The notes under the pieces: model-generated
What the model saw: only the letters and a program-made list of their open reading frames with translations
Told to the model about the DNA's origin: nothing
The model's database searches: none
Shown: positions 1 to 64,000 of the stretch, one piece after another
How the letters are laid out: each line of letters opens with the position of its first letter
Numbering within the stretch: the first letter of the stretch is position 1
Virus record (IMG/VR): IMGVR_UViG_2863357390_000001
Strand: one strand, 5' to 3'
Source: a virus
Lineage: Duplodnaviria > Caudoviricetes
Length of the DNA: 64,000 bases
Made by a program: the position numbers and the translations under genes

Positions 1-531
1 CTAATCGACCCTGGTGCTAATCGTGTCCGCCAAGGTCGCACCTTCTCCCGCGGCGGCGATTTCGTCGCCCGCGCGGTCTCCCGCCGCCGCGACCTCCGAC
101 CCCGAATGCACGACAGGTCCGGGACCGACGTCGTATCCCCGGGCGCGGAGCAGGGAGTCGACGATCGCCTCGATCGCCGAGAAGTCGGCGGGGGCGAGCT
201 TCACCAGCTTGCCCGCCAGGTGGCGTGCCTCCGGTGGCTCTTCTTCTTCGGACGCCTCCACTTTGTATCCGGCGAGTCGGAGCCACACGGAGGGCCGCTC
301 CTCGAGCCCGGACGCCACCCGACGCACGACGTCCTCGCTTGGTTTCCACGGCTCGCCCGGCAGGTGGGTCATGTAGCCCCGCACCAGGTTGCTGACGGTC
401 TGGGGGCTGAGCCCGGACCGCTTCGCGAACCTGTTCTGAGACCATCCGCGCTGACGCAGCGACGCAGTCAGCCGCTCACCGAAGGCCCACTGCGTCCGAG
501 GCTCGCCATCCCCGACTGTCATGGGCGGCAT
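1..531 (-). CDS. Immunity repressor, XRE-family HTH (cI-like)
   Basis: LRQRGWSQNRFAKRSGLSPQTVSNLVRG HTH; divergent from Cro-like gene; start uncertain (531, 522 or 612). Confidence 0.8.
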   Translation of the reverse strand: MPPMTVGDGEPRTQWAFGERLTASLRQRGWSQNRFAKRSGLSPQTVSNLVRGYMTHLPGEPWKPSEDVVRRVASGLEERPSVWLRLAGYKVEASEEEEPPEARHLAGKLVKLAPADFSAIEAIVDSLLRARGYDVGPGPVVHSGSEVAAAGDRAGDEIAAAGEGATLADTISTRVD

Positions 532-572
532 CCTCCCGGATCGGGCACTGCCCGTCGAGCGGTACCCGCTCG

Positions 573-609
573 CACTTGCCTTTGGATGGTCTTGGATATA
601 ATTTGGATG
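573..609 (+). promoter_or_regulatory. Early rightward promoter/operator (TTGCCT-N17-TAATTT) with three TTGGAT repeats
   Basis: TTGGAT at 582, 592, 603; predicted +1 falls on ATG 611 (leaderless); near-copy at 7425-7461. Confidence 0.65.
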
Positions 610-610
610 C

Positions 611-877
611 ATGTCGTCCTCCCTCCCGACACCCCAGGAGATCCGTGATCTCCGGATGGCCGCACGGCTCAGTCAGGTCGAACTTGCCCAGCTCACCGGC
701 CTGAGCCGCAACACCGTGCAGGCAGCCGAGCAGGGGCGCCTGACCACCCGTACCGCGCGCGCACTCGGTTGTGTACTGCGCGAACTTCAAGTCCCCTCCG
801 ATCGGCTCACCCAGGTCGAGCGGCAACTCGCCGACCTCACGGCCCAGGTCGAGCAACTGGCCCGAGGTGCGGCGTGA
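611..877 (+). CDS. Cro-like XRE HTH protein
   Basis: LRMAARLSQVELAQLTGLSRNTVQAAEQG. Confidence 0.8.
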   Translation: MSSSLPTPQEIRDLRMAARLSQVELAQLTGLSRNTVQAAEQGRLTTRTARALGCVLRELQVPSDRLTQVERQLADLTAQVEQLARGAA

Positions 878-1329
878 CGTACTTCCTCGCCGAACGTCGC
901 GCCCTCGCGCACCGCCCCCTGGTCAAGATCGCGTACACCGTCCCCGAAGCCGCCACGGCCCTCGGTAAACCCGACCACACCATCCGCCGGCTGATCGCCA
1001 GAGGCGTCATCCGCAGCCGTAACACCGGGTCCGAGTACCTCATCGCCGGCGGAACACTGCTCGACCTCGTCGAGGGCACGCTCCCGGGCATCGTCGACCA
1101 CCGCGACGTCGTCCACGCCGACGATTACTACCTCACCGCCGATCTGCTGGCCCTGCTCCCCCTCAGCGAGGAGCAGATACGAGGACTCGTGCACCCCGGC
1201 AACGCCAGGTTCCGTAAAGGCCCGCTAGTGCCGACGCACCGCAGTCCGCGACTCATCGTGCCCGGGAGCAGCCTGCTGGAGTACCTGAACGGCGAGGACG
1301 CCCCGATCCGACACTCCGCGTCCGCGTGA
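874..1329 (+). CDS. Excisionase-like HTH DNA-binding protein
   Basis: AYTVPEAATALGKPDHTIRRLIARG; GTGA overlap with cro. Confidence 0.6.
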   Translation: MTYFLAERRALAHRPLVKIAYTVPEAATALGKPDHTIRRLIARGVIRSRNTGSEYLIAGGTLLDLVEGTLPGIVDHRDVVHADDYYLTADLLALLPLSEEQIRGLVHPGNARFRKGPLVPTHRSPRLIVPGSSLLEYLNGEDAPIRHSASA

Positions 1330-1490
1330 TCGAACTCTTACCCCCGCCAATCACAGCGGTGGGTCGTCCTCCACACCGGATTGCGCCCGGTACGGCGACG
1401 ACCCACCCAGAACACGAGGAGTCGACTCGTGCCCGAACGTAACCATCCCATACCGGCGCAAGCCATCCTTACCGCCCCGGAGGTCGCGTC

Positions 1491-2273
1491 GTGATCAAGC
1501 GCTGGCAGCAGGGCTCCGGCCATTGCTACTCCATCGACGGCAAACGCGCCCTCGGGGTCACCACGGTCCTCAAGGCCGTGCCGAAGGAACTCGTCGGCTG
1601 GTCCGCCAGGACCGTCGCGGACTTCGTGGTCGAGCACCCCGGTCTGCTCCAGGACCTGATCCGCGACGGCGGCGGCGACGCCACCCGCGACTTCCTCGCC
1701 GGACTCCCCTTCCAGCAGCGCAACGCCGCCGCCGTACGCGGAACCGCGGTCCACCGCCTGGCAGAGCGGATCATGCACGGCGACGAGGTCGAGGTGCCCG
1801 ACGACCTGGTGCCGTACGTCCGGTCCTACATCGCGTTCTGCGACGACTGGCAGCCGACCGCGCTGCACTCCGAACTGGTGGTCGCCTCCCGCAAGCACGG
1901 CTACGCTGGCACGCTCGACTCGATCCTGCGGATCCCCGTCCAGGGGCTGGGGGTCGTGCAGGTGGACTACAAGACCGGCAACGGCGTGTACGGCGAGGTC
2001 GCACTGCAGACCGCCGCCTACCGCTACGCCGACGTCTACCTCGACGAGGACGGCGTCGAGCAGCCGATGGTCCCGGTCGACGGCGTCTACGTGCTGCACG
2101 TGCGCCCCGAGGGCTACGAGCTGATGCCGCTGGAGGCCGGGCCGGCGACGTTCGACAGGTTCCTGGCAGTGCTGGAGATGTACCGGCAGGTGATCCGACC
2201 GGTACAGCGGGTCCGGCCGCTCGACCGGCTGATCGGCGCCCCGCTGTCGATCGACGCGCCGGCGGTGGCCTGA
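1491..2273 (+). CDS. PD-(D/E)XK phage exonuclease
   Basis: GVTTVL, RGTAVH, YAGTLD, VDYKTG, ALQTAAY motifs; upstream of annealase. Confidence 0.8.
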   Translation: MIKRWQQGSGHCYSIDGKRALGVTTVLKAVPKELVGWSARTVADFVVEHPGLLQDLIRDGGGDATRDFLAGLPFQQRNAAAVRGTAVHRLAERIMHGDEVEVPDDLVPYVRSYIAFCDDWQPTALHSELVVASRKHGYAGTLDSILRIPVQGLGVVQVDYKTGNGVYGEVALQTAAYRYADVYLDEDGVEQPMVPVDGVYVLHVRPEGYELMPLEAGPATFDRFLAVLEMYRQVIRPVQRVRPLDRLIGAPLSIDAPAVA

Positions 2274-2962
2274 TGGGCGACGAGCCGCGCGACGAGCCGA
2301 TCGTGAAGGTCATGGCCCGGGTCATGGCCGAAGTGCGTGCCGTGGGCAAGGGCGACAAGAACACCTTCCACAACTTCTTCTTCCGGGGCATCGACCGCAT
2401 CCTCGACAACGTCGGCCCGGCGCTGCGCGCGCACGGCGTCGTGCCCACACCGAGCTTGCTCACCCTGGAGTCACGGGACACCAAGACCGAGAAGAACAAG
2501 ACCGCACGCGAGATCACCGTCTGGGTCAAGTACACGTTCCACGGCCCGGCAGGCGACTCGATGGAGTGCATCGTGCCCGGCGAGGCACAGGACACGGGAG
2601 ACAAGGCGGTCTCCAAGGCCATGGCCGTCGCGTACCGGACCGCGTTGATCCAGGTGCTCGCGATCCCGACCAGGGAGCTGGACCCGGATGCCCGGTCCTA
2701 CGAGCGGACGTCGACGGACGGCGGCCCCAGTGTCACCGAGCTGAAGCGGTCCATCTGGGCCGCCGCCCAGGAACGCGGCTGGATCGCGGAGGACGACACC
2801 TACGAGGAGCTGACGCAGGACTTCGCTCTATGGCGGGCACAGGGCGACGAGCCCGTGATCGAGCTGGCCGACGCCGACTCCGAGACGCTCACGGCCTATC
2901 TGGCCTTCCTGAAGCCCAAGACGCGAATGTCGCGGACGCGGACGCGGACGGCGCAGTCATGA
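2273..2962 (+). CDS. ERF-family ssDNA annealing protein
   Basis: FFFRGIDRILDNVGPALRAHG; GEAQDTGDKAVSKAMAVAYRTAL. Confidence 0.8.
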   Translation: MGDEPRDEPIVKVMARVMAEVRAVGKGDKNTFHNFFFRGIDRILDNVGPALRAHGVVPTPSLLTLESRDTKTEKNKTAREITVWVKYTFHGPAGDSMECIVPGEAQDTGDKAVSKAMAVAYRTALIQVLAIPTRELDPDARSYERTSTDGGPSVTELKRSIWAAAQERGWIAEDDTYEELTQDFALWRAQGDEPVIELADADSETLTAYLAFLKPKTRMSRTRTRTAQS

Positions 2963-3132
2963 CGGCCGCCGAGCAGTTCGCCAGCGTGGCCGCGTTGGAC
3001 GCGGCCACCCACCACGCGGTGGAGGTGCTGCCCCCGCTGGACCCGCCGTACCAGGGCGAACTCGACGTACCCACCCGCCCCACGGTGTCGCCGTGGTTCC
3101 GCAAGCCGAACAGCCTCGGAGGTGCCGCGTGA
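2959..3132 (+). CDS. Hypothetical protein
   Basis: ATGA/GTGA coupling on both sides. Confidence 0.45.
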   Translation: MTAAEQFASVAALDAATHHAVEVLPPLDPPYQGELDVPTRPTVSPWFRKPNSLGGAA

Positions 3133-3377
3133 GCGACCCGAGCCGGTACGACCCGGTGGACCTGTGGGACCGGATGCTCGCGGCCAAGCAGGTGGTCGAG
3201 GAGTTCGAGGCGGGGGTCGATCCTGGCGAGCAGGTGGCCGCGTTCCTGTACGACCTGAAACTCGCGCTCAACGGCGACGTCCTCCGCGACGAGATCACCG
3301 GCGAACTGATGCGGTTCCGTCCCGGCCACGGCCAGGCGTTGACCGCGCTGCTCGCCGCCGGTCGGGAGGCGTCATGA
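3129..3377 (+). CDS. Hypothetical protein
   Basis: Coupled ORF, normal composition, GGAGG upstream. Confidence 0.55.
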   Translation: MSDPSRYDPVDLWDRMLAAKQVVEEFEAGVDPGEQVAAFLYDLKLALNGDVLRDEITGELMRFRPGHGQALTALLAAGREAS

Positions 3378-3838
3378 CCCGCCGCCGATGGGGAAAAGCC
3401 GGGGTCCAGCTCACCCCGCGCGAAGCGTCCCACCGCGACCGGCTCTCCGTCCTCCGTAACGCCGAGCGGAAGCGCCAGGACGAGGCCGCTCGGCAAAAGT
3501 GGTTGCAGGGCTTGGTGGTCCCGGCACACATCACGATGGCGCTCGACGCCGCAGGCCTGCACGGGCCCGAAGTGGACTGGGCGTGCGGAGTCAACGAGCC
3601 CGACGTGGACAACTGGGAATCGGGGCTCCTGTACCCGAGGTGGGAACAGCTCCTGCGATTGGCTGAAATCACGAGCCGGAGGCCGATGTACTTCATGGCT
3701 CCGGTGCACCAGATCACGTCCATCTACGACACGTCGATGCGGTTCCACCTGGTTCCCGGAGACCGGCATCCGCTGCCCGTCCACCGATATCGCTACCGCG
3801 CCCTCGTCGACGCACGCCAGTGGGGGGTACGAGCATGA
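3374..3838 (+). CDS. Degenerate XRE-like HTH protein
   Basis: LDAAGLHGPEVDWACGVNEPDVDNWESG...PRWEQLLRLA. Confidence 0.5.
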   Translation: MTRRRWGKAGVQLTPREASHRDRLSVLRNAERKRQDEAARQKWLQGLVVPAHITMALDAAGLHGPEVDWACGVNEPDVDNWESGLLYPRWEQLLRLAEITSRRPMYFMAPVHQITSIYDTSMRFHLVPGDRHPLPVHRYRYRALVDARQWGVRA

Positions 3839-4272
3839 GCGTCCGCACCGTGTTCCGCTACCTCTGCGACGCGCCTCGGTGCCCGGTTTCAGCCACCGGG
3901 GAGAGCGCCTCGTCGACTCCGGCTGGTTGGTCCCGCCTGTCCTCCACCGCCCACCTCGCCGGTGTACGGGAGACGAGAGGCACGGTGTCGCCGTCGGACC
4001 GGGCGCGTGGCAGCTTCAGCCTGCTGCTGTGCCCGGACCACGCACAGGCGTTCGACGGCCACCGGCCGGTCACCGACGGCCGACCACCGCGACCGGGCCG
4101 TGGTGCGGTCGCGGTGCACGTGGCCTGCACGTGCGGCGGCCTGTCCACCTACGCCGACGCCGCGACCGTGGCCGGTGACACCGGCGGTGTGCCCGCGCAC
4201 CTGCCGGAACGCGCCTGGTGGCTGCACCTGCCCGTCGCACTGCGCTGGTACACCACCCGGGAGATGCCGTGA
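3835..4272 (+). CDS. Hypothetical Cys-containing protein
   Basis: CDAPRC, CPDH, CTCG motifs; coupled. Confidence 0.55.
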   Translation: MSVRTVFRYLCDAPRCPVSATGESASSTPAGWSRLSSTAHLAGVRETRGTVSPSDRARGSFSLLLCPDHAQAFDGHRPVTDGRPPRPGRGAVAVHVACTCGGLSTYADAATVAGDTGGVPAHLPERAWWLHLPVALRWYTTREMP

Positions 4273-4601
4273 ACCGGCGGACGCCGCTGAAGCGCTGCGG
4301 CCGAGATGTCCGACGGAGCGGGTATTCGTTGCAGCATCGGCTCCCGCGTGGCCGTGGTGGCACCAACACCATGGCCAACTTGGTGACGCTCTGCGGATCT
4401 GCCACGACAAAATGCCACGGCGAGGTCGAGTCCGGACAACGCGCCCTCGCCACCGCCGAGGGCTGGGTCGTCCCCTCGGGCATCCGCCTGGAGGACTGGC
4501 CGGTCCTGCGCTTCCGGGAGACGTGGTCGCTGCCCGGCGAGCACGGCTGGGACGACGACGTCGACCCGCACCCGCTCCAGACCGACCCGAGGCTCACGTG
4601 A
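4269..4601 (+). CDS. HNH endonuclease (N-terminally short)
   Basis: QHRLPRGRGG...NLVTLCGSATTKCHGEVE. Confidence 0.7.
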   Translation: MNRRTPLKRCGRDVRRSGYSLQHRLPRGRGGTNTMANLVTLCGSATTKCHGEVESGQRALATAEGWVVPSGIRLEDWPVLRFRETWSLPGEHGWDDDVDPHPLQTDPRLT

Positions 4602-4858
4602 GCCGCCGACGACTGCCCGCCGCACTCACCACCGGCCGTCCCCGCTCGGACTGGCGGCTGTGGCGGGCCTGCTGCGACGGCCGCGAACCCGCCGAGGCGC
4701 TGACCACCCGGGACCGCGAGGACCTGGTGCGGCTGCTGTGGGACTGCGGCTGGACCGACGGCGAGATCGCCGTGCACACCCGACTCACCGACTACACCGC
4801 CGCCCGCATCAGGACCCGACTGGGCCTCGTGGCGAACACCCTTCCGAGCGCAGCTTGA
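4598..4858 (+). CDS. Small HTH-like phage protein
   Basis: GWTDGEIAVHTRLTDYTAARIRTRLGL. Confidence 0.55.
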   Translation: MSRRRLPAALTTGRPRSDWRLWRACCDGREPAEALTTRDREDLVRLLWDCGWTDGEIAVHTRLTDYTAARIRTRLGLVANTLPSAA

Positions 4859-4910
4859 CCGCCGCCGCGGCCGACGCGCCTCCGATCCCGACCACCAGGA
4901 GGCAGGCACC

Positions 4911-5837
4911 ATGACGTTCTTCCCCACCCCCGACGAGTTCTATCGAGACCCCCTGTACCTCGGCTTGTCCGCCCAGGCGATCGCTCTGTGGACAGTGGCC
5001 GGCTCGTGGTCCGCCGACCGTCTCACCGACGGTTTCGTGCCGACCGCGGCGCTCGCTCTGTTCCCCACGATCGACCCCGCCGCGGCCGACGAGCTGGTGG
5101 CACGCGGGATCTGGAAGCGGGCTCGCGGCGGTCACCAGTACGTCGACTGGCCGAGGACGTGCAGTCGCGAGTACGTGCTGGCGAAGCGGGAGAAGGAGCG
5201 GGACAAGAAACGCGGGCAACGCGCGGCCAATCCGGGTGCAGGAAGCCGAACTCCCAGTTCAAAGCCGGTTGTGTCCCCAGGGGACACCCGAGGGGACACC
5301 CCGGGGACTCACGTGGGGAGTCCATCGGGGAGTCCCCGCCCATCCAGTAAGCCAGTACAACCAGTACAACCAAACAAAGAACAACCCCCTTCGGGGGTTG
5401 TCGCGCCCACGCGCCCGCGCGCGAGTGCCGGGACCTACATCCCGGAGGACTTCACCGCGACCGACGAGATGATCGCCTGGGCACGGAAGGAGACCCCCCT
5501 GGTCGGCGCGGCCGAAACCGACCAGTTCCGTGACTACTGGCTCGCCGCGTGCGGGCCGTCGGCGAAAAAACGCAACTGGCTCGCCGCGTGGCGGAAGTGG
5601 ATGCGCGAAGCACAGGCCAAGGCCGAAGCCGCGCCGGTCCGACCGCACCCGCTGGTCCGGCAGCGACAGGGACTAGGACGCGTACCGACGACCGACACCG
5701 GCACGGTCACCGGATCACGGCGCATGGACAAAGTCCTCGCGGCGCTCGAGCCAGACGACCCGTTCCTCGCCGACTACCTCGACGAACCACCGACGAACGA
5801 TCACCTGCTGGTCATCGAAGGAGGCCGGACGGCATGA
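4911..5837 (+). CDS. Phage replication initiator (replisome organizer)
   Basis: N-terminal LSAQAIALWTVAGSWSADRLTDGFVP; low-complexity linker; C-terminal ETDQFRDYW...NWLAAWRKW domain. Confidence 0.75.
   Translation: MTFFPTPDEFYRDPLYLGLSAQAIALWTVAGSWSADRLTDGFVPTAALALFPTIDPAAADELVARGIWKRARGGHQYVDWPRTCSREYVLAKREKERDKKRGQRAANPGAGSRTPSSKPVVSPGDTRGDTPGTHVGSPSGSPRPSSKPVQPVQPNKEQPPSGVVAPTRPRASAGTYIPEDFTATDEMIAWARKETPLVGAAETDQFRDYWLAACGPSAKKRNWLAAWRKWMREAQAKAEAAPVRPHPLVRQRQGLGRVPTTDTGTVTGSRRMDKVLAALEPDDPFLADYLDEPPTNDHLLVIEGGRTA
5271..5385 (+). repeat. Putative origin: five GGGGA(C/G)(A/T)C iterons plus an A-rich tract inside the initiator gene
   Basis: 8-mers at 5280, 5292, 5303, 5315, 5327 (11-12 bp period), then CCAGTA repeats and an A-rich run. 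Confidence 0.55.
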
Positions 5838-6409
5838 ACCTCTCGGAGGCAGGACGCATCCTCGCCACCGCGATCAGCCTGGACCCCAAGATGCCCCAGC
5901 CCGACGCCAAGGGCTTCATCCGCGGCGTCTGGCAGAAGGCCCTGCACGACGTGCCCTACGAAGACGCAGAGAAGGCCGTTTTCGCCCACTACCGGTCCGA
6001 CGAGTACACCCGGCACCGCGAGACGATCTCGCCCGCGGACATCGTCCAGTGGTGGAACGCGCGGCGACGCCCGACCGAGCGCGAACGCTCCGGGTCGACC
6101 GGGGCCCGTGCCATCCCTGCTGCCCCGTTCGATCCGGAGCGGCTGCACGCGGGCGTGGACCGGGCCGTGGCGGCGCTCAGGGCCGGGAAGCGGGTACGGG
6201 CCGGGTCCGCGCTCGCCGTCGCCGAGCGGGAGGGCGTGCGTGAGTCGACCGCGAGGCGAAGAGTCCTGGCCCGGCCGTGCGGGTACTGCCGGGCACAGGT
6301 TGGGGAGGCGTGTGTGGACGGTCGGGGCCGGAAGCTCACGAAGTCGGAGGCGCACCCCTCCCGCCTGGTCGGCGCCGAGGTCACGCCGCGCGCGCGGAGG
6401 CTGTGGTGA
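5834..6409 (+). CDS. Helicase loader/inhibitor-like protein with C-terminal zinc finger
   Basis: WQKALHDVPYEDAEKAVFAHY; CGYCRAQVGEAC...HPSR; follows initiator. Confidence 0.6.
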   Translation: MNLSEAGRILATAISLDPKMPQPDAKGFIRGVWQKALHDVPYEDAEKAVFAHYRSDEYTRHRETISPADIVQWWNARRRPTERERSGSTGARAIPAAPFDPERLHAGVDRAVAALRAGKRVRAGSALAVAEREGVRESTARRRVLARPCGYCRAQVGEACVDGRGRKLTKSEAHPSRLVGAEVTPRARRLW

Positions 6410-6708
6410 GCCCGTCCCGGTTCGGCGACCCCGACGACGAGGCCGTGACCGCCGACGAACTGCTCGTCGACGAGCCCGCGGTCGAGGTGCCCGAGCAGCG
6501 TGACCAGCCCCCGGTGCCGCACGTGTGCGACGGGGGCTGGGTCGACCCGGACGCGGACCGTCCGGTGCCGTGTCCGGTGTGCCAGCCGTGGCTGGCCGTG
6601 ACGGTCCGGGTCGGCATCTGCCCACCCCGGGTCAGGCCGGCCCGACAGGAATCCCCCGCAGTGCCGTCCAGCGTCCCCGTGGACGCGAGAGGAGACCGTT
6701 CCGCATGA
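6406..6708 (+). CDS. Small zinc-binding protein
   Basis: CDGGW...PCPVC; coupled. Confidence 0.5.
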   Translation: MSPSRFGDPDDEAVTADELLVDEPAVEVPEQRDQPPVPHVCDGGWVDPDADRPVPCPVCQPWLAVTVRVGICPPRVRPARQESPAVPSSVPVDARGDRSA

Positions 6709-7313
6709 CATCCCACCCCGACACCAGCAGCGGCCCGCAGTACCCGACTCCGTGGCGATGCGGGGAATCCCACGGCACGACGGCGATCGTGGCTGCCGAC
6801 GGCCGGGTCGCGGCCCAGGCGGTGCCCGACGTCGCCAAGATGATCGTTCGGCTCGTCAACGCAGCAGCTGCATGCGGGGGCATCAGCACGACCCGGACCG
6901 GTGACAGCCGCTACCGCACCGGGAGCCACAACCCGCGCAACGTCTACACCGACACCGGGGACAGGGACACCGACGAGCACGTCGCCGTCGCCCTCGACCC
7001 GGCTTTCGGGCCGGTGATCGCCGCCGCCCTCAACCGGGCCGCCTGCGGAGGCGGGGCGGTCTCCGGCGGTCACTACGGCGTGGACGAGCTGCGGTCCGCC
7101 ACGTCCGCATGGGCGCGGGAGCGCGAGTCCCGGATGGACTGGGCCGCCGAAGCGATGCGCGTGGACGCCGCGATAGCCGGGCTGGCCGCCGACTTCCGCC
7201 GCATGGCGTCGCTGCCGGAGGCGGGCGAGTGCGTGCGGGGCATGTGCGAGCTGGTCGTCTCCCACCTCGACGCGATCCGTGTGCAGCCCGACGAGGAAGA
7301 CGGCTGCGACTGA
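6705..7313 (+). CDS. Hypothetical protein
   Basis: Coupled; last gene before the next promoter. Confidence 0.55.
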   Translation: MTSHPDTSSGPQYPTPWRCGESHGTTAIVAADGRVAAQAVPDVAKMIVRLVNAAAACGGISTTRTGDSRYRTGSHNPRNVYTDTGDRDTDEHVAVALDPAFGPVIAAALNRAACGGGAVSGGHYGVDELRSATSAWARERESRMDWAAEAMRVDAAIAGLAADFRRMASLPEAGECVRGMCELVVSHLDAIRVQPDEEDGCD

Positions 7314-7424
7314 CGCGCCCTGCGGGCTGAGGTTCCCCGACCGCTCGCCGCCCCCGGACGACCGCCTGGCGCGCTGAAGCTGTCCTGAGGCGCAAGGTCT
7401 GAATTGGCGAAGTGGGATCGACAA

Positions 7425-7461
7425 CACTTGCGTTTGGATGGATTTGGACGTAGTTTGGATA
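7425..7461 (+). promoter_or_regulatory. Second promoter/operator, near-copy of the cro promoter (TTGCGT-N17-TAGTTT)
   Basis: CACTTGCGTTTGGATGGATTTGGACGTAGTTTGGATA; same 10/11-bp repeat spacing. Confidence 0.65.
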
Positions 7462-7484
7462 CATCAGACGCCCAAGGAGATCCG

Positions 7485-7757
7485 ATGACGCTCTCCACCG
7501 CTCGCACCGAACTCGACCCCCAGCTCCGCCCCCTCGACACCCCTGCCGACGCGGTCGGCCTCACCGCCGCGACCACCGCCGCCGGCGCCCTCTCCGCACT
7601 CGTCACCACCGCCGTGACCACCGACCTGCCCTGGTGGGCGGTCGGCCTGTCCGGACTGGCCGGCGCGTCGGCCGCCCTGGTCCTGCTCGCCGTGTCCGCG
7701 GCGCTGATCGGCGCCGCCGGGACCGTCCTCGCTCGAGCCCGCCGGAGCACCCGATGA
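7485..7757 (+). CDS. Small membrane protein
   Basis: AGGAG RBS; two hydrophobic segments. Confidence 0.55.
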   Translation: MTLSTARTELDPQLRPLDTPADAVGLTAATTAAGALSALVTTAVTTDLPWWAVGLSGLAGASAALVLLAVSAALIGAAGTVLARARRSTR

Positions 7758-7921
7758 CCATCCCCACCGTCCGTACCGACGACCAGGCGCTCACCGGCCT
7801 GGCCTCCGGCGACCCGGGCACCGTCACGGCTGGCGACCCCGGGCTCGACGCCCGGCTCGCCGCGTGGGCCGCCACCGAACGGGCCGCGCTGGACGCCCAG
7901 GGCCGCGAGGCGCTCCGATGA
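7754..7921 (+). CDS. Hypothetical protein
   Basis: ATGA coupling. Confidence 0.4.
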   Translation: MTIPTVRTDDQALTGLASGDPGTVTAGDPGLDARLAAWAATERAALDAQGREALR

Positions 7922-8337
7922 CCCCGGCGTGGACGGTCGCGGTGCTGCTGGCCGGGCTGTGGACGGCACCGGTCGCGGTCCTGCGCGCCGCCGTCCGGCG
8001 GGCCGACGACGACGCGTTCACCGCCGCCCTGCCCTACCCGCGTGCCCGCTGCCCGCACCGCGACCTGCCCGGCGGCCGGTCGTGACGGGCCGCCACCACA
8101 TCCACCACACCGACCGGGCCCGGCACGCCTGCGCCGTCCTGCTCTTCGCGGTGGCCATCGCCGGCCTGTGGGCCGTCGTGCTCGGCCTACTCCCGTGACC
8201 CGCCAGTCCTGGTTCGCCCGGCTGCTGCTCGGCCCGCTCGACGGCCAGGACGGACCCGACCCCGACTGCCCGCGCGGCGGCGAACCCCACCCCGACGTAT
8301 CCGACCACGACACCACCACCGATCCCGAGGAGGCGCG

Positions 8338-8781
8338 GTGAGCGCGACGGTCCGCCTGTCCTGCGACTGCGGCGACGACTGCGGCCTGCACACCACGGTC
8401 ACCACCGACACCCCGTGGTCCGCCCGGGTCGTCGCCCAGGACGCCGGCTGGTCCTGCGACACCCTGCCCGGCGGCACCACGATCGACCTCGCCCCCGGCC
8501 ACACCCTCCCGACGGAGGCCGACACCGGCTACACCCCGGACACCGGCATCCCCGGCGACGTCGGCCACCTCACCGACCGGTACGGCCGGCCCTGGACCCG
8601 ACGCGGCACCCGCTGGCAGAACACCGACGGCGGCTGGCTCACCGTCGCCTCCGAACACGACCTGCTCCGCGAGGACGGTCCGCTGCGCGACCGCGTCCCC
8701 GACGACGACGAGCCCGCCGCGACCGCGATCCCGGACTGGGTGCGCAACCACGCCGCTTTCGCCGAGGGCGACCCGGCGTGA
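8338..8781 (+). CDS. Hypothetical protein
   Basis: GAGGAGG RBS; CDCGDDC motif. Confidence 0.55.
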   Translation: MSATVRLSCDCGDDCGLHTTVTTDTPWSARVVAQDAGWSCDTLPGGTTIDLAPGHTLPTEADTGYTPDTGIPGDVGHLTDRYGRPWTRRGTRWQNTDGGWLTVASEHDLLREDGPLRDRVPDDDEPAATAIPDWVRNHAAFAEGDPA

Positions 8782-8890
8782 CCACGACCTCCGACCCGTG
8801 GTGCGTCTACTGCCACGACTCCGGTGCCTGCCGGTGGTGCGGCATCCCCCGCACCACCGGCACCACCCCCCGCCCGCCCCGACCCCCGAG

Positions 8891-9295
8891 GTGAAACCCG
8901 CCGTGAACAACACCGCCCTCCTCGCCCGCATCGCCCGCGTCGCCGGACACCCCGCCCTCACCGCCACCACCCCCGACCTCGGCCGCATCGGCAACATCAC
9001 CGGCACCGCCAAGCGCGTCGACATCCAGCTCGGCCAGCCGAGCACCGTCGAAATCCTGGCCTCCTGGTACGACCTCCTCCACCAGTCCCACATCGCCCTG
9101 CACGACATGACCCGCTACGACCCCGACAAGACGCTCTCCGTCCACATCGACGTCACCGGCAAGCTCGACGGCGACGAGGTGCGCGTCTTCACCGCCCTCG
9201 ACCCCGTCCGCACCGCCCGGCTCCACGCCCTCATGCGCGGCCACGACTCCATCGCGATCGGCGTCGGCACCCTCTGCTCGATCGAGGCACCGTGA
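8891..9295 (+). CDS. Hypothetical protein
   Basis: Coupled ORF, normal composition. Confidence 0.55.
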   Translation: MKPAVNNTALLARIARVAGHPALTATTPDLGRIGNITGTAKRVDIQLGQPSTVEILASWYDLLHQSHIALHDMTRYDPDKTLSVHIDVTGKLDGDEVRVFTALDPVRTARLHALMRGHDSIAIGVGTLCSIEAP

Positions 9296-9807
9296 CCGTC
9301 CTCGACCACCACCCCGACGCGGAGACGTGCCCCGAGCTGTGCGCCACCACGCGCAGCCAGAGGTACGCCCCCACCTGCGGCCACCCCGCCGCAGACCACC
9401 GCGTCTGCGGATGCTGCCCCGGCAGGCACCGTTCGCGGTGCCAGCAAGCGCAGATCCTCACCCAGCTCACCACCACCGAGATCACCGCATACCTGCGCGA
9501 CCTCAGCGGCAGTCTCGGCTACCTCGCACCCGAGGACGCGTGGACGGACGCCGTCGGCGTGCCGCTGCCCGAGGACGTGCAGGACGCCGCACACCGGTTG
9601 TGGCGCAACGGCCTGCTGCCCGCGTTCGTCGACTGCGGGCTGCCGGACGACTACGTCGCGCCGAACGCCTGCGCCTACTGCGACATCGACCGCGAACACC
9701 ACCTCCAGCGCCACGCACCCGGCATCAGCTGGCACCGGTGGACCGAGCCGAGCGACGCCCTGCGCCTGGCCCGCATGCGCCACCGCTACGCCACCCGACA
9801 CCACTGA
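9292..9807 (+). CDS. Cys/His-rich hypothetical protein
   Basis: CPELC, CGCC, CAYC motifs. Confidence 0.55.
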   Translation: MTVLDHHPDAETCPELCATTRSQRYAPTCGHPAADHRVCGCCPGRHRSRCQQAQILTQLTTTEITAYLRDLSGSLGYLAPEDAWTDAVGVPLPEDVQDAAHRLWRNGLLPAFVDCGLPDDYVAPNACAYCDIDREHHLQRHAPGISWHRWTEPSDALRLARMRHRYATRHH

Positions 9808-9860
9808 CCACCCCGCCCGGCGCACCCCGCGTGCGCCGGGCCTCACCCCGGAGACCAGCC

Positions 9861-10592
9861 GTGGCTGACCCAACCGAGGACGAGATCACCACCGCGATGC
9901 GCGGCCTGACCCCCCTCACCGCCGCGATGCTCGCAGACATGGCGGCCCAGCCCGATCGGGCTCTGATCCTGGTCGGCCAGTACCACCCGGCCACCCGCGC
10001 CGCAGCGGACCGACGCGGCCTCATCTACCCCGTGCCCGCTGGCGAGCACCGGCTGACCCTGCTCGGAGAGGCTGTCATGTCCCGCATGTCCATCCAAACT
10101 GGACAGAACAAAGCCGTGGCTGACCCCATCACCGACCAGGCCGTGGCCGCAGCAGCGACCGCGATCCACGACCTCCTGTCCCCGCACGCACACGACTGCG
10201 CCGGGATCTACACCGGCCAGATCGGCAGCCTCTCTCCCACGAACGAAGACCTCGCCCGCGCCGTGCTCGCCGCCGCGCTCCCGATCATCCACGCCAACGC
10301 CAGCACGGCAGCACACGTCCACACCGGAGAGTGCGACCACCGCGTCGTCCCGATGGACGTCGAGGGCGCCACCGAGTGCTACCACTGCGGCCCGCACTAC
10401 GGCACCAGCCGGTACTGCCACGAAACCTGCCCGGCACCCGACGACCGGCCGCCAGCGGACATCGACACGTTGATCGCCGAGCACTTGGTGGCCTGGCCTG
10501 GGTGGGCCGTGCAGCGAGACCTCCTCGCCAGCGGCACCGCACCGTCCGGTGAGGACCGGAACACGACCCTGCGAGGTGAGCCCGGTGAGTGA
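9861..10592 (+). CDS. Hypothetical, possibly mosaic protein
   Basis: 15-bp direct repeat at 9857 and 10112 marks two gene-start-like halves. Confidence 0.5.
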   Translation: MADPTEDEITTAMRGLTPLTAAMLADMAAQPDRALILVGQYHPATRAAADRRGLIYPVPAGEHRLTLLGEAVMSRMSIQTGQNKAVADPITDQAVAAAATAIHDLLSPHAHDCAGIYTGQIGSLSPTNEDLARAVLAAALPIIHANASTAAHVHTGECDHRVVPMDVEGATECYHCGPHYGTSRYCHETCPAPDDRPPADIDTLIAEHLVAWPGWAVQRDLLASGTAPSGEDRNTTLRGEPGE

Positions 10593-10652
10593 CCTCGACA
10601 AGGCCATCCGCGACCAGCAGGTCACCGGCGGCCTGTCCGACGTGGAGCCCCG

Positions 10653-11363
10653 ATGACCACCGCCTGCGACTGCCCCGACCGCATGCATGGCTACGGCCTC
10701 GGAGACCTCACCGCCATCGCTCGACGTGCCACCGCCAACGCGCGCGCCCGCGGCGACGTCGACCTGCTCCACGAGGCCGCCTGGAACGGCTTGGTGGACT
10801 GCCTGCTCGCCTCGGAGACCCACCCCGGTCCATGCGAACTCGCGGTCGCCGCCCGCGACGGCATCCTCAACGACATCCATCAGTGGCAGGGCCACCGTGG
10901 ACGTCGGAAGAGCTGGGGCAATCCCGGGGCACGGTTCGCTGCCTACTGGCACTCGGATCTCCCTGCCCTCGTCGACCCTCGAATCGAAGCGCTCGTCGAT
11001 CGCATCGCCACCGAGCAGGTCACTCACAAGCTCCCTCGCCACCAAGCCGACCTTCTGCTGCTTCTCGCCGCCACCGGCAGCGTCCAAGCCGTCGCGACCG
11101 CGCGCGGATTGCCCTACGAGACCGTAAAACCGCAAGTACGACAGGCACGTCGGTGTTGGGAAGACCTGTGGTTTGACTGGGAACACGCCCACCGCGTGCG
11201 ACACGCCAAAATCCGGCCACGGCGTCCGATCCAACACGGCACCATCAACGGCTACGCACAGCACCGCCGCCGCTACGAACAGGCATGCGACGACTGTCGT
11301 CACGCGGCACGCGCCTACAACCGGGCACTGGCGGCCTGCGGTAAAAAAGGGAAAGCGAAATGA
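10653..11363 (+). CDS. Sigma-70 region-4-like regulator with C-terminal HG..Y..C..C module
   Basis: LPRHQADLL...ARGLPYETVKPQVRQARR; HGTINGY...ACDDCR. Confidence 0.5.
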   Translation: MTTACDCPDRMHGYGLGDLTAIARRATANARARGDVDLLHEAAWNGLVDCLLASETHPGPCELAVAARDGILNDIHQWQGHRGRRKSWGNPGARFAAYWHSDLPALVDPRIEALVDRIATEQVTHKLPRHQADLLLLLAATGSVQAVATARGLPYETVKPQVRQARRCWEDLWFDWEHAHRVRHAKIRPRRPIQHGTINGYAQHRRRYEQACDDCRHAARAYNRALAACGKKGKAK

Positions 11364-12895
11364 TCACCGTAACCGACCTGTTCTGCGGAGCCGGGGGCTC
11401 CGGACTCGGCGCGACCGCCGTCCCCGGCGTCCAGCTCGTCATGGCCGCGAACCACTCCCCGCGCGCCATCGAGACCCACGCCGCGAACTTCCCGGACTGC
11501 GCACACGACTGCGCCGACATCTCCCAGGTCGAGCCCCGCCGCTACCGGCGCACCAACATCCTGTGGGCGTCGCCGGAGTGCACCTCGCACTCCGTCGCGA
11601 AAGGACGCAAACGCCGCCAGGTCGGCCCCGGCCTGTTCGACGAACCCCTGCCCGACCACGTCGCCGAACGCTCCCGGGCGACCATGTGGGACGTACCCCG
11701 CTTCGCCGAGGTGCACCGCTACGACGCGGTGATCGTGGAGAACGTCGTCGACGCCGCGCACTGGGCTCCGTTCCAGGCGTGGCTGATGGCCATGGACTCC
11801 TACGGCTACGACCACCACGTCGTGTACCTCAACTCCATGCACGCCCCCGCGATCGCCGCGCCCCGTGCCCCGCAGTCCCGCGACCGGATGTACGTGGTGC
11901 TCTGGCGGCGCGGCAACCGACGCCCGGACCTGGAGATCCGGCCGCGGGGCTGGTGCACCGGCTGCGCGGCCGAGGTCGAGTGCCGGCAGGCATGGAAACG
12001 GCGCGGCGCGACGTGGCCGCTGGAGCGGTGGGGCCGCTACCGCGCCCAGTACACCTACGCGTGCACCACCCCGGGCTGCGGCAGGCCGGTCGAGCCCTAC
12101 GTGCTGCCCGCCGCGTCCGCGATCGACTGGTCGATGCTCGGCGAACGGATCGGCGACCGGGACAAGCCGTTGTCGGACAAGACCATCGCGCGTATCCGCG
12201 CCGGCCTGGCCCGCTACGCCGGTGCCCAGCTGGTGCCGTCCGGGGGCACGTGGAACGAGTCCGCCCAACCCGTGACCGGTCCGTTCCGGTCCCGTACGAC
12301 CCGGGAGAACGAGGGGCTGCTCGTCCCGGTCGAGGGCAGGGTCGGCAACGCCGCACTCCCAGCCGCGGCACCGATGCGCACCCAGACGACCCGGCACGAG
12401 ACCGCGCTGGTCGTCCCGTACTACGGGACCGCCGAGGCCGCGCAGCCGACCGACCGGCCGTTGGGCACCCTGACCACGGTGGACCGCTACGGCCTGGCGT
12501 TCATCGCCGAGCTGCGCGGCGGCGGCTCCACCGCCCGGGACGTCCGCGAGCCGCTGTCGACCGTGACCGCGAGCGGCACCCACCACATGCTCGTCCGGCA
12601 CAACACCGCGCGCGGCGACGAGGGCTACCTGTCCACGCCCGTGGACGAGCCGATGCGCACGCTCACCACCGCCGGACACCAGTCCCTGGTCGGCTGGTCC
12701 GAGCGGCCTCCGGCCGTGGAGGACTGCACGTTCCGGATGCTCGCCGTCCCGGAGATCCAGCGCGCCATGGCGTTCGGCGACGACTACGTGGTCACCGGGA
12801 ACAAACGCGAGCAGGTCAAGCAGTTGGGCAACGGAGTCACCCCGCCCGCGGCCGAGTTCCTGATCCGCGCCGTCGTCGACTCCCTCACCCCCTGA
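11360..12895 (+). CDS. DNA (cytosine-5) methyltransferase
   Basis: DLFCGAGG (I), SPEC (IV), VENV (VI), QSRDR (VIII), QLGNGV (X). Confidence 0.93.
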   Translation: MITVTDLFCGAGGSGLGATAVPGVQLVMAANHSPRAIETHAANFPDCAHDCADISQVEPRRYRRTNILWASPECTSHSVAKGRKRRQVGPGLFDEPLPDHVAERSRATMWDVPRFAEVHRYDAVIVENVVDAAHWAPFQAWLMAMDSYGYDHHVVYLNSMHAPAIAAPRAPQSRDRMYVVLWRRGNRRPDLEIRPRGWCTGCAAEVECRQAWKRRGATWPLERWGRYRAQYTYACTTPGCGRPVEPYVLPAASAIDWSMLGERIGDRDKPLSDKTIARIRAGLARYAGAQLVPSGGTWNESAQPVTGPFRSRTTRENEGLLVPVEGRVGNAALPAAAPMRTQTTRHETALVVPYYGTAEAAQPTDRPLGTLTTVDRYGLAFIAELRGGGSTARDVREPLSTVTASGTHHMLVRHNTARGDEGYLSTPVDEPMRTLTTAGHQSLVGWSERPPAVEDCTFRMLAVPEIQRAMAFGDDYVVTGNKREQVKQLGNGVTPPAAEFLIRAVVDSLTP

Positions 12896-12938
12896 TCACC
12901 CGTGCCGCCGCCGCGGCGGCCTGAGGAGGACAACACCC

Positions 12939-13163
12939 ATGACCGACACCGACAACCTCCACTCCACCCTCTCAGCCTGGCGGGTCGGCGACATCGGCAT
13001 CTTCCGCCACGACGAGGTCGGCGACATCGAGGTCGAGGTCGAGCGCATCTACAGCGACGGCCCCGCAGCCCCCGCGCTGGGCATCGTCTACGCCGACGAC
13101 TGGCACGCGGTGATCGACCCGTCGCGGCTGCGCCCGGCACCCGCGGCCGAGGTGTCCCGGTGA
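12939..13163 (+). CDS. Hypothetical protein
   Basis: GAGGAGG RBS. Confidence 0.5.
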   Translation: MTDTDNLHSTLSAWRVGDIGIFRHDEVGDIEVEVERIYSDGPAAPALGIVYADDWHAVIDPSRLRPAPAAEVSR

Positions 13164-13408
13164 CCGCCCCGGACCCCGAGACCACGGCCGCCCGGGACCT
13201 CGCCACCGCCTGGTGCACGCTGCCCGGCTGGACCCGTGCCCACGCCCTGATCGAGATCGGGTCGATGGGCGCGGTCGCCCTGTACTCGACCGGGTGCGAG
13301 CGGGACTACCGCCCGCCGGACCCGGAGGTGGACGAGCCGATCGTCGCCCCGGACGACATGCCGCGCTGCAAGCGGTGCCTGCGCCGATCCGAGGAGCGCG
13401 CATCGTGA
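13160..13408 (+). CDS. Small zinc-binding protein
   Basis: RAH...GC...PRCKRC; coupled. Confidence 0.5.
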   Translation: MTAPDPETTAARDLATAWCTLPGWTRAHALIEIGSMGAVALYSTGCERDYRPPDPEVDEPIVAPDDMPRCKRCLRRSEERAS

Positions 13409-13737
13409 CCACCCCCTCCACCGGCCACGACCAGCCGTGGCTGCCGACCGCCGGCCACCCGGCGGTGTGGATGCCGCACGCCACCGGCGATGACGACTCC
13501 CGACTGGTCGTCGACGTCCTGGACGTCTGGCCCGACGCCGGGCGCCGGCACCACACGCCGAGCGCGCTCCTGTGCGAGGTACGGGAGCCTGGCGAGGGCA
13601 CTCCGGTGTGGGTGTGTACCGAGCAGGATCTCCTCCCGCCCGCCGTCCCTCAGGCCACGGCAGAGCCGACCGAGTGGCACGAGGGGGACGCCACAGATCT
13701 TGGGGACGCAGTCACCCCGCCCGCCGAGGAGGCGTGA
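13405..13737 (+). CDS. Hypothetical protein
   Basis: Coupled ORF. Confidence 0.5.
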   Translation: MTTPSTGHDQPWLPTAGHPAVWMPHATGDDDSRLVVDVLDVWPDAGRRHHTPSALLCEVREPGEGTPVWVCTEQDLLPPAVPQATAEPTEWHEGDATDLGDAVTPPAEEA

Positions 13738-13738
13738 C

Positions 13739-13936
13739 GTGGCCGCCTACCGATCCGTACGACTGATGTGCGACGGAGCGCGCTGCCTCACGGAGTACAT
13801 CCCAACCGACCCGACGCCGACTGCGAGCGCTGCCCGGTACCTCGCCTCCCGACGGGGCTGGACGACTGTCGCCCGGCGCGACTACTGCCCGGCGTGCTGC
13901 CCCGCCACCGCCAACACCACCGCCAAGGAGGCGTGA
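13739..13936 (+). CDS. Small zinc-binding protein
   Basis: CDGARC...RGW...DYCPAC. Confidence 0.5.
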   Translation: MAAYRSVRLMCDGARCLTEYIPTDPTPTASAARYLASRRGWTTVARRDYCPACCPATANTTAKEA

Positions 13937-14307
13937 TGCCCCGCTTGATGTCCGTCGCGATGACGGAGGACGCCGTCCGATCCCGCATCAAGACCGTGAC
14001 GCGTCGCAAGGGCTGGGTCGACCTCCAGCCCGGTACCCGTCTCACCCTGTGCCGCAAGATCATGGGCCGCAAGCCCGGCGAGCCGCTGGTGCGGATCGTG
14101 GACGTCGAGGTCGTGTCCGTCCGCCGCGAACGCCTCGACACCATCACCGCCGACGACGTGGCCCGCGAAGGCTGCCCCGGCATGACCCCGGACGAGTTCG
14201 TCGACCGGTTCTTCGTGCGCGCCCAGCGGATCGACCCGGCCGCAGAGATCACCCGCATCGAGTGGCGCTACCTGCCCGACACCACCGAGGAGACCGTCCG
14301 TGCGTGA
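13936..14307 (+). CDS. ASCH/PUA-like domain protein
   Basis: KTVTRRKGW...VVSVRRERLDTITADDVAREG...RIEW. Confidence 0.7.
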   Translation: MPRLMSVAMTEDAVRSRIKTVTRRKGWVDLQPGTRLTLCRKIMGRKPGEPLVRIVDVEVVSVRRERLDTITADDVAREGCPGMTPDEFVDRFFVRAQRIDPAAEITRIEWRYLPDTTEETVRA

Positions 14308-14656
14308 GATGCGTCGGTCCATCCAGCCCACCTACGACAGCCGTGAGACCGGACCCCGGTATCGGGTCACCTACCAGCTCGACGACCGCACCATCACCTT
14401 CCGGGAACCCATCGCCGACCCGTTCGGGAGGTTCACGCTCCGCGTGTCGTGGTGGGACCGCTTCAAGTCGCTGCTGCGCCGCGACATGGCCGTGACCGTA
14501 CTGGTCGACGGCGACCCCGAGGTGATGGACGACGTCCTGGAGTTGGACGCGGACACCCTCGTGCCGTACTCAACCCGGCAGGCCGAATTTCGGGCGGGGG
14601 TCCACAAGAGCTTGGCCCGATTCGCCAAGGAGAACGAAACCGTCGAGGGAGCGTGA
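14300..14656 (+). CDS. Hypothetical protein
   Basis: RBS; overlap with neighbours. Confidence 0.5.
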   Translation: MREMRRSIQPTYDSRETGPRYRVTYQLDDRTITFREPIADPFGRFTLRVSWWDRFKSLLRRDMAVTVLVDGDPEVMDDVLELDADTLVPYSTRQAEFRAGVHKSLARFAKENETVEGA

Positions 14657-14659
14657 GCC

Positions 14660-14905
14660 GTGGCCAACGACGACACCTGGATCTACCCCGCACCCGCCTG
14701 GAGGACCGGCGACCGGGTCGCCATCGACGACAGCAGCCGCCTCGACTACGACGAGGCTGGGACCGTCATCGGACCCGACCCGTACGACAACGGCGCGTGG
14801 CTCGTCGAACTGGACGACGGCACCGAGACCTCTGCGTACTCCGATGAGCTGACCGGGCTGATCGAGCCCCACTCCGCTTCGTCTCCCGAAAGGACAGACA
14901 CGTGA
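14660..14905 (+). CDS. Small SH3/KOW-like protein
   Basis: WRTGDRV...GTVIG...WLVELDDG. Confidence 0.45.
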   Translation: MANDDTWIYPAPAWRTGDRVAIDDSSRLDYDEAGTVIGPDPYDNGAWLVELDDGTETSAYSDELTGLIEPHSASSPERTDT

Positions 14906-15177
14906 GCAGCGACCCCGCCGCCATCACCATCCACCTCGGCATCGGCGGCCTGGACCGCAACGAAGCCACTGCCGTTCTCCGCGCCATCCCGGCCGGACGC
15001 TCGGCCACGTTCGACGTCACCCAGCCCGCCCTCGGCGGCCCGCGCTACGACGTCACCCTGCACGACCTGTCCAGCGTGCAGGCCCGAGACCTGCTCGCCG
15101 CCCACATCACCGCCGCCGAAGCTGTGTGGAACACGGGAAACGGCGATGGCACCGCCCCGCCCGCCGAGGAGGCGTGA
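14902..15177 (+). CDS. Hypothetical protein
   Basis: Coupled ORF. Confidence 0.5.
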   Translation: MSSDPAAITIHLGIGGLDRNEATAVLRAIPAGRSATFDVTQPALGGPRYDVTLHDLSSVQARDLLAAHITAAEAVWNTGNGDGTAPPAEEA

Positions 15178-15180
15178 GCC

Positions 15181-15381
15181 GTGGCGGTCTTCATGGACTC
15201 CGCAGCATTCTTTCGCCGCCAAGCCATGCTCGCCCGCCGAGCGGAGGTCATGGCGGCCAACCCGACGATCACCGAGGCATCCGCTCTCGCGCCGCTCATG
15301 GGCGACATGCAGAGCGAGTACTGGAAATGGTGCCTGGAGCGCCACCTCATCGAACCGGCCGCGCCCGAGGGTGCGGGGTGA
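15181..15381 (+). CDS. Hypothetical protein
   Basis: GAGGAGG RBS. Confidence 0.45.
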   Translation: MAVFMDSAAFFRRQAMLARRAEVMAANPTITEASALAPLMGDMQSEYWKWCLERHLIEPAAPEGAG

Positions 15382-15610
15382 GCTCCGTGCCGGACGGGAT
15401 ACGCCAGCCCGTCCGCCACGACCTCACCACCACAGAACTCGGCGCCCGCCTGCACGTGGTCGAACGCCCGGTCTTCCCGTGCCCCCGGTGCGGCCGGGCC
15501 GGGTGGCTGGCCGTGCACCTGCACGGCGTGCGCCGGCCGTGCGGCCACACCCGCAGCCTCCCGCCCCTGACCCCCACACCCGCACACCACCGCCACCACC
15601 GAGGAGCAGC

Positions 15611-15955
15611 ATGACCACCGATCCCCTCGCGTACTTCGAGGACGAGACCCTGCCCGACCACTGGTCCAACGGCGACCTCGCCGCCGAGATCACCAGGAAC
15701 GACCCCGTCGCAGACGCCCGCGTCGTGTGGATCCTCGCCGCCCGCGTGGCAACGGCCGGCGCGGCGAACACCGACCCCTTGCACACCCTCCACGACCTCG
15801 GCCGCGCCGTCGCCGCGATCACCGTCACGGCCGACGCGATCATCCGAGACCGTTTCGACGACCTCGACGCCGAGGAGACCACCGACTTCCGGTCCACGAT
15901 CGACCACCTCGTCGCCGCCGCGAAGGGCCTGGACGACTTGTCGGGGTGGTTCTGA
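15611..15955 (+). CDS. Hypothetical protein
   Basis: GAGGAG RBS; overlaps RuvC start. Confidence 0.55.
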   Translation: MTTDPLAYFEDETLPDHWSNGDLAAEITRNDPVADARVVWILAARVATAGAANTDPLHTLHDLGRAVAAITVTADAIIRDRFDDLDAEETTDFRSTIDHLVAAAKGLDDLSGWF

Positions 15956-16485
15956 TGGACGCCGCCTCCGCGCGCGGGAACGTCATCGGCCTGGACTTGT
16001 CCATCACCGCCACCGGGATCGCCTACCCCGACGGCTCCACCGCCACGGTGAAGACCCGGTCCGCCGACGGCGACCGCCGTCTGCTGGACATCGTCGTCGC
16101 CGTCAATCTCGCCCTCGGCTCCGAGCCCACGCTCGTGGTGATCGAGGACCTCCCGACCCACGCCCACGCCGCCGGGATCACCGGCATGGTCCACGGCGCG
16201 GTCCGGGCCGCACTGCTCGACGCGGGCATCCCGTACGTCCTGGTGCCCCCGGCCACGCTCAAGGCGTACGCGACCGGGAGGGGCAACGCGGACAAGACCG
16301 CGATGGCCCTGGCCGCGTTCAAACGCGCCCAGGTCGAGTTCGGCGACGACAACCAGTGCGACGCGTGGTGGCTGCGCCATGCCGGTCTCGACCACCTCGG
16401 CGTCCCGCCGGTCGCGCTGCCCGAAGCCCAGCGGAACAGGCTGTCGGTGCTGCGCTGGCCCGACCTGCCGGCCCGGGTCGCGTGA
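15955..16485 (+). CDS. ruvC: RuvC-like Holliday junction resolvase
   Basis: IGLDLSITATG, VVIED, LKAYATGRGNADK, DNQCDA. Confidence 0.85.
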   Translation: MDAASARGNVIGLDLSITATGIAYPDGSTATVKTRSADGDRRLLDIVVAVNLALGSEPTLVVIEDLPTHAHAAGITGMVHGAVRAALLDAGIPYVLVPPATLKAYATGRGNADKTAMALAAFKRAQVEFGDDNQCDAWWLRHAGLDHLGVPPVALPEAQRNRLSVLRWPDLPARVA

Positions 16486-16682
16486 TGAGCTCGGACAACC
16501 TGTTCATCCCGAGCGTGCACGCCCGCGTCCACGCGTGGGACCGCGACGACCAGGACGGCTACCTCCAAGACCAGCGGCACGCGGCCCGGCTGACCGTGGC
16601 CCGCCACGCCCACGACCGGGACGACTGCGTGGTCCTGCTCGACATGCTCGGCCTGCTCCCCGACACCAACCCCCGCCACTGA
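16485..16682 (+). CDS. Hypothetical protein
   Basis: AHDRDDCVVLLDMLGL motif; coupled. Confidence 0.5.
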   Translation: MSSDNLFIPSVHARVHAWDRDDQDGYLQDQRHAARLTVARHAHDRDDCVVLLDMLGLLPDTNPRH

Positions 16683-16695
16683 CAGGAGACACCCC

Positions 16696-17037
16696 GTGAC
16701 CGTGTTCCGCCGCTACGTGGAAGAGAACGACTGGGAGGGCGAGACCTGGACGTTCTGGCTCCAGGTCGACGGCAACGAGGCCGGCCTCGACCGGCTCGCC
16801 AGTCTGCTCGCCGACCTCGACCCAAGCAGCCAGTACGACACCGAGGACTCGGAGGAGTCCCCCTACACCCTGGCCGACGAGGTCGAGCCGGAGCACGTCG
16901 TGGACAAGCTCGTCGAGTACTCCGACACCGGCTACATGGCCTCCCACACCAAGGTCCCCGGCCGCCTCGTGCTGCCCGAGGCGACCGTCGCCGAGACCCT
17001 CCACAAGGGCGGGATCAAGGACTTGTTCGTCGCATGA
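16696..17037 (+). CDS. Acidic hypothetical protein
   Basis: AGGAG RBS; coupled to the next gene. Confidence 0.55.
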   Translation: MTVFRRYVEENDWEGETWTFWLQVDGNEAGLDRLASLLADLDPSSQYDTEDSEESPYTLADEVEPEHVVDKLVEYSDTGYMASHTKVPGRLVLPEATVAETLHKGGIKDLFVA

Positions 17038-17540
17038 CCGCCGGGACCACCGCGGCCCTGGTGTTCGTCGCGCTCTACACGGCCCACCACCTGGCCGACC
17101 ACTGGGTACAGACCGACCACCAAGCCATCCACAAAGGACTCCCCGGTTGGCGGGGACGCCTGGCCTGTGCCCGGCACGTCGCCACCTACACCCTCACCAC
17201 CCTCGCCGCCGTCCTGGCCGTGCTCTGGCTGCCGCTGGGCCTGCACGCCACCTGGACCGGCATCGCCGTGGGCCAGGCCGTGTCGGCGGTCACCCACTAC
17301 GTGATCGACCGGCGCACCCCGCTGGCCCGACTCGCGCACGCCACCGGCAAAGGCGACTACCACGACCGCGGAACCCCACGGCCGCACCGGGTGTTCGCGT
17401 ACCGGCCGGACGTGGAGGACGACCCGACGGCCGACCTCCCGCTCGACCAGGCCCCGGTGGTGCGGGGCGCGTACTTCCTGGACCAGTCTTTGCACATCGC
17501 CGTGCTGTTCGCGGCGGCCTTGATCACCGCCCTGCTCTGA
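17034..17540 (+). CDS. DUF3307-like membrane protein
   Basis: AHHLADHWVQTD, HVATY, THYVIDRR, DQSLH. Confidence 0.75.
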   Translation: MTAGTTAALVFVALYTAHHLADHWVQTDHQAIHKGLPGWRGRLACARHVATYTLTTLAAVLAVLWLPLGLHATWTGIAVGQAVSAVTHYVIDRRTPLARLAHATGKGDYHDRGTPRPHRVFAYRPDVEDDPTADLPLDQAPVVRGAYFLDQSLHIAVLFAAALITALL

Positions 17541-17565
17541 CCCAACGCACCGAGGAGACCCGCCA

Positions 17566-18198
17566 GTGATCATGACCAAGGTGGTGCTGGACCACCGCAA
17601 CCCGCAGACCGTCGAGGATCTCCGAAACGCCTACCAAATGCACGTCCGCGTCCGGGAGATCGCCGAGGGCCTGCCCGACCCGGACGGCGGCAGGCTGCTG
17701 TGGGGCCTGCACGGCACGACCCTGCTCGTGCAGACCGGAGCGGCGGTGTCCCCGCTCGCCCTGCCCGCCGGGTACGCCGTCTCGGTCCACTCCGCGAACC
17801 TGGCATCCCGCCTCGACCGGATCACCGCCGGTTCGGTCGTGCGGTGGGCGGTCATCGCCAACCCGACCCGGGCACGGGCCAAGGCCACCGCCGTCGGCCC
17901 CGACGGCGTCCCGGTGCGCAAGTCGAGGGGCCAGCCCACCCCGGTCGCCCTGGGCGAACGCAACGAGTGGATCACCCGCAGGCTCGCCCCGGCACTGGAG
18001 ATCACCGCGCTGACCGGCAGGCCGCTGCCCGCCGCCGCCGGCACCCAGATCCGCACGAGGCACCGCGTGCACCACTCCCGGCACCTGTGGCAGGGCACCG
18101 CGACCGTGGCCGACCCGGACGTCCTGCGCGGTCTGGTGTCGTCCGGGATCGGCCACGGCAAGGCGTTCGGCTGCGGCCTGCTGCTGGTGGCGTCGTGA
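17566..18198 (+). CDS. cas6e: Type I-E-like CRISPR RNA endonuclease Cas6e (CasE/Cse3)
   Basis: N-terminal AYQMHVRV, LLVQT, ANPT, and C-terminal Gly-loop GIGHGKAFGCGLL. Confidence 0.88.
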   Translation: MIMTKVVLDHRNPQTVEDLRNAYQMHVRVREIAEGLPDPDGGRLLWGLHGTTLLVQTGAAVSPLALPAGYAVSVHSANLASRLDRITAGSVVRWAVIANPTRARAKATAVGPDGVPVRKSRGQPTPVALGERNEWITRRLAPALEITALTGRPLPAAAGTQIRTRHRVHHSRHLWQGTATVADPDVLRGLVSSGIGHGKAFGCGLLLVAS

Positions 18199-18953
18199 CC
18201 TCGCCGACCCGACTCGTCTGGGGACTGGCCGGACACCCCGAGCCGACCGGGGCCGTCGCGAACCTGTTCGCCGACCGGCCCGGGATGTGCGTGATGTGCG
18301 GGCTGTCCGCCGACCGCACCGCCGACGCCGCCCGTGCGACCGGCGCGAACTTCACCGACCAGTACCTGTACCGCCGGCCGGACTCGGACCGGATCTGCCC
18401 GGCGTGCGTGTGGTGCTGCTCGGGGAAACCCCCGGCGACGCTGCGCATGTGGACGGTCGTCGCCGCGATCGGCGCGACCCTGCCCGACAACCACCCCAAG
18501 TGCTGGCTGCCCAGCCAACCAGGTTTGTGCCTGACCAACCGGGCCGCGCCCGGTGTCGTCGCCGACATCCTCGCCGCCCCACCGGAGGGGGCGTGGCTGG
18601 TCACCGTCGCGACCTCCGGGCAGAAACACGTCCTGCCCTACGGGAAAGTCAACCACGGCGGTCCCGAGTGGACGGTCCGAATGGAGAACACCACGATCAC
18701 CTCCAACGCCCCCACGTGGCGCCGCGTCCTGGGCCACGCCGCCACACTGCGCGCGGCCCGCCACACCGGCGACGACCTCGCCGCCGGGCGGCCCACCCTC
18801 GCCGCGATCCGCACCGCCGACGACCTCGACACGTGGAACCACCACCACGCCGGACTCGCCGACCACGTCGGCTCACCACTACTCGACCTAGCCCTCTGGT
18901 GCCTGACCAAGGAGACGATCCATGACCACGCCCACGCCGCCCCCGTCGCCTGA
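18195..18953 (+). CDS. csf1: Type IV large subunit Csf1 (Cas8-like)
   Basis: CVMCG...NFTD...ICPACVWC zinc motifs; TSGQKHVLP; GTGA overlap with cas6e. Confidence 0.75.
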   Translation: MTSPTRLVWGLAGHPEPTGAVANLFADRPGMCVMCGLSADRTADAARATGANFTDQYLYRRPDSDRICPACVWCCSGKPPATLRMWTVVAAIGATLPDNHPKCWLPSQPGLCLTNRAAPGVVADILAAPPEGAWLVTVATSGQKHVLPYGKVNHGGPEWTVRMENTTITSNAPTWRRVLGHAATLRAARHTGDDLAAGRPTLAAIRTADDLDTWNHHHAGLADHVGSPLLDLALWCLTKETIHDHAHAAPVA

Positions 18954-19281
18954 CGAGCTGATCCAGGCCACCGTCGCCTGGCTCAACGCGCTGCTCGACT
19001 CGGCCTCGGCCGACGTGCTCGGCGTCGCCCACTACTGGGACCGCGCCCAGTCCGCGCTGATCACCGCCGCCACCGCCGACACGGTCGGGGAGGCGGTCAC
19101 CACCGCCGCCCGCAAACTCCAGATCGAGACCACCCAGGCCCGCACCGACACCGCGCTGCTGGAGGCGTGCGCGGTGATCGCCGCCGACTACCCCGCCTGG
19201 CAGGCGAGGGTGGAACGCGAAGCCGTCTACCTCGTCGCCCTCGCCCGTGTCGCCCGCACCGCCCGGAAGGCCACCCGATGA
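18922..19281 (+). CDS. cas11: Type IV-B small subunit (Cas11-like)
   Basis: 119-aa helical protein (YWDR...ARKLQI) between csf1 and csf2. Confidence 0.65.
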   Translation: MTTPTPPPSPDELIQATVAWLNALLDSASADVLGVAHYWDRAQSALITAATADTVGEAVTTAARKLQIETTQARTDTALLEACAVIAADYPAWQARVEREAVYLVALARVARTARKATR

Positions 19282-20168
19282 CCACCACGCTGACGATCCC
19301 GTTCACCGCCACCCTGGTGGCGCCGCTGCACCACGGCGCCGGCACCGCCGGCAACACCAGCCTCATCCGCACCCAGCGGATGGTCCGCCCCGACGGCACC
19401 GTAGCGCAGGTGCCGTTCGTGTCCGGGAACTCGCTGCGCCACGGCCTGCGCGCCGGCCTGGCCTGGCACGCCGTGCGCACCCTGGGCGTCGAGGACGGCG
19501 GCCTGTCCAAGGCCGTGGTCGACCTGCTGTGGTCCGGCGGCGCGATCACCCGCACCGGCTCCCAGACCGACCTCGCGCTGCTGCGCCGGGTCGAGCACCT
19601 GTACCCGCCGCTCGCCCTGATGGGGTACAGCGCCGCGGCCGACATGACCGCGGGCACCCTCGCCGTCGACCAGCTGCACCTGGTCTGCGCCGAGAACGCG
19701 TGGCGGCTGCCCGGGCGGCTGGCCGGCGACCCACGCGCCGCACGGCCGGCGTCGGCGTTCCGCGGCGAGGAATTCGGGACTCGCCACGACGTCGCCGGGA
19801 CCCCGGTCGACCGGTACACCGCGCTGGCCGACGAGCTGGTCCCCACCACCACCCAGATGATCTACGAGCACCAGGTCGTGCTGCCCGGTGCCGCCCTGTA
19901 CGGCGGGCTCGTGCTGACCCCGGCGGCCACCGACGCACAGCTCAGGGTCCTGCTCGTCGCCCTCGACGAGATCATGCCCGCCGACCGGGACGGCGTCCGC
20001 GTCCTGCAACTTGCCGCGAAGCGCGGCGTCGGCTACGGCACCTGCCGGGTCGACCTCGACCTGCCGGACGGCCTGCCCACCCCCGCCGACGCCCGCGCCT
20101 GGTGGGAAGCCCACCTCGTCGAGCACGCCGAGGAGATCACCGCCCTGTGGCAGGAGATCGTCGCGTGA
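19278..20168 (+). CDS. csf2: Type IV backbone Csf2 (Cas7-like)
   Basis: TLVAPLHHG, VPFVSGNSLRHGLR, LLWSGG, PPLALMG, GEEFGTRHD, QMIY, RGVGYG. Confidence 0.88.
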   Translation: MTTTLTIPFTATLVAPLHHGAGTAGNTSLIRTQRMVRPDGTVAQVPFVSGNSLRHGLRAGLAWHAVRTLGVEDGGLSKAVVDLLWSGGAITRTGSQTDLALLRRVEHLYPPLALMGYSAAADMTAGTLAVDQLHLVCAENAWRLPGRLAGDPRAARPASAFRGEEFGTRHDVAGTPVDRYTALADELVPTTTQMIYEHQVVLPGAALYGGLVLTPAATDAQLRVLLVALDEIMPADRDGVRVLQLAAKRGVGYGTCRVDLDLPDGLPTPADARAWWEAHLVEHAEEITALWQEIVA

Positions 20169-20878
20169 GCCCGGTCGTCCCCGCCGGCACCGTGGTCGAC
20201 ACCACCGACGACCCGCGCTGGCAGCCACTGGTCGTCACCGCGACCCTGACCGAGCCGGTCGTCGGCCTGGACTCGCAGCCGCTGTGCCTGGACGGGCCGC
20301 TGGCGTGGTGCGCCGCGCAGCTCGCCCTGGCCGACGAGGCCGGCCTGCCGCCGCTGCGGCACGACTGGGCACCCGACCTCGCCCTGCCCCTGGCCACGTG
20401 GACCGCCGCGCCCTCCCGGCCCGACACCGACTCGCGGCTGCGCGCCGCCGACGGCGAACGGGTGTGGGGGTGGGCGTGCTCGGCCGCGTCGTGGACCGCG
20501 CTCGGCCACACCACCGTCGAGATCCGCCGCCGTCCCCCGGTCGGAGAGATGGCCCGGTTCACCGCGGACGGCAAGCACCACTCCGGGTTGGGCCCGTACA
20601 AGGCCCGGGACACGCCGATGGCCGCGACCTGGGTCGACACGGTCGTCTGGCACGCCCTGGGCGACCCCGACGCCGTCGCCGGGCTGCTCGCCCACCTGGG
20701 ACACCTGGGCCGGGCGACCCGGCACGGCCACGGCCGCATCCAGACGATCACCGTCGAACCCGGCCGGGACCGGGACGCGTGGCGGTCCCGGCCGCTGCCC
20801 GACCCGACCGGCCCGGCCGGGTCGATCCGCGCCCCCTACCACCACCACTCCCGGAGGATGCCGTGCCGCACCCCGTGA
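20165..20878 (+). CDS. csf3: Type IV Csf3 (Cas5-like RAMP)
   Basis: PLVVTATL, LDGPLAW, LPLA, WACS, WHALGD, LGRATRHGHG. Confidence 0.8.
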   Translation: MSPVVPAGTVVDTTDDPRWQPLVVTATLTEPVVGLDSQPLCLDGPLAWCAAQLALADEAGLPPLRHDWAPDLALPLATWTAAPSRPDTDSRLRAADGERVWGWACSAASWTALGHTTVEIRRRPPVGEMARFTADGKHHSGLGPYKARDTPMAATWVDTVVWHALGDPDAVAGLLAHLGHLGRATRHGHGRIQTITVEPGRDRDAWRSRPLPDPTGPAGSIRAPYHHHSRRMPCRTP

Positions 20879-21768
20879 TCGCCTGGGACGGGCAGCCGGT
20901 CGGCGACCGCTACCCGGCGATGGACGTCGTCCCCGGCGTGCTGCCCTGGTCCACCCTGGACCAGGACTCCCGGCCGTGGCAGGACCGCAAGAAGCACTGG
21001 CACGACCTGGGCGTCCGCGACACCACGCCCCGCGACCACGCCGCGGGGATGATGACCACCGGACGGCACGGCGCCCTCTCGGGCGGGGTGTCGCGGTTCG
21101 ACCCGGTGCTCGCCGAGGTCCTGTACCGGTGGTACTGCCCGCCGGGCGGGCGGGTGCTCGACCCGTGCGCGGGCGGACCCGTACGCGGCCTGGTCGCCTC
21201 CCACCTGGGCCTGGAGTACGTCGGCGTCGACCTGGACGCCGACCAGGTCGACGCGAACACCGCCGTCGCGGCGGGTTCGCCGTACCCGTCCCCGGCCTGG
21301 TTCGCCGGGGACGCGCTGACCTACGCCTGGCCGGTCTCCGACGGGGACGCGGACATGGTGCTGACCTGCCCGCCCTACCACGACCGGGAGCGCTACTCCG
21401 ACGACCCCCGCGACCTGTCCACCATGGACTGGCCCGCGTTCCTCGACGCCCACCGCGCCGTGGTCGGCCGGGCCGCCGCGGCGCTGCGCGAGGACCGGTT
21501 CCTCGCGTGGGTGATCTCCGACGTCCGCGACCGGCACGGCCACCTGCGCGGCCTGCCCCGCCACGCCTGGCAGCACCTGGAGGACGCCGGACTGCACGTC
21601 GTCAACGAGCACGTGCTGCGTGCCCCGGTCGGCACCGCGCACAAACGCATGCGCCCGCCGTGGCAGGCGTGCCGCACCGCGACCCGCCGCCACCAGATCG
21701 TCCTGGTCGCGGTCAAGGGCGACCGGCGTGCCGCGACCCGCGCCGTGTCCGGGGGTGGCGGGTGCTGA
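20863..21768 (+). CDS. Amino (N6-A/N4-C) DNA methyltransferase-like protein
   Basis: SRFDPVLAE, VLDPCAGGPVRG (SAM-binding), DMVLTCPPY (catalytic); GGAGG RBS. Confidence 0.8.
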   Translation: MPHPVIAWDGQPVGDRYPAMDVVPGVLPWSTLDQDSRPWQDRKKHWHDLGVRDTTPRDHAAGMMTTGRHGALSGGVSRFDPVLAEVLYRWYCPPGGRVLDPCAGGPVRGLVASHLGLEYVGVDLDADQVDANTAVAAGSPYPSPAWFAGDALTYAWPVSDGDADMVLTCPPYHDRERYSDDPRDLSTMDWPAFLDAHRAVVGRAAAALREDRFLAWVISDVRDRHGHLRGLPRHAWQHLEDAGLHVVNEHVLRAPVGTAHKRMRPPWQACRTATRRHQIVLVAVKGDRRAATRAVSGGGGC

Positions 21769-22535
21769 TCGACTCGACCCGGATCACCGACCGCGACCGC
21801 GACCACTGGGACGCGCTGGAGCGCTACGACCGGATGCTCGCCGCCGACCCGGCCCTGGACCGCAAGGCCGAGAGCGCCGTCGCCGAGGTCCGGGCGTTCC
21901 TGGACGCGGGCGAGGCGTACGTGTCGGTGTCCTGGGGCAAGGACTCCGTCGTCGTCGCCCACCTGGCAGCCCTGGCCGAGCTGACGGTCCGGGTGGTGTG
22001 GGTCCGGTCGGTCCTGTTCGAGACCCCCGAGTGCGACGCGGTGCGCGACGCGTTCCTCGACGCCCACCCGCAGGTGCGCTACGAGGAGATCGCGGTCGAA
22101 ATGCGGAACCCGAAACGCGGCGAACCGGGCTACGACACCCGGCACGCCGACCCGCACGCCGACCACCAGGACGTCCTCCGGGAGACCCTGACCGGCCGGT
22201 GGATCTCCGGGCTGCGCGGCGAGGAGTCCCGGATGCGCCGCATGTCCATCGCCCACCGGGGCCTGTCCACGAAGAACACGTGCCGGCCGATCGGCCGGTG
22301 GGACGCCACGCACGTGTTCGCCTACCTGTGGCGCGAGAAACTCCCGGTGCACCCGGTGTACGCGATGACCGCCGGCGGACACTACGACCGCCGCTGGCTG
22401 CGGGTGCACCCGCTGGGGTCGGCACCCCCGGCCCGGTCCGCCGTGCACGGCCGGGACATGGACTCGTGGGAGGACGCCTACTACGGGGACGTGCTCGCCG
22501 CCGCGAGGCAGGCCCGCGCCCACCTGTGGCGGTGA
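21762..22535 (+). CDS. cysH: CysH/PAPS-reductase-family protein (type IV-B associated)
   Basis: SVSWGKDS PP-loop, GLRGEESRMR, RPIGRWDATHVFAYL. Confidence 0.85.
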   Translation: MLIDSTRITDRDRDHWDALERYDRMLAADPALDRKAESAVAEVRAFLDAGEAYVSVSWGKDSVVVAHLAALAELTVRVVWVRSVLFETPECDAVRDAFLDAHPQVRYEEIAVEMRNPKRGEPGYDTRHADPHADHQDVLRETLTGRWISGLRGEESRMRRMSIAHRGLSTKNTCRPIGRWDATHVFAYLWREKLPVHPVYAMTAGGHYDRRWLRVHPLGSAPPARSAVHGRDMDSWEDAYYGDVLAAARQARAHLWR

Positions 22536-22549
22536 CCGGCTGAACGACC

Positions 22550-22580
22550 AACGCCCCGCCCGACAACCGGGCGGGGCGTT
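22550..22580. terminator. Hairpin between convergent genes, ending the Cas operon
   Basis: AACGCCCCGCCCG-acaac-CGGGCGGGGCGTT, 13-bp perfect stem. Confidence 0.7.
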
Positions 22581-22598
22581 GCGCACGCCGGCGGAAGC

Positions 22599-23060
22599 TC
22601 AGGGGCCGTCGGGGTAGACGACGGCGCGGAGTGCCGCGGCACCGATCCTGTAGATGGCCTCGGCCGCGTCGTCGCTGTGGTCGATCCACCAGCGGGCATC
22701 GGTCCGACCGGTCAGCACCTCGCGCATGGCGTCGATCCAGACGTCGCAGAACGCCGGGGTGAATCCGTTGACGCCGATCGACGCGACCAGCTCTTCGACG
22801 TGGCGTTCGACAGCGGGCGCGGCCCTGCCTCGGATGGCTTCGGCCCAGGCGATCTGTTTGGTGCTGCCGGTGAGCGGGGGCAGGTCGAGGTCGGCGGTGA
22901 CCCGGGCGCCGGCGCGGTGTTCGGCGGCGGTGTGGCAGGCGAGGCAGGCGCGGCGTTCCTGGCGGCGGACTTCGCCGCGGTGTTGGTTGCGGACGTTGGT
23001 GCCGGTGATGTTGATGGTGTCCTCGTGTCCGCAGGTGCGGGTGATCGTGTACTGGGCCAT
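22599..23060 (-). CDS. Hypothetical protein with zinc-ribbon-like N-terminus
   Basis: GGAGG RBS; TCGH...CLAC; GSTKQIAWAEAIR. Confidence 0.65.
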   Translation of the reverse strand: MAQYTITRTCGHEDTINITGTNVRNQHRGEVRRQERRACLACHTAAEHRAGARVTADLDLPPLTGSTKQIAWAEAIRGRAAPAVERHVEELVASIGVNGFTPAFCDVWIDAMREVLTGRTDARWWIDHSDDAAEAIYRIGAAALRAVVYPDGP

Positions 23061-23083
23061 GGTGTCCTCCGTCGCTCACCCAA

Positions 23084-23128
23084 ACCGTACAAGTCATGCT
23101 TGCAATACACAAGTGGTGCTTGTACGGT
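23084..23128. promoter_or_regulatory. Overlapping divergent promoters with a 10-bp inverted repeat
   Basis: ACCGTACAAG...CTTGTACGGT; + TTGCAA-N17-TACGGT (+1 near ATG 23135); - TTGTGT-N17-TACGGT. Confidence 0.65.
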
Positions 23129-23134
23129 CGTGCC

Positions 23135-23719
23135 ATGCGATTCGACACCACCCGCCCCGCCGCCGCCTCGCCCCAGCACTACCACGCCACCCCACCCGAA
23201 CGACCGTTGCCCGAGTACGCCGAGCTGACCGACGACGAGTTCACGGCGCTGTACCGCGACACCCTCGGCCAGGGCGAAGCCCCCGCCGAGTACTTCGCCG
23301 CCGAGCTGCTCCGCCGATTCCCCGGCCTGCAGTTCGCCCACCGCCAGTACAAGGACTCGTTTCGCCGCGACATGGACGAAACCACCGCGACCGAGAAGGC
23401 CGCCGGCACGTGGAACGTGATGAAGGTCGTCCCGGTCGAGCCGTCGGAGCAGACGCAGCGACTCGCCGAGGCGTTCGCCGCGCTGGTCCGGGCGACCGCC
23501 TACGACGACGACACCAGCCTGCGCGCCCGACCCACCATCACCCTCGACGAGATCCTGGAACGCGCGCAGATCAAGCGCGACACCTGGCACGGCTACATCA
23601 GCCGCGGGCAGGTCGGCGGCAGGATCGGCCACGACTGGCACACCGGAGAGCCGGTATGGGACCGGGACGTGGTCGAGTACTGGATGCGCCGGCGCCGTAC
23701 CCCGGCCCGCAGCCGGTAG
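23135..23719 (+). CDS. Putative regulator with C-terminal AlpA/MerR-like HTH
   Basis: LDEILERAQIKRDTWHGYISRGQ...PVWDRDVVEYW. Confidence 0.55.
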   Translation: MRFDTTRPAAASPQHYHATPPERPLPEYAELTDDEFTALYRDTLGQGEAPAEYFAAELLRRFPGLQFAHRQYKDSFRRDMDETTATEKAAGTWNVMKVVPVEPSEQTQRLAEAFAALVRATAYDDDTSLRARPTITLDEILERAQIKRDTWHGYISRGQVGGRIGHDWHTGEPVWDRDVVEYWMRRRRTPARSR

Positions 23720-23739
23720 CCGCGCCCGCGAACAGACCT

Positions 23740-23773
23740 GTGCCCCGCCACCTCCGGGTGGCGGGGCACTTTC
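23740..23773 (+). terminator. Intrinsic terminator
   Basis: GTGCCCCGCCACC-tccg-GGTGGCGGGGCAC followed by TTTC. Confidence 0.7.
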
Positions 23774-23788
23774 GCTCGTCCCGATCCG

Positions 23789-24034
23789 TCAGTCGAGGGT
23801 GTCGCGCACCGATTCGGCGTGCTGGCGTGCCGACTGCTCGGCAACACTCGTCAGCCCGCCTCCGATAGCCGAGGCTTCGGCGTTCGTCAGCGAGATGGTG
23901 GCCCACTGCCCCCCGGCGTCGGAAATCCGAAGCCGCACGTCACCGCCGGCTTCGGGTGTGACCGAGAATTCGATCGGGCCTTTCCACAAGACAGGGCAGC
24001 TCGGCGGCCCGTATGGCCGTGGCGTGTCGCACAT
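23789..24034 (-). CDS. Hypothetical protein
   Basis: AGGAGG upstream. Confidence 0.45.
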   Translation of the reverse strand: MCDTPRPYGPPSCPVLWKGPIEFSVTPEAGGDVRLRISDAGGQWATISLTNAEASAIGGGLTSVAEQSARQHAESVRDTLD

Positions 24035-24065
24035 GGCGTCCTCCTGGTCCGAATCGGTCGTGCGG

Positions 24066-24590
24066 TCAAGCGCCCGAAACCTGTCCGGGGCGCGGAAAAC
24101 TCCCCGGCACCGGCCAGTGCTCGATGTCCCCGCCGTCGATCAGCCACAGGTGCCCGTCGACGTCGGCGTAGTTGTCCCGACAGGTCTGCGGCGCGGCCTG
24201 GCGGATCGCGGCGAGCCGGGCGGGATCGACTTCCGCGCCGCTGTCGGGCAGGTACGGCATCGCCACGACGACACACTCGAAGCCCCACTCGTCCAGCACC
24301 GTCCACAGCGTGGTCGGCGGTGCCCACGGGGCACCCGCTTGACGCCACGCGGTCAGCGCCTCGTGCTCGTACCGGTTGCCGGCGTCGCGCCCGACCTTGT
24401 AGACGACTCCGTCGATCAGCCACGCCACGCACCGCTCGCCCCGGCCGATCAACCGCTTGTGCAGGCGCGGATCGTCCTCGTGCGCGTCGTCGTGGAGCAT
24501 GAGCGAGATGTCGTGGTCGTCGTAGTCGTGGTAGCCCAGTGCCGCCGAGGCCGCGTCGCGCCGGTTTCCGACGGGGCGGTCAGACCTCAA
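24066..24590 (-). CDS. Minimal protein-kinase-like protein
   Basis: IGRGERCVAWLIDGVVYKV, N.YE, AMPYL, DN...WLIDGG; TTG start inferred. Confidence 0.45.
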   Translation of the reverse strand: MRSDRPVGNRRDAASAALGYHDYDDHDISLMLHDDAHEDDPRLHKRLIGRGERCVAWLIDGVVYKVGRDAGNRYEHEALTAWRQAGAPWAPPTTLWTVLDEWGFECVVVAMPYLPDSGAEVDPARLAAIRQAAPQTCRDNYADVDGHLWLIDGGDIEHWPVPGSFPRPGQVSGA

Positions 24591-25312
24591 AGGATCTCCC
24601 CCCACAGGCTCTCCGCGGTCACCTCGTCGGTGATGTGGCCGTCGTTCCGCAGGCTGGTGCGGGCGGGGCTGGTCATCGTCAGCACCAGCGGCTGCTGCTG
24701 CCGGACCTCCTCGACCGTCATCCCGGCCACCTCCGCGATCTGCTCCACGGTCAGCGGGCACGGCTCGAGCGTGCGTACCCGACGCACGGCGTACCGGCGG
24801 GCCGCGAAGGCCTCCAGCAGCCCGGTTCGGTCCGGACGCGCGTACGAGGAGGCGACCCGGTCGGCTTCCGCGCGCAGCAGTGCCAGCGAGTCGGCGTGGG
24901 CCTCGGCCCGCGCACGCTGTTCGGCCTCGCGTTCCCTCTCGTGGAGGGCCTGGTCCAGGCGGGCCCGGGCGACGACCGTCACGAGCGCGTCCAGGACCTG
25001 GTCGGGGTCGGACAGGTCGAAGCCGTACTCCCAGCGGCGCGTCCCGTAGACGTACGGGTGGTCCGGGTCGTCGTTGTGGTTCTCCTCGGTCAGATGCGGC
25101 GCCGCGGCCTGCACCCAGTCCAGGCGTTCCGTGCCGACCACGCCGGCCTGGCCGGTCTCGACCAGCTCCTGCTGGTGCCAGGCGGCCAGGACGGTGACGC
25201 CGTCGGCCAGGGTCGCGCGCAGCCGCCACCGGGTGCGCGGGAGCGGTGCCTCCTCGACGATGCGGTGGGCGAGGGCGACGAGTTCGCCACGGCCCTCGGG
25301 CGTGTCGGTCAT
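24587..25312 (-). CDS. Hypothetical protein with possible C-terminal HTH
   Basis: LTVEQIAEVAGMTVEEV. Confidence 0.55.
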   Translation of the reverse strand: MTDTPEGRGELVALAHRIVEEAPLPRTRWRLRATLADGVTVLAAWHQQELVETGQAGVVGTERLDWVQAAAPHLTEENHNDDPDHPYVYGTRRWEYGFDLSDPDQVLDALVTVVARARLDQALHEREREAEQRARAEAHADSLALLRAEADRVASSYARPDRTGLLEAFAARRYAVRRVRTLEPCPLTVEQIAEVAGMTVEEVRQQQPLVLTMTSPARTSLRNDGHITDEVTAESLWGEIL

Positions 25313-25465
25313 GGAGTGTCCTCTCGGTGGTCGTCGGGGTGTCGGGTGGTGACGTCGGCGCGCGGCGCGGTCACGCGGTCCTCTCGGCGGTGTCCTCGGC
25401 GCGGCCGCGGATGTCCACGTCGGCGCGCGCGTACTCCTGCTGGACGTCCGAGGACGCCAACGGCA

Positions 25466-25864
25466 TCAGTTCGCCTCCAGCCAGCCGAGCACGGTGGACC
25501 GCTCCACCCCGGCCCGGCGGGCGAACGCGCCGGGCGAGTCCGGGTTGTGCCGCCCACGGACACCGACCCGGACGGTCATCACGGCGACTTGGCGCAGCGC
25601 GGCCAGCGCTTCGATCTCGGCCCGGCGTGCCCTGGTCCGCTCGGCCGCGAGGGTTTCGACGAGGTCGTCCTCGCCGAGCAGGACGCGGTAGGCGGCGGTG
25701 AGCGCGGCGGTGCGTTCGTCCTCGTTGTCGGGGTCGGGCCACGTGGCGGCGATCCGGTCGGCCTCGTCGCGCAGCCGTGCGAGCCGTTCGTCGTCGAGGC
25801 CGTGGTCGTCGCCGAGCCACGCCTCGATCTGGTAGTCCTGCACGGGTCGGGGGGTGTCAGTCAT
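25466..25864 (-). CDS. Hypothetical actinophage protein with C-terminal HTH-like tail
   Basis: IEAWLG...AFARRAGVERSTVLGWL. Confidence 0.6.
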   Translation of the reverse strand: MTDTPRPVQDYQIEAWLGDDHGLDDERLARLRDEADRIAATWPDPDNEDERTAALTAAYRVLLGEDDLVETLAAERTRARRAEIEALAALRQVAVMTVRVGVRGRHNPDSPGAFARRAGVERSTVLGWLEAN

Positions 25865-26204
25865 CGTCTTCCTCGTCGTCGATGGTGTCGCAGGCGAAGC
25901 AGTCGCACGGGTAGTCGGCGACGGGGCCGCCGACCGCCCGTGCGAACGCGTCGCCCTCCTCGGTGCGGTGTCCGGCCGGGGCGTGGAAGACCCCGACCTG
26001 GGTGTCCGCGGCCCGATAGAGGGCGCGGGCGAGCCCTTCGCCGCGTCGGTCGGATCGGGTCTCGATGTTGGCGATCTCGTGGGTGTCGACGAAGACGTAC
26101 AGCTCGGCGGCGACACCTCGACCGTCGAGGATTTCCCAGATGAGGTACCGGCCCCCGTCTCCGAGGTAGTCGCCGGCGCGTCGGGCGATCGTCTCCGTCA
26201 TCAT
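25857..26204 (-). CDS. GNAT-like acetyltransferase
   Basis: IANIETRSDRRGEGLARALY (motif A), GDAFA. Confidence 0.55.
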   Translation of the reverse strand: MMTETIARRAGDYLGDGGRYLIWEILDGRGVAAELYVFVDTHEIANIETRSDRRGEGLARALYRAADTQVGVFHAPAGHRTEEGDAFARAVGGPVADYPCDCFACDTIDDEEDDD

Positions 26205-26247
26205 GTTGTACACACTACATGACTCATGCGGTGTGCACAACATGATG
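26199..26247 (-). promoter_or_regulatory. Leftward promoter (TTGTGC-N17-TAGTGT) inside a 17-bp inverted repeat
   Basis: CATCATGTTGTACACAC...GTGTGCACAACATGATG (16/17); +1 near ATG 26204. Confidence 0.6.
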
Positions 26248-26345
26248 GTTGCCGCTGGACGCAGCGTCCCGACCACATCATTCGGTCTCCGGACGGCACT
26301 GGCCCACCATGGCTTCGAGGCCGGCGCGCGTCGGTGTGCAGAGAT

Positions 26346-26657
26346 CTACTCGCCGTCGCCGTTCCCGTGGTCGCGGTACCACCGCAGCCACGACCAGGGC
26401 CTCACCCACACACCCCACGGCATCATCGACTCCTCGGTCCCGGTCAACCCCGCGACCCCGACCTCGATCAGCCGCATCCCGCCCAGGACGACCACCACGA
26501 CCGCGGGCGCGACGGCCGGGGCCAGCCACCACGGCCACCGGACGTCCCGGGCCACGTCGGACCACCTGTCCGCCTCGACCGCGACGACCACGCACCACCC
26601 CAGGCCCAAGGCCGCGCTGACGGTTTCCCTGAGCAGCTCCCGGTTCGTCTTCTTCAC
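26346..26657 (-). CDS. Small membrane protein
   Basis: GTGA overlap with the cas8e stop; AGGAG RBS; hydrophobic segments. Confidence 0.5.
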   Translation of the reverse strand: MKKTNRELLRETVSAALGLGWCVVVAVEADRWSDVARDVRWPWWLAPAVAPAVVVVVLGGMRLIEVGVAGLTGTEESMMPWGVWVRPWSWLRWYRDHGNGDGE

Positions 26658-28525
26658 GACGACTCCTCTCCTTCCCGTTCCGTGTCGTCCGGTGCGGCGC
26701 CCGGAGCACGTCGCCCCGGCGTGGTCAGCGCCGCCTCGGGATCCCACCCGTTGATCAGCCGCGACCGCAGCGCCGACACCGAGACCACGCAGCGCTCGTC
26801 ACGCGCCCACTGCGCCTGGGTCTTCTCCTCCCCGAACGCCACCAGCATCGGCGACGGCCTCCCCCCGCCCGCACCGCGTCCGGACCCGGGCTTCCGCCCG
26901 CCGGACCGCCGGGCCCTCGCGCCCGCCGCCGCGGCGGCGAACGCCCGCGCCTGTACCGGGGTGACCTTTCTCGGATAGGGCTTGGTGGGCAGGTCGGTGA
27001 AGTACGCCACGTACCGCTCCAACGCGACCCCGGCCTTCGCACGCATCAACATGCCCGACGAGCCGCCGAACGGCAGCCGGTCCAAGGCCTGCGCGCACAG
27101 CCCGACCAGTCGCCGGCCGTAGTCCAGGCACACCCCGGCCAGCTCCTCGTGGGACGGGTCGGTGTCCAGCGCGGCCAGCCGGCGGGTCGTGTCGGACCAC
27201 AGCCGCTCCAGCGCGTAGGCGTCGGGCGTGAGCCTGTCGCCGAGGGTGACGTGCGGCAGCGCCTCGGCCGCGGCGACGGCCAGGCCGCGCAGCGTGGCCG
27301 CCGTCTGGTGGTCGAGGAACGCCACCACGCGCGCGGTGGGCTCGGCGGCGTGCACCCCGACCGGTCCCAGGTCGACCCGGCCGTTGTGGTCGCCGACGGC
27401 CACGGAGCCGTGCGTGTTGTAGACGGCCTGGGACACCCACACCCGCAGCGGCAGGTCGGCGGGCAGCAGGCCGCGCCGGGCCGCGCCGACGGCGTGCACC
27501 AGTGCGCCGCTGTGCCAGCGGCGGGGGTCGGCGGCGGGCGGGACGTGCAACGGCCGGGTGAGCAGCCACCACCGGGGCTGGTGGCCGTACGGGTCGAACG
27601 CGTCGGGGTCCGCCGTGCCCTGGCCGTCCCGGGAGTCGCGGCACAGCAGGGTCGGGTCCAGGCGGTGGTAGTGGTTCCAGTACCCGGCGACCCGGTCCCC
27701 GTCGTGCCACGCCCACCGGGCCACCCGGCCGTCCCGGTCGGGGAACAGCCTCAGCCGGCGCGCGGGCATCGTGGCCAGCTCCAGCCGCCCGGCCGGGACG
27801 CGGTCGACGCGGATGCCCGCCGGCGGGCCCTCGTCGCGTTCCCACTCCGGGGCGTCGCCCGGCGCGCGGGGCGCGGGCGGCAGGTTGAGCAGCAGCGTGT
27901 CCTTGAGGGTGGCGCCGAGCACGACCAGCCGGACGGTGGCGCCCAGCGGGCCGATCCGGGACCCGTAGACCTTGTTCCCCTTCCCGGCGGGGTCGCCGGG
28001 CGCGGCGGGTTTGATCCCGCCGGTGTCGTAGGCCATGCGGACGAGCAGGTTCCGGGCCGCCTCGCCCGGCTCCCACGGCGGGTGGTCCGCGCCCCGGTAC
28101 AGGCCGGGGTGGAACCACGCCGCGCCCTGCCCGCCCAGCCAAGCGGGGTGCAGCTCGACCGCGCCCCGGTTCGGCTCGGCCAGGTGGGCGCACTGGGCGA
28201 AGGGCCGGTCGGGGTCGTACAGGTCGAACCGGTTCGCCCACCGGTCGAGGTAGTCGGCGATCCGGCCGTGCGGGTCCAGGGTCGGCGCCCGCCAGGCGGC
28301 GTCCCACCCGTCGTCGTCGACGGGTCCGGCGGCGGCCTCGTAGACGGCCAGCAGCAGCCGCAGCAGGACCAGGCCCTCGCCGGACAGGCCGAGGCGGGCG
28401 AGGTTGTGCCGGTGCGCGGACTGCAGCGCCTCGCGCAGTCCCACCTCCCGTTCGCCCTCGCCCCCGGTGGTGTACACCGGGATCCAGGGCCGGGAGAGCA
28501 GGTCGTAGGACGGGGCGCCGGTCAC
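26654..28525 (-). CDS. cas8e: Orphan type I-E large subunit Cas8e (CasA/Cse1) with extra C-terminal DNA-binding-like module
   Basis: YDLLSRPWIPV, LLRLLLA, RFDLYDPDRPFAQ, AYDTGGIK, GDP.GKG, TLKDTLLLNL, PEWER, ARRLRL; tail AFGEEKTQAQWARDERC...RSRLINGWDPEAALTTP. Confidence 0.85.
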   Translation of the reverse strand: MTGAPSYDLLSRPWIPVYTTGGEGEREVGLREALQSAHRHNLARLGLSGEGLVLLRLLLAVYEAAAGPVDDDGWDAAWRAPTLDPHGRIADYLDRWANRFDLYDPDRPFAQCAHLAEPNRGAVELHPAWLGGQGAAWFHPGLYRGADHPPWEPGEAARNLLVRMAYDTGGIKPAAPGDPAGKGNKVYGSRIGPLGATVRLVVLGATLKDTLLLNLPPAPRAPGDAPEWERDEGPPAGIRVDRVPAGRLELATMPARRLRLFPDRDGRVARWAWHDGDRVAGYWNHYHRLDPTLLCRDSRDGQGTADPDAFDPYGHQPRWWLLTRPLHVPPAADPRRWHSGALVHAVGAARRGLLPADLPLRVWVSQAVYNTHGSVAVGDHNGRVDLGPVGVHAAEPTARVVAFLDHQTAATLRGLAVAAAEALPHVTLGDRLTPDAYALERLWSDTTRRLAALDTDPSHEELAGVCLDYGRRLVGLCAQALDRLPFGGSSGMLMRAKAGVALERYVAYFTDLPTKPYPRKVTPVQARAFAAAAAGARARRSGGRKPGSGRGAGGGRPSPMLVAFGEEKTQAQWARDERCVVSVSALRSRLINGWDPEAALTTPGRRAPGAAPDDTEREGEESS

Positions 28526-29238
28526 GCGTCGTCACCGGTGGGCCGGGCGGCGTGGACGGTGTCGTGGCCCTCGGTGGTGACGGTGACCACGAGGATCGGG
28601 TCGTCGCCGTCCCGGCGGACGGTGACGCGCACGGCGTCGTAGGCGGCGGTGTCGTCGAGGTCCCACTCGTCGACGTACCGTCCGGCTAGGCGCAGCGCGG
28701 CGTCCTCGTGGTCCTCCTGCCCGCCGTACTCGTTCTCGCCCAGCATGTCGCGGTCGGATTCGACGCGCTGCCAGTCGCCGTCGATCTCGTGGGTCTCGAT
28801 GGTGTAGGCGAACTTGCACTGGGGGACGCCGTCGACGTCGGTGCGGTGCCACCAGACGGTGCCCTGCTCGGCGCAGTCGGCGAGCTGGCGGACCTCGTAC
28901 TCGTAGCGGGCGTCGGCTTCGGTCCGGTCGTCGGTGTCGGCGTAGTGGGTGCCGTTGTTGTCCATGGTGCGCACGGCCCACCGGACGACCTGCTCGGCGT
29001 GTCCGCGTCGGGAGAGCACGGTGTCGGTGTTCGGGTCGGTCACGGGCGGCTCCTCGACCCAGACGCGGCCGGCGACGTACTGGATGAGGTCGACGCCGAA
29101 GGTGGTCTGGCCGATCTTGTCGGTGCAGTCGGAGGAGCGCTTGACCGATCCCCGGTTGATGGTCTCGACGAGGGCGTCGACGGTCTCTTTCAGGGCTTCG
29201 ACGACGGTGGTCTCGTAGTCGCTGCGGAGGATGCGCAT
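28522..29238 (-). CDS. Acidic hypothetical protein, first gene of the cas8e operon
   Basis: GTGA-coupled to cas8e; directly downstream of a strong promoter. Confidence 0.6.
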   Translation of the reverse strand: MRILRSDYETTVVEALKETVDALVETINRGSVKRSSDCTDKIGQTTFGVDLIQYVAGRVWVEEPPVTDPNTDTVLSRRGHAEQVVRWAVRTMDNNGTHYADTDDRTEADARYEYEVRQLADCAEQGTVWWHRTDVDGVPQCKFAYTIETHEIDGDWQRVESDRDMLGENEYGGQEDHEDAALRLAGRYVDEWDLDDTAAYDAVRVTVRRDGDDPILVVTVTTEGHDTVHAARPTGDDA

Positions 29239-29268
29239 CGGGGCTCCGGTGGTGTGGCGGTCGGTTGT

Positions 29269-29348
29269 GTGCCACCACCGTAGCCAAACCAACAAAACAT
29301 AGTCAACTAATTGCGGAGGTTTTGTTGTTTGAACTAGGGTGGTGGCAC
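29269..29348. promoter_or_regulatory. AT-rich divergent promoters within a 30-bp imperfect inverted repeat
   Basis: Arms match 25/30 around a 20-nt spacer; - TTGACT-N18-TACGGT; + TTGCGG-N18-TAGGGT. Confidence 0.7.
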
Positions 29349-29367
29349 GACAACCTCGGAGGCCCGC

Positions 29368-29706
29368 GTGATCACCACCGACCTGGACACCGTCCTGGCC
29401 ACCCTCGACCGCACCGACCTGCACTGCCGCTGCCCCCGCCCCGACACCTGCCGCGACGTCCACGCCGAGCACGAGGACCTCCCGCGCGGCGAGTACGGCC
29501 TGGCCTTCGTCCACCCCGACGGCCGCCTGCACCGCGCCGCCAACGCCGAGGCGTTCGGCCAGCAGGGCGCCCAGTACGCGACCCTGGCCGACGTGCTCGC
29601 CGCACTCGACGACTGGACCGAGTACCTGCACGAGCTGGTCGTGGTCCACCGCGACACCCGACAGACCCGCCCCGCCGCCGACGTCCACCGCGCCCGGGCC
29701 TGGTAA
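29368..29706 (+). CDS. Hypothetical protein
   Basis: GGAGG RBS; divergent from the cas8e operon. Confidence 0.55.
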   Translation: MITTDLDTVLATLDRTDLHCRCPRPDTCRDVHAEHEDLPRGEYGLAFVHPDGRLHRAANAEAFGQQGAQYATLADVLAALDDWTEYLHELVVVHRDTRQTRPAADVHRARAW

Positions 29707-29750
29707 GCCCGACCCGGGGCCCGGGGGATGCGTCCGCGTCGCGGGGCGGT

Positions 29751-30476
29751 TCAGGGGGTGTGCGCCGGGTCCGGCGCGAACCCGTCTCGGTACGGCCTGC
29801 GCGGGGCGTAGGTGCGCCCGACGAGTCCGGCCAGCTCCCAGGGCACCTCCGCCTCGCTGATGCGCAGGTGGTAGCAGGGGCACCAGTGGTCGTGCACGGA
29901 GGACCTGAGGTCGGCGTCCGTGCACCGGTGCACGCCGTCCGCGTTGGCCGTGCACCGGTGGGTGTCCGACCACGCGGCCCAGCACTGGCCGGCCCGGTCG
30001 ATCACCGCGCGCAGCAGGTCGACGACTGCGGTACGCGGGTGGAACTCGGCGCCGTACTCCACGCCGAGCGCGTAGCGGGCCCGGTCCGGGTCGTCACCGA
30101 CCACGGCGGCGAGCGCGGCCAGGTCGACGACCTCCGGGTCGACAAGCAGGGCGGAAAGTTCGGCGACGATGTCGCCGGGGGCATGGGGGCGGGTGTCGGT
30201 CATCTGTCCTCCACGGGGGTCAGGGCCGCGCTGCCCGGTGATTCGCATCCCGGCCGTGTCGAGCACGTAGTAGAGACCGTGCTCGCCGCTGATGAAGTCG
30301 CTGTCGTCCAGGTCGTCACACCGTGCCAGGCGGTAGCCGCGAGGGAACGGGGCGCCTGGGTCCGGGTCGTCGACGGCCCAGAGCCGCCACATGCTGCCCT
30401 CGGGGTCTGGTGCCTCGAAGACGCCGCTGCCGATGCCGCCGATCGGCTCCCATTGCGGGAGCGGCTTGGAATTCAT
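29751..30476 (-). CDS. Hypothetical protein
   Basis: GGAGG upstream; normal composition. Confidence 0.5.
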   Translation of the reverse strand: MNSKPLPQWEPIGGIGSGVFEAPDPEGSMWRLWAVDDPDPGAPFPRGYRLARCDDLDDSDFISGEHGLYYVLDTAGMRITGQRGPDPRGGQMTDTRPHAPGDIVAELSALLVDPEVVDLAALAAVVGDDPDRARYALGVEYGAEFHPRTAVVDLLRAVIDRAGQCWAAWSDTHRCTANADGVHRCTDADLRSSVHDHWCPCYHLRISEAEVPWELAGLVGRTYAPRRPYRDGFAPDPAHTP

Positions 30477-30567
30477 GAAACCTCCAGAGGGTTCGGGGTC
30501 AGATCGCGGTGGACCGCGCCCGATCGACGTCGAGTGGAGCAGATACGGAGATCTGCGGGTACATCGG

Positions 30568-31302
30568 TCATCGGGTGATCCAGGGCCACACGCCGGGCAG
30601 CAGCAGCACGGCGGCCACCACGCACACCGGCCACACCACCCACAGCTCGACCCGGCCCCCGGTGCGGAACCTCCACCAGGGCGGCGGGCCGAGTTCGTAC
30701 CACGTCTCCCCGAGGATCGGGACCGGCCAGAGGATCGGGCAGCCGGAGATGGTCATCGCGTCGCCCAGGCAGTGCACCAGGCAGCCCACGCCGACCGCGA
30801 TCCCCAGCCAGCCGGTGATGGCGGCGAGTTCGGCGCCCGGGTCGCCGCGGCCGACCCACACCAGCCACACGGTGACCACGGCGGCGGCGACCCAGTCGCC
30901 GAGGGCGTCGACCGCGAGCAGCACCGCGACCGCGAGCACGACCACCGCCGCCCACGTCCCGGACGAGGACACCCACCACGTGGTGGCCGCGCCGACGAGT
31001 ATGGCGAACGCGAGGGTGTGGGTGAGGTGGCGGTGGGTGCCGTCCAAGTCCTCGTCGCGCGGGCCCCGGGTGGCCCGGTAGGCCAGCCCGGACAGTCCTT
31101 GCACGATCCGGGACAGCAGCCGGGTGACCGGGGCGGCGAACCGGCTCGCGCGGGAGCCGGGGTGGTCGAGGTCGGGCAGGAGCGCGGACCCGGCGGTCAC
31201 GGCGGCGACCGTGACGGCCTGGCCCAGGCCGTGGGCGCCGAGCAGCGGGGCGAGGGCCAGTCCGGCGCACCAGCCGGTGAGCGCGTGCGTGGAACCCAGC
31301 AT
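30568..31302 (-). CDS. Membrane metal-dependent hydrolase (YdjM-like)
   Basis: MLGSTHALTG, SALLPDLDHPGS, HRHLTH, HCLGDAMTISGCPILWP. Confidence 0.8.
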   Translation of the reverse strand: MLGSTHALTGWCAGLALAPLLGAHGLGQAVTVAAVTAGSALLPDLDHPGSRASRFAAPVTRLLSRIVQGLSGLAYRATRGPRDEDLDGTHRHLTHTLAFAILVGAATTWWVSSSGTWAAVVVLAVAVLLAVDALGDWVAAAVVTVWLVWVGRGDPGAELAAITGWLGIAVGVGCLVHCLGDAMTISGCPILWPVPILGETWYELGPPPWWRFRTGGRVELWVVWPVCVVAAVLLLPGVWPWITR

Positions 31303-31316
31303 CAGGGGTCTCCCGG

Positions 31317-32489
31317 TCAGACGACGGCGCGCAGGCCGTGGCGCAGGTCGGCGTTGAGGGCTTCGCGGATCTCGCGGGCGCGGGCGGCTCCGACGGACAG
31401 GGCTTCACGGACGGCCTGCTCGGTGTAGCTGCCCCGCGCGCCGGGCTGGAGCCGACCCGACTCGATCAGTCGACGGGCGGCGTCGAGCTGTCCGTCGAGA
31501 GTCGGGTCGGTCGGGTCGGCATCGGAGTCGGGTCGGGTCGGGTCGGGTTCGGTCGACTGCTTCTGAGTCGGGTCGGCCAGTCGGGTTGCCGGAGTCGGGT
31601 CGGCTTCCGGCTCGCCGGTCGGGTCGGGTGAGTCGGCTACCGGGTCGGGTCGGTCGGTCGGGCAGTCGGCTTGTCGGGTCGGGTCCGGTTCCCGCGCGGT
31701 CGGCAGGGTCGGCTTGCCCGACTCGACCGGTCGGGCCGGGTCGGGTCGACTACCCGACTCACCCGACTCTCGCAGGTCAGGCCCAGAGTCGGGTTCGAGT
31801 CGGGTACCCGACTCGGCCACGCGAGTCGGGTACCCGACCCGGCCCGTCGGGTCGGGTGGGACCGGCGAGTCGGCAGGTGAGTCGGCTACCGGGTCGGGTC
31901 GGGTCGGCTTCGCGGAGTCGGCCGGCTCGACGTGGGTCGGGTAGTCGGACAGGCGACCGGTCGGGTAGCCGACCGGCCCGACCGCGAGTCGGGTACCCGA
32001 CCCGACCCGACCCGACCGGGAGTCGAGCCAGGCCCGCAGCACCGCGCCGAACGCATGCACCAGCACGCCGACCATGATCGGCACGGCGACCGACAGCAGC
32101 ATCACCACCAGATCCCACCGGCCCGGCAGGTGCCAGCCGGCCATCGAGTCGGGCATCACCGCCCGGGTCGTGCCGCCGGGCACCGCGATCGAGTGCCCGG
32201 CGAGGTTGACCACGACCGACAGGCCGGTGGCGCCGACCAGCAGGCCCAGTCCCCAGGCGCGGACCTGCCGGTCGCGGGCGACGACGTGCATCACCGCCCC
32301 CGCGGAGGCGGCGAGGTCGAGGACGACCGGCCCGAGCGGCGCGGTGCGGGGCCCCCAGCCGCCGAGCATCATCACCGGCAACTGCTGCTCGAACGACAGG
32401 ACGAACGCGCCGCCGGCCAGGGGCAGCAGCAGGGCGCCGAGGACGGCGACGAGCCATCCGGGCGTGGGGGTGGTGTGGGGTGCGGTCAC
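31317..32489 (-). CDS. SpdA-like (DUF2637-like) spread membrane protein with Pro-rich repeat tail
   Basis: AFVLSF, PVVLDLAA, LSVVVNLAGH transmembrane helices; PTRPDP repeats; C-terminal VREALSVGAARAREIR. Confidence 0.65.
   Translation of the reverse strand: MTAPHTTPTPGWLVAVLGALLLPLAGGAFVLSFEQQLPVMMLGGWGPRTAPLGPVVLDLAASAGAVMHVVARDRQVRAWGLGLLVGATGLSVVVNLAGHSIAVPGGTTRAVMPDSMAGWHLPGRWDLVVMLLSVAVPIMVGVLVHAFGAVLRAWLDSRSGRVGSGTRLAVGPVGYPTGRLSDYPTHVEPADSAKPTRPDPVADSPADSPVPPDPTGRVGYPTRVAESGTRLEPDSGPDLRESGESGSRPDPARPVESGKPTLPTAREPDPTRQADCPTDRPDPVADSPDPTGEPEADPTPATRLADPTQKQSTEPDPTRPDSDADPTDPTLDGQLDAARRLIESGRLQPGARGSYTEQAVREALSVGAARAREIREALNADLRHGLRAVV
31501..32020 (-). repeat. GACCCGA repeats within the spd-like gene
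   Basis: About 15 copies of TCGGGTC on the + strand (hand count). Confidence 0.7.
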
Positions 32490-32511
32490 GGCGTCTTCCT
32501 GGTGTTTTGCC

Positions 32512-32681
32512 TGGTGAATGGGGGTGTGAAGGGGGTGAATGCGAGGGTGAGTCGGTTCGGTGTCACCGGGTCTCACTCCGCTCTCACTCCGCATCACTGC
32601 GGCTTTCACCCCCGTGTCACCCCGTATCACTGCGGTCTCACCTCCGGTCTCACCCCGCTTGTCACCCCCGCTCTCACCCCC
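32512..32681. repeat. Candidate cis-acting locus of transfer (clt): periodic GTGA-core repeats downstream of traB
   Basis: 11 TCAC-core units at about 11-bp period (32563-32681) facing 4 oppositely oriented GTGA units (32512-32551). Confidence 0.5.
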
Positions 32682-32761
32682 TCCGACCTGTAACTGCGTG
32701 TCCGTCGGCCGGGGTGACGCGTCGACGGACGGACCGGCCGCCTCCGGGACTTCGGCGCGGA

Positions 32762-34774
32762 TCATGCCGGGACCAACTCGCGCACGAACCTGAACCCGGT
32801 GTCGGTGCGCTCCAGTTGCCCGGTGTCCACACGGCCGTTCAGCGACTTGTAGACCCACGCCGGGGACCGGACCGCCTTTCGGGCCACGTCGACCAAATCC
32901 CCGGCCCGGATCTCCTCCACGCCCTGGGCCTGGAGTTCGAGCAGCCGCTGCTCGAACAGCGCGGCGGCCTCGGCGGGCGTGGCTTTGGGTCCGGCGGGTC
33001 GCTCCCAGTCGCCGTCCGTGCCGCCGATGGGCAGCGGGTCGTCGATGCCCGGCTGCACGGAAGGGTCCGGGTCGTCGGCACCGGGCCGCCACGGCTCCTC
33101 GAAGTCGTCGCCGAGCAGATCCCGCACCGGCGCCTCGTCGTCTTCGTCGTCCACGACCGGCACCGGCACCGGGGTGGGCGGCACAACGGGTGCTGCGGGT
33201 GCGCTCGGGGCCGCGCCGACCATGCTCTCGACCGGAACCCGGGTGGTGTACAGCTCGCCGAACGCCGCCGTGGTCATCGCGTCCAAATCGTCGCCGTGCA
33301 GCCGTGCCCAGCGGGCCAGCATCCGGAGCTGGTCGTCGGAGATCCCCAGGGTCCGGCCAGGGGTGGTCCACAGCGCCCGGTCGACGCCGGGGGCGACCAG
33401 GTAGCAGCACGCGGGCCGTTCGTTCTTCCACCGTGACGGGTCGGCACCGGCCTCCAGGACCTCGTCGGGCATGGCGAACGCGGCGTCTTCCTGCTCGGCG
33501 ACGCCGAAGCAGAGCACCGCGCCGAACTGCGCGCGCGCGGCCACGTCGAGCGACACGTACGAGGGCCTCTGCATGGACAAGGTGAACTCGACGCCCACCG
33601 ACCGGATGCGCTCCATGGACTGGACGAACGCCTTGTCGCCCAGGAACAGGCCGGATCCCTCCTCGATGTGCACGCGCAGCCGGGGAATGCCGCACCCGGG
33701 CTCCCAGTTCTTCAGGCCGCGGCGGCCGAGGTAGTCGGCCCGCGCCGGTACGACCTTGTCCCGCAGAGCCCGCATCAGCGCGTGGGCCTCGGCCTCGGTG
33801 CGGATGACCCACCGGATCCCCTCGGCCAGCGGCCCCAGGGACTGCGCGCCCTTCACCGTGTCGACGTAGATCGTGTAGGTGTCCCGGCGGGTGAACTCCT
33901 CGGCGAAGATCACGTAGGCGCCGAAGGTCTTGCCCGCACCGGTCATTCCCATGATCAGGAGCGCGGTCTCGCCCCATCCGGGTCGGTGCAACGGCAGCAT
34001 CATCGGCCGCCCGTCCTCGTACACCCCGATCCGGTACGGCTGCGCCGGCGTGCCGCCCAGCGCGGACGGTTCGGTGTACGGGGTGGACTCGCGCAGCATG
34101 TCCCGGCGGACCAGGGTCAGCTCGGCCTGCGACGAGTCGTCCGGGGACGGGGTGATGCGCGCACCGCCCGGCGGGAGCCGGAGCACCGACTCGAGCTTGG
34201 ACAGGGAGCGCTGGGCGTCGTCGACGGTCTCGCCGCCCTCCAGCGACAGCGGCCCGGCCAGCCGGTCCTCCGACTTCTCCTTCGGCGTGTAGGCCGAGCC
34301 CTCGAGCGCACCGCCGACCTTGGTGGACACCTCGTCCCACAGCGACCGGCGGGCGCCCTCGGTCGCGTCCTGGGTGCGGCGCAGCACCCGGCGTACGATC
34401 CACGCCCCGGTCACCGACGCCCCCGCCCACCCCCACACGCCCAGCAGCGGCTGCGACACCGGCCCGGCCATCACCGCGGCGATCTGGTGGGCGCCGACCA
34501 GGATCGGCGTGCCCAGCGCGAACACCCGGCCCAGCATGTTGCGCCGTCGGTCCAGGTGGTGGACCAGGACGACCATGCCCGCGGTCGTGGCCCCGATGCC
34601 CAGGGTCATCCACGGCAGCGACTCCGGCGTGGCCAGTCCCCACAGGGTGCACGACAACGCGAAGTCGCCGGCCAGTCCGGCGACGGGCGCGGCGGCCACG
34701 GCCAGGCGGGACGCGGCGTGCTTGGCCACCCGGCCCCCGGCGTCCTTCGACGCTCTGATCAGCGGGTTAACCAC
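32762..34774 (-). CDS. traB: TraB conjugative DNA translocase (FtsK/SpoIIIE family)
   Basis: N-terminal TM helices, GMTGAGKT Walker A, RVHIEE Walker B, SMQRPS, C-terminal winged helix (RSPAWVYKSL). Confidence 0.88.
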   Translation of the reverse strand: MVNPLIRASKDAGGRVAKHAASRLAVAAAPVAGLAGDFALSCTLWGLATPESLPWMTLGIGATTAGMVVLVHHLDRRRNMLGRVFALGTPILVGAHQIAAVMAGPVSQPLLGVWGWAGASVTGAWIVRRVLRRTQDATEGARRSLWDEVSTKVGGALEGSAYTPKEKSEDRLAGPLSLEGGETVDDAQRSLSKLESVLRLPPGGARITPSPDDSSQAELTLVRRDMLRESTPYTEPSALGGTPAQPYRIGVYEDGRPMMLPLHRPGWGETALLIMGMTGAGKTFGAYVIFAEEFTRRDTYTIYVDTVKGAQSLGPLAEGIRWVIRTEAEAHALMRALRDKVVPARADYLGRRGLKNWEPGCGIPRLRVHIEEGSGLFLGDKAFVQSMERIRSVGVEFTLSMQRPSYVSLDVAARAQFGAVLCFGVAEQEDAAFAMPDEVLEAGADPSRWKNERPACCYLVAPGVDRALWTTPGRTLGISDDQLRMLARWARLHGDDLDAMTTAAFGELYTTRVPVESMVGAAPSAPAAPVVPPTPVPVPVVDDEDDEAPVRDLLGDDFEEPWRPGADDPDPSVQPGIDDPLPIGGTDGDWERPAGPKATPAEAAALFEQRLLELQAQGVEEIRAGDLVDVARKAVRSPAWVYKSLNGRVDTGQLERTDTGFRFVRELVPA

Positions 34775-34775
34775 G

Positions 34776-35156
34776 TCACCCCTCCCACGTCGTCTTCTTG
34801 CGCTTCTGCTCCGGGGTCATGCCGCGTTTGAAGTACTTGAAGTACAGGGCGTACGACTTGACGGCCATGCGTCCGGCGTGCAGCACCGCGTCGGCGGACT
34901 GCCGCAGCGCCCAGGCGACGATCTTCGCCCGGGCCTTGGCGGTCAGGCGGCCGAACGGGTCGCTGATCTGGCGGCCCTCCTCGTCGTAGCGGCGGAACTG
35001 GAAGGTCGCCAGGCTCACCTGGACCTGGTCGGCCTGGTAGGAGAGCAGGAACGCGAACTCCCGGCACGCGTCGCGTACCACCACGGTGAATGCCTCCAGG
35101 CTGGCGCCGGATTGCAGTTCCACCCGGTACAGGTCGTCGAAGCGGTCGTCACTCAC
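34776..35156 (-). CDS. TraA-like plasmid transfer protein
   Basis: Immediately upstream of traB; RLTAKARAKIVAWALRQSADAV. Confidence 0.5.
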   Translation of the reverse strand: MSDDRFDDLYRVELQSGASLEAFTVVVRDACREFAFLLSYQADQVQVSLATFQFRRYDEEGRQISDPFGRLTAKARAKIVAWALRQSADAVLHAGRMAVKSYALYFKYFKRGMTPEQKRKKTTWEG

Positions 35157-35425
35157 CGCTGGTCCTTTCCGGTGTCGAGCGCGGGGGAATGGGGAGGGAA
35201 GAACTCGGGGTCGTCGGGATGCGGGTCGCGGCCGAAGTCGCGGACGGCGAGGATCGTGTGCACGGCCTGGGCACGTCCGGCGCACCACCGGCCGGCCCGC
35301 TCGACCACGGCCACGGCGGCCAGCAGCACGGCCCGTGTCGTGGCCAGCACGAGCACGGCGGCCAGCCACCCGTGGTAGGAAGCCAGCCACCACGCCGTGA
35401 CCAGACGGATGCGCATTCCGATCAC
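35153..35425 (-). CDS. Small membrane protein
   Basis: Hydrophobic N-half; GTGA coupling. Confidence 0.5.
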   Translation of the reverse strand: MIGMRIRLVTAWWLASYHGWLAAVLVLATTRAVLLAAVAVVERAGRWCAGRAQAVHTILAVRDFGRDPHPDDPEFFPPHSPALDTGKDQR

Positions 35426-35925
35426 CGGGTCAGCCGATCCAGGTCACGGCGCTCCAACCGGCCGTGGTCACGCAACGCGGCGGCCACGGCGGTCACCGCG
35501 TCCCAGTTGAGGTCGAGCAGACCCTCGACCTCGACGTCGAGCCCGGCCGCGTCCAACTCGGACTCCCGATCGCGCAGCGCCGCGGCGACCTCCCGGAAAT
35601 CGCCGCGGTTGCACCGGGCCCGGTGCACCTGGCGGCGGGCGGCCGAGGGCCGGACGCCCCGGGCGACGCGGCAGCGGATCTCGGCGGCCGGTCCGACCGC
35701 GGCGACCACGGCGGCGACGTCGGGGTGCTCGTCCACGCGGCGGGACAGCTCGCTGCGGCCCTGCACGTGCCAGTCGGACAGCCACGGCTTGCGCCAGGCC
35801 AGCCATACTCGGGCGACGGGCAGCCCGAGCAGTATGCCGATCACGGCGTGCGCGGCCTCGTGGACGGAGATCGCGTGCAAGTCGTCGGCGAGGCGTTCGG
35901 CGACGGCGGCGGGCGGGGCGGTCAC
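35422..35925 (-). CDS. Small HEXXH metallopeptidase-like protein (M41/FtsH-like core)
   Basis: SVHEAAHAVIG, VGPAAE, GDF, NWDAVTAVAAAL. Confidence 0.6.
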   Translation of the reverse strand: MTAPPAAVAERLADDLHAISVHEAAHAVIGILLGLPVARVWLAWRKPWLSDWHVQGRSELSRRVDEHPDVAAVVAAVGPAAEIRCRVARGVRPSAARRQVHRARCNRGDFREVAAALRDRESELDAAGLDVEVEGLLDLNWDAVTAVAAALRDHGRLERRDLDRLTR

Positions 35926-36533
35926 CGGTCGTCCCCGGTCTGCGGGGTGGACAGCCAGTCGGCGAGCCGGGTGATCACGACGGGGTCGTTCGAGCCGGAC
36001 AGCCGCCGGGCCTGCTCGTAGCGGTCGGTGTTCTCGGCGGACACGGGGGCGAGGACGGGAGCGGCGAGCCGTTTGGCCGTCTTGATCGCGTCGCGCACGA
36101 TCCGGGCGTGGTCGAACCCGAGCCGGTCGTACAGGCCGTCGTCGACGCGCCGCCATTCGGCGGTGGCCGCGTCGTCCCCGGCGACCGGGACGGGCAGGAA
36201 CGTGGCCACGGTGACGTAGGCGAGGGTGGCGTAGTCGCCCCGGGGGTCGCGGCCCGGGTCGGCGTAGCCGCCGACGTGGTGCCAGCGGCCGGGCACGACG
36301 ATCCCGGTCTCCTCGGCGAGTTCGCGGATCGCGGCGGCCAGCGGGGTCTCGTCGGGGTGGACGTGCCCGCCGGGCAGCGCGGGTTGGCCCTGGTAGGGGT
36401 CCTTGCCGCGGGCGACGGTGAGCACCCACCAGTCGTGGCCGACGCGGTGCAGGACGACGGCGTCGGCGGTGAGCGCGGGATGCCGGCGGTCCGGCCGGTC
36501 CGGGTTGTGGGGTGTGCTGGTACCCGGGAGCAT
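35922..36533 (-). CDS. Nudix hydrolase
   Basis: Nudix box LPGGHVHPDETPLAAAIRELAEETG; PGRDPRG, AGDDA, LGFDH. Confidence 0.9.
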   Translation of the reverse strand: MLPGTSTPHNPDRPDRRHPALTADAVVLHRVGHDWWVLTVARGKDPYQGQPALPGGHVHPDETPLAAAIRELAEETGIVVPGRWHHVGGYADPGRDPRGDYATLAYVTVATFLPVPVAGDDAATAEWRRVDDGLYDRLGFDHARIVRDAIKTAKRLAAPVLAPVSAENTDRYEQARRLSGSNDPVVITRLADWLSTPQTGDDR

Positions 36534-36650
36534 CGGGGTCCCTCCTGGCTGTCGGTGGCGTTGCGGTTGTCGTGGTCGGGGTGGGGCCCGGTCGGGGCGG
36601 GGACGTGCCGGTCAGCGTGTCGACCCGCCCCGACCGGGGGCATGGCGGGG

Positions 36651-37091
36651 TCAGCCGGGGATCAGCCCGGCATCGACCAGGTAGGTGCGGCGGTCCTGTG
36701 CGGATTCGGCGTAGGCGTGGCCGATGGTCACGATCCGGTCCGGCAGGTCCAGGTAGTCGGCGACCGGGCGGACGAGGACCCACTCCTGCCCGTCCGGCTC
36801 GGCCGAGTCCAGCGTGATCCGCCCGCCGAGTTCCGGGTGCTCGCCCAGGAGGGGCCGTGCCTGGGCGGTGTGGGCCTCCCGCACGATGTCCCGGAGGGCC
36901 TTGACGAGGCGCTGGGCGGCTTTGCCGAGGTGGTGGTGCTGGTCGCGGTGCCGCAGCAGGCTCTGCTGCCACGGGCGGGTCGGGTCGCGCAGGTCCTGCC
37001 AGGCCTGGTTGGACTCGGTGGCTTCCTTGGCGAGCGCCCGCCAGGCCGTGGCCACGGCCTCGACGGCGGTCTGCGCTGCGACGATCGTCAT
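36651..37091 (-). CDS. Hypothetical protein
   Basis: AGGAG RBS. Confidence 0.55.
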   Translation of the reverse strand: MTIVAAQTAVEAVATAWRALAKEATESNQAWQDLRDPTRPWQQSLLRHRDQHHHLGKAAQRLVKALRDIVREAHTAQARPLLGEHPELGGRITLDSAEPDGQEWVLVRPVADYLDLPDRIVTIGHAYAESAQDRRTYLVDAGLIPG

Positions 37092-37162
37092 GACTGCTCC
37101 TGGATCAGGTACGGGTCGGCGGGCGATTTCGGTGCCGGTACCGGTGGTCACGGGTGGTCTGC

Positions 37163-38122
37163 TCACGGCAGCAGGCGGTGGTCTTCGAACATGTCGGTGG
37201 CGTGAAACTGGCCGAGGACCATGCAGCGCAGGTCCGCGTCCCGCTCCATGACCGGCGGCACCCCGAACACGACCGCGCCGACCACCACCAGGAACGTCCG
37301 GATCACCGCGTCGGACCCCTTCTTGGTGCGCGGGGACTGGTAGAGCAGGAACCGGGCCCACTGCCAGGCGCGCAAGGCCTTGTCGGGGTGGTCGAGGTAG
37401 GCCTGGGCGAGCAGGTCCAGGGCGGCGGTGAACATCCGGTCGGCGTGGTCGGGGTCGGCGGTGACGCAGTACATCGGGTCGCCGCCGGTCTCGACCTGTC
37501 CGGTGTCGGCGCGGCGCGCGCGGATGCGGGCGTACAGGTGTTCGGCGACTTCGCGGGCCGCCGCGCCGCGCACGATCCGGTTGCCGGGCAGGGTGGCCCC
37601 GCCGGGCAGGGTGACCGTGGTGACCAGCTCGTCGGCACGCGGCGCCTCGGCGGCGAACCTGCGCTCGGCCTGCTCGCCGTAGTGCTCCATGATCTCGCTG
37701 GCCGGGGTCGACAGCCCGCCGTCGAACGTCCGCGTGGCCGGGCTCCACACGGCCGCGTCGCGCAGCCGGCCGAACGCGCCGATCCGGTCGTAGTTCGGCC
37801 CGCCCGCGCGCAGCGACAGCCGGTAGCGGCCGTGGTCGGCGGGCAGCAGGTAGCCCGGCCGGACCGTGTCCCCGCCGGTGCGGGCCCGGTCGAACTCCAA
37901 CTCCCACCGCCAGCGGATCAGGTCGGCGTACAGGTCGTGCAGGTACGCGATCCGGGCGGCGTGGTCGTGCCCGGCACGCTCGAACTCGTCGGCGAGGCGG
38001 ACCCGCATGTGCTCGGCGACCGCTGCCTGGAGGCAGGCGAACGCGTGCACGTCGGCCCGCTTGGCGGCGTTGTTGGTGCGCAGGGCGAGGTGGGGGGTGG
38101 GGAACGAGTCGGCGGTGATCAC
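37163..38122 (-). CDS. Possible divergent Fido/Fic-fold protein
   Basis: LLYQSPRTKKGSDAVIRTFL occupies the position of a Fic-type loop; GGAGG RBS. Confidence 0.35.
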   Translation of the reverse strand: MITADSFPTPHLALRTNNAAKRADVHAFACLQAAVAEHMRVRLADEFERAGHDHAARIAYLHDLYADLIRWRWELEFDRARTGGDTVRPGYLLPADHGRYRLSLRAGGPNYDRIGAFGRLRDAAVWSPATRTFDGGLSTPASEIMEHYGEQAERRFAAEAPRADELVTTVTLPGGATLPGNRIVRGAAAREVAEHLYARIRARRADTGQVETGGDPMYCVTADPDHADRMFTAALDLLAQAYLDHPDKALRAWQWARFLLYQSPRTKKGSDAVIRTFLVVVGAVVFGVPPVMERDADLRCMVLGQFHATDMFEDHRLLP

Positions 38123-38319
38123 GGGTTCCTCCGGGCGTGCTGGGCGGCCAGGGCGGCGGTGAGCTGGGCGTTGAGCGCGTGGACCTGTCCGGCCTTGTCG
38201 TACTGGATGCTGGCGATGCCGTTGCAGGTGTTGCAGTAGCGCACGGCGTCCTTGTTGTGTACGCGCCAGTCGCTGTCGGCTCCGTGCCCGGTGGACCCGG
38301 GGCAGGTGGTGTTGGTCAT
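38119..38319 (-). CDS. Small zinc-binding protein
   Basis: CPG...YCNTCNG; GAAAGGG RBS. Confidence 0.5.
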   Translation of the reverse strand: MTNTTCPGSTGHGADSDWRVHNKDAVRYCNTCNGIASIQYDKAGQVHALNAQLTAALAAQHARRNP

Positions 38320-38336
38320 CGGCTGAGTCCCTTTCG

Positions 38337-38693
38337 TTACTGCCAGGTGGAGTGGATGAGGAGGTCGGGGAGTCGGGTGTCGTCGAGGTGGTCGACGGCG
38401 GCGGTGAGCGCGGCGATGAGGGTGCGGGCCTGGTCGGCGGTGACGGTGAGGTCGTGCCAGCCCTCGCCGTCGACGTGGGCGAGGTTGATCCAGGCGTGGA
38501 CGCCGTCGTCGGGGTCGGCGGTGCGGGTCACGGAGACGCACACCGCGTTCGGGTTGGTGTTGGTCTCGTGCGGGGTGCGGCCGAACACGCGGGTGGCGGT
38601 GCACTCGCCGGGGCCGAGGTCAGGGGTTTCGAGGTGGCGGCCGTCACAGCCACGGAGGCACTGGGGGATGACGGTGATGAGAGACTGGGACAC
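38337..38693 (-). CDS. Hypothetical protein
   Basis: CLRGCDGRH...LTVTADQARTLIAAL. Confidence 0.55.
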   Translation of the reverse strand: MSQSLITVIPQCLRGCDGRHLETPDLGPGECTATRVFGRTPHETNTNPNAVCVSVTRTADPDDGVHAWINLAHVDGEGWHDLTVTADQARTLIAALTAAVDHLDDTRLPDLLIHSTWQ

Positions 38694-38777
38694 AGGTCCG
38701 CTCCTGGTGATGCAGGTGGTGGGCTGAGAAGGGCCGTTCGGGGTGCTGTCCCGGCGGCCCTTCGTCCATCGCGGGGG

Positions 38778-39101
38778 TCAGTGGTCGTGGTCGGGTTCGG
38801 GTTGGGGTTCGGGTAGGGCCAGGAGGCCGGCCACGGCGTCGGCGAGCGTTCCGTCGTGGTGCCAGGTGGCGTGTTCGCCGTCGCGGCGGTGGGCGGTGGC
38901 GTCGTCCGGGCCTCGGGTGGCCATGACGTCCACTACCGCCGTGCCGGGCCACACGCGCATGCCGGAGAAGCCGCATTTGCCGTCCTCGTAGGCGATACGC
39001 AGCGGGAACCACTTCCACGGGCCTTGTGTGGCGAGCAGGTCGAGGTCGGGTACGTCGGCTAGCCATTCGGCGAGCGCTTCGGGGGTCAGGTCGTCGGCCA
39101 C
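38778..39101 (-). CDS. Hypothetical protein
   Basis: Start inferred; normal composition. Confidence 0.5.
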   Translation of the reverse strand: MADDLTPEALAEWLADVPDLDLLATQGPWKWFPLRIAYEDGKCGFSGMRVWPGTAVVDVMATRGPDDATAHRRDGEHATWHHDGTLADAVAGLLALPEPQPEPDHDH

Positions 39102-39268
39102 GGCGTCGGCTCCGTTTTCGCGTGGGTCGGGTGGTTCTGGGGTGGTGCGGCGGCGGGGTCCCGGTGGGGGGTGTCCGGGTCCGCCGCCGCACCCGCCGCC
39201 CTGTCGGGGGAGGCTCGGGCGGCGCCCACACGCGGCGCGTACCACGTGCGAGTTCTCGGGGCTGGGTG

Positions 39269-39493
39269 TCAGGAACCGCTTCGCTTCGACTCTGTCGACC
39301 CGCCGAACGCCAAGTGCTGGCGGCACTTACGCAGGGCATCGATTAGCTGGTCCAGCTGAGCTAGATCGAAGTGACCTGCGGTAGGGGACGGGGTGTGCAC
39401 GGTCACGTACCGCATGTCCAAGTTGACCGCCACGACGGCGGTTCCTCTGCGATCGGATGGGATGCGGCACGGGATCGCGGCTCGGTACTTCAT
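39269..39493 (-). CDS. Small protein divergent from the XRE regulator
   Basis: FDLAQLDQLIDALR. Confidence 0.45.
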   Translation of the reverse strand: MKYRAAIPCRIPSDRRGTAVVAVNLDMRYVTVHTPSPTAGHFDLAQLDQLIDALRKCRQHLAFGGSTESKRSGS

Positions 39494-39642
39494 TGCGGAT
39501 CGAACCCGCTGGTGCCAGCGGCTTGTTTCCACGCTATCGTGTCTGTTGCCGTCAGGGCGTCTTGTTTCCGAAACACGCCGGAACCATCGCACTGTTTCGA
39601 CAACGCCGCAAGGCGCGATCGGGTGAAGCGGGAGGGCACTAC

Positions 39643-40518
39643 ATGCCAAGAAGGTCACCGGGCCCACGCGAGCGGGCGCTCGGCGCCAAGCTGCGGACAC
39701 TGCGTGAAGCAATCGAGCCTCGTATGACGCTCGGTCACGCGGCGCAGCGGGCCGGGCTCTCCAAAGGCGTCATGTCGAAGCTGGAGAACGGCTTGCGCTT
39801 CATCCGCAGCGACGAGGTGCGAGCGCTGTGCACGCTCTACGGCGTGCCCTCGGACGTCCAGGAGCAACTCGTCAAAGAGGCATCCGACGAGTCCTCAGCC
39901 CATCTCGAGAAGAGCCTGCCCGGCGTCCCGAAGGAGTCAAACACGCTCGCCTCCTACGAAGGCGACGCGTGCCGCATGACGAGCTGGCAGCCTCTGTTGG
40001 TTCCGGGACTGCTTCAGACGTTCAGGTACACCGAAGCGTTCATGGCTGCAGACGGCATACCGGCAGACGAGATCGAGGCACGCGCGGTGGCGCGCCTACG
40101 CAGACAGGAGGTCCTGAAGAGCCGCGTCAGGTACACCGCGTACATCGGGGAGTTCGCCCTCGGGGTACCTGTGGGCGGACCGGCCGTCATGGCTCAGCAG
40201 CTACGGGAGCTGATCATCGCTGGCCAACGGCCGAATGTCACCATCCGGGTCGTCCCGTCCGACGCGGTGCATTCAGGGCTTCTCGGTCAGTGGTTGCTGC
40301 TGGAGTTCCCGCACGCCCGGCCTGTCGCCCACGTGGAGCAGCTCAGAAGTGCCCTGTTCCTTGCCGGGCCCGACGCTCAGCCGTATGCCGATGCCGCCGC
40401 CCGCCTCGTGGATGTTTCGATGAACGCGACAGATTCGGTGCGGATCATCGAACAGATGGCCGAGACGATGGAGGGTCGAGCAGGTGGAGGCACAGCGACG
40501 GTGGAGGAAGTCGACTAG
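39643..40518 (+). CDS. XRE-HTH plus DUF5753 regulator (WhiJ/Scr1-like)
   Basis: LGAKLRTLRE...MSKLENG; VPGLLQT..Y, ARLRRQ, IGE.AL, PNVTIRVVP. Confidence 0.88.
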   Translation: MPRRSPGPRERALGAKLRTLREAIEPRMTLGHAAQRAGLSKGVMSKLENGLRFIRSDEVRALCTLYGVPSDVQEQLVKEASDESSAHLEKSLPGVPKESNTLASYEGDACRMTSWQPLLVPGLLQTFRYTEAFMAADGIPADEIEARAVARLRRQEVLKSRVRYTAYIGEFALGVPVGGPAVMAQQLRELIIAGQRPNVTIRVVPSDAVHSGLLGQWLLLEFPHARPVAHVEQLRSALFLAGPDAQPYADAAARLVDVSMNATDSVRIIEQMAETMEGRAGGGTATVEEVD

Positions 40519-40675
40519 ATCGGGCTCAACGTCTGACTGCGTAGAGGTCAGCCGGTCCGAGGGCCAAGCCGGCATCCGGGACAGCAAGCGCCCCGGACCC
40601 GAGTTGGCGTTCACCCCAGGCGGCATGGACGCATTCCTCGCGGCCATTCGTGGGGGGAACTTCGACCGCCGGTGA
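40484..40675 (+). CDS. DUF397 protein, copy 1
   Basis: WRKSTRS...CVEV...IRDSKRP. Confidence 0.88.
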   Translation: MEAQRRWRKSTRSGSTSDCVEVSRSEGQAGIRDSKRPGPELAFTPGGMDAFLAAIRGGNFDRR

Positions 40676-40677
40676 TA

Positions 40678-40726
40678 CAGAAGGCCGCGCCCACCGTTAC
40701 TGGGCGCGGTCTCCGCGCTAGTGTGG
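40678..40726 (+). repeat. 49-nt hairpin repeat, copy 1
   Basis: CAGAAGGCCGCGCCCA-N7-TGGGCGCGGTCTCCGCGCTAGTGTGG. Confidence 0.75.
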
Positions 40727-40794
40727 TGCCGGTCACTTCCGCCGCTCAAGCACACCCGACGAGGAAACCAGCCCCGACCCAAGGCAGGTCCACG

Positions 40795-40974
40795 ATGAGC
40801 AAGGACGAAGCGCCGGACTGGCGTGTCAGCAGTTGGAGCGCGTCGGAGTCGAACTGCGTCGAGATCCACCGTGACCTTGGCGCGGTGCGCGATTCGAAGA
40901 ACCGAATGGGCCCGGAGTTGAGGTTCCGCCCCGGCGCCCTGGCGGCGTTCGTGCAGGGGGTCCGGCAGCAGTAG
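40795..40974 (+). CDS. DUF397 protein, copy 2
   Basis: WRVSSWS...NCVEI...VRDSKN. Confidence 0.88.
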   Translation: MSKDEAPDWRVSSWSASESNCVEIHRDLGAVRDSKNRMGPELRFRPGALAAFVQGVRQQ

Positions 40975-40985
40975 GCCGGACGTGT

Positions 40986-41034
40986 CAGAAGGCCGCGCCC
41001 AGGGCTGTTGGGCGCGGCCTTCGCGCTAGTGTGG
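40986..41034 (+). repeat. 49-nt hairpin repeat, copy 2
   Basis: CAGAAGGCCGCGCCCA-N7-TGGGCGCGGCCTTCGCGCTAGTGTGG. Confidence 0.75.
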
Positions 41035-41117
41035 CCGCGATCACCTCAGGCTTCACCCCCCTGTCGCCCCCTCGACGGATGCGAGCGTTCGTTTCGATCG
41101 GAAGGTGCTCCCAGGCG

Positions 41118-41285
41118 ATGATCAAACCCGAATGGCGAAAATCAAGTCGCAGCACCAACACGGACTCCTGCGTCGAGGTCCGCAACGATCTCGCTGCCGT
41201 CAGGGACAGCAAGAACCCGAGCGGACCGCAGTTGGAGTTCACGCCACGATCACTGAAGGCGTTCGTGGCGGCAGTACGCCGCTGA
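41118..41285 (+). CDS. DUF397 protein, copy 3
   Basis: WRKSSRS...CVEV...VRDSKNP. Confidence 0.88.
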   Translation: MIKPEWRKSSRSTNTDSCVEVRNDLAAVRDSKNPSGPQLEFTPRSLKAFVAAVRR

Positions 41286-41313
41286 CCACCCTGTCGAAGG
41301 AGCATGAACGACG

Positions 41314-41484
41314 ATGCCCAAACTCCGATGGAAGAAGTCCAGCAAGTCCGGCTCGAACACCGGCTGCGTGGAGATCAGCAACCGGTTCGACGCCGTCCGC
41401 GACTCGAAGAACCCCGGCGGTCCCGCACTGGAGTTCCCGGCCGGCGCGGTGAAGTCCTTCGTCGCGGCGCTCCGGCAGAGCTAG
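41314..41484 (+). CDS. DUF397 protein, copy 4 (absent from ORF track)
   Basis: Hand translation: MPKLRWKKSSKSGSNTGCVEISNRFDAVRDSKNPGGPALEFPAGAVKSFVAALRQS. Confidence 0.85.
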   Translation: MPKLRWKKSSKSGSNTGCVEISNRFDAVRDSKNPGGPALEFPAGAVKSFVAALRQS

Positions 41485-41490
41485 CCGCCC

Positions 41491-41946
41491 ATGGACGAAG
41501 ACCCCGACGCCGACCGGCTGACCGCGCTCACCCGCCGCCTCCACGACCTCCACCCCGCCCACGACCACGCCACGATCGAGAGCATCGCCCACGCGATCGA
41601 CCGCGACGGCCACGGCGGCTCGGGCCTCGTGCCCGACCCGCTCTACTGGGACCCCCGGTACCGGGACCAGCCCGAGCTGTGGGACTGGCTGGAGTCCGAC
41701 TACCAGGTGTACGACTCGGCCGACCCCCGCCGGCTGTGGCGCATCCCCACCACACCGGACACCCCGACGGTCCGCGCGCCGCGTCCCCGCTTCCGGTTGG
41801 AGAAAAGGTTGCGCGTCCGGCCGGCGCCGTACGTGGGCCGGGCGTTCGTGTACGCGTGGTACGTCGGCGTGTCCCTGGCGGGCCGGTGCGTCGCCAGCGA
41901 GGTGTGGAGGGAGTACCAGGACCGAGGGCAGCCGACCCCGGCTTGA
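41491..41946 (+). CDS. Hypothetical protein
   Basis: Normal composition. Confidence 0.5.
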   Translation: MDEDPDADRLTALTRRLHDLHPAHDHATIESIAHAIDRDGHGGSGLVPDPLYWDPRYRDQPELWDWLESDYQVYDSADPRRLWRIPTTPDTPTVRAPRPRFRLEKRLRVRPAPYVGRAFVYAWYVGVSLAGRCVASEVWREYQDRGQPTPA

Positions 41947-41977
41947 CGGTGTCCCTTCCGGACGCAAAGCTGTCGCC

Positions 41978-42165
41978 GTCGAACGCCGTTCAGCGCGGGT
42001 ACCCCACGCGGGGTTGGCGGGTGGCACTCCGGTCAACGGCCCGCCAGCGGCTGTGACACCGGCTCAGGCGCCCGGCGGGAACCGCTGGCACTGGTCCCCC
42101 TCGCGCTGATCGACGTTCGACAGTGAAGCCCCGGCCGCCTGACATACGGCCGGGGCTTCGTCATT
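41978..42165 (+). ncRNA. Candidate structured small RNA
   Basis: 20-bp closing stem (18/20) 41978-41997/42102-42121, internal hairpins, TTGACG upstream, terminator hairpin downstream. Confidence 0.4.
42125..42165 (+). terminator. Intrinsic terminator-like hairpin
   Basis: GAAGCCCCGGCCG-N9-CGGCCGGGGCTTC, 13-bp perfect stem. Confidence 0.65.
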
Positions 42166-42351
42166 GTGTGAACGGCTCGGCGGGTTGTCCACACAGGACC
42201 GTACCGGCCTGGCAAACGCTTGACCGTACTGGCAGACAGCCAGATCACATTCCCGTCACCACCACCCCCGCCCATGCCCTCCCACATGGATACCCCCGCC
42301 CACCCCACCTACCCTGCGGGCACGCTCCCCATCCGCCGTAGGGAGGACCAC

Positions 42352-42549
42352 GTGACCACCCCAACACCCCACGCCACCACCGCACTGATCACCACCACCG
42401 ACGACGTCTACAACCTGCACGCCGAGATCGCCTCGATCCTCGACCGCAGACTCGCCACGATCACCACTCGGACCCGCACCGACATCGCCGACGACCTCGA
42501 CGCCGCCGGCTACACCGAAGCCGCCGCGTACCTCCGCTCCCAGCCGTGA
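42352..42549 (+). CDS. Hypothetical protein
   Basis: GGAGG RBS; coupled. Confidence 0.5.
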   Translation: MTTPTPHATTALITTTDDVYNLHAEIASILDRRLATITTRTRTDIADDLDAAGYTEAAAYLRSQP

Positions 42550-43373
42550 CCGGCATGGACATCGTCGCCGCGATCGACCAGGCGATCGGCTGCGAACAGT
42601 GCGGCCGGCCCCTCGACGACTCCCCGTCGGACCTGTGGTGCAGCGAGGGATGCCAGCAGGCGTGGCAGTCCGCGCGCACCACGCCGCTCACCGGCTACCG
42701 CGAGCCGTGGGGCGGGTACTACCCGGAGGATTACGAGACCGGCCGCGTTCCTCGGTCGGCAGCAGAGAACCGAGTCGGCGTGTCCGTGTCGGCGTGGTTC
42801 TCGGCGTACCACGCCGGCATTGTCGGCGTCGCGGACGCGTTCACAGCGATGGGCTACTCCGAGTCCGAGGCGCAGCGGTTGTCCCAGCGGTTCTCGGAAC
42901 GCCGCGACGCTTCACTCGCACCTCGGGTGTTGGTGCACGACGCGGGCACGTTGTTCACCGGCTCCGTCGACGGCTGGCGTGAGATCGGCGCTGTGGCAGG
43001 GTCGGTGCTCGTGGACGTCGCCGCGTCCACCCCTGGGACCGACGTCGACCAAAGGCGCGGTCTGGACGCGCTCCGCGAGCACGGCGCGGACTTGGACGTC
43101 GAGGACGTCGAGTTCCTGAGCCACCACGGCCACGAGATCCGCACTCGCCTGTCCGACACGATCCGCGGTGTCGAGTTCACCGCGGCGTTCGTCGACGAGG
43201 CGTTCGTGGACAGCCTGTTCCGGGCGTCCGAGGGGATGGCCGAACTCGCCGCCGTCGTGCGCGAGGTGGACGACCGGCAGGCCAGGGCGTTGGAGGCCCG
43301 GCGTAACCGCAACACCGGGCCCCGACGAACACCGCGTCCACCTCGGTCGATCAACGCCAACAAGGCGCGTTGA
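42546..43373 (+). CDS. Hypothetical protein with N-terminal zinc finger
   Basis: CEQCGRPL...WCSEGCQ. Confidence 0.6.
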   Translation: MTGMDIVAAIDQAIGCEQCGRPLDDSPSDLWCSEGCQQAWQSARTTPLTGYREPWGGYYPEDYETGRVPRSAAENRVGVSVSAWFSAYHAGIVGVADAFTAMGYSESEAQRLSQRFSERRDASLAPRVLVHDAGTLFTGSVDGWREIGAVAGSVLVDVAASTPGTDVDQRRGLDALREHGADLDVEDVEFLSHHGHEIRTRLSDTIRGVEFTAAFVDEAFVDSLFRASEGMAELAAVVREVDDRQARALEARRNRNTGPRRTPRPPRSINANKAR

Positions 43374-43374
43374 C

Positions 43375-43560
43375 ATGCCCCGCTTCCTTGCCACCGTGCT
43401 CAGGACCTGTTTCGTGGTCGTGGTCGTGTTCAACGTCGTCGGCGCGGTCGGCAACCTGGTCACCGGCCAGCCGACCACCGGCTACATCGCGAACCTGGCG
43501 TTCGCACTGAGTGTGTACAACCTCGCCCGCCCCGGCGACCCGCACTGGGCGCGAGCATGA
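43375..43560 (+). CDS. Small membrane protein
   Basis: Two hydrophobic segments. Confidence 0.45.
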   Translation: MPRFLATVLRTCFVVVVVFNVVGAVGNLVTGQPTTGYIANLAFALSVYNLARPGDPHWARA

Positions 43561-43674
43561 CCGCCCCGCCCCCACCGGACCCGTTGGACCCCGCCGCCTG
43601 GGTCCTGCTGGTCGTGGCCCTGCTGTTGATCCTGCTCGCTGTCGGAGTCGCCGCCGTCCACTAGGGAGCCGCGC

Positions 43675-43899
43675 ATGAAGCCGTTCCTGTTCCTCCTGCT
43701 CGTCCTGGCCGTGCTCGCGTTGCTCGCCTTGGCCGTGTGGGCTGCCCACCACCGGACCGGGGTGCGCAGCCGCACGCTGGCCCGCTACCGGGCGGCGGTG
43801 CGCGACATCGAGGCCAAGGCCGACCTGTACCGGGACATCGACTCCGTACTCGCCACCGAAGTCCGCGCCATCCTCCGCACTCTCAGGGAGCACACGTGA
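43675..43899 (+). CDS. Small membrane-anchored protein
   Basis: N-terminal TM helix; coupled. Confidence 0.55.
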   Translation: MKPFLFLLLVLAVLALLALAVWAAHHRTGVRSRTLARYRAAVRDIEAKADLYRDIDSVLATEVRAILRTLREHT

Positions 43900-44792
43900 T
43901 CCGCCCTCTCACGCTCGCCGTCCTGCTGTTCCTGGCCGCCGCCGTGCTCCTGCTGTCGGGGTGTTCGATCGCGAACACCACCGCGTCCGAGGTCGCGTTG
44001 CAGTACGGAGGCGGCCCGTTCGACTCGCGTGTGTTCGTGCAGTGTGTGCCGAACGGCACCCGCGAGGTCAACGACGTCGCGGACGACCACTTCTACTACC
44101 CGGCCGGGCAGCGGGACTTCACCTTCGGCCCCGACCAGGGGTTGGACTCGGCGCCGCTGACGTCCACGACCGGCGACGCGCAGGAGATCAGCGTCTCGGG
44201 CACGGTCAAGTTCACGGTGAACACCGACTGCTCGGAGTTCGTCGACCCGTCCGGCAAGAGGTGGCCGGGCGGGAAGTTGCAGATGTTCCACGAGCTGATC
44301 GCCGCCAAGTACGACGCCGCCCCGACCGACGGCGGCGAGTCGATGCCGAACGGGTGGAAGACGCTGCTGCGCAACTACATCGGCGCCGCCGTCGACCGGG
44401 CAACGGACAACGAGGCGCTCAAGTACGGGTGGCAGGACCTGTACACGGACACGGCGAAGAAGGCCCAGTGGGAGAAGGACGTGCTCGCGCAGCTCCCGGC
44501 GATCCTGTCCACGCTGACGCAGGGCGTCGACCTGATCCAGATCAACGCGGTCCTGCTGCAGAAGCCCGGCATCCAACCGGCCCTGGTGTCGGGGCTGACG
44601 GACAAGCAGGCCGCCGAACTGCGCAACCAGGCCGCCGAGGTGGACAAGAAGGCCGCGGAGAACTTCCCGGGCGGACTGGCCGGGTATCAGGCGTACCAGC
44701 AGCAGCAGGCGATCAACCAGGCGATCAAGGACGGCAAGGTCCAGGTGCTGCCGGTGCCGCAGGGCTCGCCGGTGATCGTCGGCGGCAAGTGA
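43896..44792 (+). CDS. SPFH/band-7-like lipoprotein
   Basis: Lipobox LLSGC; VALQYGGGPF, Q.RDFTF, SGTVKF; C-terminal coiled coil. Confidence 0.65.
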   Translation: MIRPLTLAVLLFLAAAVLLLSGCSIANTTASEVALQYGGGPFDSRVFVQCVPNGTREVNDVADDHFYYPAGQRDFTFGPDQGLDSAPLTSTTGDAQEISVSGTVKFTVNTDCSEFVDPSGKRWPGGKLQMFHELIAAKYDAAPTDGGESMPNGWKTLLRNYIGAAVDRATDNEALKYGWQDLYTDTAKKAQWEKDVLAQLPAILSTLTQGVDLIQINAVLLQKPGIQPALVSGLTDKQAAELRNQAAEVDKKAAENFPGGLAGYQAYQQQQAINQAIKDGKVQVLPVPQGSPVIVGGK

Positions 44793-45055
44793 TGGCCGCC
44801 GCCGTCGTGTCCCTGGTCCTGGCCGTGGCCGCGCTGGTGGTGGTGCAGCGGAACTGGCTGACTCTCGCCGACACCGAACGCATCCTGGGCGACAACGCCA
44901 GGACGTTGGCGTCGGTGACCGGGGATCGGGAGACGTGGATGGCGTCCGCCGTGCGCCACTACGCGCGGGCCCGTGCGTTCGAGCGCCGCGCCTGGCCGTT
45001 CAGGCCGAAGCGGCGCGGGGTCCGTGAGTCCGATCCGTCCACAGAGGAGGCGTGA
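44792..45055 (+). CDS. Small membrane-anchored protein
   Basis: N-terminal TM helix; coupled. Confidence 0.5.
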   Translation: MAAAVVSLVLAVAALVVVQRNWLTLADTERILGDNARTLASVTGDRETWMASAVRHYARARAFERRAWPFRPKRRGVRESDPSTEEA

Positions 45056-45678
45056 TGACCGACTTCTGCTCGACCCCGACCTGTGCGTCCCGTGACACCC
45101 CGCCCTGGGCGGCCGAAGGGGCGACCGTGTGCGCCCGGTGCGTCACCCGGCTCCGGGAGGACTGCACCGCCATCCCCACGCTGTGGAGACCCTGGACGGC
45201 CACCGCCGCGCTCTACCCCACCCGTGCCGCATCCGGCCGGCGCGCTCCGGGCGTGGCCCCGGCCGCACCGGCCAACTTGGTGGCCCTGGTCATGACCGAC
45301 GTGCGCACGTCGTGGGACGAGCCCGGTGACCTGCTCAACCCTCAGCGGGCGTTGGCCGAGGTGTCCGCGCGCATCCTCCGCGACGGCGCAGGCCAAGCGC
45401 GGGCGTTGGGGTCGCTGTCGGTGGCCGAGTCCTGTGCGGTCATCGGCGTCGGCCCGCTGCACTGGTGGGCGCTGGCGCAGGAGTGGGCGGGGGCGATGTG
45501 CTGGACGGTCCGCCTGGTCCGCCACCAGCTCGGCGGCCTGGCGCACGAGGTCCGGCCGCGCCCGGTCGGGACGTGCGAAGGGTGTCAGGGTCCGTTGTGG
45601 GTGTCGGGCATGTCGGTGGTGTGCCGGGCGTGCCGCACGGACAGGTCGGGGTTCGAGCTGCTCGGGCTGTCGGCATGA
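45052..45678 (+). CDS. Phage zinc-binding protein
   Basis: CSTPTC, CARC, CEGC, CRAC. Confidence 0.6.
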   Translation: MMTDFCSTPTCASRDTPPWAAEGATVCARCVTRLREDCTAIPTLWRPWTATAALYPTRAASGRRAPGVAPAAPANLVALVMTDVRTSWDEPGDLLNPQRALAEVSARILRDGAGQARALGSLSVAESCAVIGVGPLHWWALAQEWAGAMCWTVRLVRHQLGGLAHEVRPRPVGTCEGCQGPLWVSGMSVVCRACRTDRSGFELLGLSA

Positions 45679-45801
45679 GCGGCGACGACGCGGGCTTGCG
45701 CCGCCACGCCGCGAGAACCGTCATGTCCGAGTGGTGGCCTGGAACCGCATGGTTCCAGTACGGCAACGTCGGCGCCTTGCCATCGGAGGTAGGTAGCGCC
45801 C

Positions 45802-46056
45802 GTGCATGACATCGCCAGGTGGCTTCGTGACCAGATCTCGGCCGACGCCGACGTGCTCGCCATGTGCGACGCGCACGCCGCAATCCTTGCCGTCCACTAC
45901 GTCGACGAGAAGGACCCTGCCAGCGAATGCGTAGGCTGCCTCACCACCCGCTGGCGTGAGCCCTGGGCGCCCAACATCAACGAGTGCCCCACTCTGCGAG
46001 CGCTCGCTTTGGCCTACCAGCACCGCCCCGGCTACCGCGAGGAGTGGAGGCCATGA
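45802..46056 (+). CDS. DUF6221-like protein
   Basis: CPTLRALALAYQHRPGYREEWRP. Confidence 0.65.
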   Translation: MHDIARWLRDQISADADVLAMCDAHAAILAVHYVDEKDPASECVGCLTTRWREPWAPNINECPTLRALALAYQHRPGYREEWRP

Positions 46057-46787
46057 CGGGCGAGGTGTACGTCCTGGTCTCCGATGACGAGGCCGGGTTG
46101 CAGGTGCACGGTGTGTTCGAGGCCGAAGCCGACGCCCGCCGTATCGCCAACGAACTCGACGAGGACGGTGACTGCGGCTACGACGTCCGCCCGCTCGGAT
46201 ACTGGCCGTCGGGGACCGCGCCCACGGTCTACGAGGAGTGGGAAGTCGCCATCATCCGCGACTCCCCGGACGGCCAGAGCATCTACACGGAGGCCCGACG
46301 CTGCCTCGAATCCGACCTGCGGCCGGGCCGGGCCACCGTCGAACGCGACGAGTCCGGCCGCGTTCTCTCGATCACTGCGACCGCTGCCACCAAAGCCGCC
46401 GCGCTCGCCAAGGCCGAGGCCACCGCCGACGCATACCGCGGCCCGCGCTGTCTGGCCCACCGCCAGGACGGCCCCTGCTGGTCCGACCGAAACTGGTGTC
46501 TCCTGCCTGCGGCACACGGCGAAGACTGCGAGTTCGGCGCTTTCCCCGAGCCGGTGGTCGTGGACAGCGACTCCGACGTCCTGTACTTCAGGTTGTTCGA
46601 CCAGCGCCATCGGGTGCCCCGGAACGGCGGGGGCGTGGTCGCCCTCGCCGACGCCGGTCCGTATCTGGTGTACGAGCCGTCCCTGCCGCGGATGTGGTAC
46701 CCGTGCGTCGACGAGGCCGAGGCGCGGGTGGTCCAGGCGAGCCGTCAGGTGCAACGGGGTCGCATACCGCGCGGCGACGGCGGGTGA
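46053..46787 (+). CDS. Hypothetical protein
   Basis: GGAGG RBS; VHGVFEAEADA. Confidence 0.55.
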   Translation: MTGEVYVLVSDDEAGLQVHGVFEAEADARRIANELDEDGDCGYDVRPLGYWPSGTAPTVYEEWEVAIIRDSPDGQSIYTEARRCLESDLRPGRATVERDESGRVLSITATAATKAAALAKAEATADAYRGPRCLAHRQDGPCWSDRNWCLLPAAHGEDCEFGAFPEPVVVDSDSDVLYFRLFDQRHRVPRNGGGVVALADAGPYLVYEPSLPRMWYPCVDEAEARVVQASRQVQRGRIPRGDGG

Positions 46788-46794
46788 CCCGGCT

Positions 46795-47043
46795 GTGCCG
46801 CCCGCCAGAGACCGGCCGTCCCGTGAGGACGTGTGGCTGCCCGCCGACCTGCTGCTCGTGCTGCTCACCCAGGAAGCGGTCCGGACCGGCGACAGGCGCC
46901 TGCGCGTGACCCGCAAGGCCATCAACACGTGGGTGCGCCGGCGGCACGTGCGGTACGAACGCGGCCGGGGCTACCACGTCGCCTCGGTGATCGACTACCT
47001 GACCAACCGGGGACGACGCGGCCTGCACCGCCGGTCGTCTTGA
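46795..47043 (+). CDS. Small HTH protein (possible late regulator)
   Basis: VTRKAINTWVRRRHV...GYHVASVIDYL; start uncertain. Confidence 0.45.
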   Translation: MPPARDRPSREDVWLPADLLLVLLTQEAVRTGDRRLRVTRKAINTWVRRRHVRYERGRGYHVASVIDYLTNRGRRGLHRRSS

Positions 47044-47126
47044 CCAGCGGCGACGCGATGTGTCACCATCCGTGACAGCGCCACACGTGTGCCCACCGCA
47101 CCACACGACGCGCGCGAAACCCCCTT

Positions 47127-47266
47127 GAGGCCCCGGCATCCACCCGCCGGGGCCTCACCCATGTCTTCCCCGGAAAACGGGCCTGGGCGGCCCTGTGTGG
47201 CGGGCCGGGGAACAACGCGGTCGGGAAGCACCTGCCGGGAACTCCACCCCCGGCGCTTCCCGACCG
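47127..47266 (+). other. Three tandem hairpins in the leader of the late operon
   Basis: 10-bp, 8-bp and 13-bp perfect stems. Confidence 0.45.
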
Positions 47267-47316
47267 CCCCCATCCGAACCGCACCCCCGAACAGCAGGAA
47301 AGGGGGGTGAGACCCC

Positions 47317-47535
47317 GTGGCCGACACCCGACTGCTGCGCACCTGCATCGGCTGCGCGCAGACCGACGACCACCCCCGCCACGTGGTGTGGCAGCCCGGT
47401 GACGTCGAGGTCACCTGGCACATGGACTGCCACGTCATCGCCACCGGCTGCCCCGTCTGCGAGGGGCAGTTGGCCGGGGCGGACGGGCTCACCGGGGACG
47501 CACTCCGCGCCCACCTGACCACAAAGGACGGATGA
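47317..47535 (+). CDS. Small zinc-binding protein
   Basis: CIGCAQTDDHPRH...WHMDCH...CPVC. Confidence 0.6.
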   Translation: MADTRLLRTCIGCAQTDDHPRHVVWQPGDVEVTWHMDCHVIATGCPVCEGQLAGADGLTGDALRAHLTTKDG

Positions 47536-47539
47536 CACG

Positions 47540-47923
47540 ATGCCCGCTCTGGTCACCACCGAGGCCAACAGGTTGCTGGACGCGAGCCTCGGCGTCGCCA
47601 CGTACACCGCGCCCACCGGCTCCATGAAGGTCGCACTCGCCACCTCCGCGTCCAGCGCTTCGGCCGCGGGCACCGAGGTGTCCGGCGGTTCCTACGCCCG
47701 CCAGAACGTCACCTTCGGGTCGGCGTCGGCGGGCTCCACGAGCAACACCGGCGCGGTCACGTTCACGAGCATGCCCGCGGCGACCGTGACGCACGTGGAC
47801 ATCTACGACTCCAACGGCACGCCGCGCCGCGCCTGGTACGGCGCGCTGACCGCCAGCAAGACCACTGCCAGTGGCGACACGCTCAGCTTCGCCATCGGCG
47901 CGCTCACGATCAGCCTGTCCTGA
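47540..47923 (+). CDS. Virion fibre/tail-associated small beta protein
   Basis: GTEVSGGSYARQ.VTF...NTGAVTF...GALTASKT..SGDTLSF. Confidence 0.6.
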   Translation: MPALVTTEANRLLDASLGVATYTAPTGSMKVALATSASSASAAGTEVSGGSYARQNVTFGSASAGSTSNTGAVTFTSMPAATVTHVDIYDSNGTPRRAWYGALTASKTTASGDTLSFAIGALTISLS

Positions 47924-47951
47924 CCGACACACGACATTCCGGGGGAACGAG

Positions 47952-48248
47952 TTGGCCGGCTTACAGCCCACCAGCGGAAACGACGTCAACACCCAGCTCG
48001 GGGTTATCGCGCGCAACGTGTTCGCGGCCCTGGCCGACGTCAAGCAGGCCAAGGACTGGCTCGACACCATGCCCGACAACACCCTCACCTCCCCGCCGTT
48101 CAACATGACGTCGGGTGACGTCGCGGTCCTCAAGTCCGCTTTCGCCGACCTGGCCAAGCTCGCCGCGGTCTTCGAGGGGACCCAGCCGCACAGCCCGGCG
48201 GCTGACCTCCGCGGGTTCGCCCGGCAGACGATCGGCATCAACTCCTGA
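47952..48248 (+). CDS. Hypothetical protein of the fibre module
   Basis: Helical; TTG start inferred. Confidence 0.5.
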   Translation: MAGLQPTSGNDVNTQLGVIARNVFAALADVKQAKDWLDTMPDNTLTSPPFNMTSGDVAVLKSAFADLAKLAAVFEGTQPHSPAADLRGFARQTIGINS

Positions 48249-48262
48249 CGAGGTAGGTCGCG

Positions 48263-50140
48263 ATGGCGGCTCCCGCGTACGGCAGCGCCGGCACCTACTA
48301 CAACCCCGGCGGCACCGGCACCTCGGCGGTGGTGGCGGTGCCGTCCGGCGTGGTCTCCGGCGACGTCGTCCTGGTCGCGCTCTACAAGGAGAACAGCGCC
48401 ACGGTCACCCCGCCGTCGGGTTTCACCGAGGTGTCGTCCACCCCGGTCACGACCACGTCGTCGGGCGTGCACACGCTGCACGTGTTCTGGAAGCGGGCGA
48501 CCGGCGCCGACTCGGGCACCTACACGTTCTCGTGGACCGGCGCGGTCTACCGCGAGGGGTCCGCGCAGCGATACACCGGCGTCGTCACCAGCGGAAACCC
48601 TTTCGACGTCCAGAACTCGGCGCAGCGCTCCAGCAACGGCACCGCCACCCCTGCGGTCACTGTCACCACCACGGGCGCCGACCGGCTGCTCGTCTGGGCC
48701 GCGACGAGCTGGGCCGGTGGCGCGTGGACCCCGCCGACCGGGTACACCGAGCGCGTCGACACCTCGGCCGACCTCACCGTGGCCACGGTGGTGCAGGCGT
48801 CGTCCGGGTCGTCGGGCAGCGTCACGGGCACGTGTGCCGGGTCCAGTGCGCAGACCGCGTGGCTGGGAGCGCTGCTCCCGGTCTCGGGTGCGTCCACGGT
48901 GGACGCCACCGCCACGCTGGCCGCGTCGTCCACGCTGGCCGCCGCGGGGACGGTCACCACGCCGGCCACTGCCGCGCTCGTCGCGTCGAGCACCCTGTCC
49001 GCCGCGGCGACCACGACCACGAGTGCCACGGCCACGCTCGCGGCCGACTCGGCGTTCACCGCTGCGGCGGCGATCGCCCGCCCGGCCGCCGTGACCTTGG
49101 CGGCGGACTCCGCGCTGACCGCCGTCGGAACGGTCGACCGGCCTGCGACCGCGACGCTGCCCGCCGAGTCGACGCTCACCGCGATCGTCGACCGCACCGC
49201 CGTCACCACGACGCTCCTGGCCGGAACCGCAACGCTTACGGCGGACGCGGTCGCGACCCGCACCACGGGCGCCACGCTGACCGCGTCGTCCTCGCTCAGC
49301 TCGGGCGCGGACCGCACGGCCACCACAACCGTGGGCCTGTCCGCCACGTCGACCGTCACCGCCGACCCGACCGTGGTTCGGCCTGCGGCAGCCACGCTGA
49401 CCGCGACCGGCACCCTCACGGCCGGCGCCGACCGCACCGCCGTCACGTCCGCCGTCCTCGCCGGTACCAGTGGTCTCACCGCGGACGCCGCCGTCACCCG
49501 GCCCGCGACGGCTGTCCTCACCGGCACGTCGACGCTCACGGCCGACCCCGGCGGCGCACTCCCGGCCACGGCCGGCCTGACCGGCTCCACGACCCTGGCC
49601 GCGACCGCCGTCCGGTCCACGCACCCCGACGCCCAACTCGCCGCCACGTCCACCCTGACCACGACGGCGACACGCACCACGACCGGCGCTGCCCAGGCGG
49701 TGGCCGACAGCCAGCTCGCCGCGACCGCCGGCCTCACCACTACCGCCTCGGGAACGCTCACCGCGAGTTCGAGCCTCACCGCGGCGGCGGTGGTCTCGGC
49801 GGGTGGTGTCGGGGCGTCGCTGACCGGCGGGTCGTCGCTGACCGCGACCGCCGTGCGCGACGCACCCGCCCTGGCCGTGCTCGTCGGCGCGGCCACGCTC
49901 ACCACCTCCGGAGCCGTCCACGCCCCGGCCGTCGCACTCCTGGCCGGAACGTCCGCGCTGGCCGCGTCCACGACCTCGACCCACACGGCCACCGCGACCC
50001 TGACCGCGACGAGCGCCCTGGCCGCCACGGCCACGGGTGAGAGCGGTGAGCTGGACGACGTGTTCGCTCTCGGCCGAATCGGCACCGGGTGGACGCTCGG
50101 CCGGTTCGGGAGCGGGTGGCGGGCCGGACGCGTCGACTGA
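48263..50140 (+). CDS. Ala/Thr-rich repetitive virion fibre-like protein
   Basis: N-terminal beta domain, then about 22-aa A/T-rich repeats (ATATL.A.STL.A). Confidence 0.6.
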   Translation: MAAPAYGSAGTYYNPGGTGTSAVVAVPSGVVSGDVVLVALYKENSATVTPPSGFTEVSSTPVTTTSSGVHTLHVFWKRATGADSGTYTFSWTGAVYREGSAQRYTGVVTSGNPFDVQNSAQRSSNGTATPAVTVTTTGADRLLVWAATSWAGGAWTPPTGYTERVDTSADLTVATVVQASSGSSGSVTGTCAGSSAQTAWLGALLPVSGASTVDATATLAASSTLAAAGTVTTPATAALVASSTLSAAATTTTSATATLAADSAFTAAAAIARPAAVTLAADSALTAVGTVDRPATATLPAESTLTAIVDRTAVTTTLLAGTATLTADAVATRTTGATLTASSSLSSGADRTATTTVGLSATSTVTADPTVVRPAAATLTATGTLTAGADRTAVTSAVLAGTSGLTADAAVTRPATAVLTGTSTLTADPGGALPATAGLTGSTTLAATAVRSTHPDAQLAATSTLTTTATRTTTGAAQAVADSQLAATAGLTTTASGTLTASSSLTAAAVVSAGGVGASLTGGSSLTATAVRDAPALAVLVGAATLTTSGAVHAPAVALLAGTSALAASTTSTHTATATLTATSALAATATGESGELDDVFALGRIGTGWTLGRFGSGWRAGRVD

Positions 50141-50155
50141 GGAAAGGGGACATCG

Positions 50156-50479
50156 GTGGACAAGCGCCTGTCCCGTGACTCGGTCGAGCTGCTGCGCGTC
50201 GAGGTCCTCCACACCAGACCCGACGGCACCCCGGCCGACCCGACGATCTACCCGGTCGCCGTCGCGGTCACCCCGGCCGACGTGCGCTACGTGCTGTCCA
50301 CCGACTTCAAGCCTGCCCAGTGGCAGCACGGCCCGGCCGGTCCGGTGGCGGTGGTGCTCGTGGGTACCGGGTCGGACGTCGGCACCCTCGCGCTCGGCCG
50401 CAACGCCGTGTGGGTACGGGTGCAGGCAGACCCGGAGATCCCGGTGATGCGCGCCGACATGACCCTCGTCGTCTACTGA
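50156..50479 (+). CDS. Fibre-module protein
   Basis: VAVAVTP...LVG...VWVRVQADPEIPV; AGGGGG RBS. Confidence 0.55.
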   Translation: MDKRLSRDSVELLRVEVLHTRPDGTPADPTIYPVAVAVTPADVRYVLSTDFKPAQWQHGPAGPVAVVLVGTGSDVGTLALGRNAVWVRVQADPEIPVMRADMTLVVY

Positions 50480-50566
50480 CCGGACGTGACGCTGCGTGGT
50501 CGAGGTGTCGGAAAACACCGGGCCGAGACCCGTACCAGCCAGTAACTCCGGTGGACGGAGAGTGAC

Positions 50567-50929
50567 ATGCCCCAGCGTGCGGGCAAACGCTGCCCCACCC
50601 CCGGCTGCACCAACCCCACCGGCCCCGACGGCTACTGCGCCGAACGCTGCGCACGCCGCCGCAACGCCGCCGCCCACCGCACCACACCCACCAAGGTCGC
50701 CAGGGCCAGCCGCGAGGTCCGCCGCCACCGCGCCGAAGCGGTCCGAGCCCACCTCGACCAGCACGACGACGGCATGGGCCACTGCCCCGGCTACGGCCGC
50801 GAACCACACGACGTGTTCCCGGGCGAACTCACCGCCGACGACCCGGTCCCGATCGCGCGCGGCGGCGACCCGCTTCAGCAGATGGCCGTCCTGTGCAGGT
50901 CGTGCAACAGCCGCAAGGGAGCCCGATGA
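50567..50929 (+). CDS. Packaging-associated HNH endonuclease
   Basis: CPTPGC...YCAE; CPG...TADDP...VLCRSCNSRKG. Confidence 0.8.
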   Translation: MPQRAGKRCPTPGCTNPTGPDGYCAERCARRRNAAAHRTTPTKVARASREVRRHRAEAVRAHLDQHDDGMGHCPGYGREPHDVFPGELTADDPVPIARGGDPLQQMAVLCRSCNSRKGAR

Positions 50930-51306
50930 CCGCCGCCATCACGCCCACCGACAGCAACCTCGTCGCCCACGCCCGACGCGAACTCCAGCGCCTCGGCGAG
51001 GACCCTGACACCATCGACGGCATCGTCGCCGTGGTCCAGGCTTTCGCCGACTGCGGCCACTCCGGTGGCTCCGCTCCGCACGCGATCGCCTACCTCGAAC
51101 GCCTGCTTCGCTTCGAGCCCCTGTCCCCGATCACGGACGACCCCGACGAGTGGATCGACCGCTCGGAGATGAGTGGGATGCCGTGCTGGCAGAACCTTCG
51201 CCACTCCCGTGCCATGTCCCACGACGGGGGCAAAACCTACTGGCTGGTCGAGGACAACGTTCCCGTCGACGGCGTCACCCCGACCTACGTGAGCGAACCG
51301 GCGTAA
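50926..51306 (+). CDS. Conserved phage hypothetical protein
   Basis: GHSGGSA...PLSPITDDPDEW. Confidence 0.6.
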   Translation: MTAAITPTDSNLVAHARRELQRLGEDPDTIDGIVAVVQAFADCGHSGGSAPHAIAYLERLLRFEPLSPITDDPDEWIDRSEMSGMPCWQNLRHSRAMSHDGGKTYWLVEDNVPVDGVTPTYVSEPA

Positions 51307-51547
51307 GGGGGCAGTATCCGGATCATCAAGGGCGTGAAGGGCGAGTTCTACCCGTGAAGCCGAGGGGTTCACCGCGACCTACGAAGCCGTCCGGTAGAGC
51401 CCAAACGAGAGGACCCGCAGTGTACGAGCACGAGTCTTGGCCCGAGGTCATAGCCGACGCCCTCGCCGGACTGTTCGGGTTCGTGTTCTTCTTCGCCGTG
51501 CAGTTCTTGTTCATGTGGGGTCTTCTAGAACTGGTGGAGGCGGTGGC

Positions 51548-52114
51548 ATGAGGTACTGGTACGACACCGAATTCTTGGAGGACGGCCGCACGATCGACCT
51601 GATCTCCATCGGGATCGTCGCCGAGGACGGCCGCGAGTACTACGCGGTCAACGAGGACGCCACGTACGGCAAGCTCAACCGGCGCATCCGCCGCCACCAG
51701 TGGCTGATGGACAACGTCGTGCCCGGCCTGCCGAAGCCGCACGGCGACCGGATTCTCCACATGCCCGACCGGTGGCTGTTCGACTACCACGCGCCCGAGG
51801 TCAAGCCGCACCACCGCATCGCCGACGAGGTACGCGACTTCCTCCTTGCCACCGACAGCCCGGTGTTGTGGGCCGACTACGGCGCCTACGACCACGTCGT
51901 CCTGTGCCAGTTGTGGGGGCCCATGGTCGACCTTCCGAAGGGCCTGCCGATGTTCACCCGTGACATCCAGCAGGAAGCCGCCCGGCTCGGCATCGGCTGG
52001 GATGAACTGCCCCAGCAGGAGTCCGGCCACCACAACGCGCTCGCCGACGCCAGGCACTGCCGACTCAGGTGGCGGTATCTGGACGAGGTCCGTAGTGCCG
52101 AAGGGACCCGATGA
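51548..52114 (+). CDS. DEDD 3'-5' exonuclease (RNase AS-like)
   Basis: YDTEF...LISIGIVAEDGREYYAV; YDHV; HNALADA. Confidence 0.85.
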   Translation: MRYWYDTEFLEDGRTIDLISIGIVAEDGREYYAVNEDATYGKLNRRIRRHQWLMDNVVPGLPKPHGDRILHMPDRWLFDYHAPEVKPHHRIADEVRDFLLATDSPVLWADYGAYDHVVLCQLWGPMVDLPKGLPMFTRDIQQEAARLGIGWDELPQQESGHHNALADARHCRLRWRYLDEVRSAEGTR

Positions 52115-52641
52115 CCGCGCCCGACGAGACCCGGTGCATGCCCGGCTCCACAGTCCCGGAACTGCGAGACCGGATCGCCCAGCTCACCGCCGGCGCCGAC
52201 CCCACCCCGTACGACCCGGGCGTATGGCCCACCCCGGCCCAGTACGTGCACCGCTGGAACCTGATGACCGGCCCCGAACGCCTCGCCGAGGCAGACCGGA
52301 CGATCAGCCTGCTCAAAGAACTCGGGCCGCCCAACTGGCTCGACATCCGAGGCAGGGTCGTCGATCCGGAATCCGCGCCGCTCGGCACGACGCTGCTGTT
52401 CCCGGAGCAGCAGGACGAGCACCACTGGCCCGAGATCGCCATCCGCTGGTCCCCGCCCGGGGCATCGGACGAGCCTTACCCGTGGCTGATCGTCGGCAGC
52501 GAAGGCCCGCAGAAGCTGAGCCACGACGTCGTCGTCGGCTGCACCGTCCTCACCGGACGGCTCACCACCCTGTGCCAAGCGGTGGAGGCAGAGACCCAAG
52601 CGCGGGCGTCACGACACGGAGATCGCGGTACGGTCGCCTGA
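52111..52641 (+). CDS. Hypothetical protein
   Basis: Coupled ORF. Confidence 0.5.
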   Translation: MTAPDETRCMPGSTVPELRDRIAQLTAGADPTPYDPGVWPTPAQYVHRWNLMTGPERLAEADRTISLLKELGPPNWLDIRGRVVDPESAPLGTTLLFPEQQDEHHWPEIAIRWSPPGASDEPYPWLIVGSEGPQKLSHDVVVGCTVLTGRLTTLCQAVEAETQARASRHGDRGTVA

Positions 52642-52675
52642 TAGACGCCCCCACACTTCCATCGGAGCCGCCCCG

Positions 52676-53023
52676 ATGAACGAGTACCCCTACGCCACGT
52701 GCACGCGCTCGATCCCGTCGTGGGTGATGTTCGGCGTCGAGCGCCCTGGGCATGTCGTCCTGTTCGCCAGCAACGAACTCACCCAGGCCGAGCTTCGATC
52801 GCACGTCCTGGGGGAACCGCTGCTCTGGGAGTCGTCGCCGGTCGAGTGGGAGTACGTGCTCACGACGACCACGAGTTCGTTCGTGAAGATCCTCGCTCCG
52901 GACTGGCCGGCTGCGTTCAAGGGCCCCTTCGCACGCTGGTCGCCCGACGCGCAGAACCGGGACACCACCAACCCGGCTGGCCTCTTGGGACACGACATGG
53001 CACAGGCCCAGCTCCCGCAGTGA
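52676..53023 (+). CDS. Hypothetical protein
   Basis: Normal composition. Confidence 0.45.
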   Translation: MNEYPYATCTRSIPSWVMFGVERPGHVVLFASNELTQAELRSHVLGEPLLWESSPVEWEYVLTTTTSSFVKILAPDWPAAFKGPFARWSPDAQNRDTTNPAGLLGHDMAQAQLPQ

Positions 53024-53086
53024 CCGACGGCAGCACGGGAGCCCCGAGGTTTGGACGGCACGAAGTCACGCGAGAAGCGGGTGGGG

Positions 53087-53317
53087 ATGATGGACAGCCC
53101 CAAAGACGTCACCGTTCAGGAGTTCCTCGACGACCTGTGTGACGCCCTCGCCCACATCGACGTGGTCCAACCCGCAGACCTCCGCGAGCCCTTGAGCCTG
53201 TGGCTCCGCGCCACCGAGGAACGCGCACTCCGTGACGGTTGGACGCACCTGCTGGGCCGGTCGGTCACCGCCGAGTGGAACGCGACCCGAGCGATCCTCC
53301 GCGCCGCAAGAGAGTGA
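53087..53317 (+). CDS. Hypothetical protein
   Basis: Helical small ORF. Confidence 0.45.
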   Translation: MMDSPKDVTVQEFLDDLCDALAHIDVVQPADLREPLSLWLRATEERALRDGWTHLLGRSVTAEWNATRAILRAARE

Positions 53318-53324
53318 GGCGTCG

Positions 53325-53501
53325 ATGCGCTGCATCATGCAGAACCCCGGCGTCAACGAACACGAACCTGCAGTTGCGGTCATCGTCACCCACGTCGAAG
53401 ACGGCAACCGCATCCCGATCTGCAAGCGGGACCTGGACTGGTGGCTGGACGACGCCGACGACAATCCCGGCATGGAACCGGCAGACCTCGTTTTCCTCTG
53501 A
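53325..53501 (+). CDS. Hypothetical protein
   Basis: GAGG RBS. Confidence 0.4.
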   Translation: MRCIMQNPGVNEHEPAVAVIVTHVEDGNRIPICKRDLDWWLDDADDNPGMEPADLVFL

Positions 53502-53519
53502 TCTCGACGGAGATGCCCG

Positions 53520-53987
53520 ATGTCTGACCTCCCGCGCAACCTCGTGATCCGCGACCCCGGCGAGGAATTCACGTTCCGGATCGGCGACCACGACCTCACC
53601 GACCTCCCGATCGCCCAGCACGGGCCGATCATCGAGAACCTCACGCCCGGCCACGCCAACCCGCTTTACCGCGCGTGGGTGCCGTTCATGGTCGAGGGCA
53701 CGATCGAGGACCCGCAGGGCCTGTGCCGTCTCGTCCACGACGGAGAAGCCGAACTCGTGGGCCTGCCCAGCGGCGAGCAGGAACTGACCCTGCGCCTACC
53801 CGCCGAGCCACCCGAGGGCTGGCACGCCATACCCCGAGGCGGACCCCACGCCCGACGTACCTTCACCCGAGCCGGCAGCCGCTGGGCCCACACCACCGAT
53901 GGTGACAAGCCGACGTGGCCGGAACTTCTCGCATCGGCTGGCAGCGCGGGCGTCGCGGTCATAAGCCCCTTGGTCCCCGGCATCTGA
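53520..53987 (+). CDS. Hypothetical protein
   Basis: GGAG RBS. Confidence 0.5.
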   Translation: MSDLPRNLVIRDPGEEFTFRIGDHDLTDLPIAQHGPIIENLTPGHANPLYRAWVPFMVEGTIEDPQGLCRLVHDGEAELVGLPSGEQELTLRLPAEPPEGWHAIPRGGPHARRTFTRAGSRWAHTTDGDKPTWPELLASAGSAGVAVISPLVPGI

Positions 53988-54008
53988 CCCGACAGGGAGG
54001 GTGACAGC

Positions 54009-54233
54009 GTGGGCACCTTCACCGTTCCCTGCCCGGACTGCGGCCACTCGTTCCCCATGACCACGACCACCACGCGACGCGGCGTCGATACCGACGGGCA
54101 CCCGGTCGTCAACCTCACCCTCGACCTCACCGACGCGAAGACCCGCTTCGCCGCACACGTCCTGCTCAACCCCGACCAACATCCCACCTTCACCATCGAC
54201 ACCCAGCCCGACAGCAGGGAGACGGCCACGTGA
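54009..54233 (+). CDS. Small zinc-ribbon protein
   Basis: CPDCGH; GGGAGG RBS. Confidence 0.55.
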   Translation: MGTFTVPCPDCGHSFPMTTTTTRRGVDTDGHPVVNLTLDLTDAKTRFAAHVLLNPDQHPTFTIDTQPDSRETAT

Positions 54234-54484
54234 CCGGCCAGCCCCGACCCATCGGCGATCTGCTCGACGCACTCGGCGTCACCGCCCAGCTCGGCGACCA
54301 CGACCGCATCACCGAAGCAGTCGTCATCGCCAAGGTCGTCGAACTCGACAGCTCCACAGGAGACCCACTGCTGGGCGTCTACACCGCTGCCGGTACGGAC
54401 TGGATCGCACAGCGGGGACTGGTGCACGCGGCACGCGAGGTGCTGGAGGCCACGCCACCGGTCGGGTCGGACGACCCCGACTGA
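54230..54484 (+). CDS. Hypothetical protein
   Basis: Coupled ORF. Confidence 0.55.
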   Translation: MTGQPRPIGDLLDALGVTAQLGDHDRITEAVVIAKVVELDSSTGDPLLGVYTAAGTDWIAQRGLVHAAREVLEATPPVGSDDPD

Positions 54485-54499
54485 CCGGACGGCACCCAC

Positions 54500-54634
54500 A
54501 CCAGCACCCTCAAAACGATCAAGACAACGACCATACCCCCAGGGGTAGTCCCCCGTACCGGGGGTGTTTCCGCAGGTCGCCTCGGGCAAGGGCCGCGCAG
54601 GTGCCGGCAGAAGTTCGGAAGACCCTTTGAGGCG
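54500..54634. other. Probable packaging (cos/pac) region upstream of terS
   Basis: Non-coding gap with C/G-run palindromes directly before the small terminase. Confidence 0.4.
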
Positions 54635-54643
54635 GTGATCGTG

Positions 54644-55135
54644 ATGGGTCGTGGAGGTCAGGGAAGGCCGAGGATGCCGACCGCGGTGGCCGAACTGAAC
54701 GGCTACCGCAAGGACCGGATCAACCACGACGAGCCAGTCCCGGCCGCGGGTGAGGTGGAGCCGCCGGCCTGGATGGTCGCCGTGCATCAGTTGGCCGACG
54801 ACGGTGAGGAGTCGGCACTGCAGGTGTGGCGCCGGCTGGCCCCGGACCTGATCGCGAAGAAGGTCCTCACGCCGTGGGACGTCGAGGCGTTCGCCGTGTA
54901 CTGCACCTCGGTGGTCGGCTACCGGCGGGCTGCGATCGAGGTGGCCGTGGAGGGCATGACGACCCGGGGGTCGCAGGGGGTCGTGAAGAACCCGGCGGTG
55001 ACGGCGATGAAGGACTGCGCGGACCTGATGAACCGGTACGGCGCGAAGTTCGGTCTGACCCCCTCGGACCGGGCGGCGTTGGCGATCAAGCCCGACGAGG
55101 GCAAGGGCAAGGGGGCGGAACGCCTGCTCGGCTGA
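54644..55135 (+). CDS. terS: Terminase small subunit (P27-like)
   Basis: GRPRMPTA..ELNG, VKNPA, KFGLTPSDR. Confidence 0.88.
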   Translation: MGRGGQGRPRMPTAVAELNGYRKDRINHDEPVPAAGEVEPPAWMVAVHQLADDGEESALQVWRRLAPDLIAKKVLTPWDVEAFAVYCTSVVGYRRAAIEVAVEGMTTRGSQGVVKNPAVTAMKDCADLMNRYGAKFGLTPSDRAALAIKPDEGKGKGAERLLG

Positions 55136-55145
55136 GGAGGGCGCG

Positions 55146-56825
55146 GTGGCTCTCCCGAGATGCGGGTACGTCCTGGACGACCTGGAGTGCCGGGAGCGCG
55201 GGGACCACTTCTGCGAGCCGCGGGCGTTGCACGCGAAGGCGTTTTTCGAGGAGATCCTGGTCCACACCAAGGGCACGTGGGCGCGGAAAAGGTTCGTCCT
55301 GTCGGCGTGGCAGGACACCGAGATCATCGCCCCGATCTTCGGTCCGGTGCGGTGGTCGGAGGAGTTCGGCTGCTACGTGCGCGTGATCCGGATCGTGTGG
55401 ATCGAGCTGGCGCGCAAGCAGGGCAAGTCCGAGATCCTGGCCGGGATCGCGCTGTACATGCTGTGCGCGGACGGCGAGGAGCAGGCCGAGGTCTACGGGG
55501 CGGCGTGCGACAAGGACCAGGCGCGGAAGGTGTTCGACGTCGCGGCGCGGATGGTGCAGTTGTCACCGGTGCTGTCGAAGCGGCTGGTGGTCAAGCAGCA
55601 CGAGAAGCGGATCGTGGACGAGCGGACGGGTTCGTACTACGAGGTGATCGCGGCGGACGCGGCGGGCAACCTGGGGCACAACCCGCACTGCATCGTGTTC
55701 GACGAGGTGTTGACGCAGAAGAACGGTGCGCTGTGGGACTCGCTGCGCACGGCGATGGGCACGCGGACGCAGGCGTTGATGGTCGCGGCGACCACGCCGG
55801 GGGACGATCCGTCGTCGTGGTGCGGCGGGATGCACGACGAGATGCAGCGCGTCGCGGACCAGCCGGAGCGGGCTCCGCACATCCACGTGTTCCTGCGCAA
55901 CACGCCGCCGGACGCGGACCCGTGGGACGAGACCCTGTGGGGTTACGCGAATCCGGCGCTCGGCGAGTTCCTGTCGATCCAGGCGTTGCGGGACGAGGCG
56001 GTCGAGGCGCGCAACGACCCGTCGAAGGAGAACTCGTTCCGCCAGTACCGGCTCGCGCAGTGGGTGCGGCAGTCGCATCGGTGGATGCCGATGCACCTGT
56101 ACGAGGACTGCGTCGGCGAGCCGTGGCTGGCCCCGGACTACCGGCGGCGGGAGTTGTCGGGGCGGGTGGCGTGGGCCGGGTTCGACCTCGCCGCGAAGTT
56201 CGACCTCGTCTCGTGGTGCCTGCTGGTGCCCGATGGCCACGAGGTGCACGCGTTGTGGCGGTTCTGGCTCCCGGAGTCGGGACTGGCCTTTTTGGACAAG
56301 CACAACGAGGGGAAGTTCTCCCGGTGGGCGCGTGAGGGCTGGTTGACGGTGACCGAAGGGGACGTCGTCGACTACGACCGCGTCTACACCGACATCGAAA
56401 CGGACGCCCGGGACTTCGACATTCGCGCGTCGGACGCGGACCAGTGGTCGATGGCGCCGGTGATCCAGGAGATCGAGAAGCGCACCGGGGTGTGGGAGAT
56501 CGATGCCTACAACAACACCTACCAGCGCATGTCCCCGGGGATGACGGAGCTGATGGCGCTGGTGAAAGCGCGCCGATTCCGGCACCACGGGAACCCGGTC
56601 GCCCGGTTCTGCTTCGACGCGGTCGAGGTGCGCAAGGCCCCGTACGACCCGGAGCTGATCCGGCCGGACAAGCCCGAGCGTGACAAGTCCGGGAAGCGGA
56701 TCGACGCGGTGCCGTCGGCGGCGATGGCGGTGTCGGCGTGGAAACGGGACCCGCTGCCCGAGACGAAACCGACCGAGCCTGGTCGGCGGATCGTGGTGTC
56801 GTCGCGGAGAGGGAGGTCCGCGTGA
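55146..56825 (+). CDS. terL: Terminase large subunit
   Basis: ARKQGKSE Walker A, IVFDE Walker B, ANPALG, GFDLA, RIDAV. Confidence 0.95.
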   Translation: MALPRCGYVLDDLECRERGDHFCEPRALHAKAFFEEILVHTKGTWARKRFVLSAWQDTEIIAPIFGPVRWSEEFGCYVRVIRIVWIELARKQGKSEILAGIALYMLCADGEEQAEVYGAACDKDQARKVFDVAARMVQLSPVLSKRLVVKQHEKRIVDERTGSYYEVIAADAAGNLGHNPHCIVFDEVLTQKNGALWDSLRTAMGTRTQALMVAATTPGDDPSSWCGGMHDEMQRVADQPERAPHIHVFLRNTPPDADPWDETLWGYANPALGEFLSIQALRDEAVEARNDPSKENSFRQYRLAQWVRQSHRWMPMHLYEDCVGEPWLAPDYRRRELSGRVAWAGFDLAAKFDLVSWCLLVPDGHEVHALWRFWLPESGLAFLDKHNEGKFSRWAREGWLTVTEGDVVDYDRVYTDIETDARDFDIRASDADQWSMAPVIQEIEKRTGVWEIDAYNNTYQRMSPGMTELMALVKARRFRHHGNPVARFCFDAVEVRKAPYDPELIRPDKPERDKSGKRIDAVPSAAMAVSAWKRDPLPETKPTEPGRRIVVSSRRGRSA

Positions 56826-58252
56826 AGCTGTCCGACCTCACCCCCGAGGAGTGGTACGCGCGGCTGACCACGAAGACGCTGCACCAACGCAGGACCGCGT
56901 TGAAGTGGTGGCAGTACATGAACCTCGAACAGGAACTCGTGTACGTCGCCCGGATCATCGCCGAGCAGGACGACCGGTTCCCGCCGCTGTTGCTGCCGTG
57001 GGCTGAACTGGTCGTCGAGTCGGTGATCGAACGCCTGCGGCTGGAGAGCTTCCTGTCCGGTGAGGCGCCGGTCGACGCGCTGGTGAAGTCGTGGAACGAC
57101 AACGACCTAGCCGTCAACAGCGACGAGGCGCACAAGGCGTCGAGTGTCTCCGGCCTGCACTTCCTGATGGTCGGTCCGGACGGGGCCGGTGGTTCGCCGA
57201 TGGTGACCACCGAGTACTGCGACCAGGTCGCGGTCGAGTTGGACCCGCGGACCCGGCAGCCGCTGGTGGGGCTGAAGTTGTGGACCGAGGACCTCGATGG
57301 CTTCGGAGAGGGGCACGCGGCTCTCTACATCCCCGAGGTGCCGACGTTGACCCAGCGGAGGCCTGGCCGGTGCAGGGTATTCGAGCTGGACGAGAACGGC
57401 GCCCTGTTCGAGACGGAGCCGCTGGGCGACTGGTCGCGGGTGATCGCCGAGGACCCGTCGTTGCCGAGTGTTCCGTTCGTGCCGATGCTCACCAACCCGG
57501 TGCGAGGCCATGGCACCTCCGACCTGCTGCAGCTCAAGCCGACGCTGGACGGGGCGAACCAGATCGCCACGAACATGATGGCGGCGGTGGAGCATCACGC
57601 GGTGGGCCGGAAGTGGGTCGTCGGCGCGTCGGAGAAGGACTTCGTCGACGAGAACGGGAACCAGATCCCGTTGTGGCGGATCGCGATGGGCGACGTGTGG
57701 GCGATCCCGCATGCGAAACAGGAACAGCGCAACGAGAAGCCGCCGGAGACCAAGGTCGGCCAGTTCGCGGCGTCGGACCTGCGGAACTTCCACGAGTCCC
57801 TGAAGACCCTGGCGCAGGTCGCGGCCTCGAAGTACGGGCTGCCGCCGCTGTACATGGGCTACTCCAGCGACAACCCGGCGTCGGCCGAGGCCATCCAGTT
57901 CTCGCTGGAGCGGCTCGTGCTACGCGCGGAGAAGCGGCAGTTGTGGTACGGCGGCGCGTGGGAACGCGCGGGACGTATCCAGTGGGCGATCCTCGGTAAG
58001 GACCCGACGGAGATTTCCGGCATGGAGTCGAAGTGGCGCAACGCGGCCACGCCGACGATGGCGTCCAAGATGGACGCGGCGGTGAAGGCGGTCGGTGGTC
58101 CGGTGATCGACCAGGAGCAGGCGTGGAACGACATCGGCTACTCCGAGGCGGCCAAGGCCGGGATGCGCGAGCGGATGCGTCTGCGTGGTGTGACAGCGGC
58201 CCAGTCGCTGCGTGACCTCGATGCCACGGCGACACCCCGCGGGGGTGCCTAG
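56822..58252 (+). CDS. Portal protein (SPP1 gp6-like)
   Basis: PWAELVVE...ERLRLE, VPFVP, SDNPASAEA; follows terL. Confidence 0.9.
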   Translation: MKLSDLTPEEWYARLTTKTLHQRRTALKWWQYMNLEQELVYVARIIAEQDDRFPPLLLPWAELVVESVIERLRLESFLSGEAPVDALVKSWNDNDLAVNSDEAHKASSVSGLHFLMVGPDGAGGSPMVTTEYCDQVAVELDPRTRQPLVGLKLWTEDLDGFGEGHAALYIPEVPTLTQRRPGRCRVFELDENGALFETEPLGDWSRVIAEDPSLPSVPFVPMLTNPVRGHGTSDLLQLKPTLDGANQIATNMMAAVEHHAVGRKWVVGASEKDFVDENGNQIPLWRIAMGDVWAIPHAKQEQRNEKPPETKVGQFAASDLRNFHESLKTLAQVAASKYGLPPLYMGYSSDNPASAEAIQFSLERLVLRAEKRQLWYGGAWERAGRIQWAILGKDPTEISGMESKWRNAATPTMASKMDAAVKAVGGPVIDQEQAWNDIGYSEAAKAGMRERMRLRGVTAAQSLRDLDATATPRGGA

Positions 58253-59178
58253 TGCTCCCGTCCTCCGTAGCTGAGGTCGCCGGCACCTACAGCCGCCTGG
58301 TGGACGAGCTTGTGGTCGAGGCGATGGCAGTGCTGGACCAGGCGCTGTCGCGTGGCCGGTCGTCACCGGAGGCGTGGCGGGACGCGGTGCAGGCGATCGG
58401 TGACCGGCTACTCGCACTGCAGGTGACGGCCGCGTCGTACGCGGACCCGTACCTCAACGACGTGCTCGACGCCCAGGACACCGACCCTGTCGCGGATGCC
58501 GTGGTGCAGCCGGCGGCGTTCGCGGACACAACAGACGGCGGCGGGTCCTGGCTGCAGGGGCTGGTGTTCGCGCCGAACTCGGTGCGGGAGCCGGGTGTGG
58601 AGTGGGCGTCGCGGTTCGCTTTCGTGGCCCGGTCGATCACGGCGACGGGGATCACCGACGTCGCGCGCGGGTCGGTGCAGGCGGGCATGCAGGCCCGTCC
58701 GGCGACCCGCTGGTACGTGCGGATGCTGACCGGCAAATCCTGTGCGCGGTGCGCGATCCTCGCGGGCCGCCAGTACCGGTCCTCGGTGGCGTTCAAACGC
58801 CACAGGCGCTGTGACTGCCGGGTGGTGCCCGCGGCCGAGTCCGTGCGGGACTGGACGGTCGACCCCGACGAGTACTTCCGCTCCCTGACCACGGAGGAGC
58901 AGGACGAGCGGTTCGGCAAGGCCAACGCGGAGGCGATCCGGCTGGGTGCGGACGTCGCGCAGGTCGTCAACGCCGAGTCCGGGGTGTACGTGGCCTCGGC
59001 GCACGGCCGCGAGTACCTGGCGACCACCACCGGTACGACCCGACGAGGTCTGGCCGGGCAGCGGCTCGATGGCGCCGCCCGCCTGCTACCGGACGAGATC
59101 TTCCTCCAGGCCGAGCGGCTTGGTTGGGACCGCGAGGAGATCCTCGCGCAGCTCAGGCGTAACGCCTACCTCATCTGA
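58252..59178 (+). CDS. Minor capsid/MuF-like head morphogenesis protein
   Basis: CARCAILAG...FKRHRRCDC; RLLPDEI. Confidence 0.75.
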   Translation: MLPSSVAEVAGTYSRLVDELVVEAMAVLDQALSRGRSSPEAWRDAVQAIGDRLLALQVTAASYADPYLNDVLDAQDTDPVADAVVQPAAFADTTDGGGSWLQGLVFAPNSVREPGVEWASRFAFVARSITATGITDVARGSVQAGMQARPATRWYVRMLTGKSCARCAILAGRQYRSSVAFKRHRRCDCRVVPAAESVRDWTVDPDEYFRSLTTEEQDERFGKANAEAIRLGADVAQVVNAESGVYVASAHGREYLATTTGTTRRGLAGQRLDGAARLLPDEIFLQAERLGWDREEILAQLRRNAYLI

Positions 59179-59267
59179 CCTACTCGAACAGTCCTGTGTG
59201 GACGTGCCGGACGACGGCGGCACACCCGGTTCGAGGTTTCCGTCGGTACTCCGCTCCGGAGGATGCA

Positions 59268-59891
59268 GTGACCCAGCCCCAGGCTGTTCCGTCCGACCCT
59301 GCCCAGACCACGCCGCCGGCCCCCGGACCGACGACTGGGTCTCCCGCTCCCGCGACGACCGACTCGCCGTCTGCGAAGACGTTCACGCAGGAGCAGGTGA
59401 ACGAGATGTTCGCCCGGGAGAAGCGGCGGCTGGCGGACAAGTACGCCGACTACGACACCGCGAAGACCAAGGCCGCGGAGCTGGACAGGCTCCAGGAAGC
59501 CAGCGCCACCGAGTTGGAGAAGGCGGTCAAGGCCGCGGACGCGGCGGCGCGTGCCGACGTGACCGCGAAGACCAACGCCCGCCTGGTCGGCGCGGAGGTC
59601 AAGGCGGCGGCGGCGCACGCCGGGTTCAACGACCCCGGTGACGCGGTGATCCAGCTCGGCGCGCAGATCGCGGGCGTGAAGGTCGGCGACGACGGCCAGG
59701 TCGACGAGGACGCCGTGAAGGCACTCGTAGCCGAGTTGGCGCAGGCCAAGCCGTACCTGGTGAAGCAGGCGGACGCCAGGCAGCAGCCACTTCCCGGGCA
59801 GGGACTGCACCAGCCATCACGCACTGCGGGCAGTGACGAGGGCAAGGCCGAAGCCGCACGCCGGTTCGGCAAGCCACCGGCCCGCCCCTGA
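59268..59891 (+). CDS. Capsid scaffolding protein
   Basis: KTFTQEQVN...KYADYD..KTKA.ELD; KPYLVK. Confidence 0.8.
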   Translation: MTQPQAVPSDPAQTTPPAPGPTTGSPAPATTDSPSAKTFTQEQVNEMFAREKRRLADKYADYDTAKTKAAELDRLQEASATELEKAVKAADAAARADVTAKTNARLVGAEVKAAAAHAGFNDPGDAVIQLGAQIAGVKVGDDGQVDEDAVKALVAELAQAKPYLVKQADARQQPLPGQGLHQPSRTAGSDEGKAEAARRFGKPPARP

Positions 59892-59907
59892 CGATGAAAG
59901 GCAACCC

Positions 59908-60612
59908 ATGACCGACATCTCGGTCCGCTGGAACGACTACCAGGTCGAGAAGCGGGACTGGTTGGCGGGCGAGCACGGAACCGGCCCGGGCGACAACCCG
60001 TCCGTCGTGCTCGACGTCTCCCTGTTCACGCAGAACATCCACTACCCCAACGGTTACATCCCGTCGGGCACCCCGCTGGCGAAGGTGACGGCGACCGGAT
60101 TGTACGGGCCGTACAGCGTCACCGACGAGGTGCAGACCATCACCGAGGGCGGCTCCGGTCTCACCTCGTTCACGTTGACCCTGTCGGGTCAGACCACGGG
60201 GTCCATCGCCGCCGCGGCGACCGCGGACACGGTGAAGGCCGCGATCGAGGCCCTGTCGAACGTCGGCGCGGGCAACGTCGCGGTCACCGGCAACGCGGGC
60301 GGGCCGTACACGGTGACGTTCACCGGCGCGTTGGCGGACACCAACGTCGCGCAGATGACCGCAACCCCGACCGGTGGCACCGGCACCGTCACGATCGCCA
60401 CGACCACCGGCGGCGGCACCGAGGGCACCGGCGGCCTGGAGACCTGTGCGGGTCTGCTGTTCGGCTTCGCCACGGTCGTACGCGGGACCACCACGCTGGC
60501 CAAGGTCGGCGGGGCGCTGTTCGTGCACGGGTTCGTGCGCCGCTCACGGCTGCCGTTCACGTTGGACACCAACGGGCAGAACGACCTCAAGCTGATCCAC
60601 TTCACCGACTGA
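59908..60612 (+). CDS. Head decoration protein with internal inserted domain
   Basis: NGYIPSGTPLAKVTATGLYGPY then EVQT...GGPYTVTF insert then GLETCAGLLF. Confidence 0.7.
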   Translation: MTDISVRWNDYQVEKRDWLAGEHGTGPGDNPSVVLDVSLFTQNIHYPNGYIPSGTPLAKVTATGLYGPYSVTDEVQTITEGGSGLTSFTLTLSGQTTGSIAAAATADTVKAAIEALSNVGAGNVAVTGNAGGPYTVTFTGALADTNVAQMTATPTGGTGTVTIATTTGGGTEGTGGLETCAGLLFGFATVVRGTTTLAKVGGALFVHGFVRRSRLPFTLDTNGQNDLKLIHFTD

Positions 60613-60627
60613 TCGGAGGGACTGATC

Positions 60628-61674
60628 ATGGCTATCGTCTTCGACGGCCCGGTTTCCCCCGACGCCGTCACGAGTTTCATCCGTCTGGTCCCGGCCACCA
60701 CCGGGTTCATCCTCAACGAACTCCTGCCCGACAAGGAGTTCCAGGACATCGAAGTCGACTTCGAGGAACTGGTCCTCACCAACCGGGTGGCCCGGTTCCG
60801 CAGCTACGACGGCCGAGTGCACGTCTCCCAGCGGGACGGCATGCGGTCGGGCAAGGTCAGGCTGCCCCCCGTGTCCTCGTCGCTGAACATGGGCGAGTAC
60901 GAACGGCTGCTGCTGGAGTTCGAGCGCATCGGCGGTACCCGCACCGACGCGCTCAAGCAGGCGATCTACAACGACGCCCTGCGCCTGGTCCGCGAGGTCC
61001 GCAACCGCATGGAGTTGGCGCGCGGGGACGTGCTCACCGACTTCAAGCTGTCGATGCTCGCAGGCGGCAACGAGCCCGCCGGTCTGGAGGCCGACTACGG
61101 CGCCCCGGCCGGGCACCTCGTCGCCCCCTCCACGCTGTGGAGCAACACCACCACGGCCACGCCGCTGAGCGACCTGGTCGCCTGGTGCGACCGGTGGAAG
61201 ACCGACAACGGCGGCGCCGGAGCCGGTGCGCTGTGGACCTCCAACCGTGTGCTGCGTCTGGCGCAGCGCAACAAGGAGATCATCGACGCGGTCTACGGAG
61301 CCACCCAGGGACGTACCCGGGTCACCGTGGAGGAGCTGAACAACCTCCTGGAGTCCGAGGGCATCCCGACCATCCGTACCTACGACGCGTCGGTGGACGT
61401 GGACGGGGTCACCACGCCGATCATCCCGGACGACCGGTTGCTGATCGCTCCCGCCAACGGCGAGGAGCTGGGCTTCACGGCCTGGGGCATCTCGGCGACC
61501 GCGCTGGAGCTGGTCCGATCGAACGAAGCGGAGATGAACTTCGCCATCGCACCCGGTGTCGTCGGCCTGGTCGTCAAGGAAGGTCCGCCGTTCCGGGAGT
61601 TCACCTACGTCGACGCGGTCGGCATGCCCGTGATCTCCAACCCGCGCGCGCTGATCGTCGCCGACGTCCTGTGA
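60628..61674 (+). CDS. Major capsid protein (phage capsid E-like)
   Basis: A.FRSYD, LPP, RMELARG, IPDDR, DAVGMPV; follows scaffold and decoration genes. Confidence 0.88.
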   Translation: MAIVFDGPVSPDAVTSFIRLVPATTGFILNELLPDKEFQDIEVDFEELVLTNRVARFRSYDGRVHVSQRDGMRSGKVRLPPVSSSLNMGEYERLLLEFERIGGTRTDALKQAIYNDALRLVREVRNRMELARGDVLTDFKLSMLAGGNEPAGLEADYGAPAGHLVAPSTLWSNTTTATPLSDLVAWCDRWKTDNGGAGAGALWTSNRVLRLAQRNKEIIDAVYGATQGRTRVTVEELNNLLESEGIPTIRTYDASVDVDGVTTPIIPDDRLLIAPANGEELGFTAWGISATALELVRSNEAEMNFAIAPGVVGLVVKEGPPFREFTYVDAVGMPVISNPRALIVADVL

Positions 61675-61687
61675 GGAGGGTGACCGT

Positions 61688-62017
61688 ATGGCACGGCTGA
61701 ACACGCACGTGTCCGTGAACGGCGACTGGTACGGGCCCGACGACGACGTGCCGGACGAGGTGGCGGACCGGATCACCAACCCGGACGTGTGGTCCGAGCC
61801 GCCTTCCCGACGCGTCCAGGAGTCGGAGCCCGACGCCGAGGGTGAGGGCGAAGGGCCGGCCGACATGCCGGTTCCGCCTCCTCGGCGTGGCCCGGGTTCG
61901 GGAGGCCCGGCGTGGATCGAGTACGCCCGACAGGTCGGCGTCACCGGCGAGTTCGACTCCAAGGACGCGCTGATCGGCGAGCTGGAACGGCGCGGCCTGC
62001 TGCCGAAGGAGGCGTGA
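61688..62017 (+). CDS. Capsid-associated small protein
   Basis: WYGP..DVP...ITNPDVW; PRRGPGS...W. Confidence 0.6.
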   Translation: MARLNTHVSVNGDWYGPDDDVPDEVADRITNPDVWSEPPSRRVQESEPDAEGEGEGPADMPVPPPRRGPGSGGPAWIEYARQVGVTGEFDSKDALIGELERRGLLPKEA

Positions 62018-62021
62018 CGCG

Positions 62022-62411
62022 GTGGCCACGTACGCCCTCCCGTCGGACGTGGCCACCCGCCTCGGCCTCGGTGGCAGCGGTTTCGACGAGGACGAGGAAT
62101 CCCAGGCGCTCGCGCTGCTGGAGGACGTGTCTGCGGTCATGCGGTCACGTCTGCCGCTGCTGGACACGTGGATCACGGCCGGGCTGGTCGGCGCCGACAC
62201 CGCCAAGGCCGTGGCCTGCTGGCTGGCGATGGAGTGCATCACCGTCGCCACCACCGGCGTCGGCAAATCCGGCGAGACCCACCCGGAGCACGCGGTGACG
62301 ATCCGCTCGGCCGCAGGGCTGGACCTCTCCGACGCCCAGGTCGCCCAGCTCACCCCCGCCGGCGCGCGGGGCAGCGGGAGGCCGTTCTCGATCCGACCCG
62401 GAGGTGACTGA
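62022..62411 (+). CDS. Head-to-tail adaptor
   Basis: YALPSDV...LLEDVS; position after capsid. Confidence 0.7.
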   Translation: MATYALPSDVATRLGLGGSGFDEDEESQALALLEDVSAVMRSRLPLLDTWITAGLVGADTAKAVACWLAMECITVATTGVGKSGETHPEHAVTIRSAAGLDLSDAQVAQLTPAGARGSGRPFSIRPGGD

Positions 62412-62550
62412 CTGGTGAGCATCATCCGACTCAGGGACGTCGACGGCGACGTCCACTACACCGAGCAGGGTTCGCAGGCCGCGCGGCGGCTGCTGGACGA
62501 AGGCGCGGTCGACCTGGACGCGCCGACCACCGGAGGGGAGGTGGCGGCCG

Positions 62551-62907
62551 ATGCCGCACCTGCCGGACCGGGTGACGATCACGACCCCGCGCCCGCCGAC
62601 GACGGACCCGGACAGCGGAAACGAGCTGCCCGGACCGCCGATCGTGGAGCGGAACCGCCCGGCGCGGCTTAGCCAGCAGCCGGTCGCGAACGTCGGCGGC
62701 CAGACCGAACTCGTTGCGGCACAGGACACCACGGTGTCGCTGTGGACGATCCTCGTCGGCCCTCGCACCACGCTGACGGCCGAGTCCGTCGTGGTCGACG
62801 AGGCCACCAAACGCAAGTGGGTCGTCGTCGGCGCCGTGGCCCGCCGGCCCGAACATCACCCCAAGTACTTGGCCGCCGGCGCGCGGCTCATCTCCGACAT
62901 GCAGTAG
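62551..62907 (+). CDS. Head-to-tail stopper
   Basis: RVTITTP..TTDPDSGN...W.VVG; position. Confidence 0.65.
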   Translation: MPHLPDRVTITTPRPPTTDPDSGNELPGPPIVERNRPARLSQQPVANVGGQTELVAAQDTTVSLWTILVGPRTTLTAESVVVDEATKRKWVVVGAVARRPEHHPKYLAAGARLISDMQ

Positions 62908-62918
62908 GGAGCCCACGC

Positions 62919-63425
62919 ATGCCGCTCCAGACCAACCTCGGCGCCGCGATCACGGCGCTGCTGACCGGCACCACAGACCTCGGACCCGCGTCCACCCCGC
63001 AGAACCTGTCCTACGCGCGTACCTGGACCAGCGGTACCGCAGCCGGACAGGCAGACCTCGTGTGGGGCGACACCAACACGCTGGCCGCGTCGGCGACCAC
63101 CGACGTCGACCTGGCCGGGTCGCTGACCGGACCGCTCGGCGGGACGATCACGTTCGCCCGGGTCAAGGCGATCCTGTTGACCGCCGACGCCGGGAACGCC
63201 AACAACGTCGTGCTGGGCGCGGCGGCGTCGAACGCGTTCGTCGGCCCGTTCGGGGCGTCGACGCACACCGTCGCCGTCCAGCCCGGCGGCAGCGTCCTGC
63301 TGGTCGCGCCCGGCGCCACGGCGTGGCCGGTCACCGCGTCGACCGCGGACCTGCTCCGGGTGGCGAACTCCGGCGCGGGCACGGCCGTCACCTACAGCCT
63401 GCTGATCGTCGGCGCGAGCGCCTGA
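62919..63425 (+). CDS. Virion-associated hypothetical protein
   Basis: GGGAG RBS; beta-rich; within the head-tail block. Confidence 0.6.
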   Translation: MPLQTNLGAAITALLTGTTDLGPASTPQNLSYARTWTSGTAAGQADLVWGDTNTLAASATTDVDLAGSLTGPLGGTITFARVKAILLTADAGNANNVVLGAAASNAFVGPFGASTHTVAVQPGGSVLLVAPGATAWPVTASTADLLRVANSGAGTAVTYSLLIVGASA

Positions 63426-63730
63426 TGGGCGCGAAGGTCACCGTCTACTCGGGACAGGCCGTCGCGGAGGCGAACCGCATCTCCACCGAGTATCGGCGGC
63501 GGATCGCCGAGCGGATCGCCGCCGACGCCCGCGCCGAAGCACCGGTGCGCACGGGCGAGTACCGCGAGGGCATCGGCACACGCTCGGACGGCGACCGGGT
63601 GTTCGTCGAGGACACCGACCCCGAGTCCGTGTTCAAGGAGTACGGCACGGTCGACACCCCGCCTCATGCCGTGGTCACCGACGCGGCACGCCGGTACGGC
63701 CGGTACAGCGGGTGGCAGCCTCGGGGGTGA
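63425..63730 (+). CDS. HK97 gp10-like tail completion protein
   Basis: APVRTGEYR, KEYGT..TPPH. Confidence 0.75.
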   Translation: MGAKVTVYSGQAVAEANRISTEYRRRIAERIAADARAEAPVRTGEYREGIGTRSDGDRVFVEDTDPESVFKEYGTVDTPPHAVVTDAARRYGRYSGWQPRG

Positions 63731-63733
63731 GCC

Positions 63734-64000
63734 GTGGAATCGGTGCTCCCGTGGATACCGCCGGCGATCCGACGCCTGCTGCTGGCCGACCCACTCTTCG
63801 CCGCGGCGGTGCCCGGTGGCCGGGTGTCCACACGCGCCCCCGGCGACGTGACCACGCCGTTCGTCACCATCCAACTGCCGACACCTCTCGGTGCGATGGG
63901 CGGCGGCGGGTACAAGCCCCTCGTCCAGGTCGACGCGTGGTCCGCGACGGTCGGCGGTGACGACCCGGAGGGCGTGGTGTGGCGGATCGCCATGACCGCG
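63734..64000 (+). CDS. Tail terminator-like protein (truncated by window end)
   Basis: Hand translation: MESVLPWIPPAIRRLL...VSTRAP...PFVTI...VQVDAW. Confidence 0.6.
   Translation, partial: MESVLPWIPPAIRRLLLADPLFAAAVPGGRVSTRAPGDVTTPFVTIQLPTPLGAMGGGGYKPLVQVDAWSATVGGDDPEGVVWRIAMTA

Follow-up and report, generated by a model that had tools for sequence, protein, structure and literature searches.

A prophage-borne, array-less type IV-B effector module headed by Cas6e, in actinobacterial hosts whose type I-E arrays target the prophage

Introduction

To our knowledge, type IV-B is the one widespread CRISPR-Cas subtype without a known function. The IV-B system of the Mycobacterium sp. JS623 megaplasmid (PDB 7JHY; PMC7937560) resembles the operon described here in its csf1-cas11-csf2-csf3 core, its cysH-like neighbour and its location on a mobile element of an actinobacterium, and both are devoid of an array, adaptation genes, nuclease and helicase. 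The JS623 system lacks a Cas6 gene of its own, and no loading of I-E crRNA onto it was seen (PMC7937560), whereas the clade examined here is prophage-borne, starts with a translationally coupled Cas6e and adds, in about half of its members, a methyltransferase with a CPPY motif beside cysH. In type IV-A3, too, the Cas6 that accompanies the type IV effector is of I-E descent, and there is a statistical and functional tie to host I-E: these systems have a Cas6e-type enzyme and I-E-like repeats and co-occur with type I-E. However, they come with an array and a DinG helicase, Cas11 and CysH are missing from them, and they reside on proteobacterial plasmids and target other plasmids (PMC7038947).

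Counter-defence through aberrant, non-productive complexes of the Cas-crRNA type has been described for Racrs, solitary repeat units carried by prophages in targeting hosts (PMC10651486, as cited in PMC11656645). As portrayed there, Racrs are RNA decoys trapping host Cas6/Cas7, whereas in the present case the proteins would come from the phage and the trapped RNA from the host, and no repeat unit occurs in the window (the whole 64-kb stretch of DNA that was analysed). Amplified self-targeting, where many spacers of one genome match a resident prophage, is also known, PAM-proficient self-targeting being common in type I, and has been attributed to primed adaptation in combination with Acrs (Nobrega et al., 2020, PMC7708048). 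That study draws no link to IV-B or Cas6e, while the self-targeting reported below recurs in every testable host of one cas module. Sponge and hijack ideas have previously been voiced for IV-B generally (PMC7038947, PMC8175902), but our literature search found no published description of a Cas6e-led IV-B system as an anti-I-E device that captures crRNA.

Results

Architecture and classification of the operon

The GC3 frame plot, the listing of start codons and the profile matches confirmed the seven overlapping or coupled genes, cas6e-csf1-cas11-csf2-csf3-MTase-cysH, that the preliminary description had read at 17566-22535 on the + strand. Neighbouring genes overlap by 4 to 32 nt throughout, and all seven frames are open with a strong GC3 coding signal. 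The operon and the features discussed with it are as follows.

11360-12895, C5 methyltransferase, another DNA-modification gene of the prophage
15946-16485, RuvC gene, in the region directly upstream of the operon
17034-17540, PHROG membrane protein (DUF3307 in the preliminary description), directly upstream of the operon
17566-18198, + strand, cas6e, 210 aa, alternative start ATG 17572; IV-B-linked branch of the Cas6e/Cse3 family
18195-18953, + strand, csf1, Cas8-like type IV large subunit; 4-nt overlap with cas6e
18922-19281, + strand, cas11, type IV small subunit; PDLC01187 typeIV_Cas11, E 2e-25
19278-20168, + strand, csf2, type IV Cas7 backbone; PDLC01572, E 2e-86
20165-20878, + strand, csf3, type IV Cas5; TIGR03116, E 2.5e-18, full length; PDLC01727, 2e-28
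20863 (or 20875)-21768, + strand, class I SAM methyltransferase; motif I DPxAGG, then invariant CPPY
21762-22535, + strand, cysH-like gene of the PAPS-reductase family, CasCysH type; PF01507 (PAPS_reduct), E 9e-12
22551-22581, no strand, hairpin with a perfect 13-bp stem and a 5-nt loop, read from the sequence, between convergent genes

The phage setting behind ruvC and DUF3307 and the terminal 13-bp hairpin, both noticed earlier, were borne out, and the hairpin is a probable bidirectional terminator. All Cas ORFs matched the expected Csf/Cas6e profiles. Neither a CRISPR array, as had been stated before, nor a solitary I-E repeat or an Rfam CRISPR-DR match was found in the whole 64 kb; profile searches of the seven operon products gave no match to helicases (DinG/RecD), Cas1 or Cas2 and revealed no nuclease or adaptation genes.

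The marks of type IV-B are present, namely a csf2 of the IV-B kind, csf1, cas11 and csf3 in one operon with it and a cysH-like neighbour. The absence of Cas6, a further mark of the subtype, is violated by the first gene of the operon, therefore the module is classed as a variant of IV-B and not as its canonical form. It is a prophage-borne, array-less IV-B effector set (Csf1, Cas11, Csf2, Csf3 and the CysH-like protein plus the methyltransferase) headed by Cas6e.

The Cas6e protein

The assignment of the first gene product to the I-E family of Cas6 proteins was upheld by PF08798 (E 5e-27, 95.9 bits, residues 1-209) and by the PADLOC Cas6e profile (5e-28), while its score against the NCBIfam equivalog TIGR01907, 38 bits, is under the 45-bit cut-off. 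Its start is ambiguous: either GTG 17566, which is preceded by GAGGAG 8 nt upstream, or ATG 17572, as in the database entry P0001. The family profile (A3) matched Thermus thermophilus Cse3 (2Y8W) over the full length with E 2e-22, and the matches to 2Y8W, 1WJ9 and 4QYZ ranged from 2e-22 to 6e-19. No substitution occurs among 27 IV-B-linked sequences at H26, G194, G196, G202, G204 and L205, which represent the catalytic His and the G-loop, and in alignments with T. thermophilus Cse3 and with the two host Cas6e proteins His26 falls on their catalytic His. Based on these conserved catalytic motifs, the phage Cas6e is predicted to be catalytically intact.

The gene is not a recent loan from type I-E: the phage protein shares 23-32% identity with the two Cas6e proteins of its host and groups with other IV-B-linked Cas6e. 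The starred set of Cas6e sequences contains all 28 IV-B-linked proteins and leaves 12 of the 13 canonical ones outside, with a boundary that is not clean because P0118, lying inside the set, is a canonical I-E protein. The neighbours of the gene are csf genes, not an I-E cas operon, and no array adjoins it. Distances among the Cas6e proteins follow those of the Csf core (Spearman 0.42-0.52), while the distances of the CysH-like protein do not (0.04-0.21).

The Csf core, the methyltransferase and the CysH-like protein

Csf1 matched PDLC01721 Csf1_0_IV (E 6e-34 over 2-240) and TIGR03114 (1e-6), and the clade profile of Csf2, whose gene is present as a single copy in the genome, matched Csf2 of the solved IV-B complex 7JHY (E 4e-18). 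The methyltransferase, the one gene that separates the cysH-like gene from csf3, scored 27.8 bits against PF01555 (N6_N4_Mtase; cut-off 26.7). Its D100, P101, G104 and G105 and its C169, P170 and P171 are invariant in alignment A1; motif I is present, and motif IV is an invariant CPPY, in which Cys replaces the D/N/S of (D/N/S)PP(Y/F). The AF2 model (pLDDT 81.6) has a class I methyltransferase fold, with the Trm11/TrmN m2G tRNA methyltransferases as its best low-rmsd PDB matches. In the CysH-like protein SWGKDS is conserved at the PP-loop position, and the C-terminal ECGLH-type cysteine motif is absent from the 28 aligned sequences.

Related loci

The preliminary description had treated the cas6e-csf1 pairing as unusual. 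Contrary to this, among 27 non-redundant related loci, which come from at least eight actinobacterial genera and IMG/VR viral contigs and whose Csf2 is 43-59% identical, 26 have a cas6e homologue immediately 5′ of csf1; the same holds additionally for locus L008, and the gene order is kept over at least 27 diverged loci. The pairing is the rule in the whole actinobacterial prophage clade; thus, it is already common in databases but not in the literature, where Cas6 in IV-B is mentioned as "rare exceptions: only 12 instances" (PMC7038947). An array or I-E-type repeat hairpin was not found within 8 kb in 33 of 34 related loci, and no conserved repeat-like hairpin was detected in the related IV-B loci. 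A solitary I-E-like repeat is situated at the 5′-end of cas6e in the relative L028.

Host CRISPR systems and self-targeting

The host encodes two type I-E loci with open frames of cas3 (980 and 809 aa), cas8e, cas7e and cas6e, at least eight I-E-type arrays (host repeat GTCTTCCCCGCGCACGCGGGGGTGTTCC) and, besides these, a complete type I-C locus. Since no array or I-E repeat was seen in the window or near the related loci, the host array is the only cognate substrate of Cas6e seen in the cell. The 177 host spacers were compared with the genome by blastn and the flanks were analysed for PAMs. Sixteen I-E spacers matched the prophage, seven of them perfectly, and the AA+G/C PAM was kept in 14 of the 16; fourteen of the protospacers lie in the window, at 712-61866, and two past its end. 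Five I-C spacers also matched the prophage, four with a TTC PAM. Perfect I-E matches within the window include the following.

712-744, + strand, I-E protospacer, perfect match with the AA PAM kept (blastn of host spacers)
4210, 25461, 38970, 45562 and 55935, further perfect I-E protospacers

A similar picture emerged from other hosts of such prophages, the loci being chosen by Csf2 similarity. A second, canonical Cas6e (190-227 bits) was present in 11 of 13 hosts (85%), compared with I-E Cas7e in 43-46 of 401 class-sampled genomes (about 11%; Fisher p 7e-9, uncorrected for phylogeny, with hosts spanning at least eight genera). The I-E array beside the cas genes targets the resident IV-B prophage in all eight other testable hosts (27/99, 29/75, 11/80, 8/28, 5/43, 2/14, 1/18 and 1/21 spacers), mostly with canonical AAG/AAC-type PAMs, while the cross-genome spacer controls gave only noise of 15-20 nt. 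The cas3 gene adjoining these I-E loci is open (938-1073 aa) in eight of ten hosts. At the level of the genomes, the signature expected of an anti-CRISPR is present, that is, PAM-proficient self-targeting by genetically intact host I-E systems.

Possible functions of the module

The tie between the operon and host I-E crRNA, which the preliminary description had proposed on account of Cas6e, received strong though circumstantial support from the host I-E loci and arrays and from the PAM-retaining self-targeting, seen likewise in the hosts of the relatives. We tentatively favour, at slightly less than an even chance, that the Cas6e-IV-B module is an anti-I-E device capturing host crRNA. The phage Cas6e would bind and cut the repeat hairpins of host I-E transcripts and stay on the 3′ hairpin, and Csf3, Csf2, Cas11 and Csf1 would then assemble on the captured crRNA. 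The guides would either be diverted from Cascade or end up in Cas3-blind complexes carrying the same guides, by which the prophage would be protected from I-E interference even though it carries many PAM-flanked protospacers that match host spacers. As nucleotide-modifying accessory partners, the CysH-like protein and the methyltransferase may act on either the RNA or the target that is bound. Prophages of this kind occur nearly exclusively in I-E hosts and are heavily and PAM-proficiently targeted by host arrays yet not lost, and their occurrence in self-targeting I-E hosts makes the function of IV-B testable as CRISPR counter-defence. If counter-defence proved true, it would represent a new anti-CRISPR class and would change the reading of self-targeting arrays in Corynebacterium, Nocardia, Streptomyces-like and other actinobacteria.

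Several points speak against capture. When the JS623 IV-B complex was co-expressed with an I-E Cas6 and an array, I-E crRNAs were not enriched (PMC7937560), IV-B overall correlates negatively with I-E (PMC7038947), and extensive self-targeting of prophages is already known in general (PMC7708048). As the loci were chosen by Csf2 similarity, another shared prophage gene, for example a small conventional Acr, could cause the tolerance. A Cas6e-based device is not obviously able to block I-C, therefore another inhibitor or a silent host CRISPR is needed anyway. The operon is situated within an apparent early lytic operon, and simple sequestration leaves the role of CysH and the methyltransferase unexplained. 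A bolder version, which we consider doubtful, would make Cas6e/IV-B the first anti-CRISPR derived from a complete Cas effector: stolen I-E guides would locate the phage protospacers that Cascade would attack, and the module would shield them, or the CysH-like/methyltransferase pair would chemically mark them or the guide, so that Cas3 would never be recruited. If true, it would give type IV-B its long-sought function and explain why host arrays fill with spacers against a prophage that the hosts cannot remove.

A function independent of CRISPR RNA appears rather improbable, even though it is the strongest rival. The Csf2/Cas11 filaments would form on non-CRISPR RNA, Cas6e would process or bind a non-repeat hairpin of the phage or host, and modification of that RNA or DNA by CysH and the methyltransferase would serve phage development or help to evade restriction; the link to I-E and the self-targeting would be by-products of phage host range, ordinary Acr genes or silent host CRISPR. 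The heterogeneous RNA bound by the JS623 IV-B complex (PMC7937560) fits this proposal, as does CysH, a near-invariant partner of IV-B whose distances are untied to the Csf core; the prophage also has other DNA-modification genes, such as the C5 methyltransferase, and the I-C self-targeting requires a separate explanation in any case. On the other hand, Cas6e enzymes as a family specialise in the hairpins of I-E repeats and the phage protein has kept the catalytic His and the G-loop, no conserved repeat-like hairpin was detected in the loci, and the difference in I-E co-occurrence (85% vs 11%) extends across at least eight genera.

The phage could also hijack the guides for its own use, which we regard as unlikely. 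The Cas6e/Csf complex would load host I-E crRNAs and, together with CysH and the methyltransferase but without a nuclease, bind or modify incoming relatives or any other mobile element recorded by the host, amounting to superinfection exclusion or inter-element competition, while the protection of the prophage itself would come from elsewhere. The cas6e-csf1 linkage and the I-E co-occurrence fit this equally, and since many spacers in the host arrays are directed against this phage family, hijacked guides would recognise superinfecting relatives. There are precedents as well: type IV-A takes part in competition between plasmids although it uses no nuclease (PMC7038947), and CASTs, as cited in PMC11656645, are mobile elements whose own Cas6 and effector are able to use crRNAs of chromosomal host arrays, although CASTs, according to the same source, couple this borrowing to transposition and no transposase is found here. 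However, hijacking does not account for the survival of a prophage matched by tens of PAM-proficient self-targeting spacers, the stolen guides would also bind its own protospacers, and the operon has neither a helicase nor a nuclease. A decaying or selfish remnant, a captured cas cluster without current function, would agree with the lack of an array, adaptation genes and nuclease, but it is very improbable in view of seven open frames with a strong GC3 signal, invariant catalytic residues and an order conserved in at least 27 diverged loci.

A solitary Cas8e on the same element

A further I-E-related gene was found downstream of the operon.

26654-28525, - strand, solitary full-length Cas8e/Cse1 homologue with an extra small C-terminal domain; PF09481, E 2e-47; PADLOC Cas8e, 2e-47

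The protein shares 35% identity with the host Cas8e proteins in their N-terminal parts, and its AF2 model aligns over the full length with the Cse1 structures 4H3T, 3WVO and 4AN8. Its relatives likewise stand alone on other mobile elements.

A Cas6e-headed type IV-B operon in a prophage setting

The window corresponds to positions 1091118–1155117 of a single-contig, 7.35-Mb actinomycete genome and has a G+C content of 72%. A GC3 frame plot, by which real genes were told from the numerous spurious open frames, and profile matches bore out the overlapping cas6e-to-cysH operon proposed in the preliminary description: seven + strand genes occupy 17566–22535 and successive genes overlap by 4 to 32 nt. 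Profile search of each ORF matched all of the expected Cas6e, Csf1, Cas11, Csf2 and Csf3 families.

Genes of the IV-B operon and its 3′ hairpin
First gene, +: Cas6e, full-length match to PF08798 (E 5e-27) and to PADLOC Cas6e (5e-28)
+: Csf1 (profile search, 6e-34)
+: type IV Cas11 (profile search, 2e-25)
+: Csf2 (profile search, 2e-86)
+: Csf3 (profile searches, 2.5e-18 and 2e-28)
+: methyltransferase (marginal N6_N4_Mtase match)
Last gene, +: CysH-like protein of the PAPS-reductase family (profile search, 9e-12)
22551–22581: hairpin with a perfect 13-bp stem at the 3′ end of the operon, convergent gene opposite

The operon thus ends at the 13-bp hairpin, as had been described. Hairpins of the CCCCGC...GCGGGG form with longer loops are common across the related loci, inconsistent in place and sequence, and, the one at 22551 included, they look like ordinary GC-rich terminators. 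The claim that the operon lacks an array also held, since neither an array nor a solitary repeat was found anywhere in the 64-kb window; an Rfam gathering scan of the same stretch returned no match, CRISPR families included, and a search of it for I-E-type hairpins and, with as many as 8 mismatches allowed, for the host I-E and I-C repeats gave only an unrelated GC hairpin at 62354. A sigma-70 promoter scan of 13000–23800 returned none, such a scan being uninformative for an actinomycete of 72% GC, and the public sequencing runs containing this stretch were two DNA runs of one sample, with no RNA run listed.

Immediately 5′ of the operon are the genes for RuvC and a phage membrane protein, an arrangement that agrees with its earlier placement after phage genes. 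The window also encodes an exonuclease/Erf pair, a C5 methyltransferase, and terminase, portal, protease and major capsid proteins, and its early and late phage gene blocks are separated by genes of opposite orientation:

30568–36533, −: leftward block separating early from late phage genes
32762–34774, − (example): TraB/FtsK-like gene (phrog_24831, E 2e-103)

The phage genes together with the opposite-strand TraB/FtsK-like gene therefore identify a prophage or a composite prophage-like element. Host spacers match at 36287, 38132 and 38970, positions assigned to the TraB/FtsK-like block, and so the block, too, is treated as foreign. A 73-nt direct repeat (86% identity) occurs at genome positions 1077343–1077415 and 1175281–1175353, 98 kb apart. 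Its two copies flank the window and all of the prophage-directed protospacers, and are possibly the attachment sites of a large or composite element, being the sole lead on its ends.

Pairing of cas6e and csf1 across related loci

Related loci were chosen by a Csf2 search of genome and viral collections, which yielded 33 loci, 27 of them non-redundant, with a Csf2 identity of 43–59%. They came from Phytoactinopolyspora, Nocardia, Brevibacterium, Streptomyces, five Corynebacterium species, Scrofimicrobium, Frankia, Cutibacterium and IMG/VR viral contigs. A cas6e homologue stands immediately upstream of csf1 in 26 of the 27 non-redundant loci, and the pairing is the rule in this clade. The statement that IV-B loci generally lack cas6 therefore stands for the literature, where Cas6 was recorded among the "rare exceptions: only 12 instances" (Pinilla-Redondo et al., PMC7038947), but fails for the present clade. 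In later reviews, type IV-B is still defined without Cas6 and its function given as unknown (PMC8175902, PMC11656645), and our literature search found no paper on this Cas6e/IV-B clade.

The order csf1-cas11-csf2-csf3-cysH is constant across the related loci, and in roughly half of them the methyltransferase gene adjoins cysH on one side or the other. Cas6e is the fastest-evolving gene of the clade (mean pairwise identity 31%, versus 40–51% for the others), and its pairwise distances correlate with those of the Csf core at Spearman values of 0.42–0.52, compared with 0.65–0.80 within the core. CysH distances do not track the Csf core, which suggests that the cysH/methyltransferase end of the operon has been exchanged.

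None of the related loci carries an array, and an I-E-type repeat was detected in one only, the viral contig L028. This solitary I-E-like repeat (GTGTTCCCCGC-CATCAT-GCGGGGCTAAAACC, L028:6279–6309) lies at the extreme 5′ end of cas6e and was not seen in the other 33 loci. Possible roles are binding of Cas6e to its own mRNA and that of a decoy resembling Racr, the RNA anti-CRISPRs made of a solitary repeat unit. Among INPHARED phage records, only Skermania phage SPI1 (L001, KR011061) gave a tblastn match to the Csf2 of the window. The matching orf42 (30% identity over 93% of the query) is one of six co-directional "hypothetical protein" genes, orf39–orf44; orf42 alone was compared, and it is a guess that the genes around it are the remaining csf/cysH genes.

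Properties of Cas6e, the methyltransferase and the CysH-like protein

The phage Cas6e is only 23% and 32% identical to the two host Cas6e proteins and is therefore no recent loan. Its catalytic histidine (His26) and glycine-rich loop are preserved, and both His26 and the loop glycines are invariant in an alignment of 27 relatives, the profile of which matches Thermus thermophilus Cse3 and Escherichia coli CasE over their whole length (E 2e-22 to 6e-19). The closest relative, with 44% identity, is encoded by L008, a phage-like contig that carries the same set of seven genes. As a word-based search gave one Cas6e relative only, an exhaustive search of 1.84 billion representatives was required, which returned 604. 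In a FastTree analysis of 179 sequences, all 28 IV-B-linked Cas6e proteins fell into one well-supported set of 88, which leaves out 12 of 13 canonical I-E Cas6e (FastTree only). Genomic context was usable for three sampled database representatives: P0057, within the set, precedes csf1-cas11-csf2-csf3; P0031, outside it, is part of a full I-E operon; and P0118, on a long branch within it, is canonical I-E. The contigs of P0029 (in the set) and P0045 (outside) were too short for context. Judged from the tree and these contexts, the IV-B-linked Cas6e group is distinct, yet because of P0118 it is not a clean clade at its edge.

The methyltransferase is a member of a large family that carries class I SAM-dependent or DNA methyltransferase annotations, and its alignment contains motif I followed by an invariant CPPY. 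Since the closest structures at low rmsd to its model (pLDDT 81.6) are the m2G tRNA methyltransferases Trm11 and TrmN, an RNA substrate appears as plausible as DNA. A ParB domain, suggested by blastn matches to phage "ParB/sulfiredoxin" genes, was rejected, as alignment and model describe a plain class I methyltransferase. In the CysH-like protein, SWGKDS is retained where the PP-loop lies and the catalytic cysteine motif of the C terminus is missing, as described for CasCysH (PMC8175902).

Self-targeting of the element by the host CRISPR systems

The proposed check for I-E arrays in the host was positive: the genome contains at least eight arrays of 28–29-nt I-E repeats, and in its two I-E loci the frames of cas3 (980 and 809 aa), cas8e, cas7e and cas6e are open. 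Three further arrays have 37-nt repeats, and an adjacent type I-C locus lies at genome 838–845 kb (cas3c, cas5c, cas8c, cas7c and cas4c among the genes scanned). By sequence, the interference genes look intact. Among 177 host spacers, 16 I-E and 5 I-C spacers match genome 1091829–1167097, that is, window 712–61866 plus about 12 kb past its end, and none of these 21 matches lies inside the IV-B operon. Seven of the 16 I-E spacers match perfectly, and 14 match with no more than two mismatches; 14 of the 16 protospacers have AA plus G, C or T in front of them, in the I-E PAM register. The I-C spacers come from the 37-nt-repeat arrays at genome 918 kb and 923 kb, and TTC precedes four of their five protospacers:

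1552–1586, 4234–4270, 11492–11526 and 43402–43436 (window), and 1163300 (genome): I-C protospacers

With PAMs in place, these spacers are therefore genuine acquisitions from this element, which is thus self-targeted by two CRISPR types at once; prophage, I-E systems and self-targeting spacers are all present in one complete genome. Host I-E/I-C spacers also match, perfectly or nearly, genome positions 6846656, 6850157, 5606408, 1576384, 1708121 and 2381685, outside the window, which presumably sit in other mobile elements.

Type I-E systems in other hosts of such prophages

A second, canonical Cas6e (190–225 bits) was found in 10 of 12 other prophage-bearing genomes, where the prophage copies score 49–77 bits; counting the present genome, 11 of 13 hosts have one. 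In an even sample across the class, I-E Cas7e was present in 43–46 of 401 genomes, and in three of the four with a real Csf2. The Fisher p of 7e-9 for I-E co-occurrence overstates the case because kin are not independent, even though it spans at least eight genera.

For nine hosts the array beside the canonical cas genes and 60 kb around the resident IV-B locus were taken for comparison; one of these array regions, that of G010 (a Frankia symbiont), reads as N, and the genome G002 was left out because its short I-E contig leaves no room for an array. All eight hosts with a readable array carried spacers against their own IV-B prophage, and in the negative control, one host's spacers against other hosts' prophages, only 15–20-nt chance matches were obtained. 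The PAMs of the self-targeted protospacers were mainly of the canonical AAG/AAC type, and cas3 beside the I-E loci was open (938–1073 aa) in 8 of 10 hosts.

Spacers directed against the host's own IV-B prophage (matching/total)
C. ulceribovis: 27/99
C. striatum: 29/75
C. phocae: 11/80
Scrofimicrobium: 8/28
Phytoactinopolyspora: 5/43
Brevibacterium: 2/14
Corynebacterium sp. MSK041: 1/18
Cutibacterium porci: 1/21

In the simplest account covering all of these data, the module would protect the phage by acting on the I-E CRISPR RNA of the host, a reading that we hold tentatively and at somewhat less than even odds. Cas6e would be the adaptor turning host repeats into the substrate of the module, and the Csf proteins would assemble on the captured guides. 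Against this, the type IV-B complex of Mycobacterium sp. JS623 did not load I-E crRNA, although that system has no Cas6 of its own (PMC7937560). The loci were also selected by Csf2, so that some other gene shared by them could be the inhibitor; amplified self-targeting of prophages is a general phenomenon already known (PMC7708048); and the self-targeting by I-C spacers in this genome has to be explained separately. A function independent of CRISPR, which would make the link with I-E a by-product, is rather unlikely. That the stolen guides are used against competitors, the prophage being protected from elsewhere, is improbable.

A solitary Cas8e on the same element

The element encodes a further I-E protein homologue:

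26654–28525, −: solitary, full-length Cas8e/Cse1 homologue (PF09481, 2e-47)

Its N-terminal part shares 35% identity with the host Cas8e proteins. In the relatives, no Cas8e was detected within 8 kb of the operon, and the protein therefore lies outside the conserved module. The solitary Cas8e may be an independent anti-I-E device and is a candidate Cascade decoy. Its model aligns with the solved Cse1 structures from end to end and has an extra small C-terminal domain after a basic, Gly-rich linker. About 25 proteins similar over the full length make up the subfamily, and the two members examined, L113 and L114, stand alone on a phage-like and a conjugative actinobacterial element.

Follow-up and report, generated by a model that had tools for sequence, protein, structure and literature searches.

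A predicted orphan amino-methyltransferase encoded beside cysH in a Cas6e-bearing type IV-B operon of an actinomycete prophage

The operon and its setting

The window, by which we refer to the entire 64-kb stretch of DNA analysed here, belongs to a virus that is the resident prophage of an actinomycete lysogen with a complete genome sequence. It contains a translationally coupled operon with the gene order cas6e-csf1-cas11-csf2-csf3-MTase-cysH, at whose 3' end a predicted amino-methyltransferase (MTase) gene and a cysH-like gene are located.

17566-18198, plus strand: cas6e-like gene, 210 amino acids, first in the operon (Pfam CRISPR_assoc PF08798, E 5e-27; TIGR01907, E 2e-9)
18195-18953, plus strand: csf1, the Cas8-like small large-subunit, 252 amino acids (TIGR03114, E 1e-6; locus-derived HMM, E 4e-102)
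18922-19281, plus strand: cas11-like small subunit, 119 amino acids (position and sequence conserved in 69 ORFs of related loci)
19278-20168, plus strand: csf2 (Cas7), 296 amino acids, recorded as P0123 (TIGR03115, E 1e-7; phrog_22746, E 8e-31)
20147-20878, plus strand: csf3 (Cas5), 243 amino acids (TIGR03116, E 3e-18)
20851-20856, plus strand: ribosome-binding site GGAGGA of the MTase gene, within the 3' end of csf3 (direct sequence reading)
20863-21768, plus strand: predicted stand-alone amino-methyltransferase, 301 amino acids (profile matches to phrog_12517, phrog_498 and Pfam N6_N4_Mtase; AlphaFold2 model)
21762-22535, plus strand: CysH-like (CasCysH) PP-loop protein, 257 amino acids, GTG 21762 to TGA 22535 (Pfam PAPS_reduct, E 9e-12)
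22549-22581, plus strand: GC-rich hairpin of 14 bp closing the operon (folding)

The operon contains the effector set of subtype IV-B, csf1, cas11, csf2 and csf3, together with a cysH-like gene, and its genes include no member of the helicase families DinG or RecD. The matches of csf1, csf2 and csf3 to TIGR03114, TIGR03115 and TIGR03116 fall below the curated cut-offs, and their assignment is backed by strong matches to locus-derived HMMs and by a gene order that is kept in more than 60 loci. The cas11-like product gave no hit in the profile libraries. In CasCysH, the SWGKDS PP-loop and an ExxESxxR motif are invariant over 31 operon-linked homologues. Subtype IV-B is also described as devoid of an array and of Cas6; Rfam, tandem-repeat and direct-repeat scans revealed neither a CRISPR array nor a known RNA in the 64-kb window, but Cas6e heads the operon, as it does in all related loci with sufficient sequence upstream of csf1. 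The operon is a Cas6e-bearing variant of IV-B, with Cas6e found throughout the clade. At its end, the segment 22536-22600 folds with -41.5 kcal/mol (z -5.0, equalled by none of 200 shuffles), and the hairpin that it contains resembles a terminator but lacks the U-tract; an ORF on the minus strand converges on it. A consensus promoter and terminator scan between 15.5 and 23.5 kb returned nothing useful, the hairpin having been missed because it lacks a T-run.

The reference IV-B system with CasCysH resides on plasmid pMYCSM02 of Mycobacterium sp. JS623 (PMC7937560, PMC8175902). It has csf1, cas11, csf2, csf3 and the CysH-like PP-loop gene in common with the window, and both lack a CRISPR array, adaptation genes and a nuclease. 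In contrast to the plasmid system, the window operon is phage-borne, contains its own Cas6e and encodes a Csf2 that is only about 30% identical, its cysH lies at the 3' end in the same orientation as the other genes and not upstream in divergent orientation, and about half of the loci of its type add a predicted DNA MTase beside cysH. CasCysH was described as an adenylating enzyme with a possible role in nucleic-acid modification, in which the catalytic cysteine present in CysH and DndC is missing (PMC8175902), and the function of IV-B and of CasCysH was still termed unclear in September 2026 (PMC13676074). In the work of Shmakov et al., the figure legend of type I-E/IV locus maps lists an 'N6-MTase', which is not discussed.

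The host carries 17 spacers that target the prophage; its type I-E arrays hold 13 spacers matching the prophage and the accompanying cas genes are intact. The prophage also encodes a second orphan MTase, which is of the C5 type.

The methyltransferase gene and its family

The MTase gene extends from GTG 20863 to TGA 21768, with a GC3 of 0.95 and a Shine-Dalgarno sequence located 7 nt ahead of its start codon. The first-pass annotation had described overlaps of 16 nt with csf3 and 7 nt with cysH, and both can be read in the sequence, the former from the csf3 stop codon TGA at 20876-20878 and the latter as GTGCTGA. It had also treated 20863-22535 as the MTase, which is indeed present but covers only 20863-21768 of this span, the remainder of which belongs to the CysH-like gene starting at 21762. 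A single frameshifted gene over the entire span was ruled out, as the change of frame at 21762-21768 is the stop/start overlap of two conserved genes. The 311 homologues found at E<=1e-10, together with a match to phrog_12517 at E 5e-86, identify the MTase as no chance ORF, and its overlapping stop and start codons indicate that it is translated from one transcript with csf3 and cysH.

The protein matches a phage MTase family over its full length, with phrog_12517 covering residues 19-295 and phrog_498 (E 3e-48) aligning over its C-terminal 250 profile positions. The two motifs noted at the outset occur as LDPCAGG, the AdoMet-binding motif I, and as LTCPPY, which corresponds to motif IV. Within the extended motif I LDPCAGGPVRG, residues D100, P101, G104, G105 and R108 do not vary among 28 homologues, and neither do C169, P170 and P171 of motif IV, with Y172 being nearly constant, resulting in the invariant columns DP.AGG..RG and TCPP. 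of the alignment. Both catalytic segments are homologous to those of beta-class amino DNA MTases (TTHA0409/2zie, M.PvuII and CcrM), including the (S/C)PPY...RY and DPFAG stretches: motif I aligns with motif I of 2zie, 8s9n and CcrM, and TCPPY with TSPPY of 2zie, an N4/N6 DNA MTase profile match (E 8e-17, in permuted order). However, the beta class is characterized by the order IV before I, whereas in the window protein motif I (around residue 100) precedes motif IV (around residue 170), so that the two segments with PDB matches occur in the opposite order to that in 2zie. Its motif IV opens with Cys instead of the Ser, Asp or Asn of the beta class, a non-canonical residue that does not point to a particular target atom. 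The score against Pfam N6_N4_Mtase, contributed by the motif-I part only, is marginal, with 27.8 bits at a cut-off of 26.7. As judged from these alignments, the MTase is a permuted relative of the beta class and no canonical member of it, which we predict to act as an amino-group DNA MTase on N6 of adenine or N4 of cytosine.

The AlphaFold2 model of the protein (pLDDT 82) retrieved only generic class I methyltransferases in a Foldseek search of the PDB. In a structural comparison, its MTase domain superposes best on the tRNA guanine-N2 MTases Trm11 (Z 18.8, rmsd 2.3 over 179 residues), TrmN (17.9) and Trm14 (17.4), with generic class I enzymes reaching at most 16.6, although Pfam detects no THUMP domain in the window protein and its sequence profile retrieves none of these enzymes except aTrm11 (E 4e-4). 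Since the solved structures closest to the model are those of RNA m2G MTases, the assignment of DNA as substrate is a prediction.

The gene is intact and is neighboured by csf3 and cysH, with no restriction endonuclease or specificity gene beside it and no nuclease family in the operon, and the MTase is an orphan outside any restriction-modification system. The plasmid-encoded single-strand MTases M.EcoGIX and M.BceJIII (PMC7736820) were considered as relatives and ruled out as belonging to another family, because the window family has a single hit, on a Borrelia plasmid, among 72,556 PLSDB plasmids.

Most members of the family are ParB fusions encoded beside terminase genes where csf genes are absent, as exemplified by gp1 of Mycobacterium phage Vincenzo, gp36 of Enterococcus phage phiFL3A and gp77 of Listeria phage B054 (phrog_498 / phrog_12517). 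These proteins are 29-47% identical to the window MTase over about 90% of its length, with homology encompassing the MTase core and a preceding conserved region of about 70 residues. They share the order of motif I before motif IV and a TCPPY-type motif IV, and they are likewise phage-borne orphans with no nuclease partner. In contrast to these fusions, which in isolated phages are found just upstream of terminase genes and away from csf and cysH, the window MTase has no N-terminal ParB domain and is encoded between csf3 and cysH. No experimental characterization of the fusions was found in the literature searched. Stand-alone relatives at 45-46% identity are located beside terminase or lysis genes with no IV-B system. 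Since relatives occur away from IV-B in this way, and 75 of the 80 best matches in IMG/VR have neither csf nor cysH within 7 kb, the family appears to function by itself.

Distribution of methyltransferases around cysH

The ParB-less subclade to which the window MTase belongs (about 49% identity or more) shows a different distribution from that of the family at large. It was found only in phage-borne, Cas6e-bearing IV-B operons, where it always adjoins cysH, and no member at this level of identity was seen outside IV-B operons. A gene-neighbourhood comparison, proposed in the first-pass annotation with the expectation that an MTase unrelated to the Csf proteins would be equally common away from csf genes, is divided in its outcome, the family being mostly found elsewhere and the subclade exclusively in IV-B. 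A tree that holds the IV-B-linked MTases together is better by 12.4 log units in likelihood (p-AU 0.65), and a single origin of the subclade is not rejected; these proteins may form one clade. The MTase was probably captured once by the phage-borne lineage of Cas6e-containing IV-B systems.

In a census of 27 non-redundant closely related operons, the MTase precedes cysH in four and immediately follows it in seven, an unrelated Dam-like (D12) MTase is located at the same two positions in two others (L009 and L029), and 14 have no adjacent MTase. These counts describe a recurrent but dispensable accessory. The phrog_12517/498-type family is missing from 16 of the 27 close operons and from all nine distant phage operons, and inspection of the latter and of two plasmid reference loci revealed no adjacent MTase of any kind. 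Ten viral records with MTase-less operons contain no family member elsewhere, which argues that CysH does not need the MTase. Wherever the family is present in an operon, it is located beside cysH, on either side, and never at another position (11/11 loci ascertained by Csf2, 5/5 close IMG/VR relatives and 2/2 contig look-ups).

As presumed in the first-pass annotation, cysH normally follows csf3 directly, as seen in insert-free sister loci, 12 of which have a gap of at most 6 nt. The junction is a variable slot, which besides the two MTase types also accommodates Cas6, small wHTH genes and a family of proteins of 203-238 residues. Sister operons (98% support) differ in that L012 contains the MTase and L046 does not. 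The MTase and CysH of the window group with those of L012 whereas its Csf2 groups elsewhere, which points to inheritance of both genes as a 3' module. The operon is usually found in the pre-terminase region, the usual home of such MTases, with TerL 0.7-4.2 kb downstream in 16 of 31 loci. The D12 enzymes at the same two positions look like the result of selection for an MTase there instead of a passive neighbour.

Possible roles of the methyltransferase

We tentatively favour, at somewhat less than an even chance, the view that the MTase is a motif-specific, self-protective DNA methylase which is co-expressed with a counter-defence operon. Working alone and depending on S-adenosylmethionine, the enzyme would methylate a short fixed motif in the genome of the phage (and the host), a role also assumed for its terminase-linked relatives, and such methylation would shield phage DNA from host restriction. 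Its place in the operon would reflect the nature of the latter as a co-expressed counter-defence unit with divided labour, where Cas6e, Csf and CysH would act against host CRISPR and the MTase against restriction, the chemistry of Csf and CysH being independent of methylation. The MTase would be kept as a recurrent and dispensable accessory in the variable region around cysH. A need of the prophage for counter-defence is suggested by its second orphan MTase, the 17 host spacers directed against it and the intact type I-E genes of the host. This proposal of an independent methylase is consistent with the phrog family assignment, the beta-class homology, the invariant motifs I and IV, the relatives away from csf genes, the dispensability of the gene, the variable slot and the terminase locale. 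It is weakened by the possible single clade of IV-B MTases, the lack of subclade members away from IV-B, their constant position beside cysH, the D12 enzymes at equivalent positions, the co-recurrence of PP-loop, ParB and MTase domains around IV-B operons and the structural resemblance to RNA m2G MTases. If the MTase is independent, it would be a commonplace anti-restriction gene of a phage, and the locus would owe its value to the operon.

That the MTase is instead a functional partner of CasCysH, both constituting one nucleic-acid modification module with a fixed motif retained, is possible but rather unlikely. The two proteins might catalyse a two-step reaction on one and the same base or backbone, or behave in a manner resembling restriction-modification, where methylation would exempt phage DNA from a CysH-dependent activity. 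The pairing of MTase and CysH had been the central suggestion of the first-pass annotation, and their linkage proved to be no one-off in light of the exclusive adjacency in both gene orders, the codon overlaps on both sides of the MTase, the dedicated subclade of potentially single origin, the convergent recruitment of D12-class enzymes and the apparent inheritance as a 3' module. An adenylating CasCysH would also be a plausible member of such a module. DndC with DndB, and IbrA with IbrB, each place an ATP-using enzyme of the PAPS-reductase fold beside a DNA-directed partner. By analogy, the window operon may contain a comparable pair, although it lacks sulfur-transfer genes and the candidate partner is an MTase and not a ParB protein. 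ParB is fused to the MTase family elsewhere, and one IV-B operon (L089) is followed by an IbrA-like gene (PAPS_reduct and DUF3440) and a ParB_N gene. A local pairing of ParB-fused relatives with PAPS reductases was searched for and rejected, a CasCysH-derived HMM, which may miss distant PAPS reductases, having given no cysH-like match within 7 kb at any of 75 loci that lack IV-B. However, such a partnership is called into question by the near-universal presence of cysH in operons of which 14 of 27 close ones, all distant phage ones and both inspected plasmid reference loci have no adjacent MTase, by phages that contain no copy elsewhere and by the single, unrelated hit of the family among plasmids. 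Moreover, the slot takes up other genes, neighbouring genes are transferred together with or without interaction, and the arrangement after cysH is confounded by the pre-terminase locale. In this lineage of phage-borne operons with Cas6e, a predicted DNA amino-MTase is the most frequent recruit beside cysH, and the use of two unrelated families at two positions, one with a subclade dedicated to IV-B, narrows the field of hypotheses in favour of DNA modification or counter-defence. Found in about half of the related phage operons, this pairing offers a testable, unproven clue to IV-B function.

It appears improbable that a Csf complex containing Cas6e-processed RNA, possibly host type I-E crRNA, would recruit the MTase, CysH or both to complementary DNA for targeted instead of motif-wide marking. 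Such RNA-guided action would make use of a single transcript that joins the Cas7/Cas11 RNA-binding backbone with Cas6e, the MTase and a PP-loop enzyme. With no array in the window, guides against the phage's own DNA would be available from the host, since type I-E spacers match the prophage. Conversely, the domains of the MTase are those of its free-living relatives with no addition, half of the operons dispense with it, and the reference IV-B complex held heterogeneous RNA and not the co-expressed type I-E crRNA (PMC8175902). We attach an equally low probability to the extended proposal that the operon is an RNA-guided chemical anti-CRISPR. Here, the Cas6e of the phage would cleave pre-crRNA of the host's type I-E system, and Csf would load the resulting guides, 13 of which match the prophage, and bind the phage's own protospacers, where the MTase, CysH or both would introduce modifications at the bound site or into the guide and thereby block host Cascade-Cas3; MTase-less operons would rely on CysH alone. 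If true, this would explain the persistence of a heavily self-targeted prophage. The lysogen, whose intact type I-E system targets its prophage 13 times, provides a concrete experimental system.

Finally, it is very improbable that the MTase methylates RNA, either in the Csf filament, in host crRNA or in tRNA, as might be suggested by the superposition of its model on tRNA guanine-N2 MTases of the same motif order and by the loss of the DNA-binding ParB domain in the IV-B subclade, given that both catalytic segments are profile-similar to DNA N4/N6 MTases, that the structural ranking is biased because order-dependent aligners penalize permuted DNA enzymes, that Pfam detects neither THUMP nor another RNA-binding domain, and that the family is fused to ParB and located at DNA-packaging genes.

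The methyltransferase gene and its operon

At a G+C content of about 72%, the true reading frames of the window are revealed by the G+C of third codon positions. The first-pass annotation had described an amino-methyltransferase inserted between csf3 and cysH, and the gene calls, both overlaps, both motifs and the assignments of the flanking genes confirm this observation. The span that it gave, 20863-22535, does contain the methyltransferase and cysH, but as two genes and not one: a single gene across the interval was rejected in view of a frame switch at 21762-21768, where a TGA stop overlaps a GTG start (GTGCTGA).

Genes of the type IV-B operon in the window
17566-18198, plus strand, Cas6e-like gene (PF08798, E 5e-27)
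18195-18953, plus strand, csf1
18922-19281, plus strand, cas11-like gene
19278-20168, plus strand, csf2
20147-20878, plus strand, csf3 (TIGR03116, E 3e-18)
20863 (GTG) to 21768 (TGA), plus strand, methyltransferase, 301 aa
21762-22535, plus strand, cysH, PAPS-reductase-fold protein CasCysH, 257 aa (Pfam E 9e-12)

The methyltransferase gene is real, intact and translationally coupled to its neighbours. It starts 16 nt ahead of the csf3 stop, 7 nt downstream of a ribosome-binding site (GGAGGA), and the five genes upstream share its strand with overlapping or abutting ends. On the 3' side of cysH, a GC hairpin of 14 bp (-41.5 kcal/mol, z -5) faces a convergent gene; neither a CRISPR array nor an Rfam match was found within the 64-kb window. 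In CasCysH of the close clade, comprising related IV-B operons that carry Cas6e, the PP-loop SWGKDS is invariant (21762-22535 and an alignment of operon-linked homologues), and a near-invariant cysteine, C174 within TCRPIGRW, is distinct from the cysteine that sulfonucleotide reductases carry within C-terminal ECGLH.

Recurrence in type IV-B operons and beyond

The methyltransferase has an old, recurrent association with type IV-B operons that is confined to one subclade, and the gene is dispensable to these operons. For comparison, 87 loci (denoted by L-numbers) were fetched by Csf2 alignment from GTDB genomes, IMG/VR and metagenomes and searched with HMMs of the operon genes. The close clade shows the order cas6e-csf1-cas11-csf2-csf3-...-cysH, with Cas6e heading the operon in all loci with enough upstream sequence (window 17566-18198, loci L005-L068); Cas6 has been described in IV-B systems only as rare exceptions (Pinilla-Redondo et al.). 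Among 27 non-redundant, decidable, Csf2-ascertained loci, a member of the phage-borne family of the window enzyme (phrog_12517/498, here family A) occupies the slot between csf3 and cysH in four, lies directly 3' of cysH in seven and is absent from 16. Amino-methyltransferases of any kind adjoin cysH in 13/27, in both positions and from two unrelated families. Family A was found in none of nine distant phage loci without Cas6e, and ten viral records with methyltransferase-less operons contain no member anywhere, only weak matches to other methyltransferases. Plasmid IV-B systems (Rhodococcus; the Mycobacterium JS623 reference) show Csf2 identities of about 27-34%, and both inspected loci instead have cysH divergent and upstream, with no methyltransferase annotated. 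The presence of the gene is patchy on the Csf2 and CysH trees, where well-supported branches alone force at least five changes and where L012, which carries it, and L046, which lacks it, are sisters. The type IV-B papers examined contain no analysis of a methyltransferase in these loci; a figure legend of Shmakov et al. includes 'N6-MTase' among the labels of type I-E/IV locus maps, without comment.

The content of the csf3-cysH junction varies while its coupling is always tight. Both genes are directly coupled in 12 loci, and about 11 contain a gap of 206-325 nt, with an ORF of 70-96 aa called in five, two of which show weak wHTH/MarR-type Pfam matches. Other occupants of the region are as follows.

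Variable genes around cysH in related loci
L009:10406-11197, slot, D12-class Dam-like N6-adenine methyltransferase, Brevibacterium otitidis (PF02086, E 4e-20)
L029:11280-12269 (= L015), directly 3' of cysH, second D12-class (Dam-like) N6-adenine methyltransferase gene, Cutibacterium porci prophage
L012:4337-5065 (slot) and L051:3321-4127, PF01881-type Cas6; partial matches in L047, L076 and L007
L047:10595-11206 and L095:5724-6938 (slot), L044:7293-8009 and L046:11421-12101 (3' of cysH), family of 203-238 aa

Family A is absent from the operons with a D12-class gene. The PF01881-type Cas6, which follows either csf3, ahead of the methyltransferase, or cysH, is additional to the upstream Cas6e; the 203-238-aa family, which recurs around cysH and has no Pfam match, could represent another accessory gene of IV-B systems, and the slot of L027 holds two ORFs without assigned family. 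The methyltransferase and CysH of the window group with L012/L046 homologues and its Csf2 falls into a different supported clade (19278-22535 compared with L012, L046 and L096), which suggests a recombinant operon whose 3' module of both genes would have been exchanged.

Of at least 541 relatives in IMG/VR, the best 80 were inspected for their neighbourhood. The tie to csf genes implied by the first-pass annotation holds for the five closest (49-60% identity), which reside in IV-B operons, and not for the other 75, where neither csf genes nor cysH are found within 7 kb. Among the closest homologues (50-63% identity), at least 24 come from contigs equal in length to contigs with Csf2 homologues. 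Two relatives at 61% and 53% identity are embedded in cas6e-csf1-...-csf3-(extra ORF)-methyltransferase-PAPS_reduct, whereas two at 46% and 45% are stand-alone genes without IV-B, adjoining terminase and lysis genes, respectively; the boundary is thus sharp, and a ParB-less subclade is dedicated to IV-B operons. Relatives in isolated phages (29-47% identity) are ParB::methyltransferase fusions immediately 5' of terminase genes (Vincenzo gp1, phiFL3A gp36, B054 gp77, prophiGD43A-5 gp79), with no csf or cysH nearby, and L098 carries an N-terminal ParB_N domain. The only family match among PLSDB plasmids is on a Borrelia plasmid, and the window gene is single-copy in its own genome. In the methyltransferase tree, the seven genes preceding cysH form one clade (SH-aLRT 98), and constraining all 16 IV-B-linked members to one clade yields a likelihood 12.4 log units above that of a free quick search (p-AU 0.65), with which a single capture by IV-B operons is compatible.

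Sixteen of 31 loci with sufficient sequence contain a TerL-like gene on the operon's strand, 0.7-4.2 kb downstream, and the operon thus normally lies in the pre-terminase region, which is also the usual home of family A. This locale alone can explain methyltransferases following cysH, but it explains less well two independent insertions inside the operon.

The prophage and its targeting by the host

The element in the window is a prophage, with the following further features.

Other prophage genes
11360-12895, plus strand, separate orphan C5 cytosine DNA methylase, 511 aa (PF00145, E 6e-22)
26654-28528, minus strand, orphan Cse1/Cas8e-like gene (PF09481, E 2e-47 over the first ~300 residues)
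54.6-58.3 kb, small terminase subunit, TerL and portal

The distance from operon to terminase is 32 kb, compared to 0.7-4.2 kb to TerL in most related phages, and most genes of the interval (22536-54643) are on the minus strand, among them the Cse1-like gene and a large gene of conjugation type (32762-34774); this suggests an insertion or rearrangement. The Cse1-like gene resides about 4 kb from the operon, with no other type I-E effector genes near it.

CRISPR arrays in the 7.35-Mb host genome
97.0-98.2 kb, 949 kb, 2.455 Mb, 2.557-2.558 Mb, 3.161-3.164 Mb and 5.449 Mb, type I-E arrays
847 kb and 918.7-924.2 kb, arrays with a 37-nt repeat

The host encodes two sets of Cse1, Cas7e and Cas6e genes without internal stops. 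Its type I-E spacers match the window in 13 of 120 cases, six of them perfectly (32/32; for example 25462-25493, 45562-45593 and 55935-55966), as do four of the 50 spacers in the arrays with a 37-nt repeat. The protospacers are spread over 1552-61865, with none of those matched inside the IV-B operon. A resident prophage so heavily targeted must neutralise the host CRISPR systems, which fits a putative role in counter-defence for the orphan Cse1 as well as the Cas6e/Csf/CysH operon.

Possible roles of the methyltransferase

Tentatively, and at somewhat below even chances, we propose that the enzyme methylates DNA at a fixed motif; such methylation would shield the phage genome, with the methyltransferase co-expressed with a counter-defence operon. 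A serious rival, which we regard as possible but rather doubtful, describes it as a biochemical or self-marking partner of CasCysH. This view is favoured by the strict adjacency to cysH in both gene orders, by the replacement with D12-class enzymes and by the repeated occurrence, around IV-B operons, of domains of the PP-loop, ParB and methyltransferase types: in L089, a distant operon is followed after about 1.5 kb by an IbrA-like (PAPS_reduct + DUF3440) and a ParB_N gene (13002-14545), and ParB_N genes follow cysH in L027 (12069-12728, weak match) and in a Corynebacterium liangguodongii prophage (L177:9270-9812). The RNA-guided marking of nucleic acids that the first-pass annotation had envisaged for the pair appears unlikely.

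The enzyme shows full-length similarity to phrog_12517 (E 5e-86), and a further match (E 3e-48) is to the C-terminal part of phrog_498, 'DNA methyltransferase'; the protein barely exceeds the threshold of Pfam N6_N4_Mtase, in the motif-I part only. A profile of 28 homologues detects, among PDB entries, N4/N6 DNA methyltransferases of the beta class (2zie at E 8e-17, besides rotifer N4CMT, CcrM and M.PvuII) as two segments in swapped order, and motif I (DPxAGG) thus precedes motif IV (TCPPY). Together with the ParB fusions and packaging-gene context of relatives, this homology favours DNA, and RNA as substrate is improbable. The closest superposition of the AlphaFold2 model (pLDDT 82) is with tRNA m2G methyltransferases of the same motif order (Trm11, Z 18.8; TrmN, 17.9; generic class I enzymes, Z <=16.6), a ranking that, since the aligner depends on sequence order, does not discriminate between DNA and RNA.

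Follow-up and report, generated by a model that had tools for sequence, protein, structure and literature searches.

The locus described here raises the question of which role a Cas8e protein, the large subunit of Cascade, may have when its gene is carried by a phage outside any cas operon. The window, i.e. the whole stretch of 64,000 nucleotides that was analysed, belongs to a prophage encoding terminase, portal and head genes, and the features of the locus are collected in Table 1. The product of the orphan gene was assigned on the basis of three profile searches and a structural model. The Pfam CRISPR_Cse1 profile PF09481 matched residues 8-305 (1.6e-47, 163 bits against a cut-off of 24.7), TIGR02547 returned 7e-27 and 94.4 bits (cut-off 70.05) and the PADLOC Cas8e profile 2e-47. 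The AlphaFold (AF2) model was confident over the whole length (pLDDT 85.5, pTM 0.81) and showed the entire two-domain Cse1 fold, with an N-domain at residues 1-388 and a four-helix bundle at residues 389-508. When this model was compared by Foldseek with the solved Cse1 structures 4h3t, 3wvo, 4an8, 5u0a and 4qyz, alignments spanning about 515-580 columns were obtained with E values from 1e-12 to 4e-25; 4h3t gave an E of 4e-25 and 3wvo a TM of 0.70-0.72. The first-pass annotation of this DNA had thus identified the gene correctly as Cas8e, but had confined the Cas8e portion to the N-terminal ~370 residues, whereas the model extends it to about 510 residues, helical bundle included.

Table 1. 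Features of the orphan Cas8e locus (positions are those of the window).
Feature	Position	Strand	Description
Third translationally coupled gene	26346..26657	-	103-aa hydrophobic protein, predicted small membrane protein
ORF of 623 aa	26654-28525	-	Full-length Cas8e/Cse1, linker and tail
C-terminal DNA-binding-type tail	26705..26854	-	aa 558-607; beta-hairpin and three short helices
Basic Gly/Arg-rich flexible linker	26858..26995	-	aa 511-556, pI 12; partly helical, partly disordered
Complete Cas8e/Cse1 body	26996..28525	-	aa 1-388 N-terminal domain, aa 389-510 C-terminal four-helix bundle
Gene X, first of the operon	28522..29238	-	238 aa, acidic (pI 4.4), two alpha/beta domains, without known family
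AT-rich promoter/putative operator	29269..29348	.	30-nt inverted repeat enclosing the -35 box

The gene does not stand in a cse2/cas7e/cas5e/cas6e/cas3 operon, its immediate neighbours being gene X and the gene of the small membrane protein, and a non-cas-operon setting was likewise found in seven other loci. All matches of the host genome to Cas7e and to the Cas3 core above the family cut-offs lie outside the window and none inside it, which bears out the earlier remark that the window holds neither cas3 nor cas7e. An orphan position of this kind, together with a canonical Pfam profile that matches over only the first 277 of its 450 positions, might indicate a functionless, decaying remnant of a degraded type I-E locus. 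We consider this extremely improbable, given the intact open reading frame, the translational coupling, the confident full-length model and the conservation of the family to which the protein belongs. This subfamily comprises 28 clusters conserved in full length (SH-aLRT support of 99 for the 28-row subfamily), within which the 23 tail-bearing clusters, all from actinomycete mobile elements, are monophyletic with a support of 80, next to a sister clade without tail. Tail-bearing members are 36-48% identical over their full length with dozens of invariant residues, and the partner gene, the promoter and the tail are conserved as well. The Cas8e-tail gene is therefore a conserved, constrained orphan borne by mobile elements and not a remnant; the decay that the first-pass annotation had named as speaking against its own proposal is not what the family displays.

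The homologous loci examined are all mobile or accessory, and include a prophage, a site next to a TraG-like coupling protein, one near an AcrVA2-like gene and one beside an orphan Cas8c. An Actinosynnema element with the same module has only 7 of the 99 window genes in common with the prophage, and the module is accordingly transferred as a cassette. A megablast search of 15 kb against phage records returned no match.

The linker connects the Cas8e body to a tail of 50 residues, for which AlphaFold confidently modelled a beta-hairpin and three helices. The tail matched phrog_3377, annotated as 'HNH endonuclease', with an E value of 0.004, and its structure matched HNH_3, HNH and LAGLIDADG endonuclease clusters (TM by query 0.79-0.89, atlas). 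The same tail is borne by the C-terminus of the protein P0125, and a stretch in gene 61 of Rhodococcus phage Peregrin is 49% identical to it; the tail profile gave nothing meaningful against PDB sequences. Within the subfamily it was found in 23 of the 28 clusters, with C, V, R and P invariant and G near-invariant. From sequence and model, the tail is predicted to be akin to the C-terminal DNA-binding modules of homing endonucleases, and these matches agree with the type first proposed for it, that of the C-termini of phage HNH endonucleases. No HNH family matched anywhere over the whole Cas8e-tail protein in Pfam, NCBIfam and PADLOC, so that a basic Gly-rich linker followed by a tail without HNH core, as originally read, is now seen in the sequence, in the model and in the family searches. 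The candidate assignment of the Cas8e-tail protein as an HNH homing endonuclease was rejected, since only the C-terminal DNA-binding module is common to both and the HNH core is missing; P0125 resembled an HNH_3 enzyme, but Pfam gave no HNH match, and the protein is taken here only as another bearer of the tail.

The operon consists of three genes translationally coupled via 4-nt overlaps, with the Cas8e-tail gene in second place and the stop codon of X overlapping the Cas8e start (GTGA). The two arms of the inverted repeat upstream (29269-29298 and 29319-29348) are 30 nt long, 83% complementary and 20 nt apart. On the minus strand, the -35 box TTGACT (29306-29301) is followed after an 18-nt spacer by a -10-like TACGGT (29282-29277) located inside the downstream arm, while a mirror TAGGGT within 29269-29348 faces the divergent gene on the plus strand. 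Coordinates and reading agree with the arrangement noted before, a second gene behind TTGACT-N18-TACGGT in a 30-bp inverted repeat; a scan for generic sigma-70 promoters made no call here. Four other module loci from other genera carry homologous promoters with an invariant TTGAC and related arms, making five modules in all. The tail is the sole recognisable DNA-binding module that the X/Cas8e-tail cassette always encodes, and it would bind the inverted repeat around the -35 box of its own operon, thus providing a built-in autorepressor of the Aca kind. The idea that the tail represses the cas promoters of the host was also considered and was rejected because the repeat search found the inverted repeat only once in the 7.35-Mb genome, the operator sequence occurring nowhere else.

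The host genome contains two apparently intact type I-E loci with cas3. Fifteen host I-E spacers from five arrays match the prophage, seven of them perfectly, and a 5'-AA PAM precedes the protospacer in 14 of the 15 cases. Since a lysogen with 15 self-targeting spacers is alive, I-E interference would have to be blocked; the self-targeting indicates some inhibitor or silent cas genes, and does not point to one gene. Besides the orphan Cas8e, the prophage carries other candidate inhibitors, namely a Cas6e and type IV-B module and many small genes of no recognised family.

This module, a cas6e-csf1-cas11-csf2-csf3-MTase-cysH operon headed by an I-E-type Cas6e, lies within about 4 kb of the orphan gene, where the first-pass annotation had placed it. 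The short distance and the I-E-type Cas6e speak for the proposal that the orphan serves the Cas6e/type IV-B complex next to it as a dedicated large or PAM-reading subunit, which we regard as very improbable. The orphan lies on the opposite strand, in an operon and behind a promoter of its own, and the IV-B operon already encodes Csf1 as its large subunit. Its distribution largely refutes this role: Csf2 was detected in the genome of the window (2.7e-85, positive control) and not in three other module-carrying genomes (G001-G003), and no csf gene was present within 10 kb in seven other module loci. The IV-B reading fails because these three genomes carry the module without type IV-B.

Gene X was then considered as a partner or an inhibitor in its own right. 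In seven of the eight tail-bearing loci examined, a homologue of X is the gene immediately preceding Cas8e-tail, and in the clade the two are almost always coupled in translation; the pI values of these X homologues are 4.05-4.54 in six loci. The AF2 model of X (pLDDT 76.8) gave no Foldseek match to solved structures at E <= 0.001 and no significant fold match by VIA, where the best hit was a WGR domain (Z 6.4); AcrIF9 and a chain of a cas/anti-cas complex reached a Z of 5.4, inside the noise band, and X was not assigned an Acr fold, no Acr structure matching significantly. A tblastn search of X against phages returned no match, a Streptomyces phage Gilgamesh protein was matched in BFVD (E 3.5e-4), and a search with a four-row X alignment recovered only 3 loci among species representatives. 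The third gene of the operon is restricted to the window locus and missing from the other modules.

It seems rather doubtful to us that the I-E inhibitor is one of these other genes (X, a small Acr that escaped recognition, or Cas6e with the IV-B module sponging up crRNA) and that the Cas8e-tail protein mainly regulates its own operon by DNA binding, its body having been exapted for sensing or scaffolding that has nothing to do with Cascade. X is acidic like the DNA-mimic Acrs, and its N-domain belongs to a wider mobile-element family (123 representative clusters) with some members away from Cas8e; tail and operator are conserved, as an autoregulator would have it, and type IV-B has been proposed to act as a crRNA sponge (PMC8175902). 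However, a Cas8e fold of about 510 residues whose canonical core is kept over deep divergence is hard to square with a plain repressor, the best Acr structure for X (AcrIF9) stays at noise level, and the module occurs without IV-B.

We tentatively favour, at what we judge to be nearly an even chance, the reading that X/Cas8e-tail is a mobile, self-regulated, Cas-derived anti-CRISPR whose defective large subunit is built into the host I-E Cascade. The first-pass annotation had offered two interpretations, a decoy Cas8e and a IV-B subunit; only the former stands, as the best-supported reading, in view of the constrained orphan on mobile elements, the two I-E loci and the 15 spacers. The helical bundle, the partner gene, the conservation of promoter and repeat across genera, the sister clade with a Cas3-less Cascade and the self-targeting spacers are additions of the present analysis.

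The large subunit of Cascade is loosely bound. Most residues conserved in canonical Cas8e N-domains are retained in the alignment of the orphan, and the phage protein keeps the fold and most core residues of the domain docking on Cas5e and on the crRNA 5' handle, which would enable it to replace the host large subunit in Cascade. PAM reading by Cas8e relies on a Gly loop, a Lys finger and a Gln wedge (PMC6546366). Mapped through an alignment to the E. coli protein at only about 17% identity, the orphan retains a Gly-loop-like G-G-I-K motif and the wedge hairpin, with the tip changed from QQ to H-x. In the same alignment, the Lys corresponding to E. coli K268, found in 94% of canonical sequences, is conserved in 0 of the 28 subfamily members; the residue numbers of the PAM elements follow the E. 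coli structure. At least one PAM-reading element, the Lys finger, would accordingly be missing from the phage Cas8e, and the tip of its wedge would be altered; its lineage also includes a Cascade operon that lacks cas3 in its vicinity, so that a hybrid Cascade would fail in licensing targets, in Cas3 recruitment or in both. We infer that the protein assembles with host Cascade and that interference is lost as a consequence, that the tail binds the operator and that the acidic partner X acts as a second inhibitor or as a cofactor.

Some observations count against this reading. The Cas8e-tail protein is far larger than typical Acrs. The I-E arrays of G001 and G002 hold no spacer against roughly 100 kb and 22 kb, respectively, around their own modules, and Cas7e was found in three of the four module-carrying genomes, with no match in G003. 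As to co-occurrence with type I-E, three strong matches among 401 genomes are too few carriers for a family-wide test.

The sister clade without tail brings in a further interpretation. A Streptomyces alboflavus plasmid (locus L019) encodes a tail-less Cas8e of this clade as part of a cas8e-cse2-cas7-cas5-cas6e operon. A PAPS-reductase/DUF3440 gene adjoins this operon, whereas cas1, cas2 and cas3 are all missing within 6 kb of it. This sister-clade Cascade member suggests that the function of the lineage may be non-inhibitory and guide-dependent, the orphans borrowing host subunits. The orphan Cas8e would then form, with host Cas5e, Cas7e, Cas11 and crRNAs, a nuclease-free DNA-binding Cascade in the service of the mobile element, which might for example shut down competitors or the element's lytic genes, much as type IV systems or CRISPR-associated transposons do, and the tail would add DNA affinity or regulation. 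We deem this unlikely. The plasmid operon resembles IV-B with cysH in its neighbour, the orphan still has its entire fold together with the Gly-loop motif and the wedge hairpin, and the host makes many prophage-matching guides available; on the other hand, the Lys finger has been lost and the tip of the wedge differs, the tail-bearing module is accompanied neither by an effector nor by a cysH-like gene, and one carrier genome shows no I-E. The two readings overlap, because interference would in any case be inhibited once the host large subunit had been displaced. In a distinctly less probable variant, which we offer as speculation, the swapped-in phage Cas8e would make of the lethal, self-targeting Cascade a DNA binder that still follows its guides but is blind to Cas3, the 15 spacers would no longer be weapons and would form a network repressing the prophage or relatives that superinfect, and the tail would set the dose of the swap by autoregulation.

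The preferred reading of a Cas-derived anti-CRISPR can be compared with known systems. The Cas-derived anti-CRISPRs shown so far are Listeria type I-B pieces and Cas3 homologues, and the study of AcrIB3 and AcrIB4 by Katz et al. reportedly appeared in Nature in 2024. In Listeria, AcrIB3, which is homologous to Cas5, and AcrIB4, which is homologous to the Cas8b C-terminal domain, act as faulty Cascade subunits, and 358 orphan viral cas genes were reported in the same work (Katz et al., bioRxiv 10.1101/2023.06.24.545427). Like these two, the orphan Cas8e is a homologue of a Cas subunit, is located on a mobile element outside cas loci, forms a clade apart from working Cas proteins and faces a cognate type I system in its host; incorporation into a defective Cascade is the action proposed for it. 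Unlike them, it belongs to subtype I-E, not I-B, and to another phylum, its activity is predicted, and it possesses a homing-endonuclease-type tail, a near-constant acidic partner gene and a conserved operator; it also represents a whole large subunit of about 510 residues and not a 90-aa C-terminal piece as in AcrIB4. To our knowledge, no inhibitor built from a whole Cas8e has been described, and none was found in the literature and phage records searched.

With canonical Cas8e/Cse1 (T. fusca 3wvo, A. ferrooxidans 4h3t, E. coli 4qyz/5h9e) the orphan shares profile matches above the cut-offs, the two-domain fold, the G-I-K loop motif and the LLLNL and W-x-R-R motifs. It differs in lying outside a cas operon, in the absence of the K268-aligned Lys, in the wedge change from QQ to H-x, in a C-terminal half diverged in sequence and in the additional linker and tail. 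The plasmid Cascade of S. alboflavus counts, with type IV-B, among the nuclease-free 'derived' Cascades. It is associated with mobile elements, devoid of nearby cas3, cas1 and cas2 and flanked, as in type IV-B, by a PAPS-reductase-family gene; compared with it, the Cas8e of the window has no other subunits alongside, while the tail, X and the operator have been acquired. If the preferred reading is true, X/Cas8e-tail would be a natural off-switch, or a 'Cas3-blind' converter, of type I-E Cascade, would explain the survival of the lysogen despite 15 self-targeting spacers, and would trace a route from a plasmid Cascade operon without cas3, by subunit shedding, to a weapon against the ancestral system.

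Finally, built-in HTH autorepressors occur in AcrIIA1, AcrIIA13-15 and AcrIF24. Autoregulation by HTH-bearing Acrs has been described, for instance for AcrIIC9 (bioRxiv 10.1101/2023.06.24.545427). In common with these and with Aca-regulated acr promoters, the locus has an inverted repeat lying over its promoter, and its cassette itself bears a DNA-binding-type module; at variance with the Aca HTH families, the module is a C-terminal beta-hairpin with three helices of the homing-endonuclease type, and its binding to the repeat is proposed. Tails of this DNA-binding type recur on orphan large subunits, on Cas8e here and, in another genome, on Cas8c with Zn-ribbon-like Cys/His motifs.

Family profiles assigned the orphan gene to Cas8e (CRISPR_Cse1, 1.6e-47; TIGR02547, above its cut-off; PADLOC Cas8e models), and an AlphaFold model calculated with 28 homologues as input was confident (pLDDT 85.5, pTM 0.81). 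The Cas8e moiety and the additional tail reported in the first-pass annotation were thus both recovered, while the proposed N-terminal fragment had to be revised: about 555 columns of the protein aligned by Foldseek to solved Cse1 structures (4h3t, 4e-25; 3wvo, TM 0.70-0.72), indicating a whole, two-domain Cas8e, hereafter Cas8e-tail.

Coordinates of the Cas8e-tail operon, its protein domains and the CRISPR-related features (window positions unless stated otherwise)
Feature	Position	Strand	Remarks
X, acidic partner gene	28522-29238	-	238 aa
Cas8e-tail ORF	26654-28525	-	623 aa
N-domain of Cas8e-tail	residues 1-388		AlphaFold model
Four-helix bundle	residues 389-508		AlphaFold model
Linker	after bundle		AlphaFold model; helix, then disordered basic Gly-rich stretch
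Tail	residues 560-601		AlphaFold model; beta-hairpin and three helices, confident
Third coupled gene	26346-26657	-	small, hydrophobic product; in window operon only
Type IV-B operon	17566-22535	+	cas6e-csf1-cas11-csf2-csf3-MTase-cysH
I-E protospacers in window	712, 4210, 4347, 9163, 14179, 22764, 25461, 36287, 38132, 38970, 45562, 55935, 60982		33-34 nt each
I-E protospacers beyond window	genome 1155627, 1167065
Host I-E locus 1			cas3, cas8e, cas7, cas5, cas6e, cas1; adjoins array
Host I-E locus 2			cas3, cas8e, cse2, cas7, cas5, cas6e
Host third system	genome 839-846 kb		cas3-cas5-cas8c-cas7-cas4-cas1

The C-terminal tail contains no HNH core and, as originally proposed, is akin to the DNA-binding modules of homing endonucleases. 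This assignment rests on four lines of support, namely a weak PHROG match (E 0.004) to a family of HNH endonucleases, Atlas structure matches to clusters of HNH_3, HNH and LAGLIDADG endonucleases (TM by query 0.79-0.89), an unrelated 304-aa protein, P0125, that also terminates in this tail, and a stretch of Rhodococcus phage Peregrin 49% identical to it. The feature-based Atlas neighbours of the tail were HTH families, HTH_psq and NUMOD1 among them. Of the family members P0011, P0016, P0022 and P0021 (alignment A1), one has the tail in duplicate, and three are extended at the C-terminus by about 130 aa more, with Cys-rich Zn-ribbon-like ribbons and an HTH-like stretch.

In a database search, 28 clusters with 36-48% identity to Cas8e-tail stood out as a distinct subfamily, with a query coverage of 96-99% in most rows and 48-69% in the tail-less ones; matches of Cas8e proteins outside the subfamily were confined to the first 42% or so of the query. 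The tail was present in 23 of the 28 clusters, with invariant Cys, Val, Arg and Pro and a near-invariant Gly. A maximum-likelihood tree, for which 18 canonical Cas8e sequences (the host's two among them) served as the root, placed the subfamily in one clade (SH-aLRT 99), within which the 23 tail-bearing proteins grouped together (support 80) with the five tail-less ones as their sister (support 97). This pattern, the integrity of the ORFs and the invariance of dozens of residues contradict a decaying remnant free of constraint, the outcome that had been named as fatal to the proposal, and we regard it as practically excluded.

One tail-less relative, P0029, belongs to an operon cas8e-cse2-cas7e-cas5e-cas6e on a Streptomyces alboflavus plasmid (L019:6001-10726). 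The Cse2 of this operon was confirmed (5.6e-10), there is no cas3, cas1 or cas2 within 6 kb, and one of the nearby genes encodes a PAPS-reductase/DUF3440 protein. A related Kitasatospora element (L020:1466-7536) has lost the remaining Cascade genes but still has the PAPS-reductase neighbour, at 70% identity, and a lone Cas8e. The lineage thus includes a Cascade large subunit without cas3 nearby as well as stand-alone members, and these I-E-derived elements parallel type IV-B with its cysH-like gene. Cse1 genes on ten Streptomyces plasmids, annotated simply as CasA wherever the feature was listed, showed subfamily-level similarity in the N-domain over 35-64% of the query, none of the ten matches reaching the tail.

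Functional residues were compared in an alignment with the 18 canonical sequences and E. coli CasA. The conserved canonical N-domain residues were mostly retained (W14, R56, W74, Q111, the G-I-K loop, LLLNL, P-x-W, G-x-x-D-x-x-T-W-x-x-R-R and G-D). In the low-identity alignment to E. coli, none of the 28 members keeps the Lys that 94% of canonical sequences have in the column of E. coli K268, and the hairpin that aligns with the E. coli wedge (N-N-Q-A-S) has H-x in place of Q-Q at its tip. The PAM-reading elements of Cas8e are three, a Gly loop, a Lys finger and a Gln wedge (PMC6546366).

Eight tail-bearing loci from four named genera were examined (the window, L009, L010, L012, L013, L014, L015 and L017). 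In none was the gene inside a cas operon, and in seven an X homologue lay directly upstream, often with a 4-nt stop/start overlap; the small hydrophobic gene was not conserved in the other modules. X is acidic (pI 4.05-4.54 across six homologues) and was modelled as a two-domain alpha/beta protein (pLDDT 76.8) with no significant match among solved structures. Its N-domain belongs to a wider family of 123 representative clusters, whose more distant members adjoin other uncharacterised genes instead of Cas8e, and an uncharacterised protein of Streptomyces phage Gilgamesh is a structural relative (E 3.5e-4).

The module contexts are mobile or accessory: one copy lies in an Actinosynnema prophage, another adjoins a TraG-like coupling protein and a DNA ligase, and a third is about 8 kb or less from an AcrVA2-like gene. 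Just 7 of the 99 window genes have relatives in the 100 kb around the Actinosynnema copy, and the module therefore moves as a cassette. In a fourth context, the Streptomyces xiamenensis locus (L014; P0023), an orphan Cas8c (Csd1/Cas_Csd1, 9e-17; 7162-8595) lies two genes upstream of X and Cas8e-tail. It ends in two Cys/His-rich Zn-ribbon-like motifs reminiscent of actinophage HNH endonucleases. Here, then, another orphan large subunit bears a DNA-binding appendage of nuclease type.

The promoter was found as first described: the inverted repeat has 30-nt arms that are 83% complementary, its loop contains TTGACT and its downstream arm TACGGT. A new element is that this architecture is inherited along with the module: L009, L010, L012 and L017 carry AT-rich inverted repeats of related sequence around an invariant TTGAC, with a downstream arm near GTTTnGATAGTTnGG, and mean column identity was 62% vs only 36-50% for the proteins. 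Other palindromes occupy the same position in L013 and L014. As the window operator has no second occurrence in the 7.35-Mb genome, it is private and a route to host cas promoters is ruled out. The tail is the sole recognisable DNA-binding module always encoded by the cassette, and its simplest reading is that it would autoregulate the operon.

The window corresponds to G000:C1:1091118-1155117 of a 7.35-Mb actinomycete chromosome (about 72% G+C), of the same genus as an Actinosynnema assembly by genus tally, and is prophage DNA encoding terminase large subunit, portal, major head protein, exonuclease and DNA methyltransferase. In both I-E loci of the host the genes are uninterrupted. Its arrays comprise seven with I-E-type repeats and three of a second type (37-38-nt repeats), the type found next to the cas8c locus. 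The resident prophage is matched, with 0-3 mismatches, by fifteen I-E spacers that come from five arrays; seven of these matches are perfect, and 14 have 5'-AA before the protospacer; 13 targets are in the window and two just past its right end. A second-type spacer matches 1552-1586 with one mismatch. Such a heavily self-targeting lysogen requires blocked or silent I-E interference. Of the contextual evidence, the self-targeting speaks most strongly for an anti-I-E function encoded somewhere on the prophage, without singling out the operon; that another gene is the inhibitor seems unlikely. Two other module-bearing genomes have I-E arrays with no spacers against the region examined, so self-targeting was not replicated there. 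Cas7e of I-E occurs in three of the four module-carrying genomes.

A decoy Cas8e acting against host Cascade is the reading we tentatively favour as a candidate, while a guide-hijack variant seems unlikely. The nearest precedent is in Listeria, where AcrIB3, a homologue of Cas5, and AcrIB4, a homologue of the Cas8b C-terminus, block I-B by acting as defective subunits of Cascade; the same study lists 358 orphan viral cas genes and reports that HTH-bearing Acrs autoregulate (bioRxiv 10.1101/2023.06.24.545427). No description of the Cas8e-tail family was found in the literature, the words 'orphan' and 'anti-CRISPR' do not occur in a 2025 review of CRISPR-Cas in actinomycetes, and 50,697 phage records held no Cas8e homologue.

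The nearby phage Cas6e/IV-B operon is real, headed by a Cas6e of I-E type and with a DNA methyltransferase inserted ahead of the cysH-like gene. The window contains no CRISPR array, and, given the many host I-E arrays available, the operon is a candidate crRNA processor or sponge. The alternative that Cas8e-tail is its PAM-reading subunit is very improbable: the IV-B operon already encodes a large subunit, the Cas8e operon reads from the opposite strand under its own promoter, and the suggested co-occurrence failed, Csf2 scoring 2.7e-85 in the window's own genome and not being found in the three other carriers.

Elsewhere in the window, a 670-aa protein (32762-34774, minus strand) matched phrog_24831 (2e-103; function unassigned in PHROG) and, faintly, FtsK/SpoIIIE (9e-4), with no Pfam match. 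The gap past the Cas8e operon, ahead of the genes that follow leftward, holds a second, unrelated near-perfect palindrome (26199-26247), whose 24-nt arms are 88% complementary and separated by 1 nt. Beyond the window, two further I-E spacer matches, one perfect with an AA PAM, fall at genome 6846656-6846685 and 6850157-6850190, a region that is probably another resident mobile element.
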